This document shows positions 1 through 64,000 of a DNA stretch of 64,000 bases, one piece after another (the first letter of the stretch is position 1; each line of letters starts with the position of its first letter). The notes under the pieces were generated by a model that had not been told where the DNA came from, made no database searches, and saw nothing but the letters and a program-made list of their open reading frames with translations. The stretch is from Candidatus Actinomarina sp. Lineage in GTDB: Bacteria; Actinomycetota; Acidimicrobiia; Actinomarinales; Actinomarinaceae. The position numbers and the translations under genes are program-made. The stretch is taken from contig JAYQJM010000005.1 in assembly GCA_038142145.1 (NCBI GenBank), positions 147,978 through 211,977 on the forward strand, given 5' to 3'.

Positions 1-3000
1 TAGATATAAAAGAATTAGGTATCGAGGAATTGTTTGTGAAAGATGTGGAGTAGAGGTTACAAGACGTGAAGTTCGAAGAGAAAGAATGGGGCATATTGAA
101 TTAGCAGCTCCTGTAACTCATATTTGGTATTTCAAAGGTGTGCCAAGCAGGCTAGGTTATTTTCTTGATATGTCACCTAAAGAGCTTGAAAAAGTAATTT
201 ATTTTGCTGCTTACTTAGTTGTTTCAATTGATGATAAAAAAAGAACAAAAGATCTTGCAGAGCTCGAAGAAGCAGTTGTTGCTGAGGTAGAAATTGTCAA
301 TGAAGATTTTGAAGATTGGGAAAAGAAACGTATTAAGCAAATGGATACAGAGATTAAGGCTATGGAAAATGCCAAAATCCCAGAACCAGAAATTCAAATT
401 AGAAAAAAAGAAGTTGAAAAAGAAATTAAACAAAAAAAAGCTAAGTCTGATGCTGAAATCAAAGTAATTGAAGAAGCTTTCTCAACACTAAAAACATTAA
501 AACCAAAAACTTTAATTGAAAATGATGTTTTATGGCGTGAAATGATTGATAAATATGATGAATATTTCACAGGTGGCATGGGAGCAGAAGCTGTTAGAGA
601 ATTAGTTCAGTTAGTCGATCTCAAAGCTGAAATGGAAAAACTTGAAACTGACTTAGATTCAAAGTCTGCTCAAAGAAGACAAAGAGCCATACAAAGAATG
701 AAGGTCATTAAACCGTTTGCTGATGGAAAAAATCCACCTGAAGCAATGATTCTTGAAGTTATTCCAGTTATTCCACCAGAGCTAAGACCAATGGTTCAAC
801 TAGATGGTGGCAGGTTTGCAACATCCGATTTAAACGATCTTTATAGAAGACTAATCAATAGAAATAATAGATTGAAAAAGCTCATTGAATTAGGTGCTCC
901 TGAAATAATTATTAGTAATGAGAAAAGAATGCTTCAAGAATCTGTTGATGCTTTATTTGATAATGGTAGAAGAGGAAGAGCAGTTGCAGGTGCAGGTGGT
1001 CGTGGCCTTAAATCTTTATCTGATATGCTTAAAGGAAAACAAGGAAGATTTAGACAAAACCTTCTTGGTAAAAGAGTAGATTATTCTGCTAGATCAGTTA
1101 TTGTTGTTGGTCCTCATCTAGAACTACAACAATGTGGTCTTCCTAAAATGATGGCATTAGAGCTTTTTAAACCTTTTGTAATGAAAAGGTTAGTTGAGCT
1201 TGGTTTGGCTCAAAACATAAAATCAGCAAAGCGTATGGTTGAGAGATCTAGAGCTCAAGTTTGGGATGTGTTAGCAGAAGTAATTGAAGAGCATCCAGTT
1301 TTATTAAATAGAGCACCTACTTTACACAGGTTAGGAATTCAAGCTTTTGAACCTATATTAGTTGAAGGTAAAGCAATTCAAGTTCATCCATTAGTTTGTG
1401 AAGCTTTTAATGCTGACTTTGACGGTGATCAGATGGCAGTACACGTGCCACTCTCTGCAGAAGCGCAAGCAGAAGCAAGAGTCTTAATGCTTTCAACAAA
1501 CAATGTATTATCTCCTGCGTCTGGTAACCCAATTGTTTCACCTAGCCAAGATATGGTGATTGGATTGTACTACTTAACTGAATGTTATGAATCTTTAGAA
1601 AGTTCAGACCATAATTTTGTAGATTTTAATGAAGCACAAATTGCTTATGAAAACGGACATATTGGTCTACAAACCCCAATTAATGTTCGTGTAGGTGATC
1701 TTGCTGGTGATCCCGAGATACATTCTGAATTAATTGGAAGATTCTCAGAACTATTGACAGCTGAACCTGTTAATGGGGAGAAGTTGTTTACAACAACTTT
1801 AGGAAGACTACATTTTAATTCGATTTTACCTTCAAACTTTCCATATATTCAAGCTTCAATCAGAAAGAATGAAATGAGAAAAATTATTTCTGAAGCAATT
1901 GAAAGGTATAACAAAGCTGAATTAAGAATTTTCTTAGATGCAATGAAGAGCAAAGGTTTTACATTTGGTGCTAAAGCTGGACTAACAGTATCAATGAATG
2001 ATGTAAAAACTCCTCCATCTAAAGCGCAAATTCTTCAAAAGCATGAAGCTGAAGCTGAAAAAGTAATGAAGCAATTTAAAGATGATGTAATTACTGAGAC
2101 TGAAAGAAAACAAAGAATCATTGAAATTTGGAATGAAGCTACTGAGGAAGTTCAAGATGCTATGAAGCTTGAGCTAGAAGCAGAAAGATTTAATCCTGTT
2201 GATATGATGGTTAAATCTGGTGCTAGAGGCAACATGATGCAAGTGAGACAATTAGCTGGTATGAGAGGTCTTGTAGCAAATCCAAAAGGTGACATTATTG
2301 AAAGTCCTATAAAAAGTAACTTCAGAGAGGGAATGTCAGTTCTAGAGTATTTCATATCTACCCACGGTGCTAGAAAGGGTCTTGCTGATACAGCGTTAAG
2401 AACTGCTGACTCAGGATATCTAACAAGAAGACTTGTTGATGTTGCTGCAGGAATTGTTGTAAAAGACATTGGCGATGACAATATTGACTGGAGAGGTACC
2501 AACAAAAAAGTCATGGTTAATGGCAAGATAAGTAGGTATTTATTCTCAACTTTATATGGACGTGTTCTATCTGAAGACGTTAAAGTAGATAAAAAAGTTG
2601 TTGAGCTTGAAAATGGCAAAAAGTTGTCTAAAGGTACATATATTGATGCTGAAGTCTTGGATGCTATTGGAAAATCTGGTGTTGAAGATGTTAATGTACT
2701 TACACCATTCAACTCTCTTGATCCAGAATCAATGGATCCTTTATGTTATGGATTTAGTTTGGCAACCGGTAAACCAGTTGAAGTTGGTGAAGCTGTAGGT
2801 ATCATATCCGCTCAATCAATTGGTGAGCCTGGAACTCAGCTTACTATGAGAACTTTCCATACTGGTGGAGTTGTTGGTTTAGATATTACATCTGGTCTAC
2901 CAAGAATTGTTGAGCTATTTGAAGCTAGAACACCTAAAGGTAAATCTGTACTGTCTCCAATTAACGGAAAAATTAAGTCTATAGAAGCAACACCTGAAGG

Positions 3001-3733
3001 AAATAGACAGGTATTGATTGCAAATGAAAAAGAGGAAGTTGAATTATTGGTTCTTAGAAGACAGACTTTAATTTCAAATCAAGGTGACACAGTAGAAGCT
3101 GGACAAGCTTTAACAACTGGTCCAAAAGATCCTAAAGAAGTTTTACAAATTAATGGAGTAAGAACTTGTCAAGAATATTTGGTTGACGAGGTCCAAAAGA
3201 CCTATAGAGACCAAGGAGTTGAAGTTCATGACAAGCATGTTGAAATGATTGTTCGACAGATGATAAGAAGAGTTAGAATTGTAAAATCTAATGACTCTGA
3301 TTATCTACCTAACGAGTTAGTTGATTCAACACAATTTAGAAAAGCCAATCAAGAATTGGTGAAAGATGGAAAGACACCAGCTGAAGGTAGACCTGAGCTT
3401 ATGGGTATCACAAAAGCTAGCCTTGCAACAGACTCATGGTTATCAGCTGCTTCATTCCAGGAAACTACAAGAGTGCTCACAGAAGCAGCCATGAAGAGAA
3501 GCAATGATTCTCTAAGTGGATTAAAAGAGAACGTAATTATTGGAACATTAATTCCTGCAGGTACAGGGTCTAATGCTTACCAACAATTAGCACCATCTTT
3601 ACCTGACGCTCCTGAGGTTTCTGATTTAGGATTCATGGCGGAATCTTCTGATGCTACTGAAGATGATTCTCTCCCAAATCCTGCTCAATGGCTAGCTATG
3701 TTAGGTGAAGAAAATAAAGAGGAGGATGAATAA
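1..3733 (+). CDS. rpoC: DNA-directed RNA polymerase subunit beta' (N-terminus cut by window edge)
   Basis: The frame of ORF 86..3733 stays open back to nt 2 ([44 protein letters not shown]). It has the catalytic NADFDGDQM motif. It is followed by rpsL-rpsG-fusA-tuf. Confidence 0.98.
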
Positions 3734-3752
3734 AAAACTTATAAATAATAGG

Positions 3753-3781
3753 TTGTTGTAAGTTTAAATTCGTCATATACT
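3753..3781 (+). promoter_or_regulatory. Candidate sigma-70-type promoter for the rpsL-rpsG-fusA-tuf operon (TTGTTG-N17-TATACT)
   Basis: Hexamers read directly in the 92-nt rpoC/rpsL gap with 17-nt spacing. No experimental support. Confidence 0.3.
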
Positions 3782-3825
3782 TCATTTTCGGTAAGCCAAA
3801 TTAGTAATTTTAGATTGGATTAAGT

Positions 3826-4194
3826 ATGCCTACTACACAACAGTTGGTAAGAAAAGGAAGAAAGTCTAAAGTGTCTAAAGAAAAGACACCTGGACTTAAG
3901 GGTTCACCTCAAAGAAGAGGTGTTTGTACACGTGTATATACTGTTACACCTAAAAAACCAAACTCTGCATTAAGAAAAGTTTGCAGAGTGAGATTATCAA
4001 CTGGCACTGAAGTTACAGCTTATATTCCTGGTGAAGGTCATAATTTACAAGAGCACTCAATCGTTCTTGTAAGAGGTGGAAGAGTTAAGGATTTACCTGG
4101 TGTTAGATATAAAGTTATTAGAGGTGCGTTAGATACAGCTGGTGTGGCGGATAGAAAACAAGCTAGGTCAAGGTACGGAAGCAAAAAGGGTTAA
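3826..4194 (+). CDS. rpsL: 30S ribosomal protein S12
   Basis: [13 protein letters not shown]... with [10 protein letters not shown] motif; 122 aa; str-operon position. Confidence 0.98.
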
Positions 4195-4197
4195 ACA

Positions 4198-4665
4198 ATG
4201 AGAAGAGGACCATCAGTAAAAAGAAAACCAGAACCCGATCCAATTTTCAATAGTGTTCTCGTTTCTCAAATCATCAATCAAGTTTTATTAGACGGAAAAA
4301 AAGATATAGCAAGCAATATTGTTTATTCAGCTTTAAATTTAGTGGAAAAGCAAACAGGTTCCGATCCTCTCTCAACACTAAAAGATGCATTTGAAAATGT
4401 AAGACCACAAATTGAAACAAAATCTAGAAGAGTTGGTGGAACAAATTATCAAGTACCAATGGAAGTACCTCAAAGAAGAAGTACAACACTAGCAATTAGA
4501 TGGATGGTTGATGCATCAAGAAAAAGAGGCGAGAAGACAATGTCTGAAAGGCTAGGTAGAGAGATTTTAGATGCAAGTAACAAAACAGGTGCATCAGTTA
4601 AGAAAAGAGAAGACGTCCATAAAATGGCGGAGTCAAATAGAGCATTTGCTCATTACAGGTGGTAG
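4198..4665 (+). CDS. rpsG: 30S ribosomal protein S7
   Basis: 155 aa, S7-like sequence ending ...AFAHYRW; lies between rpsL and fusA. Confidence 0.97.
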
Positions 4666-4669
4666 TTAA

Positions 4670-6757
4670 ATGTCAAGAGAAGTTGATCTAAAGAATTTAA
4701 GAAACATTGGAATTATGGCTCATATTGATGCTGGTAAAACAACATTAACTGAGAGAGTTCTCTATTACACAGGAAAAACTTATAAGATTGGCGAGGTTCA
4801 TGACGGTGCTGCTGTTATGGATTGGATGGAACAAGAGCAGGAAAGAGGAATCACGATCACTTCAGCTGCTACAACCTGTGAATGGAACAAGCATACAATT
4901 AATATTATTGATACACCTGGCCACGTTGACTTCACTGTTGAGGTAGAAAGGTCATTAAGAGTTTTAGATGGTGCCGTTGCTGTTTTTGATGGTGTTGCAG
5001 GAGTAGAGCCACAATCAGAAACAGTCTGGAGACAAGCTGACAAATATAATGTTCCAAGAATTTGTTTTGTGAACAAACTTGATAGGACAGGAGCAGATTT
5101 TGACTACGACGTTCAATCAATTATTGAAAGACTAGAAGCAAAGCCGGCAGTGCTCCATATACCAATTGGCGCAGAGGCTGATTTCGTTGGTGTTGTTGAT
5201 TTAGTTACTATGAAAGCCCATGTTTGGTCAAAAGATGACGGATCGGAATGGGAAGTGGGAGACATTCCTGAAGATTTGAAAGAAGAAGCTGAGCTAAAAC
5301 GTTCTGAGCTTCTAGACGTTGTAGCGGAAGCTGACGATGATGTACTTGAAAAATATTTTTCTGACGAAGAACTAACTGAAGAAGACATAAAGAAAGCAAT
5401 AAGAAAAGGCACATTAGAAGGTCTTTTTGTTCCAGTTCTAGCTGGAAGTGCTTTTAAAAACAAAGGTGTACAACTGTTACTTGATGCAGTTGTAGACTAC
5501 CTCCCTTCACCTTTGGATATTGAGTCTGTTAAAGGTTTTAAACCTGGTGATGAAGAGAATGAAATAACTAGAGATCATAGCGATGAAGATCCATTTTCTG
5601 CGTTGGCTTTTAAAGTTGTTAGCGACCCTCACGTTGGAAAGCTCACATATTTTAGAGTATATTCAGGAACTTTAAACAAGGGTGACAAAGTTACCAATAC
5701 AACAACTGGCAAGGAAGAACGATTAGGTCGAATTCTCAGAATGCACTCAAACTCTCGTGAAGATATAGATTTTATTTGTGCCGGTGATATTGTTGCTGGT
5801 GTAGGTCTTAAAAACGCAAAGACTGGAGACACACTTTCAGCTTCATCAGATTTAATCCAATTAGAGTCAATGACATTTCCAGAACCTGTTATTTCTGTAG
5901 CTATTGAACCTAAGTCAAAAGCAGATGAAGAAAAACTTTCTGAAGGTCTTCAAAAGCTGGCTGAAGAAGATCCTACATTCAGAGTGCAATCCGATGAAGA
6001 AACAGGCCAAACAATTATCTCTGGTATGGGTGAATTACATCTTGATATTTTGGTAGATAGGTTAAAAAGAGAATTTAAAGTAGAAGCAAATATTGGTAAA
6101 CCACAAGTTGCTTACAGAGAAGCACTCAAAACTAAAACTGATGTCGAAGCAAAATACATTAGACAGAGTGGTGGTAGAGGTCAGTATGGTCATGTAATTA
6201 TGGAATTTGAGCCAATTGAAGATGGGTATGAGTTTGTTGATTTGATTAAAAGCGGAAGAATTCCAAAAGAGTATATTCCTTCTGTAAACGCTGGTGTTGA
6301 AGCTGCAATGGAAACAGGTGTTCTTGCTGGCTATCCATTAGTAAATGTTAAAGCTACATTAAAAGATGGTACTTATCACGACGTTGATTCATCTGAAATG
6401 GCTTTCAAAATAGCTGGATCAATGGCCTTAAAAGATGGTGCTAAAAAAGCTGGAGTTAAGCTTCTTGAACCAGTAATGAGTGTGGAGGTCGTTACACCTG
6501 AAGATTTCATGGGAGATGTTGTCGGAGATCTTTCCTCAAGAAGAGGGAAGATAGCTGAAATGGAGCAAAGAGGATCTGCAAAGGTCGTTAATGCAAAAGT
6601 ACCGTTATCAGAGATGTTTGGATACGCAACTGACTTGCGTTCAAGAACACAGGGCCGTGCAACATTTACGATGCAGTTTGATAGTTATGAAGACGTACCA
6701 GACTCCATAACTAAAGAGATAACAGCAAGTATTCGTGGAGTAGAGGTTGAAGTTTAA
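4670..6757 (+). CDS. fusA: Elongation factor G
   Basis: [10 protein letters not shown]1 motif, DTPGHVDF; 695 aa; str-operon position. Confidence 0.98.
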
Positions 6758-6794
6758 ATCTTAGGATTTAGATTTTACAAAAAAGGAGAACATA

Positions 6795-7979
6795 ATGTCA
6801 AAAGAGAAATTTGACCGTAGTAAGCCTCATGTGAACATTGGTACAATGGGACACATTGACCATGGTAAAACCACATTGACGGCCGCTATTACAAAAGTCT
6901 TAGCAGAAGCTGGTGGTGGTGACGCTACTGCTTTTGAAGATATTGATAAAGCACCAGAAGAACGTGAAAGAGGAATCACAATTCAGATCGCTCACGTTGA
7001 GTATGAAACAGAGAACAGACACTATGCACACGTAGATATGCCTGGTCACGCTGACTATGTAAAAAATATGATTACAGGTGCAGCACAAGTTGACGGAGCA
7101 ATCTTAGTAGTTTCTGCAGCTGATGGACCAATGCCTCAAACTAGAGAGCACGTTCTGTTAGCAAGGCAGGTTGGTGTACCTGCGATTGCAGTATTTCTAA
7201 ACAAAGTAGACCAAGTTGATGACGAAGAGCTACTTGAATTAGTAGAAATGGAAGTAAGAGAGCTTCTTAATGAGTATGATTTCCCAGGTGATGATGTACC
7301 TGTAGTTAGAGGATCAGCTCTTGCAGCTCTTGAAGGTAAAGAAGATGGTGTAAATGCTGTTCTTGAGTTAATGAATCAAGTTGATTCATACATCGAAGAA
7401 CCAACACGTGTTGTTGATAAACCATTCTTAATGCCTGTTGAAGACGTATTTTCTATCACTGGTAGAGGAACTGTTGTAACAGGTAGAATCGAACAAGGTA
7501 TTGTTAATGTCAACGATGAAGTTGAAATTGTTGGTATTAGAGAAACTTCAAAATCAGTCTGTACTGGAGTTGAGATGTTTAGAAAACTTCTTGATGAAGG
7601 TAGAGCAGGTGATAATGTTGGTCTTTTATTACGTGGTGTTGATAAAGAGGACGTCGAAAGAGGTCAAGTTATATCAAAACCTGGATCAATTACACCTCAT
7701 ACAAAATTTGAGGCTGAAGTATATGTCTTGACTAAAGAAGAAGGTGGTAGACATAATCCGTTCTTTAAAGGATATAGACCACAATTCTACTTTAGAACTA
7801 CAGATGTAACTGGAGAAGTTGAGTTACCAGCAGGAACTGAAATGGTTATGCCTGGTGACAATGTCTCAATTACAGTCGAATTGATTTCACCAATTGCTAT
7901 GGAAGAAGGCGTTAAATTCGCTATCCGTGAAGGTGGAAGGACTGTAGGAGCAGGACAAGTAACAAAAGTTATTGAGTAA
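6795..7979 (+). CDS. tuf: Elongation factor Tu
   Basis: [26 protein letters not shown] motifs; 394 aa; GGAG Shine-Dalgarno upstream. Confidence 0.99.
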
Positions 7980-7989
7980 TAAAAATTAA

Positions 7990-8022
7990 CCGGGAGTAGA
8001 ATTTATACTCCCGGTTTTTTTT
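7990..8022 (+). terminator. Rho-independent terminator after tuf, abutting the rpsJ ribosome-binding site
   Basis: 9-bp perfect stem ccgggagta/tactcccgg (7990-7998 / 8006-8014), 7-nt loop, T8 tract 8015-8022. GAGG and the rpsJ ATG (8032) follow immediately. Confidence 0.85.
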
Positions 8023-8031
8023 GAGGAAAAA

Positions 8032-8340
8032 ATGGCAAAACAGCAAATAAGAATAAAGTTAAAAGCTTACGACAACTATGTTGTTGATGAGTCTGCGCGT
8101 AAAATTGCTGAAACTGTTATTAAAACTCAAGCAAAAGTAAAAGGACCAGTTCCTTTGCCAACACAAATTCATAGATATTGTGTTATTAGATCACCTCATG
8201 TTGATAAAAAATCTCGAGAGCACTTTGAAATGAGAATTCACAAGCGTTTAATTGATATTGTTGAACCCACTCCAAAAACTGTTGATTCATTGATGAGGCT
8301 AGATCTTCCAGCAGGAGTAGAAGTGGAAATTAAATTATGA
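8032..8340 (+). CDS. rpsJ: 30S ribosomal protein S10
   Basis: 102 aa, [10 protein letters not shown]... S10 signature; first gene of the S10 operon. Confidence 0.98.
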
Positions 8341-8969
8341 ACACTTTGATTGCTAAAAAAGTAGGGATGACTCAAATTTTTGATGAAAATGCCAAAGCTA
8401 TGGGTGTAACTGTACTAGATGTATCTGATTGCAGAGTTGTTCAAGTTAAGAATCAAAAAGTTGATGGCTACAACGCAGTACAACTTACAATTGGTACAAC
8501 AAAGAAACCCAACAATCCTTTAAAGAATCATTTCGAGAAACACAATACAGAACCAGGTGAGATTATTTTTGAAGTTGAAGTTCATGAAGACACTGAACTA
8601 AAACCTGGAGAGAAAATTAATGTAAATGACATTTTTGAAGTAGGTCAAAAAGTTGACATTTCTGGAATCTCCAAAGGTAAAGGTTTTGCTGGTGTGATGA
8701 AAAGGCACAATTTTGCAGGTCAGAAAGCTAGCCATGGTGTACATAAGGTACATAGAGCTGGTGGTTCTATTGGTAATGCTTCATTTCCAGGACATGTATT
8801 TAAAGGACAAAAAATGGCTGGAAGAATGGGTAATCAAAAAACAACCATCCAATCAGTCACAATCGTTGGTCTTAACGAAGAAAAAAATTACATTTTGGTT
8901 AATGGTTCAGTGCCTGGTAATAAGGGTAATGTTGTTAAAGTTCAAAAAGCTGTGAAGGTGAAACAATGA
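8337..8969 (+). CDS. rplC: 50S ribosomal protein L3
   Basis: 210 aa, KVGMTQIF start region; operon order; ATGA overlap with rpsJ. Confidence 0.97.
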
Positions 8970-9589
8970 CTGTATCTCTTGGCACTATAAAAATTAATGA
9001 AAACAAAGTATCTAAAAAAGAATACGATTTTCCTACATTTGATGAAATAAATATAGGACTGCTTCATCAAGTTGTTAAAGGAAACAGGACAAATTTCAGA
9101 AACAATACTGCATCTGTCAAAACAAGAGCACAAGTATCTGGTACAGGTGCAAAGCCATTTGCTCAAAAGGGTACAGGTAGAGCAAGACAAGGTTCTTTAA
9201 GATCTCCTCAGTTTATTGGTGGTGGTATTGCTCATGGTCCAGGAGGAAGAGTATATAAAGACAGAACCCCAAAAAAAATGAAGAAAAAAGCTTTAAACAT
9301 GGCAGTTTCACAAAGAGTTTCTGAAGAATCAGTGTTTGTTATTGATGGCACAAATATGGAGACACCTTCTACTAAAGAAGCTTTGAATTCTTTAAATCAA
9401 TTAGGTATTAGCAATACTTTTACTTTTGTTTACGCAGCTGGTGATGAAAATTTAATCAAATCATTAAGAAATATTGAAAAAGCAAGAATTGTGTCTTCTA
9501 ATAAGTTGGCAGCTATTGATGTTATCTCAACAGACTTTACTGTTTTTTCAATCGCATCTGCAGAACAATTTGCTGGGGAAAAAGAATGA
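8966..9589 (+). CDS. rplD: 50S ribosomal protein L4
   Basis: 207 aa, KPFAQKGTGRARQGS motif; operon order. Confidence 0.97.
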   Translation: MTVSLGTIKINENKVSKKEYDFPTFDEINIGLLHQVVKGNRTNFRNNTASVKTRAQVSGTGAKPFAQKGTGRARQGSLRSPQFIGGGIAHGPGGRVYKDRTPKKMKKKALNMAVSQRVSEESVFVIDGTNMETPSTKEALNSLNQLGISNTFTFVYAAGDENLIKSLRNIEKARIVSSNKLAAIDVISTDFTVFSIASAEQFAGEKE

Positions 9590-9873
9590 AGTTTTTAGAA
9601 GACGTTTTATTAGCTCCAGTAATTTCTGAAAAATCATACGATAGAATTTCAGAATCTAACTCCTATACATTTTTTGTACATCCAAAAACTAATAAATTAG
9701 AGATTAAAAAAGCTGTAGAGCAAATGTTTGATGTATCTGTATTAAGAGTTAACACAATGTACAGAAAAGGTAAAAAGAAAAGATTTGGATACGTCTATGG
9801 CCAACAAAGTGATAAAAAGATTGCAATTGTGACTCTTCCTGAGGGTCAGACTATTGAGGCATTTGGGGTTTAG
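9586..9873 (+). CDS. rplW: 50S ribosomal protein L23
   Basis: 95 aa, L23-like; operon order. Confidence 0.96.
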
Positions 9874-9874
9874 T

Positions 9875-10708
9875 ATGGGTTCAAAAAAAATTAGACCAGT
9901 AACACCAGGCATGAGAGGTCAAGTAGCAACTGACTTTAAAGATATAACCAAAAAGAAACCAGAAAAGTCATTGTTGCAATCCAAAAAATCTTCAGGTGGA
10001 AGAAACAACAAAGGAAGAATAACTTCACGTCACAGAGGTGGAGGGCACAAGCAAAAATATAGAATTATAGATTTTAAAAGAATTAAAGATGGGATTCCAG
10101 CTAGAGTCGCAGGCATAGAATATGATCCAAACAGAAATGCACGTATTGCTTTACTTCACTATGTAGATGGAGAAAAAGCTTACATTATTGCTCCTGATGG
10201 ATTAGGAGTTGATGCAATGGTAGAGTCTGGAACAAAAGCAGATATCAAAGATGGAAATTGTTTACCATTAAGAAATATTCCTGCAGGTACATTTGTTCAT
10301 GCTGTTGAATTAAGACCTGGTGGTGGAGCCAAAATGGCTAGATCAGCTGGTTCATCTGTTCAGCTTATGAGCAAAGAAGGAGATGCAGCTTTGTTGAGGT
10401 TGCCATCAGGTGAAATGAGAACAGTTCCGATGGATTGTAGAGCAACAATAGGAAGTGTAGGAAATGCTGAAGCAGAGTTAACAAAGCTTGGTAAAGCTGG
10501 AAGAAAACGTTGGAAGGGTGTACGACCACAAACTAGAGGTGTGGCTATGAACCCAGTGGACCATCCACTCGGTGGTGGTGAAGGTAAATCTTCTGGTGGT
10601 AGAGTACCTGTAAGTCCTTGGGGACAACCAGAAAAGAAAACTCGAAAGAAAAAGAAATATAGCAATAAAGCAATTGTTAGAAGAAGATCTCAAAAAGGTA
10701 GAAATTAG
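9875..10708 (+). CDS. rplB: 50S ribosomal protein L2
   Basis: Start moved to ATG 9875 ([15 protein letters not shown]), 1 nt after the rplW stop. The track ORF start 9854 overlaps rpl[10 protein letters not shown] and [13 protein letters not shown] motifs. Confidence 0.97.
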
Positions 10709-10709
10709 T

Positions 10710-10973
10710 ATGGCAAGAAGTTTAAGAAAAGGACCATTTGTAGACGAGCACTTGCTCAAAAAAGTTGAAGAAGCACAGAATACAGGAAATAAAGGTGTCA
10801 TCAAGACTTGGAGTAGGAGATCTACAATTGTCCCTGAAATGGTTGGCTTAACAATTGCAGTTCACAATGGTAGACAGCATTTACCAGTTTTCGTCACAGA
10901 GGCAATGGTGGGGCATAAATTAGGCGAGTTTTCTCCAACAAGAACATTTAAAGGACATCCAGGACAGAACTAA
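10710..10973 (+). CDS. rpsS: 30S ribosomal protein S19
   Basis: Start at ATG 10710 ([12 protein letters not shown]); the upstream extension in the track overlaps rplB. Confidence 0.97.
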
Positions 10974-11320
10974 TGGAAAACACAACTGTAAAAGCTCAAG
11001 GAAAATACATAAGGCAATCTCCATATAAGATGAGGCTTGTTTTGAATTTGATTAGAGGACTTCAGGTACAAGATGCTCTCAATGTTTTAACTTTTACTAA
11101 GAGAAAAGCCTCTGTTGAAATTAAGCAAGTTTTAGAAAGCGCTATCGCAAATGCAGAAGCTAACTATAATTTAAATGCTTCAGAACTCTTTGTCTCAAAA
11201 GCAATTGCAGATGAAGGACCAACTTTAAAAAGGTTTAGACCAAGAGCAAGAGGAAGAGCTGGAAGAATTAACAAAAGAACTTCTCATTTGTTAATTGAAT
11301 TAGAAAGAATTGAAGAATAA
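10973..11320 (+). CDS. rplV: 50S ribosomal protein L22
   Basis: 115 aa, L22-like; TAATG overlap with rpsS. Confidence 0.96.
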   Translation: MENTTVKAQGKYIRQSPYKMRLVLNLIRGLQVQDALNVLTFTKRKASVEIKQVLESAIANAEANYNLNASELFVSKAIADEGPTLKRFRPRARGRAGRINKRTSHLLIELERIEE

Positions 11321-12222
11321 TGGGTCAGAAAACACATCCATACGCATTTAGAATCGGAATAGTTAACGACTGGAAATCACGCTGGTTTAATGGAAAAGAT
11401 TATAAAGATCTAGTGAATCAAGATTATCAAATAAGAAATTTTCTTGGAAAACAACTTCCAAAAGCCGCAGTTTCAAGAATTGATATTGAGAGAAGAGATA
11501 AAGGTGGAACTTTAACAATTGATATCCATACTGCTCGCCCAGGTGTTGTTATTGGTAGAAAAGGTGTTGAGGCTGATAGGCTCAGAAAAGGAATTGAAAA
11601 ACTTTCTAAACAACCAGTAAAGCTAAATATTATCGAAATACGAGAAGCTGAACTTGATGCACAACTTCTTGCAAGAGGAATTGCTGATCAATTAGAGAAT
11701 AGAGTTGCTTTTAGAAGAGCAATGAAAAGAGCAGTAACAGCTGCACTTAAAGCAGGTGCAGAAGGAGTTCGTGTCGAATGCTCTGGAAGATTGGGTGGAG
11801 CAGAAATGGGCCGAAGAGAATGGTATAGAGAAGGAAGAGTTCCTCTTCATACTTTAAGAGCAGATATTGATTTTGGTAGAGCAACTGCACATACAACTGT
11901 TGGTGCGATTGGTGTTAAAGTATGGGTTTATAAGGGTGATGTTGTTGGTTCAAACAAGTTGAGACAGGACAAAATCTCTGCAGAAGCTAATTTAGCTAGT
12001 GGAGGCCCGGCAGCAGGTAGAGTTAAGTCTGTTAAATCTAGAGCTGAAGCTGCTGTTGGTGAGAAAAAAGAACCTAAAATTCTCGAAGCTGGTGGAGGTA
12101 AAAAATCTGGTGAAGAGTCATCCTCTCCAGGAATAGTTGAAGCTGGTGGAGGAAAAAAAATAACTAAAGAAGTTGCTCAAGCCGAGTTCGAAGAAGAAAA
12201 ATCAATTTTGGAAGAAGAGTAA
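11320..12222 (+). CDS. rpsC: 30S ribosomal protein S3 with a repeat-containing C-terminal extension
   Basis: [13 protein letters not shown] start and KH-domain region. At 300 aa it is longer than the S3 core, with an EAGGGKK x2 acidic tail. Confidence 0.97.
12085..12159 (+). repeat. In-frame 21-nt direct repeat (gaagctggtggagg[t/a]aaaaaa) inside the rpsC 3' extension
   Basis: Copies at 12085-12105 and 12139-12159 with one mismatch and 54-nt periodicity. Each encodes EAGGGKK. Confidence 0.8.
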
Positions 12223-12224
12223 AT

Positions 12225-12638
12225 ATGTTGATGCCTAAAAAAACAAAATTTAGAAAAGCCTTTCGTGGCAGAAGAAAAGGTAATTCAAAAGGTGGTAACG
12301 TTGTTAATTTTGGTGATTTTGGTATTCAAGCTGTTGAAACTTCATATGTAACTGCTCGACAAATCGAAGCTGCCAGAATAACAATCACTAGAACTATGAA
12401 ACGTGGTGGTAAAGTTTGGATTAACATTTTCCCACATAAGCCTATAACAAAAAAGCCAGCAGAAGTAAGAATGGGATCTGGTAAAGGTAATGTTGAATAT
12501 TATGTTGCAGTCGTAAAACCAGGAAGAATACTCTTTGAAATATCTGGAGTTTCAGAAGATATTGCTAGAGAAGCAATGAGAAAAGCTGGTCACAAACTTC
12601 CTATGAAAACAAAATTTGTTGCAAGGGATAGCGTATGA
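12225..12638 (+). CDS. rplP: 50S ribosomal protein L16
   Basis: [16 protein letters not shown] start; 137 aa. Confidence 0.97.
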
Positions 12639-12844
12639 GCGTAAAAGATTTAAGAGAGCTATCAGTTCAGGAATTAGAAAATAAGATCATTGATTTGAAG
12701 AAAGAATTAATGGATTCAAGATTTTCTTTAGCTACAAGTCAACTTGAGGACACTTCTGTATTTAGAAAAATTAAAAAAGAAATTGCACAAGCTAATACAG
12801 TTTTAACAGAAAAAAATAATACTTTAAAAAATGAGGAATCGTAA
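12635..12844 (+). CDS. rpmC: 50S ribosomal protein L29
   Basis: 69 aa, L29-like helical protein in operon order. Confidence 0.93.
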
Positions 12845-13107
12845 TGAGTGAAGAAAATAGAACATCCAGAAAAGTTAGAACTGGAATTGTAGTTTCGGAT
12901 GCAAGAGAAAAAACTGTCACAGTTGCAATAGAGCTTCAGTTTCCTCATCCAAAATATAAAAAAATTGTTAAAAAAACAAGAAAGCTTCATGCACATGATG
13001 ATTCATTTGAAGCAAAAGTTGGAGACACTGTCAAAATCATGGAAACAAAGCCACAATCAAAAACTAAAAGGTGGAGAGTTACAGAAGTAGTGGAGCGTGC
13101 AAGATGA
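12844..13107 (+). CDS. rpsQ: 30S ribosomal protein S17
   Basis: 87 aa, [11 protein letters not shown]...KTVTV motif; operon order. Confidence 0.96.
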
Positions 13108-13472
13108 TTCAAAAAGAATCAAGACTTAAAGTTGCTGACAACTCTGGTGCAAAAGAAGTTTTATGTATAAAAGTAAAGGGAAGTTCTCGTATTAGATATG
13201 CAGGCTTAGGTGACACATTTGTCGCAACAGTAAAAGATGCTATTCCTGGCGGCCAAATTAAAAAAGGTGACATAGTTCAAGCTGTAGTAGTGAGAACAAA
13301 AAAAGAGACAAGAAGAAAAGATGGCACATACATAAGATTTGATGAAAACGCATGTGTAATAATTAATGAACAAGAACAGCCACGAGGAACTAGAATTTTT
13401 GGTCCTGTTGGCAGAGAATTAAGAGAAAAAAGATTCATGAGAATTGTTTCTTTAGCTCCAGAGGTATTGTAA
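13104..13472 (+). CDS. rplN: 50S ribosomal protein L14
   Basis: Start at ATG 13104 ([17 protein letters not shown]); ATGA overlap with rpsQ. Confidence 0.97.
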
Positions 13473-13774
13473 TGAAGATTCAAAAAGGTGATATGGTCAA
13501 AGTAATTTCAGGGAAAGATGCTGGTAAAGAAGGAAAAGTCTTACAAGCATTTCCTAAGAAAAATACAGTTCTTGTTGAAGGTGTAAATGTTTCTAAAAAA
13601 CATCAAAAACCACAAGGTCAAACAATGCAAGGTGGTGTAATTGACAAGAGCATGCCAATAAATGTATCAAATGTAGCTCTTGTAGTTAAGAAAAAAGCAG
13701 GAAGGGTTGCTTATAAATTTGATAAAAATGGTAAAAAGTTTCGAGTTTTAGCTCAAACAGGAGATGAAGTATGA
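13472..13774 (+). CDS. rplX: 50S ribosomal protein L24
   Basis: 100 aa, KGDMVKVISGKDAGKEGKV KOW motif. Confidence 0.96.
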   Translation: MKIQKGDMVKVISGKDAGKEGKVLQAFPKKNTVLVEGVNVSKKHQKPQGQTMQGGVIDKSMPINVSNVALVVKKKAGRVAYKFDKNGKKFRVLAQTGDEV

Positions 13775-14316
13775 TTCCTAGGTTAAAAGAAAAATTTAAT
13801 TCAGAACTCAAAACTAAAGTCATGAGTGATCTTAACTTACAAAATGTAAGTCAAATTCCAACGTTAGAAAAAATTGTCATCAATATTGGAGATGGTAAAG
13901 CAGCTACAGATGGTAGAGCATTGGAGTCAATGACAGATGAGCTAACTGCAATTGCTGGTCAGAAGCCTGTTATTAGAAGAGCTAAAAAGTCAATCGCTGG
14001 TTTTAAAATTCGTGAAGGAATGCCAATAGGTGTTTCTGTTACCTTACGTGGGGATAGAATGTGGGAATTTTATGACAGGTTTGTTCAAGTGGTAGTTCCT
14101 AGAATTCGTGACTTTAGAGGGTTTAAAAAGAAGTCATTTGATGGAAATGGAAACTATACTCTTGGATTAACCGAGCAATTAGTTTTTCCAGAAGTTGAAT
14201 ACGACAAAGTTAGAGATATTAGAGGTATGAATATTACAATTTGTACTTCTGCTACCGATAACAACCAAGGATATGTATTATTACAATCGCTAGGATTTCC
14301 GTTTAGGGAGAATTAA
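13771..14316 (+). CDS. rplE: 50S ribosomal protein L5
   Basis: 181 aa, L5-like; operon order. Confidence 0.97.
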
Positions 14317-14317
14317 T

Positions 14318-14623
14318 ATGGCAAAAACAAGCAAAATAGTTAAAAATAATAAAAGAAAAAGAACAATAGAAGTGTATGCCGAAAAAAGGCAAGATCTCCT
14401 TAAAATAGTCAAAGATCCTAATACTTCATATGAGGAAAAAAGAGAAGCGCAAAAAAAGATTGCACGTATGCCTAGAGATGCTTCTGCAACAAGACATAGA
14501 AACAGATGTGAAGTTACTGGAAGACCTAGAGGAACTCTCAGGAAATTCGGTATGTCCAGAAATACTTTTAGAGACTTAGCCCTAAAAGGTGAACTTCCTG
14601 GTATTAAGAAAGCTTCTTGGTAA
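14318..14623 (+). CDS. rpsN: 30S ribosomal protein S14, long (101 aa) cysteine-poor C-minus form
   Basis: Ends ...[41 protein letters not shown] with a single Cys and no CxxC pairs. spc-operon position between rplE and rpsH. Confidence 0.96.
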
Positions 14624-14625
14624 AT

Positions 14626-15024
14626 ATGAATTCTGATCCAATTTCTGATTTTTTAACTCGTTTGAGAAATGCCTCAATGGTAAACAAACCTACTGTTGAA
14701 GTTCCTCATTCTAAATTCAAACTAGAACTCTCAAAGCTTTTAAAGTCTGAAGGCTATATTTCAGATGTCAAAGTTGAGGGAGAAAATTCAACCAAAAAAA
14801 TTGTTATAGATTTGAAATATGATGAAAATGGGTCACCAGTTATGGCAGGTTTGAATAGATTGAGCAAGCCTGGAAGAAGACTTTATGTTGGTTCAGATTC
14901 CTTACCCCGAAATAACGGTGGGTTGGGAACTGTTGTAGTTTCAACATCTAGAGGTCTTTTACCTGATTCTGAAGCTAGAAAAAGAAAACTTGGTGGAGAG
15001 CTAATTTGCGAGGTCTGGTCATGA
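14626..15024 (+). CDS. rpsH: 30S ribosomal protein S8
   Basis: Start at ATG 14626 (MNSDPISDFLTRLRNA), 2 nt after the rpsN stop. Confidence 0.97.
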   Translation: MNSDPISDFLTRLRNASMVNKPTVEVPHSKFKLELSKLLKSEGYISDVKVEGENSTKKIVIDLKYDENGSPVMAGLNRLSKPGRRLYVGSDSLPRNNGGLGTVVVSTSRGLLPDSEARKRKLGGELICEVWS

Positions 15025-15572
15025 GTAGAATTGGTAACAAACCAGTTGAAATCAATGATAAGATTGAGATTTCTTTAGGAGATAGTTCAATAACTGTAAA
15101 AGGTCCTAAAGGTGAATTGACAACAGAAATTGTTGATGAAAGAATTAAGTTCCAATTATCAGAAGGGGAGCTAGTTTTTTCAAGAACCAGTGAGAATCCT
15201 GAAGTCAGAAGTCTCCATGGACTCTACCGTTCTTTAGTTGCAAACAATATTCAAGGTGTTCTTGAGGGTTATCAAAAAACATTACTTCTTCAAGGTGTAG
15301 GACATAGAGCAACATTAAAGGGAAATGATATTGAGATTTTATGTGGATTCTCACATCCAGTAATTTTTTCTGCTGTTGATGGAGTTAAGTTTGAAGTTCC
15401 AGATCAAAACACAATACATGTTTCAGGTATAGACAAAGCTTTAGTTGGACAAGTTGCTGCAAACATCAGAGCAATTAAGCCGCCAGAACCTTACAAGGGT
15501 AAAGGTATTCGATATCAAGATGAATATGTAAGAAGAAAAGCAGGTAAAGCTGCAATAGCTGCGGGAGCGTAA
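15021..15572 (+). CDS. rplF: 50S ribosomal protein L6
   Basis: Start at ATG 15021 (MSRIGNKPVEI); ATGA overlap with rpsH. Confidence 0.97.
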   Translation: MSRIGNKPVEINDKIEISLGDSSITVKGPKGELTTEIVDERIKFQLSEGELVFSRTSENPEVRSLHGLYRSLVANNIQGVLEGYQKTLLLQGVGHRATLKGNDIEILCGFSHPVIFSAVDGVKFEVPDQNTIHVSGIDKALVGQVAANIRAIKPPEPYKGKGIRYQDEYVRRKAGKAAIAAGA

Positions 15573-15573
15573 A

Positions 15574-15921
15574 GTGAAAGTTAAAGACAAAAGACAACAT
15601 AGAAAAATTAGAATTAGAAAAAAAGTTTCAGGAACATCTACAACTCCTCGAATTGCAGTTTTCAAAAGCAACTCTAATATTTATGCGCAAGCAATTGATG
15701 ATTTAAATCAAGTAACCATTGCTTCTGCAAGTACTTTATCAAAAGAAATAAAAGGAAAAAGTCTTTCTGTAGATGTAGCTAAAGAAGTAGGAGAGCTTAT
15801 TGGAGATAAGCTTAACAAATTAGATATAAAATCTTGTGTCTTTGATAGAGGAGGATATATTTATCATGGAAGAGTTAAATCTCTAGCTGATGGAATAAGA
15901 GAAAAAGGAATACAATTTTAA
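15574..15921 (+). CDS. rplR: 50S ribosomal protein L18
   Basis: GTG start; 115 aa; ...[21 protein letters not shown] motif. Confidence 0.96.
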
Positions 15922-16472
15922 TGTCAGAATTAGAACTTCAAGAAAGTGTTATTCATATTAATCGAGTAGCAAAAGTCGTTAAAGGTGGACGTAATTTTGC
16001 GTTTACAGCATTAGTTGCTGTTGGTGATGGAAAAGGTAAAGCTGGAATTGGTTATGGAAAAGGATCTGAAGTTCCATTAGCTATTCAAAAAGCAATTGAA
16101 GATGCAAAGAAAAATATCAATGAAATTCCTATGGCAGGCTCAACAATTGTGCACACAATAATTGGAAAGCATGGTTCATCTGAAGTTTTACTAAAACCTG
16201 CAGCTCCAGGTACAGGAGTTATAGCAGGAGGGGCGGCACGACAAGTTTTAGAAGTTGCTGGTGTTAAAGACATTCTTGCTAAGTCACTTGGGTCACCAAC
16301 TCATTTAAATGTTGCTAAAGCCACAATCAATGGACTATTAAATCAAAGAACTCCAGATAGTGTAGCAAAATTAAGAGGAAAAAAATCTTCAGAAGTTGCA
16401 CCTCCAGGTTTAGTAGAAGCTTACGAAAAAACAAAAGCTGAGAGAAAAGTAAGGGCTTCTGATGAAAGTTAA
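15921..16472 (+). CDS. rpsE: 30S ribosomal protein S5
   Basis: [20 protein letters not shown] motif; 183 aa. Confidence 0.97.
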
Positions 16473-16641
16473 AATTACTCTTAAAAGAAGTTTGATAGGC
16501 CAAAAAACTAATGTTAGAGAAACTGTAAAAAGTTTAGGGTTGAAGAAAATTAATTCAACATCTGAAAAAGAATTGAACCCAATGATTGAGGGTATGATAA
16601 ATACAATACAGCATTTAGTTGAAATCGAAGAGGTTAAATAA
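16462..16641 (+). CDS. rpmD: 50S ribosomal protein L30 (59 aa, below the ORF-track cut-off)
   Basis: Own translation: [59 protein letters not shown]. It sits in the expected slot between rpsE and rplO and overlaps both neighbours. Confidence 0.93.
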
Positions 16642-17090
16642 TGAAAAAACTTAAATTTCATCATTTAAAACCAACTCCAGGTTCTACAAAACAAAAGTTA
16701 AGAAAAGGACGTGGTGAAGCTGGTAAAAGAGGAAAGACTGCAGGTAGAGGTACCAAAGGAACTGGTGCTAGAAAAACTGTTCCAGCTTACTTTGAGGGAG
16801 GTCAAATTCCTTTATATAGGAGAATCCCTAAATTAAGAGGATTAAAAAACGGACCTAAGATGGCTTATGTTGTTGTTAATTTAAATGAATTAGAAGAAAG
16901 AGGCGTTGAAGGCGAAGTAACTCCTGATACTTTAAGAGAATTAGGATTAACAAGAAAAAAAGGTCTTGTTAAAGTTTTAGGCGATGGTGATTTGTCAAAG
17001 AAGATAGATTTAAAAATTCATGCTATAAGTGAGACTGCCAAAACAAAAATTGAATCTGCTGGTGGATCTGTAGAGCTAATTAACGAATAA
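16641..17090 (+). CDS. rplO: 50S ribosomal protein L15
   Basis: 149 aa, KGRGEAGKRGKTAGRGTKG Gly/Lys-rich N-terminus. Confidence 0.96.
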   Translation: MKKLKFHHLKPTPGSTKQKLRKGRGEAGKRGKTAGRGTKGTGARKTVPAYFEGGQIPLYRRIPKLRGLKNGPKMAYVVVNLNELEERGVEGEVTPDTLRELGLTRKKGLVKVLGDGDLSKKIDLKIHAISETAKTKIESAGGSVELINE

Positions 17091-17091
17091 T

Positions 17092-18405
17092 ATGCAGTTA
17101 TCTATTTTTAGATATATTTTCAAAATTCCAGACTTAAGAAAAAGAATATTATTTACTCTTTTTATGTTTGCAGTTTATCGACTTGGTGCTGCAGTTCCTG
17201 TTCCTGGTGTAGATTTGTTAGCTGTACAAAGACTTACTGAATCTGGATCACAAGCTGGAATTTATGGATTGTTAAACTTATTTTCTGGTGGTGCACTTGA
17301 AACATTTTCTGTATTCGCTCTTGGAATTATGCCATACATAACAGCTAGTATTATTCTTCAATTATTGACTGTTGTCATACCAAGGCTTCAAAAATTACAA
17401 GAAGAAGGAGAATCAGGTAGAAAAGTTATCACCCAGTGGACAAGGTATATAACAATTGTATTAGCGTTGCTACAATCAACAGCTTTCACTTATTTATTTT
17501 CTAGAGGAAGCCTAACTGGAGGCATCTCATTAATTCCTAACTATACACCTTCCAGAGTTGGTTTAATAGTTCTTACAATGACTGCAGGTACAGCATTTAT
17601 TATGTGGATTGCTGAACTTATTTCTCAAAGGGGAGTAGGTAATGGAATGTCACTAATTATTTTTGCAAGTATCGTAAGCCAGCTACCGGCACAATTTGGA
17701 AGCGCATATCAAGTTACTGCTGGACAAGGTCGAGTGGGACAATTTACTTTCCTTATGGTTATGTTTGTTTTAATGATCATAGGAATCATTTATGTTGAAC
17801 AGGGTCAGAGAAGAATACCTATTCAATTTGCTAAAAGAGTTAGAGGTAGAAAAGTCATGGGTGGTCAAAGCACATACATTCCTCTTAAAGTAAACAGTGC
17901 CGGTGTTATACCTGTTATTTTTGCAACAAGCATTTTGTTCTTTCCTGCTTTAGTAGCTACATCTTTACCACAGGACAATAACATAACTGCTGCTATTAGA
18001 AATTGGATTGATATCAACCTTGCAAATTCTCAAGGTACTACCTGGTTCTATATTTTCTTTTTAGGAATGTTAATAATTTTCTTCACATATTTTTATACAA
18101 CTATTCAATTTGACCCAGTTAGACAATCTGACATGATTAGACGTCAAGGAGGGTTTATTCCTGGAGTGAGACCTGGAATTTCTACAACAAATTATTTATC
18201 ACATATTGTGAATCGAATAACTCTTCCTGGTTCAATCTTCCTAGCTTCAGTTGCAGTATTGCCCTCAATTGCATCTGCAATCTGGGATATACCTTTAGGT
18301 TTTAGTGGAATCTCAATTTTGATTACAGTTGGTGTAGCTCTTGAAACTATGAAGCAAATTGAAAGTCAACTTAGTATGAGAAACTACGAAGGATTTATTG
18401 ATTGA
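17092..18405 (+). CDS. secY: Preprotein translocase subunit SecY
   Basis: 437 aa polytopic membrane protein in the canonical position after rplO; SecY-like conserved blocks. Confidence 0.97.
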   Translation: MQLSIFRYIFKIPDLRKRILFTLFMFAVYRLGAAVPVPGVDLLAVQRLTESGSQAGIYGLLNLFSGGALETFSVFALGIMPYITASIILQLLTVVIPRLQKLQEEGESGRKVITQWTRYITIVLALLQSTAFTYLFSRGSLTGGISLIPNYTPSRVGLIVLTMTAGTAFIMWIAELISQRGVGNGMSLIIFASIVSQLPAQFGSAYQVTAGQGRVGQFTFLMVMFVLMIIGIIYVEQGQRRIPIQFAKRVRGRKVMGGQSTYIPLKVNSAGVIPVIFATSILFFPALVATSLPQDNNITAAIRNWIDINLANSQGTTWFYIFFLGMLIIFFTYFYTTIQFDPVRQSDMIRRQGGFIPGVRPGISTTNYLSHIVNRITLPGSIFLASVAVLPSIASAIWDIPLGFSGISILITVGVALETMKQIESQLSMRNYEGFID

Positions 18406-18962
18406 GTAATCTATATGTTTTTCTGGGCCCTCCAGGTGCTGGAAAAGGAACTCAAGCTAAAAAAATAGCATCAACTTTTGCTTTAGCTCATATATCAACA
18501 GGGGACATGCTTAGAGCACATGTAAGCAACGGTACTGAACTAGGAATTCAAGCTAAATCTTTACTCGATGAGGGAAAGCTTGTACCTGATGACTTAGTAA
18601 TAAAAATGTTGATTGAAAGATTAAATGAAGAAGATTGTAAAAATGGTGCAATTCTTGATGGTTTTCCAAGAACTTTACCTCAAGCAAAAAGTTTAGAAGA
18701 AATATCAAATGAGTTTCCAGTTAGGAAAGTATTAGTATTTGATGTAAATGAAGAAGAGTTAGTTCAAAGAATAATTTTAAGAGGTGAAACAAGTGGTCGC
18801 TCTGATGACACTGCCGAATCAATAAAAGTTAGACTAGATGTTTATAAACAAGATACAGAACCTTTAATTGAATTTTACAAAGAATCTAATGAAGTAGTAA
18901 TAATCAATGCATTGGGAGATATTGAAGAGATATACAAAACTATTGAGGCTAATTTTTCCTAG
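18402..18962 (+). CDS. adk: Adenylate kinase (short-LID type)
   Basis: TTG start overlapping the secY stop; GPPGAGKGTQA P-loop; 186 aa with no Cys4 LID. Confidence 0.96.
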   Translation: MSNLYVFLGPPGAGKGTQAKKIASTFALAHISTGDMLRAHVSNGTELGIQAKSLLDEGKLVPDDLVIKMLIERLNEEDCKNGAILDGFPRTLPQAKSLEEISNEFPVRKVLVFDVNEEELVQRIILRGETSGRSDDTAESIKVRLDVYKQDTEPLIEFYKESNEVVIINALGDIEEIYKTIEANFS

Positions 18963-18964
18963 GC

Positions 18965-19732
18965 ATGCTTACATATAAAACTACTGAAGACTTTCAAAAA
19001 ATGAAAAAAGCTGGTGAGGTCGTCTCAAAAATCCATTACGAGATTTTTGACAAAACCAAAGCAGGAATGACATTGAAAAATCTTGATGAAATTGCTAAAG
19101 AAGTAGTAAAAAAGTCTAACGTAGAATCTAGTTTTCTTGGATATGCGCCTCCAGGTATGGCTCCATATCCTGCTTACATCTGTGCCTCTCCTAATGATGC
19201 GATTGTACATGGAATACCTGATGATACTGTAATAAATGAAGGTGATTTAATATCTATTGATGTTGGAGTATCATTTCAAGGATATCATGCAGATGCAGCA
19301 TTCACATTTGGCGTTGGAGAAATTACTGATGAAAATAGTAAGTTATTAGAAGTTACAAAACATGCTTTAAATCAAGCTATCAATTTAGTTGAGGATGGTC
19401 AAAAGCTAGGAACAATAGGAAATAAGATAGACAAAATAGCTACAAAAAACAATTTCGGTAATGTAAGAGATTATGTTGGACATGGAATTGGTCTTGAAAT
19501 GCATGAAGAGCCACAAGTTCCACATTATGGTAAAAAAAGGACTGGTTTTGAATTAAAAACCGGTATGGCGATTTGCATTGAGCCTATGTTTAATCTTGGA
19601 ACTTTCGAAACATTTGTTGATTCAGATGGATGGACTGTCAGAACTGCAGATGGAAAAAATTCAGCTCATTTTGAGCATACTATTGGTTTAACTGAGGAAG
19701 GAACAGAGGTTTTTACTAAAAACTTATTTTAA
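18965..19732 (+). CDS. map: Methionine aminopeptidase type I
   Basis: 255 aa; conserved metal-ligand blocks (DVG...D, GHGIG, EP...E); position after adk. Confidence 0.95.
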   Translation: MLTYKTTEDFQKMKKAGEVVSKIHYEIFDKTKAGMTLKNLDEIAKEVVKKSNVESSFLGYAPPGMAPYPAYICASPNDAIVHGIPDDTVINEGDLISIDVGVSFQGYHADAAFTFGVGEITDENSKLLEVTKHALNQAINLVEDGQKLGTIGNKIDKIATKNNFGNVRDYVGHGIGLEMHEEPQVPHYGKKRTGFELKTGMAICIEPMFNLGTFETFVDSDGWTVRTADGKNSAHFEHTIGLTEEGTEVFTKNLF

Positions 19733-19740
19733 TTTTATGT

Positions 19741-19768
19741 TTGTAATAGTTTCAAATCGCACTAATCT
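19741..19768 (+). promoter_or_regulatory. Candidate promoter for infA-rpmJ-rpsM-rpsK-rpsD-rpoA-rplQ (TTGTAA-N16-TAATCT)
   Basis: Hexamers read in the 66-nt map/infA gap. Confidence 0.25.
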
Positions 19769-19798
19769 GGTTTATCGGTCACATATTCAAGGCTTATT

Positions 19799-20023
19799 TT
19801 GGTAGATAAAGATAAAAACATAATTAAAGTCCAAGGGACGGTTATGGAAACTTTACCAAATGCATCCTTTAAGGTGCAACTTGAAAGTGGTGCTGAGATT
19901 TTAGCTCACGTATCTGGAAAGATGCGTATGAGATATATAAGAATCTTACCTGGCGACGTTGTGGAAATGGAAGTTTCCCCATACGATCCAACAAGGGGTA
20001 GGATTATATGGAGACATAAATGA
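19799..20023 (+). CDS. infA: Translation initiation factor IF-1
   Basis: TTG start; 74 aa S1-like fold, ...[22 protein letters not shown]. Confidence 0.95.
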
Positions 20024-20136
20024 AAGTTAAAGCAAGTGTTAAAAAAAGAGGGCCTAACGATCAAATCGTTAGGAGAAAAGGTAAATTGTATGTTATCAAT
20101 AAGAAAAACCCTCGTCATAAACAGAGGCAAGGTTAA
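20020..20136 (+). CDS. rpmJ: 50S ribosomal protein L36, cysteine-less C-minus form (38 aa, not in ORF track)
   Basis: Own translation: [42 protein letters not shown] overlap with infA. The three Zn-ribbon Cys positions read G, D and N. Confidence 0.93.
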
Positions 20137-20139
20137 TTA

Positions 20140-20517
20140 ATGGCTCGTATATCAGGTATTGACATCCCAAGGGAAAAAAGAGTTTTAGCATCTTTACAAT
20201 ATATCCATGGTGTAGGAGCTAAAAGAGCTCAAGATATTTGCACTGACCTTAACATAGATCCAAGTACAAGAGTAAATAATTTAACAAATGATGAAGTTGC
20301 TCAGATTAGAAAATATATTGAAGCAAATTACAGAGTTGAAGGTGATCTTAGAAGAGACGTTTCACAAAATATTAGAAGAAAAACAGAAATTGGCACATAT
20401 CAAGGTTTAAGGCATAGAATGGGTCTTCCTGTAAGAGGGCAGAGAACTCATACAAATGCAAGAACACGCAAAGGACCAAGATTTGCTATTGCAGGAAAGA
20501 AGAAAGCTACTAAATAA
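20140..20517 (+). CDS. rpsM: 30S ribosomal protein S13
   Basis: [15 protein letters not shown] start; 125 aa. Confidence 0.97.
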
Positions 20518-20900
20518 TGGCTGATCAAAAAACAAAGAAAAAAGTTAAAAAAAATATACCTTCAGGTGTAGCTCATATAAAAGCAAGTTTTAACAATACA
20601 ATTATTAATATCTCCGACAATGGAGGTCAGACAATTGTCTGGACATCTGGTGGTTCAGTTGGATTCAAGGGTTCAAGAAAATCTACACCTTATGCAGCAC
20701 AAGTTGCAGCTGAAGAAGCTGTAAGAAGAGCAACAGAATTTGGTGTTCACAAATTAGATATCATTATCAGCGGTACAGGTGCAGGTAGAGAGACAGCAGT
20801 AAGAACTTTGCAAAATATGGGTATGGATGTAGGGACAATTAAAGATATTACTCCAACTCCACATAACGGTTGCAGACCAAAGAAAAGAAGAAGAGGATAA
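20517..20900 (+). CDS. rpsK: 30S ribosomal protein S11
   Basis: 127 aa, [12 protein letters not shown] and ...[15 protein letters not shown] motifs. Confidence 0.97.
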
Positions 20901-21514
20901 TGGCTAGATATACAGGTCCTAGAGTAAGAGTTTCAAGACGTATTGGTTTTAACGTTTTCGAAAATAGAAAAGGTGACAAGGCGTTACAAGACAGACCTTA
21001 CCCGCCAGGAGAAAATGGTAGGAAAAGAGCAAGAGAAACTGATTACGGTACTCAACTAAAAGAAAAGCAAAAAGTTAGATATATGTACGGAGTGCTAGAA
21101 AAACAATTCAGAAACTATTACAAAGAAGCTTCAAGAATGCAGGGAATTACAGGTGAGAACCTTTTAGTCCTTCTTGAGTCAAGATTAGATAATGTCATTT
21201 ATCGAGCTGGCTTTGCTTCAACAAGACCACAGGCTAGACAGCTTGTCTCACACAGACATTTTAAAGTAAATGGAAGATTTGTAGATGTGCCTTCCCATCA
21301 AATAAAGGTTGGAGACGAAATTGAAATAAAAGATGGAAGTAAAGATTTAATCATTATTCAACACACTATAGATACTGGACAAGATAGAGAAATACCATCT
21401 TGGTTAGATGTAGATGTTAAGAAAAAAGCAGTGAAGATAAATTCACTGCCTTCAAGAAGTGAGGCAAGCTCACAAATTGAAGAACAGTTAATAGTAGAGC
21501 TTTATTCAAAGTAA
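20900..21514 (+). CDS. rpsD: 30S ribosomal protein S4
   Basis: Start at ATG 20900 ([14 protein letters not shown]); TAATG overlap with rpsK. Confidence 0.97.
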   Translation: MARYTGPRVRVSRRIGFNVFENRKGDKALQDRPYPPGENGRKRARETDYGTQLKEKQKVRYMYGVLEKQFRNYYKEASRMQGITGENLLVLLESRLDNVIYRAGFASTRPQARQLVSHRHFKVNGRFVDVPSHQIKVGDEIEIKDGSKDLIIIQHTIDTGQDREIPSWLDVDVKKKAVKINSLPSRSEASSQIEEQLIVELYSK

Positions 21515-21538
21515 ATATCTGAGAGGAGAAATTAATAA

Positions 21539-22498
21539 ATGTTGATGCTACAAAGACCTGAAATAACACAGGAAGATCTTGGAAATAATAGATCTAAATT
21601 TGTAATTGAGCCTTTAGAGCCTGGTTTTGGCCTAACTTTAGGTAATACTATGAGAAGAGCCCTTCTTTCAAGAGTCCCAGGAGTTGCAGTAACTGGAATA
21701 AAAATAGATGGAGTTAATCATGAATTTACATCTATTCCAGGAGTTGTCGAGGATGTATTAGATCTCTTATTAAATCTTAAAAGATTAGTTTTAAAAGTTG
21801 ATGATCAAGAAAATCATACTTTGACAGTAAAAGCAAAAGGACCTGGAGAAGTATTAGCAGCACAAATTCAATGCCCTGCTGGTGTAGAGGTAGTCAATAC
21901 TGATCTTAAAGTATGTACACTGTCTGATGGTGCGACATTGGATATGGAAGTATCAATTGCACATGGTGTAGGGTATAGGTTAGCTGACAAAAACAAAACA
22001 AGTGATTCAAATTTCATACCTATTGATTCAATTTTTTCACCGATTGTCAAAGTAAGTTATGACGTTTCTCCAACTCAAGTTGGTCAAGTAACTGATTATG
22101 ACAAATTAACAATGGATGTTGAAACTGATGGCTCTGTAGACCCTAGTGAGGCTATTTCTTCAGTAGGTAAAACACTTGGAGAGCTATGGAAACTTTTTGC
22201 TGACATTGACGAAGGTGTTGGACTTGAATTAGGTGAACTTACAATATCAGAGGGAAGTTCCCCAGACCTATCACTCTCAGTTGATGCTTTAGATCTGTCT
22301 GAAAGACCAAGAAATTGCCTTGGTAGAGAAAACATTACTACTGTTGGTCAAATTTTAGAATATACAGAAGATGACCTTCTTAATTTAACCAACTTTGGAC
22401 AAAAGAGCTTAGATGAATTGGTAGCTAAATTAGATGAGTTAGGATTAAGCTTACCAACAAGTTCCGATCTAGATTCAGGAGATATGACTGATGCCTAG
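21539..22498 (+). CDS. rpoA: DNA-directed RNA polymerase subunit alpha
   Basis: 319 aa; GAGAGGAG SD 10 nt upstream; alpha NTD/CTD (ERPRNCL...GQKSLDE) motifs. Confidence 0.97.
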
Positions 22499-22841
22499 AC
22501 CTACTAAAGGTAAAAGACTAGGTGGTTCAGCTTCTCATGAAGATCAAATCATCAGCAATTTAATCAGTTCTTTGATTGAACATGAAAAAATTGAAACAAC
22601 GATTACAAAAGCTAAAGTTGTAAAGCCTTACGCTGAAAAAGTTATCACTAAGGCCAAAAGTGGCACATTGCATGATAGAAGACAAGTTCTTAAAATGATT
22701 CAAAATAAGGCTGTAGTCGCAAAGTTGTTTGAAGAAATAGGACCAAAGTATGAAGATAGAAATGGTGGCTATACAAGAATTACAAGAACTACATACAGAC
22801 AAGGCGACGGAACAGAACTAGCGTTATTAGAATTAGTCTAA
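22491..22841 (+). CDS. rplQ: 50S ribosomal protein L17
   Basis: 116 aa, ...[11 protein letters not shown] motif. Confidence 0.96.
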
Positions 22842-22842
22842 T

Positions 22843-23388
22843 TTGAACTCTCTAAAAAATATTTGGAATCAATTTATTCAATTCACAAGATTCAACCAAT
22901 CGATATACGTAAAAATAGTTAATGACAGATATGAATCTGCTAATGCTCTAATCGTTGTTGTAGTAAGTCTTTTAGCAATTTATGTTCCCTTTATTCTGAA
23001 TGTGTCAACAGCTAATTTAGGTGACGTTGTGTTCTATGGAATTGTTGATGGAACATTTGCATGGTTGTTTTCGACACTAGCAACTTGGTTTTTACTATCC
23101 AGAGCATTTAACACAATAGTAGAAGTCTCAAACATTCTTGTGTTAACAGGCTATACCCACGGAGTTTTAGGAGGATTTGGGTTACTAGTTCTTGTTAATA
23201 TCTATTTAGATATCTCACCTTTGGTTTTACAGATTGGTACACTGTCTATTCTTGTTTGGATGTATTTTTTACTTTCCAAGTCATTATCTGCCTCATTATT
23301 AATAGAAAAAAGATCAGCTAATATTGCATCTGCGACAAATTTAGTTGTTTTAATATTTTTTTCGGATCCAATCAGACTATTTGTCTAA
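22843..23388 (+). CDS. Integral membrane protein of unknown function (Yip1-like topology)
   Basis: TTG start 2 nt after the rplQ stop; about 5 hydrophobic helices; no recognisable catalytic motif. The family call is tentative. Confidence 0.55.
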   Translation: MNSLKNIWNQFIQFTRFNQSIYVKIVNDRYESANALIVVVVSLLAIYVPFILNVSTANLGDVVFYGIVDGTFAWLFSTLATWFLLSRAFNTIVEVSNILVLTGYTHGVLGGFGLLVLVNIYLDISPLVLQIGTLSILVWMYFLLSKSLSASLLIEKRSANIASATNLVVLIFFSDPIRLFV

Positions 23389-24114
23389 ATGCAAACATAT
23401 AAAATAGATTTATCCTATAAAGGTACAAACTATTTTGGTTTTCAAAAGCAAAAAGACAAGAATACTATTCAAAAAGAATTTGAATCTGCAATAAATATCT
23501 TTACTAAAAATTATGAAATGTCATATTCTGGCAGAACCGATGCAGGAGTACATGCAAAGTCTCAAATAATAAGTTTAAAAACTGATATAGAAATTGATAA
23601 AAAAATGCAAAATTCAATAGATAAACTTTTGGGTCAAGATATATCAATCAATAGTCTTATAAAAGCTAAAAAAGATTTTCATGCAAGGTTTGATGCTAGA
23701 AAAAGAACATATAAGTATTTTTTGTCGGACAGTACCAAAAAACTTCCATTTCTTAATGACTTTACGTACTCTATTTTGTATGAAGTTGATGTAGATGAGT
23801 TAAATAAAATTTCAAATATATTTGTTGGCACTCACAATTTTTCATCCTTCGCCAAAATTGAGGCAGCTAAAAATCCTATAAGAACTATATATAAAAGTCA
23901 ATGGAGAAAGAAAAGAGATTACTTAGAATATACCATTGTTGGAAATGCTTTTTTGAGAAACATGGTTCGAAACTTAGTTGGAGTCCAATTGGCAGTTGTA
24001 AATGGCAAAGTCGATAGAAAAATAGTGAAAGAAGCGATTAAAAACGAAAACAGTAAGAGACTAAACTATTTGGCACCTGCAAAAGGTCTTGTACTTTGGA
24101 ATGTTAAATACTAG
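23389..24114 (+). CDS. truA: tRNA pseudouridine(38-40) synthase
   Basis: SGRTDAGVHA catalytic-Asp motif; 241 aa; canonical position before rplM. Confidence 0.94.
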   Translation: MQTYKIDLSYKGTNYFGFQKQKDKNTIQKEFESAINIFTKNYEMSYSGRTDAGVHAKSQIISLKTDIEIDKKMQNSIDKLLGQDISINSLIKAKKDFHARFDARKRTYKYFLSDSTKKLPFLNDFTYSILYEVDVDELNKISNIFVGTHNFSSFAKIEAAKNPIRTIYKSQWRKKRDYLEYTIVGNAFLRNMVRNLVGVQLAVVNGKVDRKIVKEAIKNENSKRLNYLAPAKGLVLWNVKY

Positions 24115-24143
24115 TTTTCATAAATTAAAATGCACTTTATAAT
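24115..24143 (+). promoter_or_regulatory. Candidate promoter for rplM-rpsI-glmM (TTTTCA-N17-TATAAT)
   Basis: Perfect -10 hexamer at 24138-24143 in the truA/rplM gap; weak -35. Confidence 0.25.
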
Positions 24144-24175
24144 AAGATTTCGTTACAATTCATAAGATTGAGACA

Positions 24176-24631
24176 ATGAGTACTAAAACAACTTTTAATG
24201 GAATAGAATCAACAGAAAGAAACTGGCATATAGTTGATGCTAGTGGCCTACCTATCGGTAGATTAGCTAGTGAGATTGCTCAAGTCTTGAGAGGTAAGCA
24301 CAAACCTGAGTTTGCACCTCATCTTGATGTTGGAGATCATGTAGTTGTAATAAATGCAGGAGAAATTGCAATCACTTCAAACAAGCCTGAACAAAAAATG
24401 TATCACTCACATTCAGGATTCCCTGGTGGAATAAAGTCTGAAAGCTTTAATGCTTTAAAGAAAAGAAAACCAGAAAAAATAATTGAAAGAGCTGTATGGG
24501 GAATGTTGCCAAAGAATAGACTTGGTAGATCAACACTAAAAAAACTACACATTTATGCAGACGCAAATCATCCTCATGAAAGTCAAAATCCACAAGAATT
24601 AGTTTTTAACATAAAGAAAGTAGAAAAATAA
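24176..24631 (+). CDS. rplM: 50S ribosomal protein L13
   Basis: 151 aa, WHIVDASGLPIGRLAS motif. Confidence 0.97.
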   Translation: MSTKTTFNGIESTERNWHIVDASGLPIGRLASEIAQVLRGKHKPEFAPHLDVGDHVVVINAGEIAITSNKPEQKMYHSHSGFPGGIKSESFNALKKRKPEKIIERAVWGMLPKNRLGRSTLKKLHIYADANHPHESQNPQELVFNIKKVEK

Positions 24632-25020
24632 TGGCTGAAAATTATTACGGTACTGGTAGACGTAAAACATCTGTAGCAAGAGTAACAATACAAGATGGAA
24701 CTGGAAACTTTACTTTTAACGGAAAAGAAATAAATCAATATTTCCCGAGCCCGCTTATGAGAATGACTGTTGAAAAACCTTTTAAAGTTGTCAACCTTGA
24801 AGCCAAATTTGATGTAGTTGTCAATGTACAAGGTAGTGGTTTATCTGCTCAAGCTGATGCAGTTTCTTTAGGAATATCAAGAGCTTTAATAAAAATGGAT
24901 CCTGAGCTTCGTCCTAAGTTAAAAAAAGCGGGTTTACTAACAAGAGATGCTCGAAAAGTTGAAAGAAAAAAATACGGTCTCAAGAAAGCTCGTAGAGCAG
25001 AGCAATTCACGAAGAGATAA
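24631..25020 (+). CDS. rpsI: 30S ribosomal protein S9
   Basis: 129 aa, GTGRRKTSVARV and C-terminal ...KKARRAEQFTKR. Confidence 0.97.
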   Translation: MAENYYGTGRRKTSVARVTIQDGTGNFTFNGKEINQYFPSPLMRMTVEKPFKVVNLEAKFDVVVNVQGSGLSAQADAVSLGISRALIKMDPELRPKLKKAGLLTRDARKVERKKYGLKKARRAEQFTKR

Positions 25021-25029
25021 TTCTTCACA

Positions 25030-26337
25030 TTGAAAAAATATTTCGGTACTGATGGAATCCGAGGTATTCCAAACGAAAATTTAACACAAGATTTAATCTC
25101 TGGCATGGCTAGAGCTGTTGAACAAATATTGGGAATAAGTTCAGTAGCTGTTATACAAGATACAAGAAGTTCTTCTAAAGAGATTCTTGATTGGATTTCA
25201 AAAGGGTTCTCAGAAGAAGTAAATGTTTTTAATTATGGAGTTTTACCTTCAGGCTCAATGCCAATTTTAATAAGTGAATTCAATCATGATTTGGGAATTA
25301 TTATTTCAGCTTCACATAATCCTAGTGAGTACAACGGCGTAAAATTAATCAATAAAAATGGATCAAAATTATCAGATGAACTTGAAATTGCAATTGAAAG
25401 TGAAATAGGGAAATCTGACTTACCTAACTCTAGTTCAGTAGTTAAAGAAACTGAAGAAGGAAAAAAAGCTTACGAGCAGTTCTTGTTAGATCAAATAGAT
25501 TTTAATATTGATAATTTTAATCTAGTAATTGACTGCGCAAATGGCTCTGCATACCAGGTGATTGAAGAGTTGTTCAAGAGTAATAAAAACATAAGAGTTA
25601 TTAACAATACACCTGATGGTGAGAACATAAATCATGAATGCGGAGCAACCTATATGGAAAATATGGTCCAAAATATTAAAAAAGGAGAAATTGGAATATC
25701 ATTTGATGGAGATGCTGATAGATCAATATTGGTTGATGAAGAGGGTAAAGTTTCTAACGGTGATGTAATTATGCTTCTAGTTTCCAAGTATTTATCTTCA
25801 AAAGGAAGTTTAAAAAACAATGTTGTTGTATCGACAGTTATGTCTAACTTTGGATTTAAAGCAGCAGTAGAAAAAAATAATTTTTCTAATATAGAAACAA
25901 AAGTAGGAGATAAATATGTTGCTGAAGCTTTATTGGAAAATAATGGTTCATTAGGCGGAGAGCAGTCTGGACATATTATATTTCCGGATATTTTACCTGT
26001 TGGTGATGGTTTGTTAACCATGTTGATGAGTTTAAAAGCATTGTCTTTTTTTAATACAACTCTTGTACAGTTTAAATCAGATAATATTTATGAATATCCT
26101 CAAGTTTTAGAAAACCTTCATTTAAACGAAATTCCATCCGATGATGTAATCGATTCATTAAATGCTTTAGCGGAAGAATTATTTATAGAAAATCAACTTG
26201 ATGGTAGATACTTAATAAGAAAATCAGGAACAGAACCTTTGTTAAGAGTTTTAGTAGAAGCAAAGAGTGAAGAAGAGTTAGATAATTTTATGGATAAGTT
26301 GCTAACTATTATCAAAAACGAGTTGAAGATATCTTAA
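25030..26337 (+). CDS. glmM: Phosphoglucosamine mutase
   Basis: TTG start; KYFGTDGIRG; active-site SASHNP; FDGDADR metal loop. Confidence 0.95.
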   Translation: MKKYFGTDGIRGIPNENLTQDLISGMARAVEQILGISSVAVIQDTRSSSKEILDWISKGFSEEVNVFNYGVLPSGSMPILISEFNHDLGIIISASHNPSEYNGVKLINKNGSKLSDELEIAIESEIGKSDLPNSSSVVKETEEGKKAYEQFLLDQIDFNIDNFNLVIDCANGSAYQVIEELFKSNKNIRVINNTPDGENINHECGATYMENMVQNIKKGEIGISFDGDADRSILVDEEGKVSNGDVIMLLVSKYLSSKGSLKNNVVVSTVMSNFGFKAAVEKNNFSNIETKVGDKYVAEALLENNGSLGGEQSGHIIFPDILPVGDGLLTMLMSLKALSFFNTTLVQFKSDNIYEYPQVLENLHLNEIPSDDVIDSLNALAEELFIENQLDGRYLIRKSGTEPLLRVLVEAKSEEELDNFMDKLLTIIKNELKIS

Positions 26338-26405
26338 ATTTAATTAAATAAATAATAAGACTTTTTACATTAAATTCAATTTATAATATTTATAACGAGC
26401 AAATT

Positions 26406-26535
26406 AGCGCCAGGCCTTTTATAGGTGACGAGGTAGTATGTTATCGAAAAATTCGGCGGATGCATACTCGGCTCTACGGTCGTAATAAATTGTTTAAAAA
26501 CAGCAAGAAATTGTTGAACAGAGGCAATTTAACGT
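26406..26535 (+). ncRNA. glmS ribozyme: glmS ribozyme (GlcN6P-dependent self-cleaving leader)
   Basis: Conserved core blocks are read directly: A|GCGCCAG (26406-), GACGAGG, GUUAUCGAA, UUCGGCGGAUGC, CGUAA, UUGAACA. Compensatory helices: AGUAUG 26435-40/CAUACU 26463-68, UAAAUUG 26486-92/CAAUUUA 26525-31, CAGCAA/UUGUUG hairpin. It lies immediately 5' of glmS. Confidence 0.88.
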
Positions 26536-26573
26536 AGTCTTATTTCAACTTGCTCGTTGGAATGGAGAATATA

Positions 26574-28370
26574 ATGTGTGGAATTGTAGGCTACTCAGGC
26601 CCTAAAGAACCTTTACCAATTTTATTAGGTGGTTTATCAAGATTAGAGTATCGAGGATATGACTCTTCTGGAATAGCTATTTTAAACAATAATGACTTAA
26701 TTATTGAAAAAAAAGAAGGCAAGTTATCTTCATTGGTTCAACATCTTGAAGGTAAAACAATTAAAGGCAGTATTGGAATTGGTCACACTAGATGGGCAAC
26801 ACACGGTGTTCCTAGTGATAACAATGCTCATCCTCATTCAGATAATCAAAACGAGTTCGCAATCATTCACAATGGTATTGTTGAAAATTATTCTGAGATG
26901 AAAGATGAACTAATAGAACAAGGCTACACTTTTTCATCTGATACAGATACGGAAGTTGTTGCTGTCGAGTTAAGCAATGAATGGTCAGGCGATCTATTAG
27001 AAACTGTTTTAAATGTAGCAAAAAAACTAGAAGGTACGTATGCACTCGTTGTAACAACAGTGAAACAACCTGATGTAATAGTGGCAGGTAGAATGATGAG
27101 TCCCTTAGTGCTCGGTGTTGGTGACGATGAAGTATTTCTTGCATCTGATTCTGCAGCAATTCTTGAGCACACAAATAAAATGATATTCTTGGAAAATGGG
27201 GATTTTGTAAAAATTGAAAATGGTCATTTTGAACTTTTTGATATAAATAAAAATAAAATTTCAAGAGAAATTCAAGTCATTGATTGGGAAGTTTCTGAAG
27301 CTGAGAAAGGCGGTCATGACCACTTTATGTATAAAGAAATATTAGAGCAACCTGAAGTAATAGAGAGAACAATCAGCGGTCGCTTGGCAGGAAGTGAAAG
27401 CGATATACCTATAAGTAGAGAAGAGGCTCAAAAATTTGAGAAAATATGGATTGTCGCATGTGGAACGGCATATCACGCAGGCTTATTTGGCAAGGATTTG
27501 TTTGAAAAGGTATTAGGTGTACCCGTAAGCGTTGAGTTGGCATCAGAGTTTAGATATAGAGAACCAATTGTTGGAAAGAATGATTTAGGTATAGTCATAT
27601 CACAATCAGGAGAAACAATGGACACAATTGCTGCAACTGAGCTTCTTAAAGAAAATGATGCTCATGTACTAGCATTTGTAAATGTTGTTGGGAGCTCTTT
27701 AGCAAGAATGGCAGATAGCGTGTTGTACCTTCATGTAGGTCCTGAGATTGGTGTTGCTTCTACAAAGGCATATCTTGGCATGCTCATAGGCCAGCTGTTA
27801 GTTGCAAAACACTGGGATGAAGAGAACAAACTAAATATTTCTTATGATGAAATAAATGAATTACCTAAATTAATTCAAGAAACATTAAATTGTGAAGATC
27901 AAATTAAAAGTCTTTCAAAGAAGATTTCAAAAAAGAAAGATATTTATTTTATCGGCAGAGGGCTAGATTATGCACTTGCAGCAGAAGGTGCTTTGAAATT
28001 AAAAGAGATTTCTTATCTTCATGCAGAAGCATTGGCCGCAGGGGAGCTTAAACATGGTACTCTAGCCTTAATTGAAGACGATACTCCTGTAATTGTTACA
28101 GCAAGTCAAAATCATTTATTAGACAAAACAACAAGTAATGTGCAAGAGGTAATTGCTCGTGGGGCGTATGTGATTTCAATTGGAGATAATTCATCTAAAA
28201 AGTTAGAAGACATATCTAATGAATATGTAACTTTACCAACTACATCAGAGGTATTATCAACAATAATTTCTATAATCCCTCTTCAATTTATTGCATATCA
28301 TGTCGCAAATTTGAACGGTGAGTCCATAGATCAACCAAGAAACCTAGCCAAATCTGTTACTGTTGAGTAG
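26574..28370 (+). CDS. glmS: Glutamine--fructose-6-phosphate aminotransferase
   Basis: Start set at ATG 26574 (MCGIVGY, catalytic N-terminal Cys), with GGAG SD 6 nt upstream. Two SIS domains; C-terminal ...KSVTVE. Confidence 0.97.
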   Translation: MCGIVGYSGPKEPLPILLGGLSRLEYRGYDSSGIAILNNNDLIIEKKEGKLSSLVQHLEGKTIKGSIGIGHTRWATHGVPSDNNAHPHSDNQNEFAIIHNGIVENYSEMKDELIEQGYTFSSDTDTEVVAVELSNEWSGDLLETVLNVAKKLEGTYALVVTTVKQPDVIVAGRMMSPLVLGVGDDEVFLASDSAAILEHTNKMIFLENGDFVKIENGHFELFDINKNKISREIQVIDWEVSEAEKGGHDHFMYKEILEQPEVIERTISGRLAGSESDIPISREEAQKFEKIWIVACGTAYHAGLFGKDLFEKVLGVPVSVELASEFRYREPIVGKNDLGIVISQSGETMDTIAATELLKENDAHVLAFVNVVGSSLARMADSVLYLHVGPEIGVASTKAYLGMLIGQLLVAKHWDEENKLNISYDEINELPKLIQETLNCEDQIKSLSKKISKKKDIYFIGRGLDYALAAEGALKLKEISYLHAEALAAGELKHGTLALIEDDTPVIVTASQNHLLDKTTSNVQEVIARGAYVISIGDNSSKKLEDISNEYVTLPTTSEVLSTIISIIPLQFIAYHVANLNGESIDQPRNLAKSVTVE

Positions 28371-28372
28371 TA

Positions 28373-28546
28373 ATGAATAATAAATTTTGGAATTCAGATA
28401 ATTCTGGAAATTGGATTGGTGTTGGAACAGGCATAGGAGCTGCAGTCTTCGCAGCGACAAAAGAACCTACTTGGTTAGCAGTGGGTGTTGCAATTGGTGC
28501 TGCGCTTAGCAATAGAAAACCAAAAGATTTAAAAAATCAGAGATAG
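28373..28546 (+). CDS. Small (57 aa) glycine-zipper membrane peptide, unannotated by the ORF track
   Basis: Own translation: MNNKFWNSDNSGNWIGVGTGIGAAVFAATKEPTWLAVGVAIGAALSNRKPKDLKNQR. Two GxxxG/A-rich hydrophobic segments and a basic tail. It fills the glmS/alr gap exactly. Confidence 0.55.
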   Translation: MNNKFWNSDNSGNWIGVGTGIGAAVFAATKEPTWLAVGVAIGAALSNRKPKDLKNQR

Positions 28547-28556
28547 ATTCTAAATT

Positions 28557-29636
28557 ATGGACAGAGGTTTTATTTATCTTAATAAAAAAAATTTAATTAG
28601 TAATTTAGATTATTTAGGACAAGTATCACAGAAAAAAATATGTTTAGTTGTAAAAGCTAACGCTTATGGTCATGGCATTGAGTGGACAGTAAGAGTTGCT
28701 GATAGTTTTGGAGTTGATTGGTTTGCTGTAGCTTCAGTTGATGAAGCATTAATTGTCAGAAAAGCTAGTCCATTATCAAATATACTTCTACTATCTGAAC
28801 CATCTGTTTCTCAGCTTGATATTATTCAAAAAAACAAAATTGATCTCACAGTTTATAACACAAAATTTATCGATGAACTAATCAAATCAGGGTATCCATT
28901 CAATGTACATTTGAAAGTTGATACTGGGATGCACAGAGTAGGCTGTGAACCAGATAAATTTGAAACTTTATTTATCCAAATAGTAGAGTCAAGTTTAAAC
29001 CTAAGAGGTGTTTGTACACATTTTCCGGTATCTGATACAAACTCAGAATCTACAAATAACTCTATAGCTCTTTTCAAAGAAATTATCTCTAATGTAGATG
29101 TTTCCAATCTTTTAGTTCATGTTGATAACTCTGCTTCAGCTTTTTTTAACTCAGATAAGACCTTTAACATGTCCAGAATAGGATTAGCTGCATATGGAAC
29201 GTTTGTTTCTAGTGAAAACCTCAATCATGAATTAAATCCAATAATGGAAATTAAAACTAGAATTTCAAATTTACAAAAAAGAAAAGCAGGAGAAACTGTT
29301 TCGTACGGAAAAGCACAAAAGCTTGAAAGAGATTCAATAATCGCTACCGCACCAATTGGTTACGGCGATGGATACCCTTGGAATTCTTTTCCAGATGGAA
29401 GAGTAATAGTTAAGAATACTTTTTGTAGACTTGTAGGCAGAGTAACTATGGATCAGATTTTATTTGACGTAACTGATTTAAATGTTGAAATTGACGATGA
29501 AGTAGTAATTCTTGGTAAATCGGGTGATTCTTCATTAGAGATAACTGTCTCTGATATTGCATCATGGAATAAAACTATTGAATGGGAAATTTTAACCAAC
29601 ATGTCTAAAAGACTTGAAAGGGTAGAAGTTGGTTAA
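28557..29636 (+). CDS. alr: Alanine racemase
   Basis: VVKANAYGHG PLP-lysine motif; 359 aa; actinobacterial alr-tsaE-tsaB-rimI-tsaD synteny. Confidence 0.94.
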   Translation: MDRGFIYLNKKNLISNLDYLGQVSQKKICLVVKANAYGHGIEWTVRVADSFGVDWFAVASVDEALIVRKASPLSNILLLSEPSVSQLDIIQKNKIDLTVYNTKFIDELIKSGYPFNVHLKVDTGMHRVGCEPDKFETLFIQIVESSLNLRGVCTHFPVSDTNSESTNNSIALFKEIISNVDVSNLLVHVDNSASAFFNSDKTFNMSRIGLAAYGTFVSSENLNHELNPIMEIKTRISNLQKRKAGETVSYGKAQKLERDSIIATAPIGYGDGYPWNSFPDGRVIVKNTFCRLVGRVTMDQILFDVTDLNVEIDDEVVILGKSGDSSLEITVSDIASWNKTIEWEILTNMSKRLERVEVG

Positions 29637-30036
29637 TAAAGTTTCAGAATCTGAACTGGAAATATTTTTAAAAAGTTATTTAGACAAGTTGATTCTTCCC
29701 AAAATAATAGGTCTTTCAGGTCCTCTTGGAGCTGGAAAAACTACTATAGCAAAACAAATAATTAAATATTTTGGATCTACCGAAGTTGTGACTTCACCAA
29801 CTTTCAATATTGTAAAGCAATACTCAGTTGGAGATTTACAAATTTATCATATTGATTTATATCGTTTGGGAAGCTGGTCCGAGTTTCTTGACTTGGACTT
29901 ACCACTTGATAGTGATAATAGTTTATTTATAATTGAGTGGATAAATTTGATACCTAATTTGAATCAACTTGATATGGATATTATTGACATAACTATTGAA
30001 GATGAGCTAACAAGGAATATAAAAATATATGATTAG
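29629..30036 (+). CDS. tsaE: tRNA t6A37 biosynthesis ATPase TsaE
   Basis: TTG start overlapping alr; GPLGAGKTT P-loop; TSPTFNIV motif. Confidence 0.9.
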   Translation: MVNKVSESELEIFLKSYLDKLILPKIIGLSGPLGAGKTTIAKQIIKYFGSTEVVTSPTFNIVKQYSVGDLQIYHIDLYRLGSWSEFLDLDLPLDSDNSLFIIEWINLIPNLNQLDMDIIDITIEDELTRNIKIYD

Positions 30037-30733
30037 TCTCTCAATTTCAACTTCTGGAAAATACAACTCTGTTGCAATTTATGGAGAGTCTCTAATCGCA
30101 TCATCTACTGTCGAATCTAAGAATGGATCTACTAGTATATTGATGAATTCAATTGATGAAGTCTTTAAGAAATCAAATAAAAATAAAAATGATCTAGAAG
30201 TTGTTTATCTTGATATAGGTCCAGGTTTTTACACAAGTCTTAGAATTGGATTAGCAGTTGCCCAAGGAATCTGTGCAAGCTTAGGTTTGCCACTTGTACC
30301 TGTAAACGGATTAGATGCTCTATCATATGCAGCCCATACAGGTCATCGTAAAATTTATTCAATAATTGATATAAAAAGGGAAGAGTTTGCTTTTTGTACA
30401 TACAAACCTGTTCCAGGGGGAGTTGTTAAAAGTTCAGAACCAGAAATACTTAATCAAGAAGATATTAAGCAAAAATTAAGTGAAGATAATGAAAAGAAAT
30501 TAGTCGTTGGTAACTGGCAAGGATTAGAACTCGCTTCAATTAAAGACTCTAGCTTTGTTAAACTCGCGTCTCCAGAATTTGTAACCGCGGATTACATTCA
30601 AAACTTAGGAAAAGAAATTTTTAGAAGTGGAGAATTCCCAAACTTCAATGAAGTCCAAATAGCTTACATGAGAGAACCAGATGTCTTGTTTTCTTCAAAT
30701 AATTTAGAACAAGAAGTCAATTTCTATGATTGA
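30029..30733 (+). CDS. tsaB: tRNA t6A37 biosynthesis protein TsaB
   Basis: 234 aa, ASKHA-fold N-terminus (GPGFYTSLRIGLAVAQG); lies between tsaE and rimI. Confidence 0.88.
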   Translation: MISLSISTSGKYNSVAIYGESLIASSTVESKNGSTSILMNSIDEVFKKSNKNKNDLEVVYLDIGPGFYTSLRIGLAVAQGICASLGLPLVPVNGLDALSYAAHTGHRKIYSIIDIKREEFAFCTYKPVPGGVVKSSEPEILNQEDIKQKLSEDNEKKLVVGNWQGLELASIKDSSFVKLASPEFVTADYIQNLGKEIFRSGEFPNFNEVQIAYMREPDVLFSSNNLEQEVNFYD

Positions 30734-31169
30734 GCAAATTAAATCTTGTAATGATCAACTTGCTAACAAGTTAGTTTCTATTGAGCAAAATATATTTGGC
30801 ACATGCTGGCCCCCTGAAGTTTTGAAAGAGAAAGTTAATAAAGGTGAATTTTTATATTGGATTTTCAATAAAAATAATAACATTGTTGGATATCTTGGAA
30901 TTCAAAAAAGTCTTGATGAACTTCAGATACTAGGCATCGGCATACTTGAAGAATATAGAAATACTGGGTTAGCAAAAAAACTTACCGATGAATTAATTAG
31001 ATTTTTCAAAAACTCTTACCAAAATAAGATAATACTTGAAGTGAGAGAATCTAACATTGCTGCAATAAATTTATATAAATCTGTAGGTTTTAGTCAGTAT
31101 GGTAAAAGAGAAAATTATTACAAAAATGAAGACGCTATTTTATTTGAATTAGAGAAAGCTTATGTCTAA
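30726..31169 (+). CDS. rimI: Ribosomal-protein-alanine N-acetyltransferase (GNAT)
   Basis: 147 aa GNAT fold (...YRNTGLAKKL...); conserved position. Confidence 0.85.
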   Translation: MIEQIKSCNDQLANKLVSIEQNIFGTCWPPEVLKEKVNKGEFLYWIFNKNNNIVGYLGIQKSLDELQILGIGILEEYRNTGLAKKLTDELIRFFKNSYQNKIILEVRESNIAAINLYKSVGFSQYGKRENYYKNEDAILFELEKAYV

Positions 31170-32163
31170 AGAATTAGTTATTTTAGGTTTTGAAACATCT
31201 TGCGACGAAACTGCGGTTGCAATAATGAGAGGAGATGATTTAGTTGTTAATACAATTTCATCTCAAGTAGAGATTCATGAAAAATTTGGTGGAGTAGTAC
31301 CGGAAGTTGCCTCAAGAGCTCATGCAGAGATGATAAGGAATATTTTTCATAATTCTTTAAATGCTGCAAATCTTCAGATTTCTGATATAGATGTTGTAGC
31401 AACTACAGATGGGCCTGGTCTTGTTGGCAGTTTGGTAGTTGGCTATAACTTTGCGAGATCAATTTCATGGTCAATAGACAAGCCATTATTAACAGTAGAC
31501 CACATGGTAGGTCATTTAGCTGCACCATTAATAGAAAATAGTGAGATGACACCACCATTTCTTACATTACTTGTTTCAGGTGGTCATACTCAAATAGTTC
31601 TTGTGGAAGAGTGGGGAAATTATCAATTATTAGGAACAACCATAGATGATGCTGCTGGTGAAGCTTTTGATAAGCTTTCAAGATTTTGTGGATTTGGTTT
31701 CCCAGGTGGTCCTGCAATTCAAAGAATAGGTGAAAATGGGGATCCAAATAGAGTAGATTTACCAAGACCAAAAACTAAACATGAATTTAACTATTCCTTT
31801 TCTGGGTTAAAAACTGCAGCCACTAACTTTTTAAACAATTTAGATATCAATGATAAGGTTACAAAAGCTGACTTTGCAGCATCTTATCAAGAGGCAATAG
31901 TTGACTCATTAATGAGAAATTTTCAAAAAGCAGTTATTGAAACAGGTGTGCCTAATATTTCTGGTGGAGGAGGAGTCATGGCAAATAGTAGATTAAGGGA
32001 AAAAATGAATTTTTTAGCTTCAGAAAAAGATTTAAATCTATTTTTACCTTCACCCAGGCTCTCAACTGATAATGCTGCCATGATTTGTGTTGCTGCTAAA
32101 AATAACTTAATTACAAACGAATTATTGATCGATGATGTTCGTTTGAGCTCAATTATTAAGTAA
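31162..32163 (+). CDS. tsaD: tRNA N6-adenosine threonylcarbamoyltransferase TsaD
   Basis: GFETSCDETA start and HMVGH metal motif; 333 aa. Confidence 0.96.
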   Translation: MSKELVILGFETSCDETAVAIMRGDDLVVNTISSQVEIHEKFGGVVPEVASRAHAEMIRNIFHNSLNAANLQISDIDVVATTDGPGLVGSLVVGYNFARSISWSIDKPLLTVDHMVGHLAAPLIENSEMTPPFLTLLVSGGHTQIVLVEEWGNYQLLGTTIDDAAGEAFDKLSRFCGFGFPGGPAIQRIGENGDPNRVDLPRPKTKHEFNYSFSGLKTAATNFLNNLDINDKVTKADFAASYQEAIVDSLMRNFQKAVIETGVPNISGGGGVMANSRLREKMNFLASEKDLNLFLPSPRLSTDNAAMICVAAKNNLITNELLIDDVRLSSIIK

Positions 32164-32244
32164 TTTTTAGTTAAATAACTTACATATATAAACCAGACAG
32201 TATTAAATTCACAATGTAGATATTTATGTAGGAGGTAAATATAT

Positions 32245-32535
32245 ATGAATCTTCAACCACTAGGAGATAGAGTTGTTGTAAAACCACTATCCGAAGATGA
32301 TATGAAAACGCCGTCAGGTATATTTATTCCTGATACAGCGAAAGAAAAGCCACAAGAAGGCGAAGTAGTCGCAGTTGGGCCAGGGGAGCCTAATGATAAA
32401 GGTGAAAAAATTAAACCAGATGTTGAAACAGGCGACAAAGTTGTCTATTCAAAATATGGTGGAACTGAAATAAAAGTCGAAGGTGTAGAGTATCTTATTC
32501 TTTCCAGTAGAGATATTCTTGCAAAGCTCGGTTAA
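32245..32535 (+). CDS. groES: Co-chaperonin GroES
   Basis: 96 aa, [12 protein letters not shown] start; AGGAGG SD. Confidence 0.98.
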
Positions 32536-32538
32536 TAG

Positions 32539-34179
<1,641 letters not shown>

Positions 34180-34200
34180 TTTCATTTCATTCAATTTTAA

Positions 34201-34230
34201 AAAAGAGTGGACATTGTTCCACTCTTTTTA
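34201..34230 (+). terminator. Rho-independent terminator after groEL
   Basis: agagtgga (34204-11) / tccactct (34218-25) 8-bp stem, 6-nt loop, T5 tract, A-tract upstream. Confidence 0.8.
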
Positions 34231-34236
34231 TATAGT
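34208..34236 (+). promoter_or_regulatory. Candidate promoter for aroH embedded in the groEL terminator (TGGACA-N17-TATAGT)
   Basis: Near-consensus hexamers with 17-nt spacer. The -10 ends 11 nt before the aroH ATG, so the mRNA would be (near-)leaderless. No SD is visible. Confidence 0.35.
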
Positions 34237-34247
34237 AGGCAAATATT

Positions 34248-34592
34248 ATGAAAAGTATCAGAGGCGCAATTGCAGTTGTTGAAAACAATGAAGAAAGCAT
34301 TATTGAAGCTTCTAAAAGATTAATTTTAGAAATATTAGATAATAACAATCTAATTGAAAACGACATTGTCTCTGCATTATTCACAGTTACTAACGATTTG
34401 GATGCAGCATTTCCAGCAAAAGCATTCAGAGAACTCAATATGACGTCAATTTCCGCACTGGATGCTTTAGCACCAGGTATAAAGAATGATTTAAATGGTT
34501 GTATTAGAGTCCAAATATTAGTTTCAAAAGACCTTAATCAAATCAATCATATTTATTTAGATGAAGCTAAAAACCTAAGGCCAGATAGATAA
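34248..34592 (+). CDS. aroH: Chorismate mutase, AroH (trimeric) class
   Basis: 114 aa; IRGAI..VE.N.EE.I...T..L.......N.....D.VS.LFT.T.DL.A.FPAKA.REL pattern as in Bacillus subtilis AroH. Confidence 0.88.
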   Translation: MKSIRGAIAVVENNEESIIEASKRLILEILDNNNLIENDIVSALFTVTNDLDAAFPAKAFRELNMTSISALDALAPGIKNDLNGCIRVQILVSKDLNQINHIYLDEAKNLRPDR

Positions 34593-34633
34593 AAATTAAT
34601 TTGTAATCTTTATAATCCTGCTATCATATTTTA

Positions 34634-34678
34634 ATGAAAATGAACAAGTCATACTTTTACTTTAGTGAGCACATATAG
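34634..34678 (+). CDS. Putative aromatic-amino-acid leader peptide MKMNKSYFYFSEHI
   Basis: 14-codon ORF with TAC TTT TAC TTT run, 24 nt upstream of an intrinsic terminator that precedes DAHP synthase. TATAAT at 34611-34616. No obvious SD. Confidence 0.55.
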   Translation: MKMNKSYFYFSEHI

Positions 34679-34702
34679 GTTGCCCTAAAGTACGCTGTGT
34701 GG

Positions 34703-34729
34703 AATCGGGCAAAAGCCCGATTTTTTTTT
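34703..34729 (+). terminator. Attenuator terminator in the DAHP-synthase leader
   Basis: aatcgggc / gcccgatt 8-bp stem, aaaa loop, T9 tract running directly into AGGAGG (34730-35) and the GTG start at 34740. Confidence 0.8.
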
Positions 34730-34739
34730 AGGAGGAATA

Positions 34740-35753
34740 GTGATAGTTGTAATGAAACAATCTTCTACAAAAGAAGATATTGAAAAAGTTAAGGAAAAAG
34801 CAATTCAACAAGGACATGAGCCTTTGGTTATTGATGGAGTGGAAAGAAGCGTTGTAGCAATTAGTGGTAAAGTTAATGACGATCACAGAGCAGTTATGAA
34901 ACTCCTTCCTAACGTTAGTAGAGTCATACCGGTTGGAAAGCCATATAAATTAGCTAGTAAAAATTACAAAGATCAAAATTCAATAATAGATATAAAAGGC
35001 TTGAAAGTTGGCGGTGAAAATTTAGCAATAATAGCTGGACCTGACAGTGCAGAAACACAAGAGCAAACTATTGAGACAGCAATTGCTGCAAAAGAAGCTG
35101 GCTCAAATGGTTTAAGAGGTGGAGCTTTCAAACCTAGAACATCACCATATAGCTTTCAAGGAAGAGGAGAAGATGGGCTAAAAATGCTGAAAGAAGCCTC
35201 TGAAATAACTTCACTACCACTATTTAGCGAAATTATGGATGCTCAGCATCTTGAATTAATGGAAGGTTATGTAGATGTTCTACAAATAGGTGCAAGGAAT
35301 ATGCAGAATTTTAAGTTATTAGAAGCTGTAGGTGAATCAAAATTACCTGTTCTTCTAAAAAGAGGAATGTCAGCTACTATAGAAGAACTTCTTTTGGCTA
35401 GTGAGTATATTCTCTCTCGTGGGAACGAAAATGTTATGCTTTGTGAAAGAGGTATAAGAACTTATGAGACCGCAACAAGAAATACTTTCGACATTAATGC
35501 TATCCCATTTTTGAAGCAAAACAGTCATCTACCTGTCATAGCAGACCCAAGCCACGCTACAGGGGATAACAAATTAGTAGAACCAGTTGCGCTAGCTGCT
35601 ATCGCTGCAGGTGCAGATGGTCTATTAATTGAAATTCATCCTAGACCTGATGAAGCTCTTTGTGATGGTCCCCAAGCACTTCTTCCAACAGAACTAAAGC
35701 AATTAATTGACAAAGCATCAATTGTTGCACAAGCAGTAGGTAGGTCTATTTAA
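34740..35753 (+). CDS. aroF: 3-deoxy-7-phosphoheptulonate (DAHP) synthase, type I-beta with N-terminal ferredoxin-like regulatory domain
   Basis: GTG start gives MIVVMK..., colinear with the Thermotoga-type DAHPS (MIVVLK...). LRGGAFKPRTSPYSFQG, IGARNMQNF, CERGIRT, DPSH motifs. Confidence 0.93.
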   Translation: MIVVMKQSSTKEDIEKVKEKAIQQGHEPLVIDGVERSVVAISGKVNDDHRAVMKLLPNVSRVIPVGKPYKLASKNYKDQNSIIDIKGLKVGGENLAIIAGPDSAETQEQTIETAIAAKEAGSNGLRGGAFKPRTSPYSFQGRGEDGLKMLKEASEITSLPLFSEIMDAQHLELMEGYVDVLQIGARNMQNFKLLEAVGESKLPVLLKRGMSATIEELLLASEYILSRGNENVMLCERGIRTYETATRNTFDINAIPFLKQNSHLPVIADPSHATGDNKLVEPVALAAIAAGADGLLIEIHPRPDEALCDGPQALLPTELKQLIDKASIVAQAVGRSI

Positions 35754-36592
35754 TGTTGAACAATGTCCATATAATTGGACTTGGACTGATGGGTACTAAT
35801 TTAGGTATAAACCTTGTCAACAGTGGTGTAAATGTAAGTGGTTATGACACAAATATTGACAGCATTGAAAGAGCTGAGAAGCTTGGGGCAGTAAACATTA
35901 GCCATAATTTAGATTTGACTTATGATGCCGTTGTATTGGCAATGCCAATTGACCAAATAATTAAATTTTTAAGTCTTAAAAATTTGAATTTGAAATCAAA
36001 ATTATTAATTGATTTAGGTGGTACTAAGGAAATTATATGTAAAAAAATGAACTCTTTTGATATTCCCTCTGTAGGCGGGCATCCATTGTGTGGTGTTGCA
36101 GACAATGAGAATTGGCAATCTAATCCTGAAATTTATTTTGGTGCTCCATTTCTATTATGTGAAACTGAATCTAGCAGCAAAGAATCAAAGGCTATTGCCG
36201 AAGCTTTAGTGGAAACTATAGGGTCAAAATTTAAGTGGATTGATTCAAATAAACATGATGAGTTAATTGGTCTAACAAGTCACTTGCCACACATAATAAG
36301 TTCTTCTCTAGTTTCTTTAGCAATGAAAGAGCAAAACTTAAATGAATTATTAGATTTAGCAAGTGGTGGCTTTGATGGTGCAACTAGATTGTCTCGAACT
36401 TCTCCAAACATGATTTCGTCAATGTATCTAACAAATTCTCCAAATGTTAGACAACTTATTGAAAAATTAATTAATGAATTAAAACTTGTTTTAAATATGG
36501 AAGATGAGGAAGTTATGCTCGACTATTTATCAGGAACAGTTGATTGGAGAAGAGCTTTAGCCGAAAAATTTGGAGAGCGTGAGTTAAGCTAA
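35753..36592 (+). CDS. tyrA: Prephenate dehydrogenase
   Basis: IIGLGLMGTNLG Rossmann motif, GGHPLCG, TSHLPH motif; 279 aa. Confidence 0.88.
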   Translation: MLNNVHIIGLGLMGTNLGINLVNSGVNVSGYDTNIDSIERAEKLGAVNISHNLDLTYDAVVLAMPIDQIIKFLSLKNLNLKSKLLIDLGGTKEIICKKMNSFDIPSVGGHPLCGVADNENWQSNPEIYFGAPFLLCETESSSKESKAIAEALVETIGSKFKWIDSNKHDELIGLTSHLPHIISSSLVSLAMKEQNLNELLDLASGGFDGATRLSRTSPNMISSMYLTNSPNVRQLIEKLINELKLVLNMEDEEVMLDYLSGTVDWRRALAEKFGERELS

Positions 36593-37863
36593 TGAATTTT
36601 AGTGGGGGTTCTGTATCAATAGTTGGCGATAAGTCTATTTCTCACAGAGCAGTTATTTTTGGTGCTTTAGCGGAGGGTATCTCAAAAATTAATAATATTT
36701 TAATCTCTGGTGACACTGAAGCAACGATTCAAATATTTCAAAATTTAGGCGTAAGTATCAAGCTGTTAGACCAAAACACTCTAGAGATTAGCGGTGTTGG
36801 TTTGAATGGATTAAAACAGTTTGATGGAGAATTAAATGCAATTAATTCAGGTACAACAGCAAGATTATTAATGGGTCTTCTTTCAAAACAGAATTTTTCT
36901 TCAAGACTTACAGGGAGTAATCAATTAAAAAAAAGACCAATGGATAGAATTATTGATCCACTTGTAGAACAAGGTGCAAAAATTGTTAGTAAAGATAAAT
37001 ATTTACCTGTTGAATTTCAACCAAGTAATTTTAATTTTGATGTTGTCAAAACTAATAAGCCAAGTGCACAAGTAAAAAGCGGTTTGATAATCGCATCATT
37101 GTATAACAAAGAAAACTCATCAACGATTATTGAAGACATCCCCACAAGGGATCATACAGAGAGATTGTTAGGTTATATGGGTGTTGATTTAGTAAGAATG
37201 GGTAATCAAGTAACTATTTCACCTAATGCTAGCTTAAGTCCTGTTAATCTAGCAGTTCCAGGTGATCCTTCTTCCGCAGCTTTTTTAATTGCAATAGGTT
37301 TATTGAGCTGTGAAAAATTAATTATCAATAATCTATTACTTAACGAAAGAAGAATTGGGTTCTTGAAAATAATAAAAAAAATGGGTGGAAATATTTCAAT
37401 TGATAACATACAAAAAATTAATAATGAAAATGTTGGTGATGTAATAATTTTAAAATCGAATCTAAATGGAGTCAGTATAAGCAAAGATGAAGTTGCAGAT
37501 ATGGTTGATGAGTTTCCTATTTTTACTTTGTTAGCTTCTCAAGCAAGTGGTGAAACAACTGTTGTAGGTGCGGAAGAATTAAGAGTGAAAGAGTCAGATC
37601 GTATTGCAGCAATGGAAAAGTTTATTTTGAATTTAGGTGGAGAAATAAGAACCCAAAAAGATGGTTTTAAAATTTCAGGCAAACAATCTTTACAAGCTGG
37701 AACTGTAGAGTCTAATGATGATCATAGGATTGCGATGACTGCTATAGTCGCAAATGTTTGTATAAATTCAAAGATTGAAGTTGATAATATAGATTGTATT
37801 TCTGATTCCTATCCAAGTTTTTTTGAAGATCTTTTAAAGATTGGAGTCCATTATGGCAATTAA
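36592..37863 (+). CDS. aroA: 3-phosphoshikimate 1-carboxyvinyltransferase (EPSP synthase)
   Basis: 423 aa; GDKSISHRA, NSGTTARLL, KESDRI, DDHRIAM motifs. Confidence 0.95.
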   Translation: MNFSGGSVSIVGDKSISHRAVIFGALAEGISKINNILISGDTEATIQIFQNLGVSIKLLDQNTLEISGVGLNGLKQFDGELNAINSGTTARLLMGLLSKQNFSSRLTGSNQLKKRPMDRIIDPLVEQGAKIVSKDKYLPVEFQPSNFNFDVVKTNKPSAQVKSGLIIASLYNKENSSTIIEDIPTRDHTERLLGYMGVDLVRMGNQVTISPNASLSPVNLAVPGDPSSAAFLIAIGLLSCEKLIINNLLLNERRIGFLKIIKKMGGNISIDNIQKINNENVGDVIILKSNLNGVSISKDEVADMVDEFPIFTLLASQASGETTVVGAEELRVKESDRIAAMEKFILNLGGEIRTQKDGFKISGKQSLQAGTVESNDDHRIAMTAIVANVCINSKIEVDNIDCISDSYPSFFEDLLKIGVHYGN

Positions 37864-38650
37864 ACTTGGAATTTTGGGCTGGCCATTAGAAAAAACATTT
37901 TCACCTAAAATTCAAACATATTTAGGTAAACACACTGGTGTGAAGCTTGAATATGAAAAAATTCAATATGAAAATATTACATTAGAGAATATCAATAAAA
38001 TTAATAGAAATTTTCTGGGTTACAATGTAACAATTCCTCATAAATCATCTGTATTCAATTTATTGAGTAAATTAGAAAACGTAGATTTTGATGAAACGGC
38101 TGTCAACACCAAAGTGGTCAACACTGTTAAATCTTCCAAAGACAGAATATTTGTAGCTAATACTGATTTAGTTGGTATAAACCAAACATTTAAATATATG
38201 GATTATTCACTTGCTAATAAAAAAGTTTTAATTCTTGGAAACGGAAGTTCTTCTAAAACATTAACAAGTTTCCTAAACAATAGAGGTAACGTTTATATTG
38301 CATCAAGGAGTGACGAGGAAAATACGATTTCATATGAACAAGTTAACAATATAGCTCATGAAATTAATCTTATTATCAATACAACACCATTAGGGATGCC
38401 ACCCTATGAGAGAGAAAAGCTACCAATAGACATAAAATTATTCAAAAATTTAGAACTTTTTTTCAATTTAGGTTACGGCTTAAGCAAAAATTGGGTAAAT
38501 GGAATTACTCTTAATAAAGTAGAATATGTGGATGGACTTATAATGTTGATAGGCCAAGCAATCGAGTCTTTTAATATTTGGACTGATAAAAATATAAAAT
38601 TTGATGAATTTTATGAAAAAATTTTGAATGAGGTTATAAATGAGAATTAA
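37853..38650 (+). CDS. aroE: Shikimate dehydrogenase
   Basis: ATG 37853 (MAIKLGILGWPLEKTFSPKIQ) preferred over the TTG at 37841. NVTIPHK motif; GNGSSSK dinucleotide loop. Confidence 0.9.
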   Translation: MAIKLGILGWPLEKTFSPKIQTYLGKHTGVKLEYEKIQYENITLENINKINRNFLGYNVTIPHKSSVFNLLSKLENVDFDETAVNTKVVNTVKSSKDRIFVANTDLVGINQTFKYMDYSLANKKVLILGNGSSSKTLTSFLNNRGNVYIASRSDEENTISYEQVNNIAHEINLIINTTPLGMPPYEREKLPIDIKLFKNLELFFNLGYGLSKNWVNGITLNKVEYVDGLIMLIGQAIESFNIWTDKNIKFDEFYEKILNEVINEN

Positions 38651-39821
38651 ATATTTAACAGCTGGTGAAAGCCATGGCCCCGAACTCAATGCAATCATTG
38701 AAGGGATTCCCTCAAATTTTGAAATTAGTAAAGAGTTTATAGATAATTTTCTTGAAAGAAGACAAAAAGGCTCTGGATCTGGTGGAAGAATGAATATTGA
38801 AAAAGATGCAGTTTCAATAAGTTCAGGAGTTGTTAATAACAAGAGTACTGGAGGTCCAATAGCTCTTAAAATAATTAATAAAGATTGGAAAAACTGGCAA
38901 AGTAAAGAAATAGAACCATTCAATGTCCCTCGTCCAGGTCATGCAGATCTTGTAGGAACTCTTAAATATAAACATACTGACATTAGGCACTCTCTAGAAA
39001 GAGCTAGTGCTAGAGAAACTGCTATAAGAACTGCTGTAGGTGCTGTTTGCTCTCAAGTATTACAAAGTTTAAATATCAATATTATGGGTTTTGTTTCTTC
39101 AATTGGTGAATTTTCAATTGATTTAAATCAAATTGTAAACGACGAAGAATTAAGAAATAAAGTAATCAACTCAAACGTTTCCTGTCCTGATGAAAGTATT
39201 TCAGCTCAAATGGAGGAAGCAATTAAAGAAGCAAGAAAAAATAAAGATACTTTAGGTGGTGCTATTACTTGCATAGCTGAAAATTTTCCTCCAGGATGTG
39301 GTAGCTATGTACATTTTGATAGAAAACTAGATGCAAAAATTGCATCTTCTATGATGTCAGTTCAAAGTGTTAAAGCAGTTGAGATTGGTAATGGTGTAGA
39401 ATCATCAAAATCATTTGGTACTAAAGTTCAAGATCAAATCGAATTAGAGAATAAATCATTAAAGAGGATTAGCAACAATTTAGGTGGTTTTGAAGGTGGA
39501 ATGACCACAGGAGAGAAAATAGTTATCACATCTTTTTTAAAGCCAATTAGCACAACGCTTACACCTATAAAAAGTGTTGATTTAGCATCAAAAAAAGAAA
39601 CAAAAACTGAATATGAAAGGTCAGACACTTGTGCTGTTCCCAGAGCAGTCCCAATCTTTGAAAGTGTATTAGCTATAGATTTGTTAAATGCTTTATTAAT
39701 TAAAACTGGTGGTGATTCAAAACAAGAAATTTCTGAAAGACTCACTAAATTAAGAGAATATTCTATAGACGATTTCAAACTAGCAAATGAAACTTGGCAA
39801 ATGAACTATGAAATTGAATAA
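38640..39821 (+). CDS. aroC: Chorismate synthase
   Basis: TAGESHGPEL start, RPGHAD, ERASARETA motifs; 393 aa. Confidence 0.96.
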   Translation: MRIKYLTAGESHGPELNAIIEGIPSNFEISKEFIDNFLERRQKGSGSGGRMNIEKDAVSISSGVVNNKSTGGPIALKIINKDWKNWQSKEIEPFNVPRPGHADLVGTLKYKHTDIRHSLERASARETAIRTAVGAVCSQVLQSLNINIMGFVSSIGEFSIDLNQIVNDEELRNKVINSNVSCPDESISAQMEEAIKEARKNKDTLGGAITCIAENFPPGCGSYVHFDRKLDAKIASSMMSVQSVKAVEIGNGVESSKSFGTKVQDQIELENKSLKRISNNLGGFEGGMTTGEKIVITSFLKPISTTLTPIKSVDLASKKETKTEYERSDTCAVPRAVPIFESVLAIDLLNALLIKTGGDSKQEISERLTKLREYSIDDFKLANETWQMNYEIE

Positions 39822-40308
39822 AACTTACAGTATATGTGGATACATGGGAGTTGGAAAAACCTCTTTGATCAAAAAAGTTATGCAAAAAAAAAATTTCAAA
39901 TGTTTAGATCTTGATGAATTTATAGAAGAAAAATATGGTCCAATAGATAATATTTTCGAATCAAAAGGGGAGAGTTATTTTAGAGAGATTGAAGAAATAG
40001 AATATTTTGAAAATTTAGAAAGTTTTGACCTAATCGCACTCGGAGGAGGTTCATTAGAAAATTCAAGCATCCACAATCATGTTATTAGCAGTGATAGTGG
40101 TATTTATTTAGAATCAAGTTTTGAAGAGTTGTGGAGTCGAATTAGAGATTCCAACAGACCTCTAGTTACAGAAGGAAGGGAAGAAAACTATCAGAGATTT
40201 TTGAGAAGGATTAAGCTTTATGAAGGTTGCAAATTTAAGATTAGTGAAACCAATCTAGATGACATATTTGATAAATTGATAGAAATAATTGATAACAATG
40301 AAAACTAA
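39808..40308 (+). CDS. aroK: Shikimate kinase
   Basis: GYMGVGKTS P-loop, FRE.E motif, LGGG; 166 aa. Confidence 0.88.
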   Translation: MKLNKTYSICGYMGVGKTSLIKKVMQKKNFKCLDLDEFIEEKYGPIDNIFESKGESYFREIEEIEYFENLESFDLIALGGGSLENSSIHNHVISSDSGIYLESSFEELWSRIRDSNRPLVTEGREENYQRFLRRIKLYEGCKFKISETNLDDIFDKLIEIIDNNEN

Positions 40309-41290
40309 AGTAACTTACTTAAATACAAATAGTGAATTTATTGAAAATATAAATTTATCAAATTTCGATTTAATTGTTGCAGATTCAAATTTGCAAAATT
40401 TAAAATTTGATAACAATTTAAGTGTAAGCATTGAATATTTGCTGGTATCAGAAGAGAAAAAAATTCTAAGTACAGTTGAAACAATTTGGGAAGTGTTTTT
40501 CAATTACGATTTAAATAGAAATAGTAAAATTCTCTTCATTGGCGGGGGTGTTTTACTTGATTTGTGTGCATTTGCTGCAAGTACTTATAAAAGGGGTGTT
40601 GATTTTTCATTAGCTCCCTCAACACTTTTAGGAATGGTTGATGCTGCTCATGGAGGTAAAAACGGGTTTAATAATGAATTTGGTAAGAACCAAATAGGCA
40701 CCTTTTCCAAACCATCAAATGTCTTAGTATGCTTTGAGTTATTAAATGAATTACCTGAAAGTATTTATAAAGATGGCCTAATTGAACTGATCAAACATGG
40801 TCTTATTGGCGATAAAGGTATATTTAATTATTTGATAAATAGTCAAACTCATCACATAACTTTTGAAGTATTAAAAGATGGCATACATGTCAAAACTTCA
40901 ATCACAGATATTGATTTTCTTGAGAGCAATAAGAGGAAGCTCCTAAATTTTGGTCATACGATTGGACATCTTATTGAAAAAGATTCTGATTATGAAATTT
41001 CTCATGGTCAAGCTGTTGCTATGGGAATATATTATGAAATGATACTGTCAAAAAATCATTTGAATCTAGATGATAAAGTTATAAATCAATATATTGAATT
41101 TCTAGATAAAATAAAATACCAAAATACTTATAAATTTAAATCTTCAAAGGAAGAATTGATTGCAAGACTTAAAAACGATAAAAAAAGTCATAATGAGAGT
41201 GTTGAGATAATATTATTAAATCAAATTTCAGATCCTCAAATTGTTGAACTTAATTTCTCAGAAGTAATGGAAGTAATTGAGTATGAATAA
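40298..41290 (+). CDS. aroB: 3-dehydroquinate synthase
   Basis: ATG 40298 preferred (the track ORF starts at TTG 40289). GGGVLLDL, metal-ligand HTIGHLIE and HGQAVAMG motifs. Confidence 0.9.
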   Translation: MKTKVTYLNTNSEFIENINLSNFDLIVADSNLQNLKFDNNLSVSIEYLLVSEEKKILSTVETIWEVFFNYDLNRNSKILFIGGGVLLDLCAFAASTYKRGVDFSLAPSTLLGMVDAAHGGKNGFNNEFGKNQIGTFSKPSNVLVCFELLNELPESIYKDGLIELIKHGLIGDKGIFNYLINSQTHHITFEVLKDGIHVKTSITDIDFLESNKRKLLNFGHTIGHLIEKDSDYEISHGQAVAMGIYYEMILSKNHLNLDDKVINQYIEFLDKIKYQNTYKFKSSKEELIARLKNDKKSHNESVEIILLNQISDPQIVELNFSEVMEVIEYE

Positions 41291-41720
41291 AGTAGAAATT
41301 GTAAATGGTCCTAATTTAAATTTTTTAGGTATTCGTGAAATAGAAAAGTATGGTTCGGCAAGTTATAAAGATCTAGTAAATACTCTTGAAGAAAAAGCAA
41401 GGGAGCTAAATCTTGAATTAAAATTTTTTCAATCGAATATTGAAGGTGAAATAGTAGATGTTTTGCAAAATTCATTTCAAGCTTCAGAATGGATTGTCAT
41501 AAATCCAGGTGCATATACTCATACAAGTATTGCCATTAGAGATTGCTTAGCTTACTTATCAACCAAGTTAAAAATTATTGAAGTTCACTTAACAGATATA
41601 AACAATAGAGAAAATTTTAGAAATATAAATTTAATTTCAGAATTCTGTGAAAAGTCAATTATCGGCAAAGGAATAGATGGTTATATAGAGGCATTGGAGT
41701 ACATAAATGAACAACATTGA
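41283..41720 (+). CDS. aroQ: 3-dehydroquinate dehydratase, type II
   Basis: ATG 41283 gives MNKVEIVNGPNLNFLGIRE; NPGAYTHTSIAIRD motif. Confidence 0.94.
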   Translation: MNKVEIVNGPNLNFLGIREIEKYGSASYKDLVNTLEEKARELNLELKFFQSNIEGEIVDVLQNSFQASEWIVINPGAYTHTSIAIRDCLAYLSTKLKIIEVHLTDINNRENFRNINLISEFCEKSIIGKGIDGYIEALEYINEQH

Positions 41721-42528
41721 AAAGATTGCTTACCAAGGTTCACCAGGTTCTTATTCAGAAGAGTTGTTAAAAAAAGAATTTCAAAACTCCCAATACTTAT
41801 CTTGTAACTCTTTCGCAGAGCTTGTAGAAAATGTATCAGCAAATAATACTTATGGACTTTTACCAGTTGAAAATTCAATTGCAGGAACTGTTATTGAAGC
41901 ATATGAAGAATTGATTGATAGTGATTTGAAAATTTTCGCAGAGTATATTAAAAAAATTGATCATTCTTTGATAGGATTACCAGGATCTAATTTAAATCAA
42001 ATAAATCAAGTTATTTCTCATCCTCAAGCTCTTCAGCAATGTAGTAAATTTATTCAAGAAAATAATTTTAAGATTTCACCGGTTTTTGATACTGCTGGAA
42101 GTTTAATAGAACTTGAGGAAAAACAAGATATGTCAATCGCAGCCATAGCCGGTATACATTTTGAAAATAATTCAAAGTTTGAAATTTTGAAAAAGAATAT
42201 AGCAAATCATAGTGAAAATTTTACGAGATTTTTTCTTATTGGGAATAATGAACCTGATAATAATTTGATAAAAAATAAATATTCATCAGTATTAATTTCA
42301 GATGATAAACCAGGTTCGTTATTAAAGACATTAAATATTTTTAGTGATTTAAATATAAATTTAACAAAACTTGAGTCACGTCCAATATTGGGAAGACCTT
42401 GGGAGTACAAGTTTTATATAGACTACGAATTGGGGGAGTATGATATTCAAGAAAACCTTGTAGTCAAAATTGAAGAGGTTTCAAAAGAATTTAAAATTCT
42501 TGGACATTATCCAAAAGCTAATATTTAA
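41707..42528 (+). CDS. pheA: Prephenate dehydratase with C-terminal ACT domain
   Basis: AYQGSPGSYSE, NFTRFFLIG, TKLESRP motifs; 273 aa; no fused chorismate mutase. Confidence 0.93.
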   Translation: MNNIEKIAYQGSPGSYSEELLKKEFQNSQYLSCNSFAELVENVSANNTYGLLPVENSIAGTVIEAYEELIDSDLKIFAEYIKKIDHSLIGLPGSNLNQINQVISHPQALQQCSKFIQENNFKISPVFDTAGSLIELEEKQDMSIAAIAGIHFENNSKFEILKKNIANHSENFTRFFLIGNNEPDNNLIKNKYSSVLISDDKPGSLLKTLNIFSDLNINLTKLESRPILGRPWEYKFYIDYELGEYDIQENLVVKIEEVSKEFKILGHYPKANI

Positions 42529-42532
42529 AGAT

Positions 42533-43573
42533 TTAACTATCTTCTACTTGAATGTCTGCATTTTCTAAAATATTTCTTAATAAGTCAGAAACATCATATT
42601 TTTTTTCATTTCTTAAATCTTTCCTGAGTTGATTTATTTCATTAACTATCATTTCAAGAGCATGTGTATTTTTTATATTTTTTTCAACTTGAATTTCTAA
42701 ATCAGCAATTTTTTTCGAAAGCTCATCTTTAATATTTGTTTTTTCTTTTTTGGTTGGTTGAGATTCAATAAAATTTGATTCTGATAGGTAGCTTTGAATA
42801 TCACTCAACTTTCCTTCAGAGCCACTTTCAAAAACAACATTATTATCTTTTGTTACTAAAGTCACATTTCCCAGACCTTTTACTTTGTATCTGTTGTCTC
42901 TACCAGTAATTATTAATGCAGTATGCTCATCAATTCCAAGCAAGTTAGTGTACTCAATATTTAACAAGCTATTAATTCTTTTTGCACCAACATAACTGTA
43001 ACTTGTATCATGGTTGCCTCCTTCTTTGTTATTAAAGTGAGGGACAACTGTACAGTTTAAATCAAACAATTTAAGAATATTTAAACCTTTTTCCCAATAA
43101 GGATCTATCCCGACTTTATATATTTCGTATACAGGAAGTGTAAATTCACCTAAAGTTGAAGCTGCAGCACTTGCAAATAATGCTTTTCCACCTTTATTAA
43201 TATGATTTTTAAAAAGATTCTCTATTTCTCCTTTAGCCCAAAGCTTGCTTGCATAACTTGGACTTCCGGGACCAGCAAAAATAAACTCAGCTTTTTCTAA
43301 TAGTGCAATAGTTTTAAAAAATTGTGGTGTGTTTAAATCAGACATCTTTCTGAAAGTGGCTAATTTAATATCAGTATTTAAACTAGTTTTATAAAATTCA
43401 ATTAACTTATCTACTAATAAATCTGCATTTTCTTGGAATCCAAAAGGTGAGTCTAAAATATAAGAGCTGTTTTTTTCGTTACAATCTTCCAGAAGCTCTC
43501 TATGAACGCTTACAAGGTTAGGGCTAGTCTCCCCAGAACCTAAAATTGCGATTGTACCTAACGTTGTAGACAT
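42533..43573 (-). CDS. Conserved hypothetical protein: class-I glutamine-amidotransferase/peptidase-S51-like N-domain, then a coiled coil and a CysRS-C-terminus-like tail
   Basis: ILGSGETSP start, IFAGPGSP and FASAAASTLG blocks, PHFNNKEGG. The C-terminal RKDLRNEKKYDVSDLLRNILENADIQVEDS resembles the extreme C-terminus of cysteinyl-tRNA synthetases. Family assignment is by eye only. Confidence 0.45.
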   Translation of the reverse strand: MSTTLGTIAILGSGETSPNLVSVHRELLEDCNEKNSSYILDSPFGFQENADLLVDKLIEFYKTSLNTDIKLATFRKMSDLNTPQFFKTIALLEKAEFIFAGPGSPSYASKLWAKGEIENLFKNHINKGGKALFASAAASTLGEFTLPVYEIYKVGIDPYWEKGLNILKLFDLNCTVVPHFNNKEGGNHDTSYSYVGAKRINSLLNIEYTNLLGIDEHTALIITGRDNRYKVKGLGNVTLVTKDNNVVFESGSEGKLSDIQSYLSESNFIESQPTKKEKTNIKDELSKKIADLEIQVEKNIKNTHALEMIVNEINQLRKDLRNEKKYDVSDLLRNILENADIQVEDS

Positions 43574-43624
43574 CTATTCATTATATATTTTATTTGTATT
43601 GTTCCCAAGAGCTATAATTAAGTT

Positions 43625-44623
43625 GTGGTCTGGTTAATAGCTAAAATTTTAGAAAAATTTACTTTAGAAATCGTTCCTAAATTACCAATTCAAATAAGAA
43701 CTAAATTATTTAGAAGTGTTTTAAAATTCAGAAAAATAAGAGATAAAGCTCGTTTAGATGTAACAAATTCAAATCCAACTTTTGAACAGAGGCTTGAATA
43801 TGCTTTAGATTCAAGAGTTGGCCTCAACACCTCAGGCCAAAATTTATTAACATATAGTGAAAGTATTCAATTTTCACAAATAGGTGATGCACCAGTAAAT
43901 ACTTATAAGTTTGAACCTCGTAGTCCCAATCCTTCGAAGTATGCAATTTATTTTCATGGTGGGGGATACTTTGCTGGAAGCATCACTTCACATAAAAATT
44001 TTGTTTCAAAACTTTCAGAAAAGACAAATTTAACGATTTATTTTTTTGAATATCGATTAAGTCCTGAGTATTTATTTCCTTCAGCACATGACGATGCAAA
44101 GATAGCGGTAGATTTTATATCCTCTCTCCATCCTGATAAACAAAGTATTTGGATAGGAGAATCTGCTGGAGGAGGTCTAGCAACTGGATTATGTGTGGAT
44201 TATGATTACTTAGTTAGACCAGATAACTTAATTTTACTTTCTCCATGGTTAGATTTATCTGATAAAGAGGAGGATAAGAAATATTTAAAAAATAGGGACA
44301 TAACCATTATTATCAACGGAATGCATGATGTAGGAGAGTTTTATTCTTCAGAACACTCTTCTGACAATCCTATTCTTTCTCCAATCTATGCAGATATTAA
44401 ATCCTTTCCGGATACCTTGATTCAGGTATGTGCAGATGAACTTTTGTATAATGATGCAATTGAATTCACAAAAAAGTTAAAAGAAAAAAATGTCAATGTT
44501 AATTTACAAACTTGGAACGGTCTTTGGCATGCTTGGCAATTCTTCCCAATAAAAGAAGCGAACGAAGCAATAAACTTGATAGTTAAATACGTTAAATCTT
44601 CTGAAAATCAATCTTCTAGATGA
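43625..44623 (+). CDS. Alpha/beta-hydrolase fold-3 esterase/lipase (HSL family)
   Basis: GTG start; HGGGY oxyanion motif and GESAGGG nucleophile elbow; 332 aa. Confidence 0.8.
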   Translation: MVWLIAKILEKFTLEIVPKLPIQIRTKLFRSVLKFRKIRDKARLDVTNSNPTFEQRLEYALDSRVGLNTSGQNLLTYSESIQFSQIGDAPVNTYKFEPRSPNPSKYAIYFHGGGYFAGSITSHKNFVSKLSEKTNLTIYFFEYRLSPEYLFPSAHDDAKIAVDFISSLHPDKQSIWIGESAGGGLATGLCVDYDYLVRPDNLILLSPWLDLSDKEEDKKYLKNRDITIIINGMHDVGEFYSSEHSSDNPILSPIYADIKSFPDTLIQVCADELLYNDAIEFTKKLKEKNVNVNLQTWNGLWHAWQFFPIKEANEAINLIVKYVKSSENQSSR

Positions 44624-45351
44624 TGGAGTGCAAATCCAAAAGGAAGTTCTAATCGATTTTCTTTCATAATTTCTTCGTTAGTTAAAATTGAATAAGTTTT
44701 GTCTCTGGTTTTGATCTCACCATTATTTAAGATAATGCTTTCATCACATATTTCTAAAGCCATAGGTAAATCGTGCGTAACCAAAATTATCGTCACATCT
44801 AGATTTTTAAGTATCTCAATAAGTTCTCTTCTAGAAGCAGGATCTAAATTTGAACTTGGTTCATCTAATACTATTAATTCAGGGTTTATTGCTATTACAC
44901 TAGCTATTGCTACTTTTCTTTTTTGACCAAAGCTCAAATGGTGAGGAGGTTTATTTAAAAATTCTTTCATTTTAACTTTTTCTAAAGCTTCTATTGCTTT
45001 TGATTCTGCTTCTTCATTTGTGTATCCAAAATTTTTTGGTCCAAACATCACATCCTCTAAGACTGTTGGCATAAATAATTGATCATCAGGATCTTGAAAA
45101 ACTATACCTACTTTTTCTCTAATTTTTTTTAAATTATCTTCGTTGATGCTTAAGTTGTTAATGTAAATTGAATCATCTAAATTTCCCAAAATGCCATTTA
45201 AATGAAGTATGAAAGTTGTCTTTCCTGCACCATTGGGTCCTAAAACACCTATGGTATCACCTTTGTTTATTTCTAAATTTATATTTTTTAATGCTTCATA
45301 ACCATCTGGATATGAAAAATTTAAATCATTTATTTGTAAATAGTTTTTCAT
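44608..45351 (-). CDS. cbiO: ECF/cobalt-type ABC transporter ATP-binding protein
   Basis: Walker A GPNGAGKTT, signature LSFGQKRKV, Walker B LIVLDEPSS; 247 aa; overlaps the upstream T-component gene. Confidence 0.85.
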   Translation of the reverse strand: MKNYLQINDLNFSYPDGYEALKNINLEINKGDTIGVLGPNGAGKTTFILHLNGILGNLDDSIYINNLSINEDNLKKIREKVGIVFQDPDDQLFMPTVLEDVMFGPKNFGYTNEEAESKAIEALEKVKMKEFLNKPPHHLSFGQKRKVAIASVIAINPELIVLDEPSSNLDPASRRELIEILKNLDVTIILVTHDLPMALEICDESIILNNGEIKTRDKTYSILTNEEIMKENRLELPFGFALHHLED

Positions 45352-46112
45352 AAATAGAACCTATCAATAATCAAGTTGGTAACAGCCAAAAAAGACAATA
45401 AGTATAAAAAATTAGATTTTTCATAGGTTCTATTCTTTAATTCGATAGTACCATTAAACCCTCTTGAGATCATTGAGTTATAAACCCTTTCTCCTCTTTC
45501 GTATCCTCTAATAAGCAATGCACCTGATGCAAAAGCAAGAGGTTTTAATCCTTTGAAACCATTTTCAATATAGCCTCTTGATTTCATTGCTATCCGCACT
45601 CTCTTAACCTCATCAATAAATACATCTATGTATCTAATTGCGAAAGAAAAAATAGCAATTAATAAAGGAGAAATTTTAAGTTTCTGAAGACCATAAATAA
45701 TTTCTATATTTGAAGTTGTAGCAGTTAGTACTATTGCAAGAGTTACGCATAAAGTAATTTTGATAAGTATATTTGTCATTTCCAATACACCAGTTTTGTA
45801 CACATTTAGATTTAGAACTTTAAATAGTACTTCATTGTTGCCTTTACTCAGAAAGGGTAAAAATAAAGCAAATAATACAAATGGTATGTCTACAGATAAC
45901 CGTTTTAAATATGTAGAGAGTCTTAGTTTAGATAGCCAAAGTAAATAAATTACAATTGCAGATTGTGAAAGGATAATTGAGTAATTTTCTAAGCTTAGAA
46001 AAGCAATAGACAATACAATCACAAACACTGTAAAAATCTTAACTTGAGGCTTTAGTAAATTTAGCTTTGAGTTGTTATGGAGCTGTAGGTGATGGGAGTG
46101 TGTTGTTTCCAT
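45348..46112 (-). CDS. cbiQ: ECF transporter transmembrane (T/CbiQ) component with His-rich N-terminus
   Basis: 254 aa polytopic protein. Two coupling-helix motifs, IAMKSRGY and MISRGFNG (Ala-Arg-Gly-type). N-terminal METTHSHHLQLH. Confidence 0.78.
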   Translation of the reverse strand: METTHSHHLQLHNNSKLNLLKPQVKIFTVFVIVLSIAFLSLENYSIILSQSAIVIYLLWLSKLRLSTYLKRLSVDIPFVLFALFLPFLSKGNNEVLFKVLNLNVYKTGVLEMTNILIKITLCVTLAIVLTATTSNIEIIYGLQKLKISPLLIAIFSFAIRYIDVFIDEVKRVRIAMKSRGYIENGFKGLKPLAFASGALLIRGYERGERVYNSMISRGFNGTIELKNRTYEKSNFLYLLSFLAVTNLIIDRFYL

Positions 46113-46127
46113 TATTAATTATCTTAA

Positions 46128-46142
46128 TGCAAATCACTTGCA
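46128..46142. promoter_or_regulatory. 15-bp palindrome TGCAAATCACTTGCA between the fur-family gene and cbiQ (candidate Fur/Zur-family operator)
   Basis: Inverted repeat TGCAA-N5-TTGCA, 16-30 nt upstream of the cbiQ ATG. Layout resembles the TGAAAATGATTTTCA-type actinobacterial Zur box (11/15 identical by eye). Confidence 0.3.
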
Positions 46143-46154
46143 ATAAAAGAAATA

Positions 46155-46562
46155 TTAACAATTTTTGCACAAGCCAGAATAAATAAAATGGTTTCTAACT
46201 TCTTTGAAATTTAAATCTCTTTTTAACTCATTATTTATTTTTTCAACTGTTTTATTGCTAACGTCAAATATTTTATTGCAGTTGTAACAGGTCATATGTA
46301 TGGAATTATTTTTTTCTTTCTTGTAGTAAATACCTGAACCGTGTTCTTGATGTGCATGCTCAATTAAATTTAACTCTTCTAAAAGTTCTAATGTTCTGTA
46401 AACAGTTGTTAAATCTATAGTTTTATCAATCGTTTGTGTTTTAGTGTGTATTTCATCAACCGAATAATGAGAATGGCCAGAAGATTCTAAGATGTCACAA
46501 ATGACCTCTCTTGCTTTGGAAATCCTATATCCGTTGTCTTTTAGTTCTTTAACAAAACTCAT
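46155..46562 (-). CDS. Fur-family metalloregulator (Zur/Nur/PerR class unresolved)
   Basis: Start set at MSFVKELKDNGYRISKAREVICDIL (ATG 46562). HAHQEHG metal site and two CxxC pairs (CYNC, CKNC). The hydrophobic 18-aa extension in the track is rejected. Confidence 0.85.
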   Translation of the reverse strand: MSFVKELKDNGYRISKAREVICDILESSGHSHYSVDEIHTKTQTIDKTIDLTTVYRTLELLEELNLIEHAHQEHGSGIYYKKEKNNSIHMTCYNCNKIFDVSNKTVEKINNELKRDLNFKEVRNHFIYSGLCKNC

Positions 46563-46596
46563 CAATATGTATATTATAAGTTTTAGAAAGAAACCT

Positions 46597-47070
46597 ATGA
46601 AGAAAAAAATTATCAAAATTTTAAATAGATATAGCTTAATTTACCTTCCTTTAGGCTGGGTTTTGGGTTTAGGAATAATTTTTGCAACTTTTGATCCACC
46701 ACAGGTCTTGTATTTCCTTAGTTTTATTGTTGTAGGAGTGTTTATAGCTCTCATAATCTACACCTCAAATAGGGGGGTAGTTGACGATATGTTTAATTTT
46801 GAGAATCAGGAATATTCTATAATTGAATTTTATTCAGACTACTGACTAGGCTGTACTGCATCAAAATTCATAGTTGATGAATTTAAGAAACAGAATCCAG
46901 AGATTGTATTTTTTCCGATCAATGCGAGCAAACAGAGCAATCATCCTTATGTAGAATTATTTAAACTTTTCAATACCCCAACATATGTATTAGTAAACAA
47001 AGAAGGCAAAGTTTTAGCTAGAAGAGTTGGTACCTTTAGCGGTCCACACTTTAAACGATATATTCCTTAA
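46597..47070 (+). CDS. Membrane-anchored thioredoxin-fold protein with in-frame TGA at the first redox Cys (candidate UxxC selenoprotein; alternatively a nonsense pseudogene)
   Basis: ATG 46597 (MKKKIIKIL..., two hydrophobic helices) ...NQEYSIIEFYSDY-TGA(46843-45)-LGCTASKFIVDEFKKQNPEIVFFPINASKQSNHPYVELFKLFNTPTYVLVNKEGKVLARRVGTFSGPHFKRYIP-TAA(47068-70). The frame is the same on both sides of the TGA, and the sequence is colinear with the thioredoxin WCxxC...cis-Pro...G pattern. Confidence 0.6.
46859..46879 (+). promoter_or_regulatory. Hairpin 13 nt downstream of the in-frame TGA (possible bacterial SECIS apical stem-loop)
   Basis: catcaa (46859-64) / ttgatg (46874-79) 6-bp stem, 9-nt loop aattcatag. 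Spacing is compatible with bSECIS but the stem is short. Confidence 0.3.
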
Positions 47071-47402
47071 GATATTTTTTCACCCAACTCTGCATTTGGC
47101 TCAGGGCTCAAAAGTAAGACTTCGTTATTTTTAGTTATTGATCCTAAGACCAGGCATTGGCTTATAAAAGGTCCTACTTGCTTTTCGCCTAGATTTACTA
47201 CGCTTATAACTTTTCTATCTAATAAATCTTCTTTGGAGTAATTTGTAATCTGTGCGCTACTTTTTTTTAACCCTATAGCTTCTCCAAAGTCAATTTCTAA
47301 TTTATAAGCTGGTTTAATTGCCTCTTCAAAATCTTCAACTTTGATAATTTTTCCAACTCTTATGTCTAAATCAAAAAATAAATTTACTAATTCACTATTC
47401 AT
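47067..47402 (-). CDS. csaA: tRNA-binding-domain protein (CsaA/Trbp111-like)
   Basis: 111 aa; DLDIRVGKIIKVE...KLEIDFGE...SSAQITN... OB-fold pattern. Its stop overlaps the convergent thioredoxin-like gene stop (TTAA). Confidence 0.8.
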   Translation of the reverse strand: MNSELVNLFFDLDIRVGKIIKVEDFEEAIKPAYKLEIDFGEAIGLKKSSAQITNYSKEDLLDRKVISVVNLGEKQVGPFISQCLVLGSITKNNEVLLLSPEPNAELGEKIS

Positions 47403-47430
47403 ATAACAAAACTAATTACATACTTAAAAT

Positions 47431-47979
47431 ATGTCAAAGATTCTTATCTTAAGTGCTGGAACCAACGATCAATCGCTGAATAATCTATTAGCTGAACACT
47501 TAAGTCTTCAATTAAACAATATGAAGATTAAAAATAATTTATTTACCGATTTGTATTCAGATATTCCTTTTTTATTAGAGCGTAAAGATGAGACACCTAA
47601 AAAAATTCTTGATATCCGAGCAAGTTTAGAGGTTAGTAGCAGAATGGTTATTTTTAGTCCTGTATTTAATGGTGGTTTTTTAGCTACTTTAAAAAATACA
47701 TTAGATTGGTTGTCTTTATCTTATGATGATTTAAATTACAATGATCTTTTTAAAGATAAGCCTGTGGCAGTTGTATCAAGTGTTAATGGTAGTGGTGGCA
47801 ATGCTCCCTCTGCTTTTAAGCTATTGGAAGCTCAACTAATGAACTATGGTTTGAATACTTATCCTGAATTATTGTTATTTACAAAAGAAGATTTTAAAAA
47901 CTTTCCACAATTAGAAAAAAATGAAATTGCACAAAAAAAATTAATGGATTTTATTAATAATTTTCTAATTTTTGGTTGA
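47431..47979 (+). CDS. NAD(P)H-dependent FMN reductase-family flavoprotein
   Basis: 182 aa flavodoxin-like fold; ILILSAGTN..., VIFSPVFNGGF, LKNTLDWLS blocks. Confidence 0.7.
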   Translation: MSKILILSAGTNDQSLNNLLAEHLSLQLNNMKIKNNLFTDLYSDIPFLLERKDETPKKILDIRASLEVSSRMVIFSPVFNGGFLATLKNTLDWLSLSYDDLNYNDLFKDKPVAVVSSVNGSGGNAPSAFKLLEAQLMNYGLNTYPELLLFTKEDFKNFPQLEKNEIAQKKLMDFINNFLIFG

Positions 47980-48685
47980 TGATTTCATATATTTTCTCAG
48001 TCAGCTCATCAACATTAAAATCGTTTACATTATAAATAGGATCTAGAATTTCAATATTTACTTTACCGCTTTTTAGCCAGACATTTCCTTTTGTCATGAG
48101 CTTGTGAGCATTGTGACTTACAACAGGAACAATGGGGAGGTTAAAATCTTTTGCGATGTAGGCAGCACCTTTTTTGAATGGAAGTAATTTTTTTTGATTA
48201 CTTCTTTTACCTTCAGGAAATATCATGATTGAATACTTATTTTTTAATACTTGATCAATCGAGTAATTAATTTTATCAAAATTAGAACTAGCATTTTTTC
48301 TATCAATTCTAGGCAAGCCAAGAACTTTTAGTACACGACCAAAAATAGGAATTCGAAATAATTCAGTTTTTGTTAAAAACCTTATTGAAACAGGTAATGC
48401 AGTTATGTGTGTAAATATGTCTAGTGTTGATGGATGGTTTCCGACAACTAAATAACTAGAATTTTTATCTAATTTTTTGGCACCAGTAACAACTAATTCA
48501 ACTCCAACCAATTTGAGTCCAACATATCCAAATAATTCATATAATTTAGTTGCAAGATGTTTTCCATTTGGAATGAATGATGTTAGTAAAATTAAAATCA
48601 TTAGTGGAAGTAAGAAAAAAATTAAAAAAGAAGGAAATAAAATTATAGTTTTAATAACTACATATAAAGATAATTTTTTTTCCAT
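47954..48685 (-). CDS. plsC: 1-acyl-sn-glycerol-3-phosphate acyltransferase
   Basis: NHPSTLD (HX4D) and FPEGKRS motifs; N-terminal membrane anchor. Confidence 0.88.
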   Translation of the reverse strand: MEKKLSLYVVIKTIILFPSFLIFFLLPLMILILLTSFIPNGKHLATKLYELFGYVGLKLVGVELVVTGAKKLDKNSSYLVVGNHPSTLDIFTHITALPVSIRFLTKTELFRIPIFGRVLKVLGLPRIDRKNASSNFDKINYSIDQVLKNKYSIMIFPEGKRSNQKKLLPFKKGAAYIAKDFNLPIVPVVSHNAHKLMTKGNVWLKSGKVNIEILDPIYNVNDFNVDELTEKIYEIINQKLENY

Positions 48686-48715
48686 GATTAATTTTTAGGT
48701 TAGACCAAATTTTAA

Positions 48716-49591
48716 CTAAATACTTATACCAAATTGTTTTTTTACACTTAGACTCAAAAAATAAAACGAACTTGAACAAAGCAAAAATCCTAAAGTAGGG
48801 GGTAATAGATTCCAATAATTAACACCACTCAAGTAAGCACCATAAGTGATTGCATCATATATCATTACACCCCAGTTCGAAGTCCAACCTACTTGACCGT
48901 AAAAAGATGCAAATCCATACGCAATTATTCCATACGTTGTACTTGTAAGCATGAGACTTACTGCGTAAGGAATCACTACTGGCAATATATGTTTAGTAGC
49001 GATATAGTATCTACTTCCGCCAAGTAATTGTGATGCCCTTATGAATTCAGAATTTGACACCTCTTTTGCTTTGGCTCTTATGACTAGATATGCAACTCCA
49101 AATCCTGAAAGCAATCCATATATTATCCCAACATTTATAGGAGTAAGTATGTCTGTAAAATCGCCAGTGCCAATGATTAACAATACAATTGGTGGTGATA
49201 AGAGAATTAGTCCAGAGGATATTTCCTTAAATAAAATATCTATTCTTCGAAACATAAAAGGGATAACTGTGCCAAAGAAAAGACTTATTATTAGTCCTAT
49301 TAAGAATGAAAATACGGAAAGTTCGATTAATGGTCTGGATCCAGCCATGAACATGCTGAGAACATCTCTACCAAGTGGATCGGTACCTAAAAGGTGTTGA
49401 GCTGAAGGTTCTGTCGGATGAGGGAAAACTCTAGTATCAAATCCAACAATTGGATCATATATATTTTCTGGCCAATACGATCCAAGTAGAAACGAATGTA
49501 AGAAACTTAAAGAAATTAAAAAGATAAAAAATAAATATCCAATTTTTCCGTGATAAGTTTTAAAAGTACTTTTCAATAAATATTTAAACAT
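48716..49591 (-). CDS. Peptide/nickel-type ABC transporter permease (OppC/DppC family)
   Basis: LGTDPLGRDVLS family signature; 6 TM helices; overlaps the upstream permease gene. Confidence 0.85.
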   Translation of the reverse strand: MFKYLLKSTFKTYHGKIGYLFFIFLISLSFLHSFLLGSYWPENIYDPIVGFDTRVFPHPTEPSAQHLLGTDPLGRDVLSMFMAGSRPLIELSVFSFLIGLIISLFFGTVIPFMFRRIDILFKEISSGLILLSPPIVLLIIGTGDFTDILTPINVGIIYGLLSGFGVAYLVIRAKAKEVSNSEFIRASQLLGGSRYYIATKHILPVVIPYAVSLMLTSTTYGIIAYGFASFYGQVGWTSNWGVMIYDAITYGAYLSGVNYWNLLPPTLGFLLCSSSFYFLSLSVKKQFGISI

Positions 49592-50717
49592 TATTTCTAA
49601 CTCTTGGATCTATGTATACGTGAAAAATACTTATAGCAATTCTTAAAAATGTTGAAAGCAGTGCTAAAAGTAAAAATATACCCATTGCAGCGTTTGAATC
49701 TTGATTCAAGATAGTTCTGTATAGCATTGATCCCATTCCGGACCAGCTAGTTGTTGATTCTACAATCACTAAAGATGCAATTAGGTACGGCAGGCTTAAT
49801 CCTAGCCTATTAGCAAATGGTCCAAAAGAGTTATTGAGAATATGTTGTTTATAGATAGTTGATTTTGAATAACCCAAAGCTCTAGCAGTCAATATGTGGG
49901 GTTCTCTTGAAATATTTTGAATGATTACATTATTCATTAACATATATTCTCCAAATAAAAATACAGTCAAAATAATTATTGTTTTAGTCGCATTCTTTGA
50001 AGCAAATATTATTTCATTAAAAATTATTTCATCTAATGCTATAAAAATATATGACATTACAGATAATGAAATTAAAAGTTTCAAATATGAAAAATTAATA
50101 CCTGAAATTAGCTCAGTAAAAAAAATAAATATTAAAACCAATGCTAATAAAAATATAAAAAGATGAAAATTAAATGTAAATTCTGAAAACTCTATTAAAG
50201 AAGTAGGAGTTTTTTTTATTTCAAAGTACTGAGTAAATTTAGAAAAATAGTTTTCGAGTTTGTCACTTATCAAAAAGTATACAATTGGTGGAAATAGACT
50301 AATAAGCAATGTAGATATTGAATCCGAAACTATCTTATTTTTATACAAGCGTTTTATTGGAGTTTTGATTGCAGAAATGCGAGATGTGAAATATGCAAGG
50401 AAAAATGAAGGTATCAAAATCTGTAATGTAGGAAATATAGTGGATGTAATATCTTTGCTGCTATTTCTCATAAACCCACCAGGTGTAATTTCTCCAGAAA
50501 ATACACTAATTACCCACCGAAAGTACTGTTTGTAAATAGGATCATCAGCTCCTAACGACGCTCTGAGTTCATCAAGTTCTTGCTGGCTCATCATTAGCCT
50601 TAAAGGAGTTAGAAAGTCTCCAGGGATTAAAATATTTATGAAATAGTACATTAAAAATAAGAAAATAAAAATCGACAATATTGATGATCGAATTTCTTTT
50701 AATATAAATTTTGTCAT
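49584..50717 (-). CDS. Peptide/nickel-type ABC transporter permease (OppB/DppB family) with long hydrophobic insertion
   Basis: N-terminal ...LIPGDF, EAA-loop region LTARALGYSKSTIYKQHILNN, C-terminal YIDPRVR. 377 aa, versus the roughly 310 aa typical of the family as I recall it. Confidence 0.82.
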   Translation of the reverse strand: MTKFILKEIRSSILSIFIFLFLMYYFINILIPGDFLTPLRLMMSQQELDELRASLGADDPIYKQYFRWVISVFSGEITPGGFMRNSSKDITSTIFPTLQILIPSFFLAYFTSRISAIKTPIKRLYKNKIVSDSISTLLISLFPPIVYFLISDKLENYFSKFTQYFEIKKTPTSLIEFSEFTFNFHLFIFLLALVLIFIFFTELISGINFSYLKLLISLSVMSYIFIALDEIIFNEIIFASKNATKTIIILTVFLFGEYMLMNNVIIQNISREPHILTARALGYSKSTIYKQHILNNSFGPFANRLGLSLPYLIASLVIVESTTSWSGMGSMLYRTILNQDSNAAMGIFLLLALLSTFLRIAISIFHVYIDPRVRNNV

Positions 50718-51295
50718 TTTCTCATATCAACATATGGAAGTACCTTTTGTACAACTGGTCCAATTCCAATTACAAATAGTATTGTAACGTAACCAACAAG
50801 TCCTCCAAGCAACCACCCAGTTAAAAATGCAAATAATTCAATAATATTTCTTGCGAATCCGATTTTTAAACCAAGAGCTTCAAGACCTGTCATAATTCCA
50901 TCTCTTGGACCAACGCCAAGTCCTGCACCAACATATATCGCTGTTCCGGACCCAATTGCAATAATTCCTAAAAAGATTAATAATCCACTTTGAAACAAAT
51001 TAGAAGCCACATTAAAAGAAGGTATTATTAAATCTGCTACTGTACCAACTAGAAAGACATCAATTAAAGTTCCAATCCCTGGTTTCTGTTTTAGTGGAAT
51101 CCACAGCAACATAATAAAAATACCTGTAAAAATAATTGTTCTTCCATATGTTATTCCTAATGTTTTGGAAAGTCCGTCGTGAAATACTCCCCAAGGTCCT
51201 AAGCCTAGATTTGCTAGGTAATTCAAAGAGATGCCAACACCAATTAATGAAGTACCAAAAAAAACTTGAAATAATTGTCTAAGAATTCTTGGCAT
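50714..51295 (-). CDS. YczE-like integral membrane protein
   Basis: 193 aa; LGLGPWGVF and GVGPRDG motifs typical of the YczE/YitT-related family (by eye). Confidence 0.6.
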   Translation of the reverse strand: MPRILRQLFQVFFGTSLIGVGISLNYLANLGLGPWGVFHDGLSKTLGITYGRTIIFTGIFIMLLWIPLKQKPGIGTLIDVFLVGTVADLIIPSFNVASNLFQSGLLIFLGIIAIGSGTAIYVGAGLGVGPRDGIMTGLEALGLKIGFARNIIELFAFLTGWLLGGLVGYVTILFVIGIGPVVQKVLPYVDMRK

Positions 51296-51333
51296 CTGTT
51301 CAGATTACAATCGTTAGTAATTAAAATAATTAT

Positions 51334-52053
51334 GTGAGAAAAATCTTTATAATATTGTTTGCGCTACTTGTATCTTGTAATCAAACTTCTAATGAAGATA
51401 TTCTTACTGAAGCATCTACTGAAGTTGAAACCACTCAAACTTCTGTATTAACTCAAGATGAAACTACAACAACGCTTGTTGAAGTTAGTCAACTTGATCC
51501 GTTTAGAGATAGAACTTACACAATAATTAAAGAAGAATCCAGAGCTTCTTATTTAGCACCAAAACAGTTTTTAAACTCAGGTCTAGAAACTGTTGAAGGA
51601 ATTACAAGAGAGGTTGAAGGTTCGTTTGATGTTTCACTTGATTCTTGTGACTCATCTGATTCTTGTATTACAATTTCTAATCTTTATATAAAAGTTGATA
51701 TATCTGCTTTAAAAAGTTCAAGTGTAATAAGAGACCAAGCAATGAACAATCAGTGGCTTCAGTCAGCACTTTTTCCAATTGCAATTTTCACCATTGATGA
51801 AGAAACTATTCCAAATAAAAATTTTGATTCCAAAATTGAAGATGTCTTTGTAGGAAAACTAACAATTAGAGAAATTGAACTAGACACTCCTTTTTCAATC
51901 ACTGCATATATTCAAGATGAAAAGCTATTTGTAACCGGGTTTACAGAAATTGATACAACTTGGTTTGGATTTGATGCTCCTACAAAATTCAATGCATGGG
52001 AGGTTCTAAATCCTATAGGAATTTCTGTAAGCCTTGTCGCTGAAGAAAAATAG
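51334..52053 (+). CDS. YceI-like lipoprotein
   Basis: GTG start; signal peptide plus lipobox LLVS|C; Thr-rich linker; YceI-like beta-barrel blocks (ASYLAPKQF...VEGITREVEGSF). Confidence 0.65.
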   Translation: MRKIFIILFALLVSCNQTSNEDILTEASTEVETTQTSVLTQDETTTTLVEVSQLDPFRDRTYTIIKEESRASYLAPKQFLNSGLETVEGITREVEGSFDVSLDSCDSSDSCITISNLYIKVDISALKSSSVIRDQAMNNQWLQSALFPIAIFTIDEETIPNKNFDSKIEDVFVGKLTIREIELDTPFSITAYIQDEKLFVTGFTEIDTTWFGFDAPTKFNAWEVLNPIGISVSLVAEEK

Positions 52054-52575
52054 TTGAATTATTTTTTTAACTTTCAAAATCTTGAATATAAGCCAGTTCA
52101 AACTTTAAAGAGTTACGCGTCAGTAGCAATATTAATTTATAAAAATTCAGAAATATTATTCATTAAACGATCTAATGAAATGCCAACACATAAGGGACAA
52201 ATAGCATTTCCAGGAGGTAGGTATGAACAAGAAGATAAATCTATTGTTGACACAGCAACCCGAGAAGCTTGCGAAGAGTTATTGATCGACAATTCAGATA
52301 TAGAGCCATTCGGAATTATGAACTCATTTGACACAGTAGAATACAAATTTGATGTTTACCCTGTTTTATGTAATTTGTTAAATAAGTCATATTCATTTAA
52401 TAAAAAAGAAGTTCAAAATGTTTTTTATGTTCCAATAGATAACTTGATGAATAAAAATAATTGGAATTACAGAGGGAGATATGAAGGAGATTGGATATAT
52501 CACATAAAAGATGAAGTCTTATGGGGCGCAACAGCAAATATGGTAAAAAAGCTTTTTAATTTAAATTTAACTTGA
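52054..52575 (+). CDS. Nudix hydrolase, CoA pyrophosphatase-like
   Basis: TTG start; LFIKRS...HKGQIAFPGG preceding the Nudix box GGRYEQEDKSIVDTATREACEELLI. Confidence 0.8.
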   Translation: MNYFFNFQNLEYKPVQTLKSYASVAILIYKNSEILFIKRSNEMPTHKGQIAFPGGRYEQEDKSIVDTATREACEELLIDNSDIEPFGIMNSFDTVEYKFDVYPVLCNLLNKSYSFNKKEVQNVFYVPIDNLMNKNNWNYRGRYEGDWIYHIKDEVLWGATANMVKKLFNLNLT

Positions 52576-53484
52576 GTTTTCAGACTCATCTTTTACAGCA
52601 AGATACAGAGAAATAAAAATTAAAGATAATGTGAAATAAAATATATTACTTATAACTTCATTTAAGAAAATATAGCCTACAAAAATCCCAACTATTGGCA
52701 CAATGTAATCTACTAATGTTGTAAAGGTTGCAGACAATCGTTTTATTGTGTAAAAAAATAATGAATAATTAAATATATCGATAAATACTAAACCAAAGAG
52801 TTTTAAGTAACCTTCAAATGTCAAAATTGAAAATTCTACATCTAAAAGTAAAAATAAAATAAGAGATATAAATGTTCCTGTTAACCACTGGGTTAGCAAG
52901 TATGTCTTTGCAGGAATTAATTTCGAGTCTCTTTTATTAGTTATATTACTAAGAGCAAGACCCTGTACACCTACTATTGCTAGAGTCCCTCCTAATAATA
53001 AATTTCCTCCACTATTAACACCTGTTACACCAGATAGAAATAACACAATCAGTCCTGATAGACCCAAAATCACAGAAAATAATTTAGTCTTAGTAATCTT
53101 TTCTTCTTTATAAAATAGAAAAACCCAAATTACTGTAAATAATGGAATCGTTGATATGAAAATACTTTGAAGTCCTGAGGATATGTATTTAAGTGCAAAT
53201 ACGAATGTCCAACCTGGTAAAAAAATAGCTAGAAATCCGGTTAACCCTCCCTTTTTTAAAGTAGATAAACTAATTTCCTTTCTAAACTCTTTAAAACAAT
53301 ACAGCGCCATTAGAATCGTCACTAAAGTAATCCTTTGAGTAACAATGAGGACTTCATTTACTCCATCAAGTATTAAGCTTCTGTTTAGCAGACCGTGAAA
53401 TCCAAATAGTGAACCTATTAAAATAATGTTTCTTAGTCCAGAGTAAACTGACATAGAATATTCGGATTTGATATGACTCTCCAA
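52567..53484 (-). CDS. DMT-superfamily (EamA-like) transporter
   Basis: 305 aa, about 10 TM helices in two repeated halves. Confidence 0.7.
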   Translation of the reverse strand: MESHIKSEYSMSVYSGLRNIILIGSLFGFHGLLNRSLILDGVNEVLIVTQRITLVTILMALYCFKEFRKEISLSTLKKGGLTGFLAIFLPGWTFVFALKYISSGLQSIFISTIPLFTVIWVFLFYKEEKITKTKLFSVILGLSGLIVLFLSGVTGVNSGGNLLLGGTLAIVGVQGLALSNITNKRDSKLIPAKTYLLTQWLTGTFISLILFLLLDVEFSILTFEGYLKLFGLVFIDIFNYSLFFYTIKRLSATFTTLVDYIVPIVGIFVGYIFLNEVISNIFYFTLSLIFISLYLAVKDESENSS

Positions 53485-53512
53485 TCTAATTTAATTTATT
53501 AGAATAGCAGAT

Positions 53513-54487
53513 ATGAAAACAGTTTTTTCTGGAATACAGCCTACCGGAATTGTGCATTTGGGCAATCTTTTAGGTGCTATAAACAATTGGGCCAAAATAT
53601 CTAAAGAAGAATCAAATAATTACTTTTGTATAGTTGATTTACATTCATTAACTTCACTACCTAAAAGGAATGAGCTAAATTCAAGCATAGTTTCTACATC
53701 AAAAGCCTTGTTTTCTTCTGGGATTGATTTAAACAACTCAATTATTTATTTACAAAGTGATCTTCCTCAACATTCTTACTTGTCATGGATTTTATCTAGC
53801 TATTGTCAGATTGGTGAACTTCAACGAATGACACAATTTAAAGAAAAATCGTCTTCTCATGGAACACATGCGGGTCTTTTTACATACCCAATACTGATGG
53901 CTGCTGACATTCTTATTCATAAAGCAAATGAAGTTCCTGTAGGAGAAGATCAGACCCAACATCTTGAATTGACTAGAAATATTGCCGAAAGGTTTAATAA
54001 TTATTATGGTGATGTTTTTCCAATTCCTGAAAAAACTGGCAATTCAATTGCTAAAAGAGTTATGTCATTAAGACACCCTGATAAAAAGATGTCTAAAAGT
54101 GCCGATGATTTAAATGGAACTGTCTACATAAGTGACTCTAAAGATGAGATCATGAAAAAATTCAAGTCATCCGTTACGGATTCAGAAAGTGAAATTAGGT
54201 ATGATACAGAATCAAAACAAGGGATAAGTAATTTGTTAGAAATCTATTCTTCTATAAACAATATATCTATTGATGATTCAGAGAAAGAATTTTCAAACTC
54301 TCAATACGGTGAATTTAAGATTGCCGTAGGAGAATCTGTAGTTAATTTTCTTAATCCAATACAAGAAAATTTTAATGAGTACTCTGACGAGAAGGTACTA
54401 GACACACTCAAAGAAAATGCAACAAAAGCAAATGAATCAGCAGATAAGACTATTTCTGTTGTTAAAGAAGCTATCGGTCTTAACTAG
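53513..54487 (+). CDS. trpS: Tryptophan--tRNA ligase
   Basis: SGIQPTG..HLGN (HIGH-type) and KMSKS motifs, GEDQTQH; 324 aa. Confidence 0.95.
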   Translation: MKTVFSGIQPTGIVHLGNLLGAINNWAKISKEESNNYFCIVDLHSLTSLPKRNELNSSIVSTSKALFSSGIDLNNSIIYLQSDLPQHSYLSWILSSYCQIGELQRMTQFKEKSSSHGTHAGLFTYPILMAADILIHKANEVPVGEDQTQHLELTRNIAERFNNYYGDVFPIPEKTGNSIAKRVMSLRHPDKKMSKSADDLNGTVYISDSKDEIMKKFKSSVTDSESEIRYDTESKQGISNLLEIYSSINNISIDDSEKEFSNSQYGEFKIAVGESVVNFLNPIQENFNEYSDEKVLDTLKENATKANESADKTISVVKEAIGLN

Positions 54488-54500
54488 TCTTCGAAATTAA

Positions 54501-56642
54501 ATGATTGACCCAATAAACGTTCCAGAGAAATGGAACGAGTTTTTAAACCCAAGCCAAATAGAGGCAATTGAAACAACGGAAGGACCAGTTCTAATTATGG
54601 CAGGAGCGGGTTCAGGTAAAACTAGAGTTTTAACACACAGGTATGCTCATTTAGTTCAAAATCATAAAATAAATATTGAAAATATTCTTGCAATTACTTT
54701 TACGAATAAAGCAGCAGAGGAAATGAAAACAAGAATTAGCAGTTTGCTAAATCTTGAAATTTCTCCCAGATGGATATCTACTTTTCATAGTTTATGTGTA
54801 AAAATTTTAAGAATTAATGGAAATGTTCTGGGCTATAAAAATAACTTTACTATTTATGATCAATCTGATTCAAACAAGGTAATAAAAAATTGTATGTCCG
54901 AAAATAACGTAGATTTCAAACAATATTCTCCAAAAAGGTTTCAAGCACATATTTCAAATTTAAAAAATAATATGATTCTACCTGGACAAGCACTCGAAGA
55001 TGCAGAGTCATTTTTTGATGTTAAAGTTGCTGAAATTTATTCAGCATATGAAAGAAAACTTATGATGTCGAACGCATTAGATTTCGATGACTTATTAATA
55101 AAAACTGTTGAGCTTTTGAGTAATCATAAAAATATTTTGGAAATTTGGGCAAAGAAATTTAAATACATAATGGTTGATGAGTATCAGGATACCAACTTCG
55201 TTCAGTACAAGTTAGTTGAACTATTAGGGTCAAATAATAAGAATGTATGTGTTGTAGGCGATTCAGATCAAAGTATATATGCATTTAGAGGGGCAGATAT
55301 TAGAAATATTGTTGAATTTGAAAAAGATTTTATAAATGCCAAAGTTATTCAACTTGATAAAAATTATAGATCATCAAAGAGGATTCTTGACTTAGCAAAC
55401 ACTGTAATTTCAAATAACCCAAGAAAAATTGAAAAAAATCTCTGGACTGATAATGAAGAAGGTTTAGAGATTAGTTCAATAAGGTTTAGATCAGAAAAAG
55501 ATGAGGCACGGTGGGTTGCAGGTGAGGTTGATAAGTTAATAAAAGAAAATAGTGATAATCAAATTGCAATTTTTTACAGAACAAATAGTCAATCAAGGTT
55601 ATTTGAAGAAGAGTTACGTTACTTAAATATAAACCATAAATTAATTGGGAGCGTTAGGTTTTATGACAGAAAAGAAATTAAAGATATAATTTCTTACCTA
55701 AAATTTGTAATTAATGATAGTGATTTAGTCTCATTTGAAAGAATTGTAAATGTACCGCGAAGAGGAATTGGTGAATCTAGTGTTGCTAAGTTAAGAAATT
55801 ATATTAACGAAAATAATATTTCAATTTACGATTTACTAAATGATATTGAGGTTATTGATAATATCTCACCTCGAATCAAATCTAAACTCACTGAATTTAA
55901 AGATTTAATAGTTCAGTTAAAGACTTATGGACTAGAAGGGCCATCAAAACTAATAACTATGATTCTTGAGTTAACTGGTTATAAGTTGGAATTAATTAAA
56001 GAAGGAACATTAGAAGCTCAAATGAGAATGGAAAATATCGAAGAGTTAATTACTTCTGCTAATAATTTTGAGAATTTATATGATGATGAAATTGATGAGC
56101 CTTTTTCAAAATTACGTGACTATCTAGAGTCAATAGCATTATTTTCCGAAACAGATAATTTAGGAGAATCCGATAATGTCTTACTAATGACGCTTCATAA
56201 TGCAAAAGGGCTTGAATTTCCTTACGTATTTATGACAGGAATGGAGGAAAATCTATTTCCACATGAAAGAAGTACGTCATCATCTAAATTTGAAATTGAA
56301 GAAGAAAGAAGACTTTGCTATGTAGGAATTACTCGCGCAGAAAAAAAATTATATATGACACATGCTTGGTCAAGAACTTTATTTGGTGGTACTGTATACA
56401 ATCTTCCGAGTAGGTTTCTAGAAGAGGGAAGTGATCACTTCGATACAATTGATTTTAATCAAATTGCTGAAGCAAATGATAATTCTGAAATCAATGGGTC
56501 AGTGGGTCAAAAAGTTGAACATCAAAAGTATGGAATAGGAGTTATAACTGAAGTTCAGGGAAATGAAATAACAGTTGAGTTTAAAGATGAGGTTGGAACT
56601 AAGTATCTAGATGTCGAATGGGCACCTATAAAATTCTTGTAA
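54501..56642 (+). CDS. pcrA: ATP-dependent DNA helicase PcrA/UvrD
   Basis: AGAGSGKT, VDEYQDTN, LDKNYRS, TLHNAKGLEF, YVGITRA SF1 motifs; 713 aa; precedes sucCD as in mycobacteria. Confidence 0.93.
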   Translation: MIDPINVPEKWNEFLNPSQIEAIETTEGPVLIMAGAGSGKTRVLTHRYAHLVQNHKINIENILAITFTNKAAEEMKTRISSLLNLEISPRWISTFHSLCVKILRINGNVLGYKNNFTIYDQSDSNKVIKNCMSENNVDFKQYSPKRFQAHISNLKNNMILPGQALEDAESFFDVKVAEIYSAYERKLMMSNALDFDDLLIKTVELLSNHKNILEIWAKKFKYIMVDEYQDTNFVQYKLVELLGSNNKNVCVVGDSDQSIYAFRGADIRNIVEFEKDFINAKVIQLDKNYRSSKRILDLANTVISNNPRKIEKNLWTDNEEGLEISSIRFRSEKDEARWVAGEVDKLIKENSDNQIAIFYRTNSQSRLFEEELRYLNINHKLIGSVRFYDRKEIKDIISYLKFVINDSDLVSFERIVNVPRRGIGESSVAKLRNYINENNISIYDLLNDIEVIDNISPRIKSKLTEFKDLIVQLKTYGLEGPSKLITMILELTGYKLELIKEGTLEAQMRMENIEELITSANNFENLYDDEIDEPFSKLRDYLESIALFSETDNLGESDNVLLMTLHNAKGLEFPYVFMTGMEENLFPHERSTSSSKFEIEEERRLCYVGITRAEKKLYMTHAWSRTLFGGTVYNLPSRFLEEGSDHFDTIDFNQIAEANDNSEINGSVGQKVEHQKYGIGVITEVQGNEITVEFKDEVGTKYLDVEWAPIKFL

Positions 56643-56694
56643 TAAGTGGCCATAAGTCTAATTTTTTTGTAATCTAATATGTTGTTAAACCATT

Positions 56695-57825
56695 ATGAAT
56701 CTATTTGAATACCAAGGAAAAGAACTTTACAAAAAATATGGTATAGATACACCAAATTCATTTTTTGTTTCAAAGTTAGAAAATTTAAAAAATCACAATT
56801 TAAACTTTCCACTAGTTGTTAAGTCTCAAGTACAAGTAGGTGGAAGAGGCAAAGCTGGAGGAATCAAAGTTGCCAAAAATGAGCAAGAGTTAGAAGATTT
56901 TTCAAATGAAATAATGGGCATGGACATTAAAGGTCATATTGTTGAGAGCTTGCTTATAGAAGAAGCTTCAACAATTAAAGAAGAATATTATGTCTCTTTT
57001 ACTCTTGATAGGTCAGAAAAAAAATATTTGATGATGTTAAGTGCAAAAGGTGGCATGGATATAGAAGAGGTAGCAGCAAATAATCCAGATGACTTAATCA
57101 AATTGCATATATCACCTTCAAAAGGGTTAAACAAAGAAATGGTTTCAAAGGCAGTAGAAGAAGCAAAGCTAAATTTTGACTATTCAGAAGAACTGATTGA
57201 CATGATATCTAACTTATATCGTCTTTTTGTAGAAGGAGATTGTGATTTAGTCGAGGTAAATCCTTTAGCGATTACCGATAAAGGCGTATCTGCACTTGAT
57301 TCAAAAGTATCTTTAGATACAAATGCAAATTATAGACATGAAGAATTTGAAAAATTTGAAAATGAAATTCCAATACCAAAATCTGAGCAACATGCAAAAG
57401 AATTAGGTCTTAATTTTATTAAATTAGATGGATCAGTAGGGATAATAGGTAATGGCGCAGGTCTAGTTATGTCTACTTTAGATGTTGTGTCAGAGCATGG
57501 TGGTAAAGCTGCAAACTTTTTGGATATAGGTGGAGGAGCGAAGGCAGAAACTGTGACATCCGCCTTGGAAGTTTTAGAGTCAGAATCAGAAGTGAAAAGT
57601 GTTCTCATAAATATATTTGGCGGAATTACTAGATGTGATCTAGTTGCTGAAGGCATTGTTGAAGCTACAAAAGGGAAGGTTCTAAAATGGCCGATAGTAG
57701 TTAGGCTTGATGGAACAAATTCAAAAGAAGGTCTTGAAATTTTAAAGGATAACAAAAATGAGAAGATTATTATTTCTGACTCAATGGATGAAGCAGCAAT
57801 TGCTGCCGTAAAAGAGGCAAAATAA
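56695..57825 (+). CDS. sucC: Succinate--CoA ligase subunit beta
   Basis: [12 protein letters not shown] start; ATP-grasp; [22 protein letters not shown]. Confidence 0.97.
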
Positions 57826-58694
57826 TGGCAATTTTAATTGATGAAAATACCAAAGTAGTTGTTCAGGGATTGACTGGTAGAGAAGGGCAATTCCACGCAC
57901 TGAGAAATAGAAGTTATGGCACGAAAGTGGTTGCAGGCACAAGACCTGGAAAAGGTGGTGAGTCTGTTGAAGGTATTCCTATATTTAATACTGTAGAAGA
58001 GGCTGTAAAGGAAACTGGAGCAAATACTGCAATGACATTTGTCCCTCCTGCTTTTGCAAAAGATGCTGTTTTAGAGGCAGCGAATGCTAATTGCGAATTA
58101 ATTGTGTGTATCACAGAAGGTATTCCTGCTAAAGATGAAGCTTTTATGTATGATGTTTTAAACACAACAACAAATGCAAGACTTTTAGGTCCAAATTGCC
58201 CAGGATTAATTTCCCCAGGAAAGTCAAATGTTGGAATAATGCCTCATGAAATAACAAAAGAGGGAAGTGTTGGTGTAGTTTCTAGATCTGGTACTTTAAC
58301 ATATCAAGCAGTTCATGAGTTAACAAGACTAAACATAGGTCAAACTACTTGTATCGGAATTGGTGGAGACCCAGTACCTGGAACTTCATTTATTGATGTA
58401 TTAAAACTTTTTCAAGACGATAGTGAAACTGAGGCAATAGTAATGATTGGAGAAATTGGAGGTAGCGCAGAAGAGGAAGCGGCTGAATTCATTAGTGAAT
58501 ACGTTAAAAAACCAGTTGTGTCCTATATTGCTGGAGTTACAGCTCCTCCAGGTAAAAAAATGGGTCATGCTGGTGCAATAGTGTCAGGAAATAAAGGTAC
58601 TGCAAAAGCAAAAATTGAAGCGTTAACAAATGCAGGAGTACACGTAGTTAGCAATCCAACAAGAATAGGTGAAGCAATAAAGGATAAATTATGA
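57825..58694 (+). CDS. sucD: Succinate--CoA ligase subunit alpha
   Basis: [19 protein letters not shown], phospho-His MGHAGAIV. Confidence 0.97.
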
Positions 58695-59926
58695 ATGAGA
58701 ATCTTAATAGGCAAGATCTAGAAATAGCAATTAACAATACTAGAAAATCTTTCGATACAGACAACCCTGTAGTGCCATTCATAGAAGGTGATGGCATTGG
58801 GATAGATATTTGGCCAGCATCTCAAAGCGTATTTGATGCTGCTGTAAATAAGGCATACTCAAATCAGAGATCTATTAATTGGATTGAAGTACTAGCAGGG
58901 CAAAAAGCTTTTGATAATACTGGAGAGTGGCTTCCTCAAGCAACTTTAGATTCATTTGATGAAAACGGAATTGGAATAAAAGGGCCTTTAACAACACCTG
59001 TTGGGGGAGGGATTAGATCTATCAATGTATCAATTAGACAAAAGTTAGATTTATACGCATGTTTAAGACCACTCCGTTGGTTCACTGGTGTAGAAACTCC
59101 TACAAAAAATCCAGGGAACGTCGATATTGCTCTTTTTAGAGAAAATACAGAAGACGTTTACTCAGGGAAAGAATTAGAAATGGGATCATCTGAAGTAGAA
59201 AAGTTAAACAATTATCTGAAAGATGAATTTGGTTGGGAAATTAGAGAAGATTCCGGAATAGGAATTAAACCAATTTCAAAAACTGCTTCTGAAAGATTGA
59301 TACGTTCTGCTTTACATTATGCAGTTGAAAATGGTAAAAAGAATGTTGCTTTGGTTCATAAAGGTAACATTATGAAATTTACTGAAGGAGCTTTTAGAGG
59401 ATGGGGTTATGATTTGGTTAAAAATGAGTTTTCAGATGTTGCAGTTTCGTGGGAGGAATGCAATGGTAATCCAGGTGACAAAATTCTAGTCCAAGATGTC
59501 ATTGCTGACGCTTTTCTTCAACAAATTTTAATAAAGCCTGAAGAGTTTGATGTGATTGCAACAACAAATCTTAATGGAGACTATGCATCTGATGCACTAG
59601 CAGCACAGATTGGTGGTATTGGCATTAGTCCTGGTGGAAATATCAACTATGAAAATGGTAAGGCTGTATTTGAAGCAACTCATGGTACAGCTCCTAAGTA
59701 TGCTGGACAAAACAAGGCAAATCCAGGATCTTTAATTTTATCAGGTGAGATGATGTTTAGATATATGGGCTGGAATGAAGCTGCAGATTTAATAATTAAG
59801 TCAATGGATAAATCTATAAGTGAAGGTAATGTTACTTACGATTTAGCAAGAGGAAGAGACAATGCAAAGGTCTTATCATCTTCAGACTTTGCTAAAAGTT
59901 TAGTAGAAAATATTGAGGGGTTTTAA
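58691..59926 (+). CDS. icd: Isocitrate dehydrogenase (NADP-dependent, homodimeric type)
   Basis: 411 aa; [30 protein letters not shown] motifs. Confidence 0.95.
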
Positions 59927-60864
59927 TGAGTAAAGTAACAATTGTTGGAGCTGGGAAATACGGTTCCATGACAGCATTAAGGACTGCAGAATATGACATT
60001 GTAGATTCAGTCGTGATGACAGATATAGTTGAAGGTCTTCCACAAGGCTTGGCTTTAGATATGAATCAATCTAGATATGTTGAAAATTTTAATTCCAAAA
60101 TTATGGGCACTAATGACTACAAAGACACTGAAGGAAGTGATGTTGTTGTTATAACTGCGGGTCTTCCGAGGAAACCTGGTATGTCTCGAATGGATTTACT
60201 TGAAGTTAATGCAAAGATAGTTAGTGAAGTTACTGAAAACATTTTAAAGTATTCTAATGAACCAATCATAATTGTGGTTACAAATCCATTAGATCAAATG
60301 ACTTCCTTAGTCTCTGAAGTATCTGGTTTACCAAAAAATAAAGTTATAGGTCAAGCTGGTGTTTTAGATTCTTCAAGATTTGCCTATTTTATTTCTGAAA
60401 AACTCAACGTTCCCATGAATAAAGTGGAAGCGTTGACTCTAGGTAGCCATGGAGAGACTATGGTACCTGTTCCATCTCAATGTAAAGTTGGAGATCAAAA
60501 CCTAACTGAACTTTTAAGTGCTGAAGAAATTAATGAATTAGTACAAAAAACTTCTGATGGAGGTGCTGAGATAGTTGCGTTGCTTAAAACTGGTAGCGCA
60601 TACTTTGCTCCGTCTTCAGCTGCAGCGACTATGGTTAAATCAATTATCAATGATTCTAATAAAGTTATGCCTGCATGCTCATGGCTACAGGGAGAGTACG
60701 GTATTGATAATGTATTTCTTGGAGTTCCAACAAAATTAGGAAAAAATGGAGTTACAGAAGTAGTTGAATTAGAGCTTACAAACAGTGAACATGAAGCTCT
60801 TAAAGATGCTTCAGTAGCTGTAAAAGCAAAAATTGAAGAGTTAAATTCAATAATAAGTCAATAA
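59926..60864 (+). CDS. mdh: Malate dehydrogenase (LDH-like family)
   Basis: TIVGAGKYG, ITAGLPRKPGMSR, GSHGETMVP motifs; 312 aa. Confidence 0.94.
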   Translation: MSKVTIVGAGKYGSMTALRTAEYDIVDSVVMTDIVEGLPQGLALDMNQSRYVENFNSKIMGTNDYKDTEGSDVVVITAGLPRKPGMSRMDLLEVNAKIVSEVTENILKYSNEPIIIVVTNPLDQMTSLVSEVSGLPKNKVIGQAGVLDSSRFAYFISEKLNVPMNKVEALTLGSHGETMVPVPSQCKVGDQNLTELLSAEEINELVQKTSDGGAEIVALLKTGSAYFAPSSAAATMVKSIINDSNKVMPACSWLQGEYGIDNVFLGVPTKLGKNGVTEVVELELTNSEHEALKDASVAVKAKIEELNSIISQ

Positions 60865-60982
60865 AATTAGGCTTTTTTTATAAAAAGTCAATAAATTTCG
60901 TATTTAAAGACAAACAAGATTAAAAAAGTATAATGTTTATAGGGTATTTAAAAAAATATCCAATAAAGAAAGGCTAAACAGC

Positions 60983-61255
60983 ATGAATAAAGATCAATTA
61001 GCAAGCGTGGTTGCGGCAGAAGTAGGATTGTCACAATCTGATGCTAAAAAAGCTGTAGATGCCGTGTTTAGTGGCGTAACAAATGGTATGAAAAATGGCG
61101 ATAAGGTTTCTATTGCTGGTTTTGGTACATTTGAGTCAAGATACAGGGCTGCGAGAGAAGGTAGAAATCCTGCAACTGGTGAAACAATCCAAATTGCTGC
61201 GAAAAATGCCCCAGCTTTTAAAGCTGCAAAAGGTTTAAAAGACGCTTTAAATTAA
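60983..61255 (+). CDS. hup: DNA-binding protein HU (core only, no Lys/Ala-rich tail)
   Basis: 90 aa; MNKDQLASVVA..., GFGTFE, GRNPATGETIQI arm. Confidence 0.96.
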   Translation: MNKDQLASVVAAEVGLSQSDAKKAVDAVFSGVTNGMKNGDKVSIAGFGTFESRYRAAREGRNPATGETIQIAAKNAPAFKAAKGLKDALN

Positions 61256-61280
61256 GCTTCTTTTAAATTCTCTTTTTAAA

Positions 61281-61305
61281 AAAGGCGACTTAGTCGCCTT
61301 TTTTA
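61281..61305. terminator. Bidirectional intrinsic terminator between convergent hup and the SCP2-like gene
   Basis: ggcgac (61284-89) / gtcgcc (61293-98), 3-nt loop, flanked by an A-tract and a T-tract. The stop codon of the minus-strand gene (61290-92) is the loop. Confidence 0.75.
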
Positions 61306-61577
61306 TTTGAAATTAAATTTATATCTCCAAAGATTTTAATTTTTTCATTGAACATTAGATCTTCAGGGTGAATATCTCCATTTACTAAATTGTTAAATGT
61401 TGTTTCTTCCATTTTGAAAACTAAGTTGGATTTAACATAAACATTTTTATCTGCTTTTTCACCAGTCTCAATAGAATAAATTATTTCTTTATCTGATATC
61501 TCAAAGTAGATTCTTGAAGAATTAATACCAGTATTTTCTAATTTTTTATTTAGATTGAGTAATGATTCTTTAATCAA
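61290..61577 (-). CDS. SCP2 (sterol-carrier-protein-2)-like small lipid-binding domain protein
   Basis: TTG start overlapping the sdhB stop (TTGA); 95 aa. ...TTFNNLVNGDIHPEDLMFNEKIKIFGDINL matches the SCP2 C-terminal pattern (by eye). Confidence 0.6.
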   Translation of the reverse strand: MIKESLLNLNKKLENTGINSSRIYFEISDKEIIYSIETGEKADKNVYVKSNLVFKMEETTFNNLVNGDIHPEDLMFNEKIKIFGDINLISNKKGD

Positions 61578-62269
61578 TTAACAGTTAGCGTAATTCTTTT
61601 TACGTCTTCAATAGCTTTTGTAACTTGAATTCCTCTAGGACAAGCTGTTGTACAGTTAAAAGCTGTTCTACATCTGAATGCTCCATTAACATCTTTTAAT
61701 ATTTCAAGTCTTTGTTTGGAGGCTTTATCTCGTGAATCAAATACAAATCTATGAGCATTAACAATCGCTGCAGGTCCAACATAACTATCTGCTGTCCAGA
61801 ACACTGGACAACTGGTTGTACAGGCTGCACAAAGAATACACTTTGTAGTGTCTTCAAATCGATCTCTATCCTCAGGGGATTGAAGCCTTTCTCTTTCACC
61901 AGGTTCTTCATCGTTTATTAAAAACGGCATAACTTTCTTGTATGAATCAAAAAATGTTTCCATATTTACAACTAAATCTTTAATTACTGGCAAACCTCTT
62001 ATAGGCTCAATTTTAATTGGAGAGCTTACTTCTTTGACAAGTACTTGACATGCAAGCATGTTTTCTCCATTTACAACCATTGCATCGGAGCCACAAACTC
62101 CATGTGCACAAGATCTTCTAAATGAGAGACTTCCGTCATCAAACCACTTTATTTTATGTAAAAGGTCTAGAATTCTTTCGTCTGGCTCTGCGTCTAAAGA
62201 ATATTCTTCCCAATGCCCTTTTCGATCAGTTTCTGGGTTGTATCGAAGTATATTTACTTTCACTTCCAT
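61574..62269 (-). CDS. sdhB: Succinate dehydrogenase/fumarate reductase iron-sulfur subunit
   Basis: Three Cys clusters: CAHGVCGSDA, CILCAACTTSCP, CTTACPRG; 231 aa. Confidence 0.96.
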   Translation of the reverse strand: MEVKVNILRYNPETDRKGHWEEYSLDAEPDERILDLLHKIKWFDDGSLSFRRSCAHGVCGSDAMVVNGENMLACQVLVKEVSSPIKIEPIRGLPVIKDLVVNMETFFDSYKKVMPFLINDEEPGERERLQSPEDRDRFEDTTKCILCAACTTSCPVFWTADSYVGPAAIVNAHRFVFDSRDKASKQRLEILKDVNGAFRCRTAFNCTTACPRGIQVTKAIEDVKRITLTVN

Positions 62270-64000
62270 TAGTATTTTCTTTCTTTTGGTTCGTAATTAC
62301 CTAATTCTACATCTCTATATTCAAGTTTCACATCGTCACCATTTTTAAACGCAAATGAGTGCTTTAGCCATTCTTTGTCATCTCTATTTACGTGATCAAC
62401 TCTTGAATGCGCGCCTCTGCTTTCTTTTCTTTCATAAGCGCTTGCAACTGTAGTGTCAGACATATCAAGAAGATACTCAAGCTCAATTGCTTCAAGCAAT
62501 TCAGTATTATAAATTTTACTTTTATCAGAGATAGTGACGTTGCTATACCTGTCTCTTAAGTCTTTCAAAATTTCTTTTTGATTATTTAAGCTATCTTCTG
62601 ATCTAAAAATCTTTGCATTTTCTTCCATTGAATCTTGCAACTCTTCTCTAATCTTTGGAACAGAGAAATTTGGATTATGTTCTTTATCCAACAGATTAAC
62701 TATTTTGTTTTTTAGATCTTCTGCTGCATTTTCTGAAAGGGAATATGATTTTGTAGATGAAACATAGTCAACCATACTTTGACCTGCACGTTTTCCAAAA
62801 ACAACAATATCCAGTAATGAGTTTGTACCTAGTCTGTTAGCACCATGTACACTTACGCATGCAGATTCACCTGCTGAGTAAACACCTGGAAGAACAGTAC
62901 CTTTATTGTCACTTAAAACTCGTGCATCAATATCAGTAGGTATACCTCCCATTGCATAATGTGCGGTTGGCTGTACAGGGATTGGTTCATTGATAGGTTC
63001 AATTTTTACATAAGTTCTTACAAAGTCTGTAATGTCAGGTAATTTTTGCTTTATAGTTTCTGCACCTAAGTGAGTTAAATCTAAATATACAAAATCATTA
63101 TTTGGACCAGCACCATTGCCTTCACTAATTTCTGTAGCAATAGCTCTAGAGACCATATCTCTAGGCGCTAAATCTTTAATAGATGGAGCGTATCTTTCCA
63201 TAAATCGTTCACCATCTTTATTTCTTAAAATACCACCTTCTCCTCGAGCAGCTTCTGAAAGCAGAATTCCAAGTCTATAAATACCTGTTGGATGAAACTG
63301 GTAAAACTCCATGTCTTCTAACGGGATACCTTTTTGATATAAAATACCAGGACCATCTCCTGTTAATGTATGTGCGTTTGAACTTACTTTATATATTTTG
63401 CCAAAACCACCAGTGGCGAATGTTACTGCTCTAGCTTCAAATATATGAATATCTCCGGTAGCTATTTCATAAGCAATAACACCTTTGCATACACCATCAT
63501 CAATTTTTATATCAAGAACTTGGAATTCATCAAAAAATGTAACACCCATAGAAACACACTTTTGATACAACGTTTGCAAAATCATATGTCCAGTTCTATC
63601 AGCAGCATAGCAGGCTCTAAAAGCAGGAGATTCTCCTTCTCTTACGGTATGTCCACCAAATCGTCTTTGAGCAATTTTTCCGTTTTCTAATCGACTGAAA
63701 GGTAGTCCCCAATGCTCTAGTTCAATAACTGAATCAATGGCCTCTTTACAGAGTATGTCAACAGCCGGTTGGTCTGCTAAATAATCAGAACCCTTTACTG
63801 TGTCGAATGCATGCCAGTTCCAATTGTCTTCTTCAACATTAGCTAATGCTGCACTCATCCCACCCTGAGCTGCACCAGTGTGTGATCTAGTTGGATACAA
63901 CTTTGTTATAACTGCTAGTTTCATATGCGGAGCTGCTTCAATGGCTGCTCTTAGGCCAGCTCCACCTGCTCCAACTATTACTCCATCAAACGAATGTTTT
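62269..64000 (-). CDS. sdhA: Succinate dehydrogenase/fumarate reductase flavoprotein subunit (N-terminus beyond window edge)
   Basis: The frame stays open upstream of the track ORF start to nt 64000 (..HSFDGVIVGAGGAGLRAAIEAAPHMKLAV..). SHTGAAQGG covalent-FAD His, HPTG, GANRLG motifs. Confidence 0.97.
   Translation of the reverse strand, partial: KHSFDGVIVGAGGAGLRAAIEAAPHMKLAVITKLYPTRSHTGAAQGGMSAALANVEEDNWNWHAFDTVKGSDYLADQPAVDILCKEAIDSVIELEHWGLPFSRLENGKIAQRRFGGHTVREGESPAFRACYAADRTGHMILQTLYQKCVSMGVTFFDEFQVLDIKIDDGVCKGVIAYEIATGDIHIFEARAVTFATGGFGKIYKVSSNAHTLTGDGPGILYQKGIPLEDMEFYQFHPTGIYRLGILLSEAARGEGGILRNKDGERFMERYAPSIKDLAPRDMVSRAIATEISEGNGAGPNNDFVYLDLTHLGAETIKQKLPDITDFVRTYVKIEPINEPIPVQPTAHYAMGGIPTDIDARVLSDNKGTVLPGVYSAGESACVSVHGANRLGTNSLLDIVVFGKRAGQSMVDYVSSTKSYSLSENAAEDLKNKIVNLLDKEHNPNFSVPKIREELQDSMEENAKIFRSEDSLNNQKEILKDLRDRYSNVTISDKSKIYNTELLEAIELEYLLDMSDTTVASAYERKESRGAHSRVDHVNRDDKEWLKHSFAFKNGDDVKLEYRDVELGNYEPKERKY

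What the first reader, a model, noticed from the sequence alone, without database searches (positions are those of the whole stretch)
34593..34739. Tyr/Phe-rich leader peptide plus terminator: putative ribosome-mediated attenuator of the aromatic (shikimate) operon
The 147-nt aroH/DAHP-synthase gap contains a 14-codon ORF, ATG AAA ATG AAC AAG TCA TAC TTT TAC TTT AGT GAG CAC ATA TAG (34634-34678, MKMNKSYFYFSEHI), with four consecutive Tyr/Phe codons. A clean intrinsic terminator follows 24 nt later (aatcgggc-aaaa-gcccgatt plus T9, 34703-34729). Its T-tract runs straight into AGGAGG and the GTG start of DAHP synthase. Alternative pairings are visible. TACTTTAG (34658-65, the regulatory codons) is perfectly complementary to CTAAAGTA (34685-92). 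TTGCCC (34680-85, just past the leader stop) is complementary to GGGCAA (34707-12, the 5' arm and loop of the terminator). A ribosome stalled on YFYF would free the segment after the stop codon to compete with the terminator, while a ribosome reaching the stop would mask it. A TATAAT at 34611-16 could start the leader transcript. The controlled enzyme also carries an N-terminal allosteric domain, so the pathway would be regulated at two levels. Caveats: there is no obvious SD before the leader ORF, and the antiterminator is only 6 bp.
Basis: partly seen in the sequence, partly recalled or inferred. Interest (0 to 1): 0.72.

Follow-up and report, generated by a model that had tools for sequence, protein, structure and literature searches.

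The report
Tyr/Phe leader-peptide attenuator of aro operon
The gap in front of the aromatic amino-acid operon of this uncultured marine actinobacterium holds a tiny gene rich in tyrosine and phenylalanine codons plus a transcription stop signal. This is a classic sensor that most likely switches the operon on when those two amino acids run short; it is well conserved but of a kind already known.

Summary
The interpretation, a ribosome-mediated attenuator, is supported by comparative evidence.

- **Conservation of the mini-ORF.** I collected 49 distinct leader variants from marine metagenomes, whose DAHP synthases are 76-100 % identical to the window's. All keep the ATG, the reading frame, an aromatic run [Y/F]-F-Y-F, a stop codon (TAG or TAA) and the terminator. 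One lineage has lost exactly one codon. Synonymous sites of the neighbouring gene are saturated.
- **Two corrections.**
  - The conserved promoter is -35 TTTGTA (34600-05), then TG plus -10 TATCAT (34619-27). It ends 6 nt (6-8 nt in relatives) before the ATG, so the leader is most likely translated from a leaderless mRNA. That explains the missing Shine-Dalgarno sequence.
- **Weak point.** The antiterminator is only GCCC:GGGC plus up to two A-U pairs. No stem shows covariation, because all are invariant.
- **Organism.** It is an actinobacterium, probably Ca. Actinomarinales, a group reported to be Trp auxotrophs. That fits a leader with Tyr and Phe codons but no Trp codon.
- **Novelty.** Leaderless leader peptides are usual in Actinobacteria, and Corynebacterium glutamicum has an F-Y-F leader (aroR) before aroF. 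This is a new member of a known kind, of moderate interest.

The parts
34201..34228 (+). Intrinsic terminator of groEL. It overlaps the -35 of the aroH promoter, and an invariant -10-like TATAGT follows at 34231-34236.
   Evidence: Hairpin AAAAGAGTGGAC/GTCCACTCTTTT seen. It shows compensatory stem changes in relatives (GAGTGGAC/GTCCACTC, GAGCGGAC/GTCCGCTC, AGGTGGAC/GTCCACCT). TATAGT is invariant in 8 lineages.
34248..34592 (+). aroH, AroH-class chorismate mutase. Its transcripts must run into the leader region and would end at the attenuator terminator.
   Evidence: Pfam CM_1, E = 5e-35. No terminator lies between its stop codon and 34701.
34600..34605 (+). -35 element of the leader promoter (TTTGTA; TTTGCA or TTGGCA in relatives).
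   Evidence: T34600, T34601 and A34605 are invariant and G34603 is at least 90 % conserved in 66 distinct sequences. It matches the actinobacterial 'ttgnca' -35 motif (PMC3890552). The spacer to the -10 is 16 nt.
34619..34627 (+). Extended -10 element TGcTATCAT (TGnTAnnnT).
   Evidence: T34619, G34620, T34622, A34623 and T34627 are invariant in 66 distinct sequences while the positions between them vary. The element ends 6 nt before the ATG here and 6-8 nt in relatives.
34634..34678 (+). Leader-peptide ORF MKMNKSYFYFSEHI*, probably translated from a leaderless mRNA that starts at or near A34634.
   Evidence: The ORF is kept in 49 of 49 distinct leader variants: the ATG is invariant, the frame is kept, the stop is TAG or TAA, and one lineage is shorter by exactly one codon. 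No Shine-Dalgarno sequence is present in any relative.
34652..34663 (+). Regulatory codons TAC TTT TAC TTT (Y-F-Y-F).
   Evidence: Codon 7 is TAC, TAT or TTT (always Tyr or Phe). Codon 8 is TTT. Codon 9 is TAC or TAT. Codon 10 is TTT in every variant.
34650..34654 (+). Outer helix, 5' side (CAUAC), pairing with GUGUG at 34697-34701.
   Evidence: It appears in the minimum-free-energy folds. Complementarity between the A/C-rich codons 4-7 and the G/U-rich spacer is kept in relatives in shifting registers. Cognate duplexes average -5.75 against -5.19 kcal/mol for non-cognate ones (permutation p = 0.006), and mean z is -1.4 against shuffled spacers.
34658..34672 (+). Region 1: the 5' strand of the 1:2 hairpin, covering codons 9-13.
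   Evidence: It pairs with 34679-34692, and 96.9 % of cells are paired in 49 sequences. The loop AUAUAG (34673-78) contains the stop codon.
34679..34692 (+). Region 2: the 3' strand of the 1:2 hairpin. Its UUGCCC (34680-85) is the proposed antiterminator strand.
   Evidence: GCCC is invariant. It lies within about 13 nt of the stop codon, so a terminating ribosome would mask it (inference).
34693..34702 (+). Variable G/U-rich spacer.
   Evidence: This is the only rapidly varying part of the transcript. It is complementary both to codons 4-7 and to CACAUAUAR.
34701..34729 (+). Intrinsic terminator (regions 3 and 4): stem 34702/3-34722/3, loop AAAA at 34711-14, nine T at 34721-29. GGGCAA (34707-12) is the antiterminator partner.
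   Evidence: 10 pairs, 5 G-C. The hairpin alone is -14.5 kcal/mol. The stem is identical in all 8 protein-retrieved lineages.
34730..34735 (+). Shine-Dalgarno sequence AGGAGG of the DAHP synthase gene, directly abutting the T-tract.
   Evidence: Read. No room is left for a promoter between the terminator and the gene.
34740..42528 (+). The controlled operon: aroF (DAHP synthase with FXD domain), tyrA, aroA, aroE, aroC, aroK, aroB, aroQ, pheA. The ORFs overlap or abut.
   Evidence: Pfam assignments. Gaps between the ORFs are -23 to -1 nt.

Best explanation
This is a ribosome-mediated (leader-peptide) transcription attenuator. It gates a nine-gene operon for the whole shikimate pathway plus the Tyr and Phe branches.

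**Transcript and translation.** A conserved sigma-A-type promoter (-35 at 34600-05, extended -10 at 34619-27) starts transcription at or within a couple of bases of A34634. The 14-codon leader is therefore read from a leaderless mRNA.

**No ribosome, or a ribosome that has terminated and left.**
- Codons 9-13 (34658-72) pair with the segment after the stop codon (34679-92).
- Codons 4-7 pair with the G/U-rich spacer.
- The terminator (34701-29) forms and transcription stops before the DAHP synthase gene.

**Ribosome at the stop codon (34676-78).** It covers UUGCCC (34680-85), which gives the same outcome.

**Tyr-tRNA or Phe-tRNA scarce.**
- The ribosome stalls on Y-F-Y-F (34652-63) and covers region 1.
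- The freed GCCC(UU) segment captures GGGC(AA) of the terminator's 5' arm as it emerges.
- RNA polymerase reads through into the operon.

**aroH transcripts.** The same hairpin also terminates aroH transcripts arriving from upstream, in which the leader ATG is internal and has no SD.

**What is shown and what is inferred.** Shown: conservation of the ORF, the aromatic codons, the promoter geometry and the hairpins. Inferred: the leaderless start, the stalling, the antiterminator kinetics and the response to amino-acid supply.
For: 1. **The ORF behaves as a translated ORF.**
   - All 49 distinct leader variants keep the ATG, the frame and a stop codon (TAG or TAA).
   - The only indel inside the ORF is one whole codon, whereas indels in the flanking non-coding parts are 1 nt.
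   - Codon 7 changes TAC, TAT, TTT, always Tyr or Phe.
   - N-terminal codons 2-6 vary freely.
2. **Selection is strong.** DAHP synthase third-codon positions are only 46-52 % identical between lineages, which is saturated. The leader from codon 7 to the terminator is 81-94 % identical.
3. **The search was unbiased with respect to the ORF.** A metagenome scan with the terminator alone gave 96 stretches. Seven of them are unrelated terminators. Every aro-locus hit that could be examined keeps the ORF, except the deletion variant L143. Protein-based retrieval down to 76 % identity agrees.
4. **The promoter is conserved.** T, G, T, A and T of TGnTAnnnT are invariant in 66 distinct sequences and end 6-8 nt before the invariant ATG. 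No SD is present in any relative.
5. **Leaderless leader peptides are the norm in Actinobacteria** (PMC8079986; PMC5784534).
6. **The folds fit the model.**
   - The unmasked fold is the 1:2 hairpin plus the terminator in 49 of 49 variants.
   - With a ribosome mask at codon 9 or 10 and the 3' arm not yet made, GCCC:GGGC is the minimum-free-energy pairing in 47 and 49 of 49 (mean probability 0.96 and 0.99).
7. **The operon depends on read-through.** The T-tract abuts the SD of the first gene, so the operon can only be expressed by reading through.
8. **The attenuator stems are frozen** in the 8 lineages where the plain groEL terminator, 500 nt upstream, shows compensatory changes. This is what is expected if each G/C block must pair with two alternative partners.
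9. **The biology fits.** The operon encodes both tyrA and pheA. The probable host order is reported to be a Trp auxotroph (PMC7771536), which matches a leader with Y and F codons but no W.
10. **A precedent exists.** The aroR leader (F-Y-F) lies before aroF in C. glutamicum (PMC11802643, PMC3890552).
Against: - No base pair of the 1:2 hairpin, the antiterminator or the terminator shows a compensatory change. The structures rest on conservation and energy alone.
- The antiterminator is short. Its two A-U pairs are lost without compensation in 9 and 5 of 49 variants, leaving 4 G-C pairs. With the full transcript the terminator always wins thermodynamically, so the switch has to be kinetic.
- Codons 8-14 are almost invariant at synonymous positions too: TTT only, GAG only, ATA only. 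The loop ACAUAUAR is also invariant. Peptide coding does not explain this, which leaves room for an RNA-level function.
- The leader uses the minor codons TAC, GAG and CAC of this genome.
- The transcript start, translation of the ORF and any response to amino acids are untested.
- The invariance of the terminator in the metagenome set is partly by construction, because it was the search key.
Confidence: 0.8

Rival explanations
1. The hairpin is a plain, partly leaky terminator that ends the aroH transcript. The aro operon is then expressed by constitutive read-through or from the internal promoter, and the mini-ORF is neither translated nor regulatory.
For: The same 'T-tract runs into the next SD' layout occurs after tuf and before rpsJ in this window (7988-8016). 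It may therefore simply be how this compact genome sets expression ratios. The antiterminator is weak.
Against: This cannot explain several observations. The ATG, the frame, the stop codon and the aromatic run are conserved across lineages whose synonymous sites are saturated. The single indel in the ORF is a whole codon. A promoter is conserved at a fixed 6-8 nt from the ATG. In addition, a 147-nt spacer is unusual in a group with 2-bp median spacers (PMC7771536).
Confidence: 0.07
2. The invariant hairpin around the stop codon (34657-34692) is an RNA sensor, either a small riboswitch or the binding site of a regulatory protein. It stabilises or melts the 1:2 structure and so controls the terminator. 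The ORF would be secondary.
For: Nucleotide-level invariance includes synonymous positions and the loop ACAUAUAR. This is more than a leader peptide needs.
Against: No Rfam family matches the gap even at E up to 10. The hairpin is small, at about 35 nt. ORF-specific features (the codon-sized indel, Y/F-only substitutions at codon 7, the TAG/TAA switch) point to translation. The invariance can also be explained by three-way pairing constraints (regions 1:2, 2:3 and 3:4).
Confidence: 0.08
3. The ORF encodes a small functional peptide that acts in trans, or a nascent peptide that arrests the ribosome at the EHI-stop, rather than sensing tRNA charging at the Y/F codons.
For: The C-terminal E-H-I-stop is nearly invariant.
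Against: The same bases form the 1:2 stem, which is enough to explain their conservation. The N-terminus varies freely. Nothing suggests that a 14-residue peptide of this composition has a function of its own. Arrest-peptide logic would be unusual for a biosynthetic operon.
Confidence: 0.04

Closest known systems
aroR-aroF attenuator of Corynebacterium glutamicum (Neshat et al. 2014, as summarised in PMC11802643 and PMC3890552)
   Same: Both occur in an actinobacterium. In both, a short leader ORF with an F-Y-F motif lies directly upstream of the DAHP synthase gene, and ribosome stalling at Phe/Tyr codons is reported to raise transcription of the downstream operon. The YFYF or FFYF run here contains F-Y-F.
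   Different: No sequence comparison with AroR was possible, because the primary paper is not held. Here the controlled unit is a nine-gene operon for the whole pathway including tyrA and pheA. The DAHP synthase carries an N-terminal ferredoxin-like domain. The host is an AT-rich uncultured marine lineage. In C. glutamicum only Phe limitation had an effect (PMC11802643); which amino acid matters here is unknown.
Leaderless leader peptides of actinobacterial attenuators (trpL, leuL and ilvL of Streptomyces lividans, PMC8079986; ilvB leader of C. diphtheriae, PMC5784534)
   Same: These are 12-18-codon leaders that start at the transcription start site and have no SD. They are followed by hairpins and a U-rich stretch, upstream of amino-acid biosynthesis genes.
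   Different: Those starts were mapped by RNA-seq. Here the leaderless start is inferred from a conserved TGnTAnnnT placed 6-8 nt before the ATG. The amino-acid specificity also differs (Tyr/Phe).
Classical enterobacterial attenuators (E. coli trpL and pheL)
   Same: They share the four-region logic: regulatory codons in region 1, a stop codon between regions 1 and 2, and a terminator formed by regions 3:4 directly before the first structural gene. The spacing of 4 codons between the last regulatory codon and the stop resembles trpL (my own knowledge).
   Different: Those leaders have an SD and a 5' UTR, and their 2:3 antiterminators are much longer. pheL controls only pheA. Here the antiterminator is 4-6 bp and the mRNA is probably leaderless.
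T-box leaders
   Same: They also sense tRNA charging and control a terminator. They precede homologous FXD-type DAHP synthase genes in Firmicutes metagenome-assembled genomes (L012, L013, L040).
   Different: No T-box is detected here. The whole gap of 147 nt is shorter than a T-box leader. Sensing would go through the ribosome, not through direct tRNA binding.

Membership tests
Ribosome-mediated (leader-peptide) transcription attenuator | A short ORF upstream of a biosynthetic operon, enriched in codons for the pathway's end products | tested here: met
   A 14-codon ORF with Y-F-Y-F lies before an operon that contains tyrA and pheA. The chance of such an ORF in shuffles of the gap is 0.18 %.
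Ribosome-mediated (leader-peptide) transcription attenuator | The ORF, its frame and its regulatory codons are conserved in relatives | tested here: met
   49 of 49 distinct variants keep them. Codon 7 is only ever Tyr or Phe. The stop switches between TAG and TAA. One lineage is shorter by one whole codon. The neighbouring gene's synonymous sites are saturated.
Ribosome-mediated (leader-peptide) transcription attenuator | An intrinsic terminator between the leader ORF and the first structural gene, with no promoter downstream of it | tested here: met
   The terminator has 10 pairs plus T9 and abuts the SD. It is present in all protein-retrieved relatives.
Ribosome-mediated (leader-peptide) transcription attenuator | Mutually exclusive pairings 1:2, 2:3 (antiterminator) and 3:4, positioned so that a stalled ribosome frees region 2 and a terminating ribosome masks it | tested here: inconclusive
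   The 1:2 and 3:4 pairings are clear. The 2:3 pairing is only GCCC:GGGC plus 0-2 A-U pairs. It is the minimum-free-energy pairing of the nascent RNA with a masked region 1 in 47-49 of 49 variants, but it loses to the terminator at equilibrium.
Ribosome-mediated (leader-peptide) transcription attenuator | Covariation supporting the alternative helices | tested here: inconclusive
   No pair has a change on both sides. Most pairs never vary, which counts neither for nor against. The outer helix gives only weak co-variation signals.
Ribosome-mediated (leader-peptide) transcription attenuator | A translation-initiation signal for the leader ORF | tested here: inconclusive
   There is no SD in any relative. 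A conserved extended -10 lies 6-8 nt before the invariant ATG, which fits a leaderless 5'-AUG start. The transcript start has not been mapped.
Ribosome-mediated (leader-peptide) transcription attenuator | Read-through rises when the cognate charged tRNA is scarce | not testable with these tools
   This needs Term-seq or a reporter under Phe/Tyr limitation.
aroR-aroF type attenuator (C. glutamicum) | A leader ORF with an F-Y-F motif directly upstream of the DAHP synthase gene in an actinobacterium | tested here: met
   YFYF or FFYF occurs in all variants. The DAHP synthase assignment is from Pfam. Actinobacterial origin is supported by RpoC, whose best solved relatives are, by my knowledge of the entries, Streptomyces and Mycobacterium, and by the rimI-tsaD-groES-groEL gene order.
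aroR-aroF type attenuator (C. glutamicum) | Sequence homology of the leader or attenuator to aroR | not tested
At 14 codons, homology would be hard to establish in any case.
T-box leader | Match to the T-box covariance model (specifier loop, T-box sequence) | tested here: not met
   There is no Rfam hit in the gap at gathering score or at E up to 10. The same search finds T-boxes before the homologous genes of Firmicutes.
Any described riboswitch or cis-regulatory RNA (Rfam 15) | Match to a curated covariance model | tested here: not met
   The only family hit in the window is the glmS ribozyme at 26395-26541.

The most novel reading that the evidence does not exclude
The invariant stop-codon hairpin (34657-34692) may be more than a passive 1:2 stem. 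This includes its unvarying loop ACAUAUAR and the frozen codons E-H-I-stop. It could be a second, direct sensor: a minimal RNA element that binds an aromatic metabolite or a protein, or a site where the nascent peptide arrests the ribosome at the stop codon. Such a sensor would act on top of codon-level stalling in a genome with very few regulators.
Probability: 0.08. Interest if true: 0.7.

Novelty: new member of a known kind. Interest (0 to 1): 0.38.

Why it matters
- **One element, a whole pathway.** In one of the most streamlined free-living bacterial groups (about 1.1 Mb, 2-bp median spacers, two sigma factors; PMC7771536), control of the entire shikimate/Tyr/Phe pathway appears to be packed into about 130 nt. 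That stretch holds a promoter, a leaderless 14-codon sensor and one hairpin that also terminates the upstream gene.
- **Concrete targets for data and experiment.** It offers a conserved target for metatranscriptome analysis, namely 5' ends at the ATG and 3' ends at the T-tract. It is also a compact Phe/Tyr-responsive part that could be tested in Corynebacterium or Mycobacterium.
- **Limits.** It is not a new principle. Leader-peptide attenuation, leaderless leaders in Actinobacteria and an F-Y-F leader before aroF are all already described.

Tried and rejected
- **Scan of reference genomes.** In those 79 loci, short ORFs with at least 3 aromatic residues upstream of the gene turned up in 7. 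Where I inspected the DNA they are artefacts of T-rich terminators, and T-box leaders precede the gene in L012, L013 and L040.
- **Rfam.** Searches at gathering score and at E up to 10 found nothing in the gap.
- **Covariation.**
  - RNAalifold and explicit pair counts for 1:2, 2:3 and 3:4 found no compensatory change. The stems are simply invariant, so this neither supports nor refutes them.
  - The outer helix (codons 4-7 with the spacer) cannot be aligned column by column because the register shifts. Duplex-energy tests gave only modest signals.
- **Alternative hairpin CAUAUAG/CUGUGUG.** It appears in constrained folds. Spacers are somewhat complementary to it in relatives (mean z about -1), but I could not assign it a role.
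- **Sequestration of the SD.** Pairing of CCUAAA (34684-89) with UUUAGG (34727-32) was considered and dropped, because the junction between the T-tract and the SD is not conserved.
TATAAT at 34611-16 is rejected because it is absent from most relatives.
- **Taxonomy.** It could not be read from any record. Cluster look-ups gave protein names only.
- **Primary aroR paper.** It is not held.
Full report
**1. What is in the sequence**

- The gap 34593-34739 separates an AroH-class chorismate mutase (34248-34592; Pfam CM_1) from a DAHP synthase with an N-terminal ferredoxin-like regulatory domain (34740-35753; PF18152 plus PF00793).
- The gap contains the ORF ATG34634 to TAG34678 (MKMNKSYFYFSEHI).
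- It contains the complementary octamers 34658-65 and 34685-92, and the hexamers TTGCCC (34680-85) and GGGCAA (34707-12).
- It contains a hairpin aatcgggc/aaaa/gcccgatt followed by a run of nine T. That run ends one base before AGGAGG and the GTG start codon.
- The terminator scan reports this as the only terminator-like site in 32000-36000.
- The gap folds at -40.1 kcal/mol, 4 standard deviations better than dinucleotide shuffles, into exactly the 1:2 hairpin plus the terminator.
- An ATG-initiated ORF with four consecutive Phe/Tyr codons arises in 0.18 % of shuffles of the 108 nt before the terminator.

**2. Context and organism**

- Downstream lie eight further overlapping or abutting ORFs after the DAHP synthase gene: tyrA, aroA, aroE, aroC, aroK, aroB, aroQ and pheA. 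The terminator therefore stands in front of the whole common pathway and both the Tyr and the Phe branch.
- Upstream the order is rimI-tsaD-groES-groEL-aroH. Larger ORFs before these are consistent with ribosomal-protein operons, glmM, glmS (preceded by a glmS ribozyme) and alr. I named those by size and position only and did not test them. From my own knowledge this is the gene order of Mycobacterium.
- The RpoC fragment matches, over its full length, solved beta' chains that I know to be from Streptomyces and Mycobacterium (1303-1347 bits). It scores lower against the chain I know as Bacillus subtilis (1213 bits) and lower still against the remaining chains listed (1040-1190 bits), which include a chain deposited as E. 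coli RNA polymerase beta' at 1038 bits.
- The window has 33.4 % G+C. Identical or near-identical copies occur only in marine metagenomes and assemblies (GOS, TARA), on contigs up to 0.9-1.1 Mb.
- Together this points to Candidatus Actinomarinales. That order is described as having 32.5 % GC, about 1.1 Mb, 2-bp median intergenic spacers, two sigma factors, and auxotrophy for Trp, His and Arg (PMC7771536). This assignment is an inference; no record named the organism.

**3. Relatives**

- Protein-based look-ups of DAHP synthases 76-100 % identical to the window's gave 18 loci (L081-L098), all with the same synteny.
I scanned the metagenome collection with the terminator alone (ATCGGGCAAARGCCCGATTTTT), leaving the ORF unconstrained.
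- Of 96 stretches found, seven are unrelated terminators. Every other hit that could be examined is this locus.
- After removing duplicates there are 66 distinct promoter-plus-leader sequences (alignment A3) and 49 distinct leader transcripts (A4).
- Their DAHP synthases span 76-100 % amino-acid identity.
- At that distance third-codon positions of the DAHP synthase gene are only 46-52 % identical, which is saturated. The leader from codon 7 to the terminator remains 81-94 % identical, and most differences lie in a 10-13-nt spacer.

**4. Evidence that the ORF is read as an ORF**

- All 49 variants keep the ATG, the frame and a stop codon at the same place. The stop is TAG in some lineages and TAA in others.
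- The one length change inside the ORF is the loss of exactly three bases (MKINTYFYFRAHI lineage). Indels in the flanking non-coding parts are single bases.
- Codons 2-6 vary freely (MKMNKS, MKLNNT, MKTVTT, MNLKNR and others).
- Codon 7 is TAC, TAT or TTT, so it is always Tyr or Phe. Codons 8 and 10 are TTT, and codon 9 is TAC or TAT.
- One contig (L143) carries a deletion that fuses aroH in frame to ...NTYFYFREHI*. It is a single contig and an in-frame outcome has a one-in-three chance, so I treat it as a curiosity.

**5. The promoter and the missing Shine-Dalgarno sequence**

- What is invariant in all 66 sequences is T34619, G34620, T34622, A34623 and T34627. This is an extended -10 element, TGnTAnnnT, whose other positions vary.
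- A -35-like TTTGTA (TTTGCA or TTGGCA in relatives) lies 16 nt upstream at 34600-05.
- These match the actinobacterial sigma-A motifs TAnnnT and ttgnca (PMC3890552).
- The -10 ends 6 nt before the ATG here and 6-8 nt in relatives. The transcript should therefore begin at or right next to the A of the ATG.
- No relative has an SD before the leader.
- In Actinobacteria about a third of mRNAs are leaderless (PMC3890552). The mapped leader peptides of S. lividans (leuL, trpL, ilvL and others) and the ilvB leader of C. diphtheriae are leaderless (PMC8079986, PMC5784534).
- Several other genes in this window also have a TAnnnT 6-7 nt before their start codon and no SD.
- The leaderless start is therefore a well-motivated inference, but it has not been mapped.

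**6. RNA structures**

- Without a ribosome, all 49 variants fold into the 1:2 hairpin and the terminator. The hairpin pairs 34658-72 with 34679-92, and its loop AUAUAG contains the stop codon.
- An outer helix joins the A/C-rich codons 4-7 to the G/U-rich spacer (CAUAC/GUGUG here; ACAAUAC/GUAUUGU, ACAAC/GUUGU and ACGUA/UACGU in relatives).
- The register of that helix shifts, so I tested it by duplex energies.
  - Cognate pairs are slightly better than non-cognate ones (-5.75 against -5.19 kcal/mol; p = 0.006, ignoring phylogeny).
  - They are also better than shuffled spacers (mean z = -1.4).
- I masked the RNA up to 13 nt past the A-site to mimic a ribosome at codon 9 or 10, and cut the RNA before the terminator's 3' arm. 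The minimum-free-energy fold then pairs GCCC (34682-85) with GGGC (34707-10) in 47 and 49 of 49 variants.
- A ribosome at the stop codon covers that segment. This outcome follows from how the mask was set.
- With the complete transcript the terminator always wins, so any switch must be kinetic.

**7. Weak points**

- No pair in 1:2, 2:3 or 3:4 shows a compensatory change, and most never vary.
- The two A-U pairs of the antiterminator are lost without compensation in 9 and 5 of 49 variants.
- Codons 8-14 and the loop are frozen even at synonymous positions, and they use minor codons of this genome (TAC, GAG, CAC). Coding does not explain that.
- Part of it can be explained by multi-partner constraints:
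  - G34667, G34669 and C34670 pair with G34682 and C34683-84;
  - GCCC (34682-85) also pairs with GGGC (34707-10);
  - that GGGC also pairs with the 3' arm GCCC (34715-18).

  A change would therefore need three or four simultaneous substitutions.
- In support of this, the plain groEL terminator 500 nt upstream does show compensatory changes in the same eight lineages in which the attenuator stems are identical.
- The invariant loop remains unexplained. An alternative hairpin CAUAUAG/CUGUGUG is possible.
- The terminator's invariance in the metagenome set is partly by construction. In the protein-retrieved set it is not.

**8. Mechanism proposed**

This is a classical four-region attenuator driven by a leaderless leader.

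- Stalling on Y-F-Y-F masks region 1 and frees GCCC to trap GGGC, which gives read-through.
- A ribosome that reaches the stop codon, or the absence of a ribosome, lets the terminator form.
- aroH has its own conserved -10 (TATAGT, 34231-36) just after the groEL terminator, and no terminator of its own. aroH transcripts should therefore end at the same hairpin.
- A leader with Tyr and Phe codons but no Trp codon fits an operon that carries tyrA and pheA. It also fits a host group reported to lack Trp synthesis (PMC7771536).

I put 0.8 on ribosome-mediated attenuation and about 0.65 on the leaderless detail.

**9. Comparison with what is known**

- The closest described system is the aroR leader peptide (F-Y-F) upstream of aroF in C. 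glutamicum. Read-through there rises under Phe limitation (PMC11802643, citing Neshat et al. 2014; also PMC3890552 and PMC7356990).
- Leaderless leader peptides are the rule in Actinobacteria (PMC8079986, PMC5784534).
- In Firmicutes metagenome-assembled genomes, homologous FXD-type DAHP synthase genes are preceded by T-box leaders instead. No T-box or other Rfam family matches here.
- I therefore file this as a new member of a known kind. It has not, as far as my literature searches showed, been described for this marine lineage, but the principle is not new.

**10. Verdict**

- Observation: confirmed.
- Interpretation: supported, with a corrected promoter and an explanation for the missing SD.
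- Antiterminator and regulation: inferred, not shown.
- Interest: moderate (0.38).

Noticed in passing
window 26395-26541 (+): A glmS ribozyme (Rfam RF00234, 85 bits, full length) lies directly upstream of the ORF 26550-28370, which I take to be glmS from its size and position. It is the only Rfam family hit in the 64 kb window.
   Followed up: no
window 7988-8016 (+): A strong terminator (11 pairs, 6 G-C) follows the 394-aa ORF that I take to be tuf. Its T-tract runs straight into GAGG and the ATG of the next gene (8032, probably rpsJ). This is the same 'terminator abutting the next SD' layout as at the aro leader, but there is no room for a leader ORF.
   Followed up: partly
window 34201-34236 (+); alignment A5: The groEL terminator shows compensatory stem changes among relatives. 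An invariant TATAGT sits right after its T-run, 6 to 11 nt before the aroH start. The aroH promoter therefore seems to be nested in the groEL terminator, and aroH may itself be leaderless in some lineages.
   Followed up: partly
L143 (reverse strand), about 25-400 nt upstream of the terminator match at 432-453: One metagenome contig has a deletion that removes the aroH stop codon, the leader promoter and the first four leader codons. It fuses aroH in frame to NTYFYFREHI*. This is either a natural variant in which aroH-translating ribosomes read the regulatory codons, or an assembly artefact.
   Followed up: partly
L012 3540-3827, L013 3558-3830, L040 964-1239: In Firmicutes metagenome-assembled genomes, homologous DAHP synthase genes with the ferredoxin-like domain are preceded by T-box leaders. 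The same enzyme type is thus under tRNA-sensing control by a different device.
   Followed up: partly
window starts at 24176(+), 28557(+), 43573(-), 51334(+), 53513(+): Several first-in-operon genes have a TAnnnT hexamer ending 6-7 nt before the start codon and no Shine-Dalgarno sequence. This suggests that leaderless mRNAs are common in this genome.
   Followed up: no
L121, L131, L167, L185: Some metagenome contigs look mosaic at this locus. L121 has the window-type leader with another lineage's SD region. L131 carries two different leader variants in opposite orientation on a 2.5-kb contig. In L167 and L185 the sequence diverges a few codons into the DAHP synthase gene. These are probably recombination or chimeric assembly.
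   Followed up: no
window 42533-43573 (-): A 346-aa ORF right after the aro operon, on the opposite strand, has no Pfam match at E up to 0.001.
   Followed up: no

Follow-up and report, generated by a model that had tools for sequence, protein, structure and literature searches.

The 64-kb stretch of DNA analyzed here (referred to as the window) originates from Candidatus Actinomarina, an uncultured bacterium that counts among the smallest free-living cells of the surface ocean and also among its most abundant. Reading the window revealed a single 157-codon frame on the plus strand, from ATG 46597 to TAA 47070, with a sole in-frame TGA at 46843-46845. As described in the initial annotation, exactly 74 codons remain open past this TGA up to TAA 47068-47070, and the translation ...IIEFYSDY-(TGA)-LGC-TASKFIVDEF...NTPTYVLVNKEGKVLARRVG... 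was reproduced. The two hydrophobic helices noticed in the N-terminal part were found both in the AF2 model (residues 2-31 and 34-57) and as Kyte-Doolittle segments (residues 14-30 and 37-53). They are preceded by a K/R-rich N-terminus and a conserved N-R-Y-S motif (residues 10-13), of which N10, Y12, and S13 are invariant. The gene is packed as tightly as had been stated: its TAA and the stop codon of the convergent csaA (47067-47069, minus strand) overlap, an arrangement conserved across Actinomarinales loci. The reported divergent pairing with a Fur-family gene (46155-46562, minus strand) across a gap of 34 bp was also found. The Fur-family gene is a divergent neighbor wherever a locus includes upstream sequence, also in a lineage in which a Cys codon replaces the TGA; in a search for its subtype, the Fur and PerR models each scored far below their cut-offs. 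The features of the locus are listed in Table 1.

Table 1. Genes, codons, and predicted elements at the locus (positions refer to the window)
Feature	Position	Strand	Description
Fur-family regulator, 135 aa, divergent partner	46155..46562	-	PF01475, E 7e-25
Divergent intergenic region, 34 bp	46563..46596	.	Conserved A+T-rich motif (45 distinct upstream sequences)
Complete gene of the candidate selenoprotein	46597..47070	+	157 codons (proposed Sec = codon 83) plus TAA
Two hydrophobic helices, predicted membrane hairpin	46636..46755	+	Approximately residues 14-30 and 37-53
UGA, proposed selenocysteine U83	46843..46845	+	First residue of the U-L-G-C redox motif; aligned on the first Cys of thioredoxin CGPC
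Cys86, putative resolving cysteine of UxxC	46852..46854, TGT	+	Family-wide invariant column; TGT and TGC alternate
Candidate SECIS hairpin	46864..46884	+	5' arm 46864-46871 (AAAUUCAU), loop 46872-46876 AGUUG, 3' arm 46877-46884 (AUGAAUUU)
Pro128, predicted cis-proline of the thioredoxin fold (T-P-T)	46978..46980, CCA	+	Family-invariant; aligned with the MPT/IPT cis-Pro loop of thioredoxins; before strand 129-134 in the AF2 model
csaA (tRNA-binding/chaperone CsaA), convergent	47067..47402	-	PF01588; TIGR02222 and NF007494 above cut-offs

The AF2 model (pLDDT 79) showed the secondary structure elements E73-79, H84-99, E104-109, H117-121, E129-134, E139-144, and H149-153, corresponding to the beta-alpha-beta-alpha-beta-beta-alpha arrangement of the thioredoxin fold. 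With this model, Foldseek matched classical thioredoxins with a probability of 1.0 and target-normalized TM-scores (TMt) of 0.66-0.77. In the profile alignment, U83-L-G-C86 fell on C-G-P-C and T127-P128-T129 on the cis-Pro loop of thioredoxins. Predicted fold and alignment thus match the TGA with the leading Cys of CxxC, the nucleophilic position to which it had initially been assigned. The TGA falls between strand beta1 and helix alpha1, so that the fold requires one chain. According to the model, the protein is composed of two N-terminal helices and a minimal thioredoxin fold.

The window protein remained below the Pfam gathering thresholds (20.1 vs 23.5 bits for PF00085 and 20.0 vs 27 bits for PF13098), and PF00085 was matched at E < 1e-3 by 30/35 family members. 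An assignment to classical thioredoxin TrxA was rejected: the score with the TrxA equivalog TIGR01068 was low (18.4 bits vs a cut-off of 96.8), the motif is Y-U-L-G-C and not WCGPC, and the protein has two membrane helices, whereas TrxA is soluble and has approximately 105 aa. When the window-type protein and 34 relatives were compared to NCBIfam, the matches were generic thioredoxin models and weak ones to seleno_TsoB (13 members) and seleno_TsoX (1 member); GOS_C (NF045500), SaoT (NF040730), HUIPC (NF047660), and VPGUxxT (NF041383) gave no match at E <= 0.01. TlpA/ResA/DsbE models were weakly matched by a few relatives. The charge bias around the helices predicts a cytoplasmic domain in Actinomarinales and an extracytoplasmic one in distant relatives; by the positive-inside rule, the catalytic domain would lie on the cytoplasmic face in Actinomarina.

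The initial annotation had proposed to align orthologues, to test the 74 downstream codons for purifying selection, and to search for conserved structure after the TGA. We conducted these checks. Homologues of the window protein were found in a number of 67, mostly of 157 aa. At the DNA level, TGA was present at the aligned codon in 69/69 Actinomarinales loci fetched, comprising 21 metagenomic loci (21/21) and the loci of 48 GTDB species-representative Candidatus Actinomarina/Actinomarinales genomes (48/48). The codons beside the TGA differ synonymously between these loci (GAC/GAT, TAC/TAT, CTA/CTT/CTG/CTC, GGN, TGT/TGC), and the frame 3' of the TGA is open for exactly 74 codons in every one of them. 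Nei-Gojobori dN/dS was 0.15-0.20 upstream and approximately 0.25 downstream of the TGA. The downstream half is therefore under purifying selection, and the claim that it carries no stops or frameshifts held for the homologues as well.

Among distant homologues that share this architecture, some have CxxC and others TGA-xxC. Among 128 distant representatives, the position was occupied by Cys in 125 domain matches, by a 'W' followed by the motif Cys in 31, and by a 'W' without the motif Cys in 3 more. This 'W' appears in public proteins because the genes were called with translation table 4: in the distant TGA-form loci with DNA read, the codon was TGA in 23/23 cases and never TGG. Three Cys-form lineages carry TGT or TGC, and one of these is syntenic. 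In this related lineage, the TGT orthologue lies in the gene order abhydrolase, ABC, CbiQ, CbiM, Fur, thioredoxin-like gene, csaA, FMN reductase, acyltransferase. The gene context of the distant homologues was not conserved and contained no Fur gene, and hence provided no functional clue. Across the whole family, the motif Cys column (Cys86) and Pro128 are invariant.

The search for structure downstream of the TGA detected a covarying hairpin that overlaps the one previously pointed out. In the window it comprises 8 bp and a 5-nt loop, AGUUG, in which G46873 and U46874 are invariant; the core conserved family-wide comprises 6 bp (46865-46870 with 46878-46883). A 7-bp stem was fully (100%) paired across 41 distinct sequences, in which U-A pairs are replaced by C-G and G.U, and RNAalifold predicted the helix from 27 sequences (genomes of 27-62% GC) with the core 99.4% paired. 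In the family-wide alignment, 5/6 core pairs were changed on both sides, although much of this compensatory variation separates two clades and thus reflects few independent events. The covariation score was reached by 0/500 shuffles, and slid controls paired at <=46%. Moreover, synonymous sites were frozen in codons 89-95 of the Actinomarinales loci, while flanking conserved codons vary. Both arms lie in codons for a conserved helix segment, K-F-I-V-D-E-F in Actinomarina and K-P-x-V-D-R-L in distant relatives. In Cys forms, only 2-3 of the 6 core pairs can form; a hairpin at the identical codon positions was present in all TGA forms and confined to them. The originally proposed hairpin (46859-64/46874-79) does exist in the window (6 bp, -3.8 kcal/mol), but it is not conserved; with two pairs broken in 26 and 18 of the 41 distinct sequences and no covariation, it was rejected as the SECIS element.

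The geometry of the conserved hairpin fits the description of bacterial SECIS elements, which have a stem of 6-8 bp and a conserved loop G and are located downstream of the UGA (PMC4605307). Its loop G lies 28 nt after the UGA, vs approximately 20 nt quoted for typical bacterial elements. The hairpin is thermodynamically weak and not significantly stable (-4.7 kcal/mol and z = -1.7 alone; z = -0.39 for a 60-nt stretch), and the case was built on comparative data. Standard SECIS predictors might reject it. A permissive Rfam scan of 46780-46960 yielded merely chance snoRNA-like matches. At the gathering threshold, the glmS ribozyme alone was reported for the whole window.

TGA is an ordinary stop codon in this DNA, ending 17/78 non-overlapping ORFs of >=90 aa in the window, in line with the earlier statement that there is no global recoding. 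Scanning the 64 kb for other TGA-bridged selenoprotein genes returned merely antisense artefacts and an ordinary case of infA and rpmJ sharing one frame. Sec-insertion genes and tRNA-Sec were absent from the window and from the 48 fetched Actinomarina loci; the ARAGORN result (no tRNA at all) covers the window and approximately 20 kb per genome and says nothing about the remaining genome. The presence of the Sec-insertion genes is thus taken from one preprint, which reports selA, selB, selC, and selD in 84/84 complete Actinomarina genomes (10.64898/2026.04.03.716425). The preprint is unreviewed and used automated tools, and the selB it reports is divergent, scoring below its profile threshold. 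It also gives approximately 5 selenoproteins per Actinomarina genome, predicted by deep-Sep, and the window gene is probably one of them.

Together, the TGA in orthologues, the distant Cys forms, selection on the downstream half, the covarying hairpin, and the predicted fold support the initial interpretation as a UxxC selenoprotein. It is well supported that the in-frame TGA is a genuine conserved Sec codon in a small membrane-anchored thioredoxin-like protein and not the mark of a broken gene. We estimate a probability of roughly 90% that UGA 46843-45 is translated as selenocysteine within one 157-residue polypeptide encoded at 46597-47070. The strongest competitor, which we nevertheless consider improbable, is programmed read-through of the UGA without Sec, in which termination would be delayed by the hairpin and Trp or Cys inserted by a near-cognate tRNA, resulting in a WxxC or CxxC protein. 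Such a mechanism would suit the short, A-U-rich hairpin, the divergence of the reported selB, and the absence of Sec machinery from the window and the 48 loci of approximately 20 kb each. In all DNA examined, however, the position alternates between TGA and TGT/TGC alone and is never TGG. Cys could be encoded directly, as it is in the syntenic orthologue, and a Trp in place of the nucleophile would destroy the redox motif. In addition, selA, selC, and selD occur in all complete genomes according to the preprint (10.64898/2026.04.03.716425).

Still less probable is that the TGA is a real stop, leaving an 82-residue membrane peptide and 74 downstream codons that are untranslated or made into a separate product by re-initiation. 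Table 11 gene callers do end the gene there, and four database protein clusters are truncated at ...SDY, but the downstream half has a dN/dS of 0.25 and always exactly 74 open codons, with no in-frame start codon after the TGA. A stop would also split the predicted thioredoxin fold (beta1 73-79, alpha1 84-99), and the Cys forms are uninterrupted. Judged from the window alone, the single in-frame stop would be compatible with a nonsense pseudogene, that is, a thioredoxin-like gene recently inactivated by a TGT or TGG to TGA mutation. Comparison with the homologues refutes this: the TGA is fixed across metagenomes from around the world and 48/48 species representatives, at 47-98% protein identity, none of the homologues examined carries a second lesion, and purifying selection acts on both sides of the TGA, so that the downstream half is not evolving neutrally. 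Hardly more credible is a genome-wide reassignment of TGA (table 4 or 25), with Trp or Gly as the residue. The genome is A+T-rich and public protein predictions show W at position 83, as reassignment to Trp would imply; these calls, however, stem from metagenomic-mode gene calling on short contigs, and the loci do not yield the query under table 11. Furthermore, the 17/78 long ORFs ending at TGA include tightly packed ribosomal-protein genes with few open codons beyond, and no other gene in the 64 kb needs TGA read-through.

For translation of the UGA as selenocysteine, we propose the following mechanism, the first two steps of which are based on sequence evidence and the others on the established bacterial Sec pathway and on thioredoxin chemistry. 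An mRNA hairpin folds 18 nt past the UGA (8 bp with the AGUUG loop in the window, the 6-bp core family-wide) and presents the invariant G-U in its loop. SelB with Sec-tRNA(Sec) could then bind the hairpin at the ribosomal mRNA entrance and deliver Sec to the UGA in the A site, in competition with RF2. The two N-terminal helices would tether the product to the membrane, with the redox pair U83-x-x-C86 where helix alpha1 begins and the cis-Pro128 loop opposite. The protein may act as a thiol/selenol-disulfide oxidoreductase, in which Sec would be the attacking nucleophile and Cys86 would resolve the selenenylsulfide.

Known bacterial selenoproteins with a thioredoxin fold and UxxC include selenoprotein thioredoxin (PF00085, e.g., of Treponema denticola) and the predicted 'thiol:disulfide interchange protein' (PF13098) and 'thiol-disulfide isomerase-like' families from Sargasso Sea/GOS metagenomes (PMC9312934, PMC13188914). 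The Actinomarina protein shares with them the fold, the proposed Sec in place of the N-terminal Cys of CxxC, the existence of Cys homologues, a candidate intra-ORF SECIS after the UGA, and its marine origin and discovery through metagenomes. It differs from them in its predicted two-helix N-terminal membrane anchor, its conserved N-x-Y-S motif, and its weak similarity (18-20 bits) to Pfam/NCBIfam thioredoxin models. The Actinomarina thioredoxin-like family is not named in PMC9312934, PMC13188914, or preprint 10.64898/2026.04.03.716425. By name, the preprint gives only a 78-aa unknown protein, SelD, and a K07090 protein, and it found no SECIS; its text contains no thioredoxin-like selenoprotein, and the one 'thioredoxin' in its tables is annotated K03671, a non-selenoprotein (10.64898/2026.04.03.716425). 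The family described here is a new sub-family within a known class of selenoproteins.

The hairpin resembles the SECIS elements of Escherichia coli fdhF and fdnG and Moorella thermoacetica fdhA in its 6-8 bp stem downstream of the UGA inside the ORF and in the conserved G, here a G-U, of its apical loop (PMC4605307). In contrast to these, its stem consists almost wholly of A-U pairs (-4.7 kcal/mol), its loop G is located at 28 instead of approximately 20 nt, and no bulged U is evident. A thioredoxin-fold domain tethered to the membrane is also found in TlpA, ResA, and CcmG (DsbE). These proteins, however, have one N-terminal anchor, an extracytoplasmic domain, and a central insertion, whereas the Actinomarina protein combines two helices with a minimal fold, and its charge distribution predicts a cytoplasmic domain.

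Selenocysteine use in Actinomarina was reported first in 2026, with its targets undescribed, and the window locus provides one concrete, very well-supported, order-wide target, with an identifiable SECIS that is missed by standard models. A broader proposal, which we regard as tentative and rather doubtful, is that this gene would be the one selenoprotein fixed in every Actinomarinales species (48/48, no Cys reversion) and hence a main reason why a streamlined genome of 1.1 Mb keeps the entire Sec pathway; it would also represent a widespread, undescribed family of two-helix membrane-anchored Sec/Cys thioredoxins, with its own minimal SECIS in the codons of helix alpha1, a divergent SelB as its reader, and an orientation perhaps flipped between clades. 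Naturally occurring orthologues with Sec and with Cys share one genomic context and thereby offer a ready comparison for what selenium buys. The locus also reveals a systematic annotation error: in public protein sets, the gene either ends at the UGA or shows Trp in place of Sec, the latter owing to the use of translation table 4 on short A+T-rich contigs. The A-U-rich hairpin of 6-8 bp is a useful training case for low-GC SECIS predictors.

The divergent Fur-family gene across the 34-bp gap, present in all Actinomarinales, suggests that the selenoprotein gene is under metal- or peroxide-responsive control. The A+T-rich motif in this intergenic region is AAGTATATTATAAG in most loci and ATGTATATTATAAG in the window. 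Read on either strand, it resembles a -10 box, from which we infer a putative promoter function.

The gene begins with MKKKIIKILNRYS... and contains two hydrophobic segments; after ...IIEFYSDY it meets an in-frame TGA and then reads LGCTASKFIVDEF...NTPTYVLVNKEGKVLARRVG... through exactly 74 open codons to TAA 47068-47070. The initial annotation had described this frame together with its divergence from a Fur-family gene and its stop overlap with csaA, and rereading the sequence returned the same coordinates.

Features of the selenoprotein locus and other elements of the window (window positions)
Feature	Coordinates	Strand or orientation	Remarks
Selenoprotein gene	46597-47070	+	157 codons
In-frame TGA	46843-46845	+	codon 83 (U83)
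SECIS hairpin (proposed)	46864-46884	+	AAAUUCAU-AGUUG-AUGAAUUU, built from almost frozen codons
Fur-family gene	46155-46562	-	PF01475, E 7e-25; divergent from selenoprotein gene, 34-bp gap
csaA	47067-47402	convergent	stop overlaps selenoprotein gene stop
ECF ATPase gene	44608-45351	-	TGA stop
346-aa ORF	42533-43573	-	well-sized, no Pfam match at E <= 1e-5
193-aa ORF	50714-51295	-	well-sized, no Pfam match at E <= 1e-5
glmS ribozyme (RF00234)	26395-26541	+	full-length; 85 bits vs gathering score 37; host genome is Actinomarinales
606-aa ORF	26550-28370		directly 3' of the ribozyme; presumably glmS

A protein search returned 67 relatives (47-98% identity), nearly all 157 aa long and showing W where the gene has TGA; 4 clusters among them were truncated at ...SDY. 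The DNA fetched for relatives had TGA at 21 of 21 loci, and the printed W is an artefact of translation table 4 gene calling on short A+T-rich contigs. Scanning one genome per GTDB species gave 48 loci, nearly all titled Candidatus Actinomarina, Actinomarinales, OCS155 or Acidimicrobiaceae, the rest carrying generic or stray bin names. The codon before L-G-C was TGA in all 48, and the frame behind it ran for 74 codons in 47, the remaining locus being cut by the contig end. Across 57 distinct gene sequences, the codons adjacent to TGA varied synonymously (GAC/GAT, TAC/TAT, four for Leu, four for Gly, TGT/TGC), and TGA itself was invariant.

These data bear on the readings that dispense with selenocysteine (Sec). 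dN/dS (Nei-Gojobori) was 0.15-0.20 upstream of the TGA (82 codons) and 0.25 downstream (74 codons); a decaying remnant is thus excluded, and both halves are translated. Code reassignment is excluded as well: TGA is an ordinary stop in this genome, ending 17 of the 78 non-overlapping window ORFs of at least 90 aa (TAA 50, TAG 11). Beyond the window TGA stops the open frame is short, and no further TGA-interrupted gene was apparent across the 64 kb. A split gene is likewise incompatible with the data, since the TGA divides a thioredoxin fold that could not be made from two separate products. Read-through of the UGA without Sec insertion is a small formal possibility beside the selenoprotein reading.

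An AlphaFold2 model built on an alignment of 29 homologues (mean pLDDT 79) has long N-terminal helices at 2-31 and 34-57. Behind them, beta strands at 73-79, 104-109, 129-134 and 139-144 and alpha helices at 84-99, 117-121 and 149-153 make up a minimal thioredoxin fold. Searched against the PDB with Foldseek, the model matched classical thioredoxins (probability 1.0; target-normalised TM-scores of up to 0.77). A PDB-sequence profile search paired ...EFYsDY-[U]-L-G-C... with ...DFYADW-C-G-P-C..., and the cis-Pro loop S-M-P-T-F-V with N-T-P-T-Y-V, so the TGA is predicted to lie exactly at the attacking Cys of CxxC. The window protein scored below the family thresholds (PF00085, 20.1 bits vs 23.5; TIGR01068, 18.4 bits vs 96.8), and the NCBIfam selenoprotein-specific families gave no convincing match.

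A profile search run exhaustively over 1.84 billion representative proteins yielded 238 relatives (E < 1e-3), many with the full architecture of N-x-Y-S motif, two helices and thioredoxin domain. The aligned redox position was occupied by Cys in 125 domain matches and by W in 34, 31 of which had the downstream motif Cys. Read as DNA, the distant TGA forms all carried TGA (2 loci and 21 of 23 metagenome loci, from genomes of 27-62% GC); the other 2 of the 23 had TGT, and TGG was never found at the redox codon in the distant loci read. The nearest Cys form, protein P0080, reads Y-C-A-G-C with codon TGT. Its contigs (32% GC) share the gene order of the window: abhydrolase, ECF ATPase, CbiQ, (CbiM), Fur, thioredoxin-like gene, csaA, FMN reductase, acyltransferase. 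By position, P0080 is therefore the orthologue in a related lineage, and forms with the Actinomarina gene a natural Sec/Cys pair. Orthologues that switch between Sec and Cys are a classical mark of selenoproteins.

Downstream of the TGA, synonymous sites of codons 89-95 are almost frozen within Actinomarina (TCA 55/57, AAA 55/57, TTC 55/55, ATA 57/57, GTT 57/57, GAA 53/57), whereas equally conserved flanking amino-acid columns use 2-4 codons each. RNAalifold folded this stretch into a 7-bp stem paired in 41 of 41 distinct Actinomarina sequences; rare stem changes keep pairing (A to G giving G.U; U-A to C-G via U.G intermediates). In distant TGA forms, these codon positions also hold a hairpin, but one with other arms, AGCCUG-(N2)GUNGA-CAGGCU, encoded by K-P-x-V-D-R-L. 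When 27 sequences were combined in one gap-free alignment, 99.4% of cells of the 6-bp core were paired, the loop G and U (46873-46874) were invariant, and 5 of 6 core pairs had changed on both sides. The compensatory differences reflect few independent events because most separate two clades; some variation is also seen within each clade. None of 500 shuffles attained the covariation score or percentage paired, sliding the partner columns left at most 46% pairing, and three Cys-form lineages retained only 2-3 of 6 core pairs.

According to PMC4605307, bacterial SECIS elements combine a 6-8 bp stem, situated 3' of the UGA, with a G that is conserved in the loop. The stem and loop G of the Actinomarina hairpin fit this description, but the G lies 28 nt after the UGA rather than about 20. 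The stem is nearly all A-U, the hairpin is thermodynamically unremarkable (-4.7 kcal/mol, z = -1.7), and no Rfam model matched it. The sequence evidence thus shows that the UGA is conserved where the thioredoxin fold has its predicted catalytic residue, and that the hairpin behind it is conserved too and confined to Sec forms.

The initial annotation had proposed a UxxC selenoprotein with the TGA at the first redox Cys of a thioredoxin fold and no global recoding, to be checked by comparing the orthologous codon and selection on the downstream half. Except for where it put the SECIS, this reading is supported by TGA conservation, selection, profile alignment and predicted fold, Cys homologues and the conserved hairpin. 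A conserved structure does follow the TGA; the one originally chosen (46859-46864/46874-46879) overlaps it and is broken in many homologues.

No tRNA gene was found in the window or the 48 Actinomarina loci, and no sel gene among the window ORFs examined. The Sec trait of Actinomarina itself was reported very recently ('Actinomarina, resolved', bioRxiv April 2026, 10.64898/2026.04.03.716425): all 84 complete genomes have tRNA-Sec, selA and selD, all 84 have selB just below the profile threshold, and none has selenouridine synthase. That preprint predicts about five selenoproteins per genome (deep-Sep), obtained no SECIS with Rfam models, and mentions by name only SelD, a K07090 protein and a protein of 78 aa, its tables giving no selenoprotein families; the gene studied here is thus probably among its unnamed candidates, but the preprint gives no description of it. 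Several thioredoxin-fold UxxC families are covered by two reviews of prokaryotic selenoproteins, none of them two-helix and membrane-anchored. The gene represents a new sub-family of a familiar class, the thioredoxin-fold UxxC selenoproteins that depend on an in-ORF bacterial SECIS. It reveals no new principle; the case is unusually clean, and its host is a very abundant ocean bacterium.

By analogy with the established bacterial pathway, the hairpin would be bound by SelB with Sec-tRNA(Sec), leading to Sec insertion. U83 and C86 would then cycle between selenol/thiol and selenenylsulfide, the substrate being a disulfide or related oxidised sulfur species that the pair may reduce or isomerise. 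The Actinomarinales N-terminus has 4-6 Lys/Arg and the inter-helix loop none, which by the positive-inside rule predicts a cytoplasmic thioredoxin domain. In family alignments A4/A5 this loop is acidic. In most distant relatives the N-terminus is uncharged and the loop rich in K/R, predicting opposite orientation, with the domain outside. The N-x-Y-S motif before helix 1 is kept in both clades.

The gap between the Fur-family and selenoprotein genes (46563-46596), like its equivalent in 45 distinct loci, contains a conserved A+T-rich motif, AAGTATATTATAAG or AAGTATAATTTG, that can be read as a -10-like box on either strand. Its short distance to the Fur ATG, about 5-8 nt, points to a fur mRNA without a leader and to divergent promoters that overlap, or to an operator. 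Together with the conserved divergent pairing, the motif hints at metal- or peroxide-responsive expression of the selenoprotein gene. Distant homologues do not share this Fur-family context.

Several further observations were made. Public protein sets (P0001-P0067, P0082-P0092 and others) either give Trp at the Sec position or end the entry at the UGA, a systematic annotation error. In the MAG Candidatus Actinomarina sp. 02um_A1B0725_3.57 (L067:10001-10207), L-G-F (TTT) replaces L-G-C after the TGA and the resolving Cys is lost; this is a natural U-x-x-F variant or else a mistake in the assembly. The TGA of the ECF ATPase gene is followed by 61 in-frame open codons entering the converging abhydrolase gene, probably by chance. 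The Cys-form lineage has cbiM between cbiQ and fur (L095:3565-4494 vs window 45348-46562); in the window and other Actinomarina loci fur directly follows cbiQ, leaving the window ECF transporter without an adjacent substrate-capture component. Finally, on a 29% GC marine contig, the gene for a distant member of the two-helix thioredoxin selenoprotein family has, at a distance of 1.5 kb, a lipoprotein-like TlpA/redoxin-type ORF (L076:4748-5302, +) that reads ...KFLFFLSKY-TGA-GTC-RSEL... in a single frame and, with its U-G-T-C motif, is a candidate second selenoprotein.
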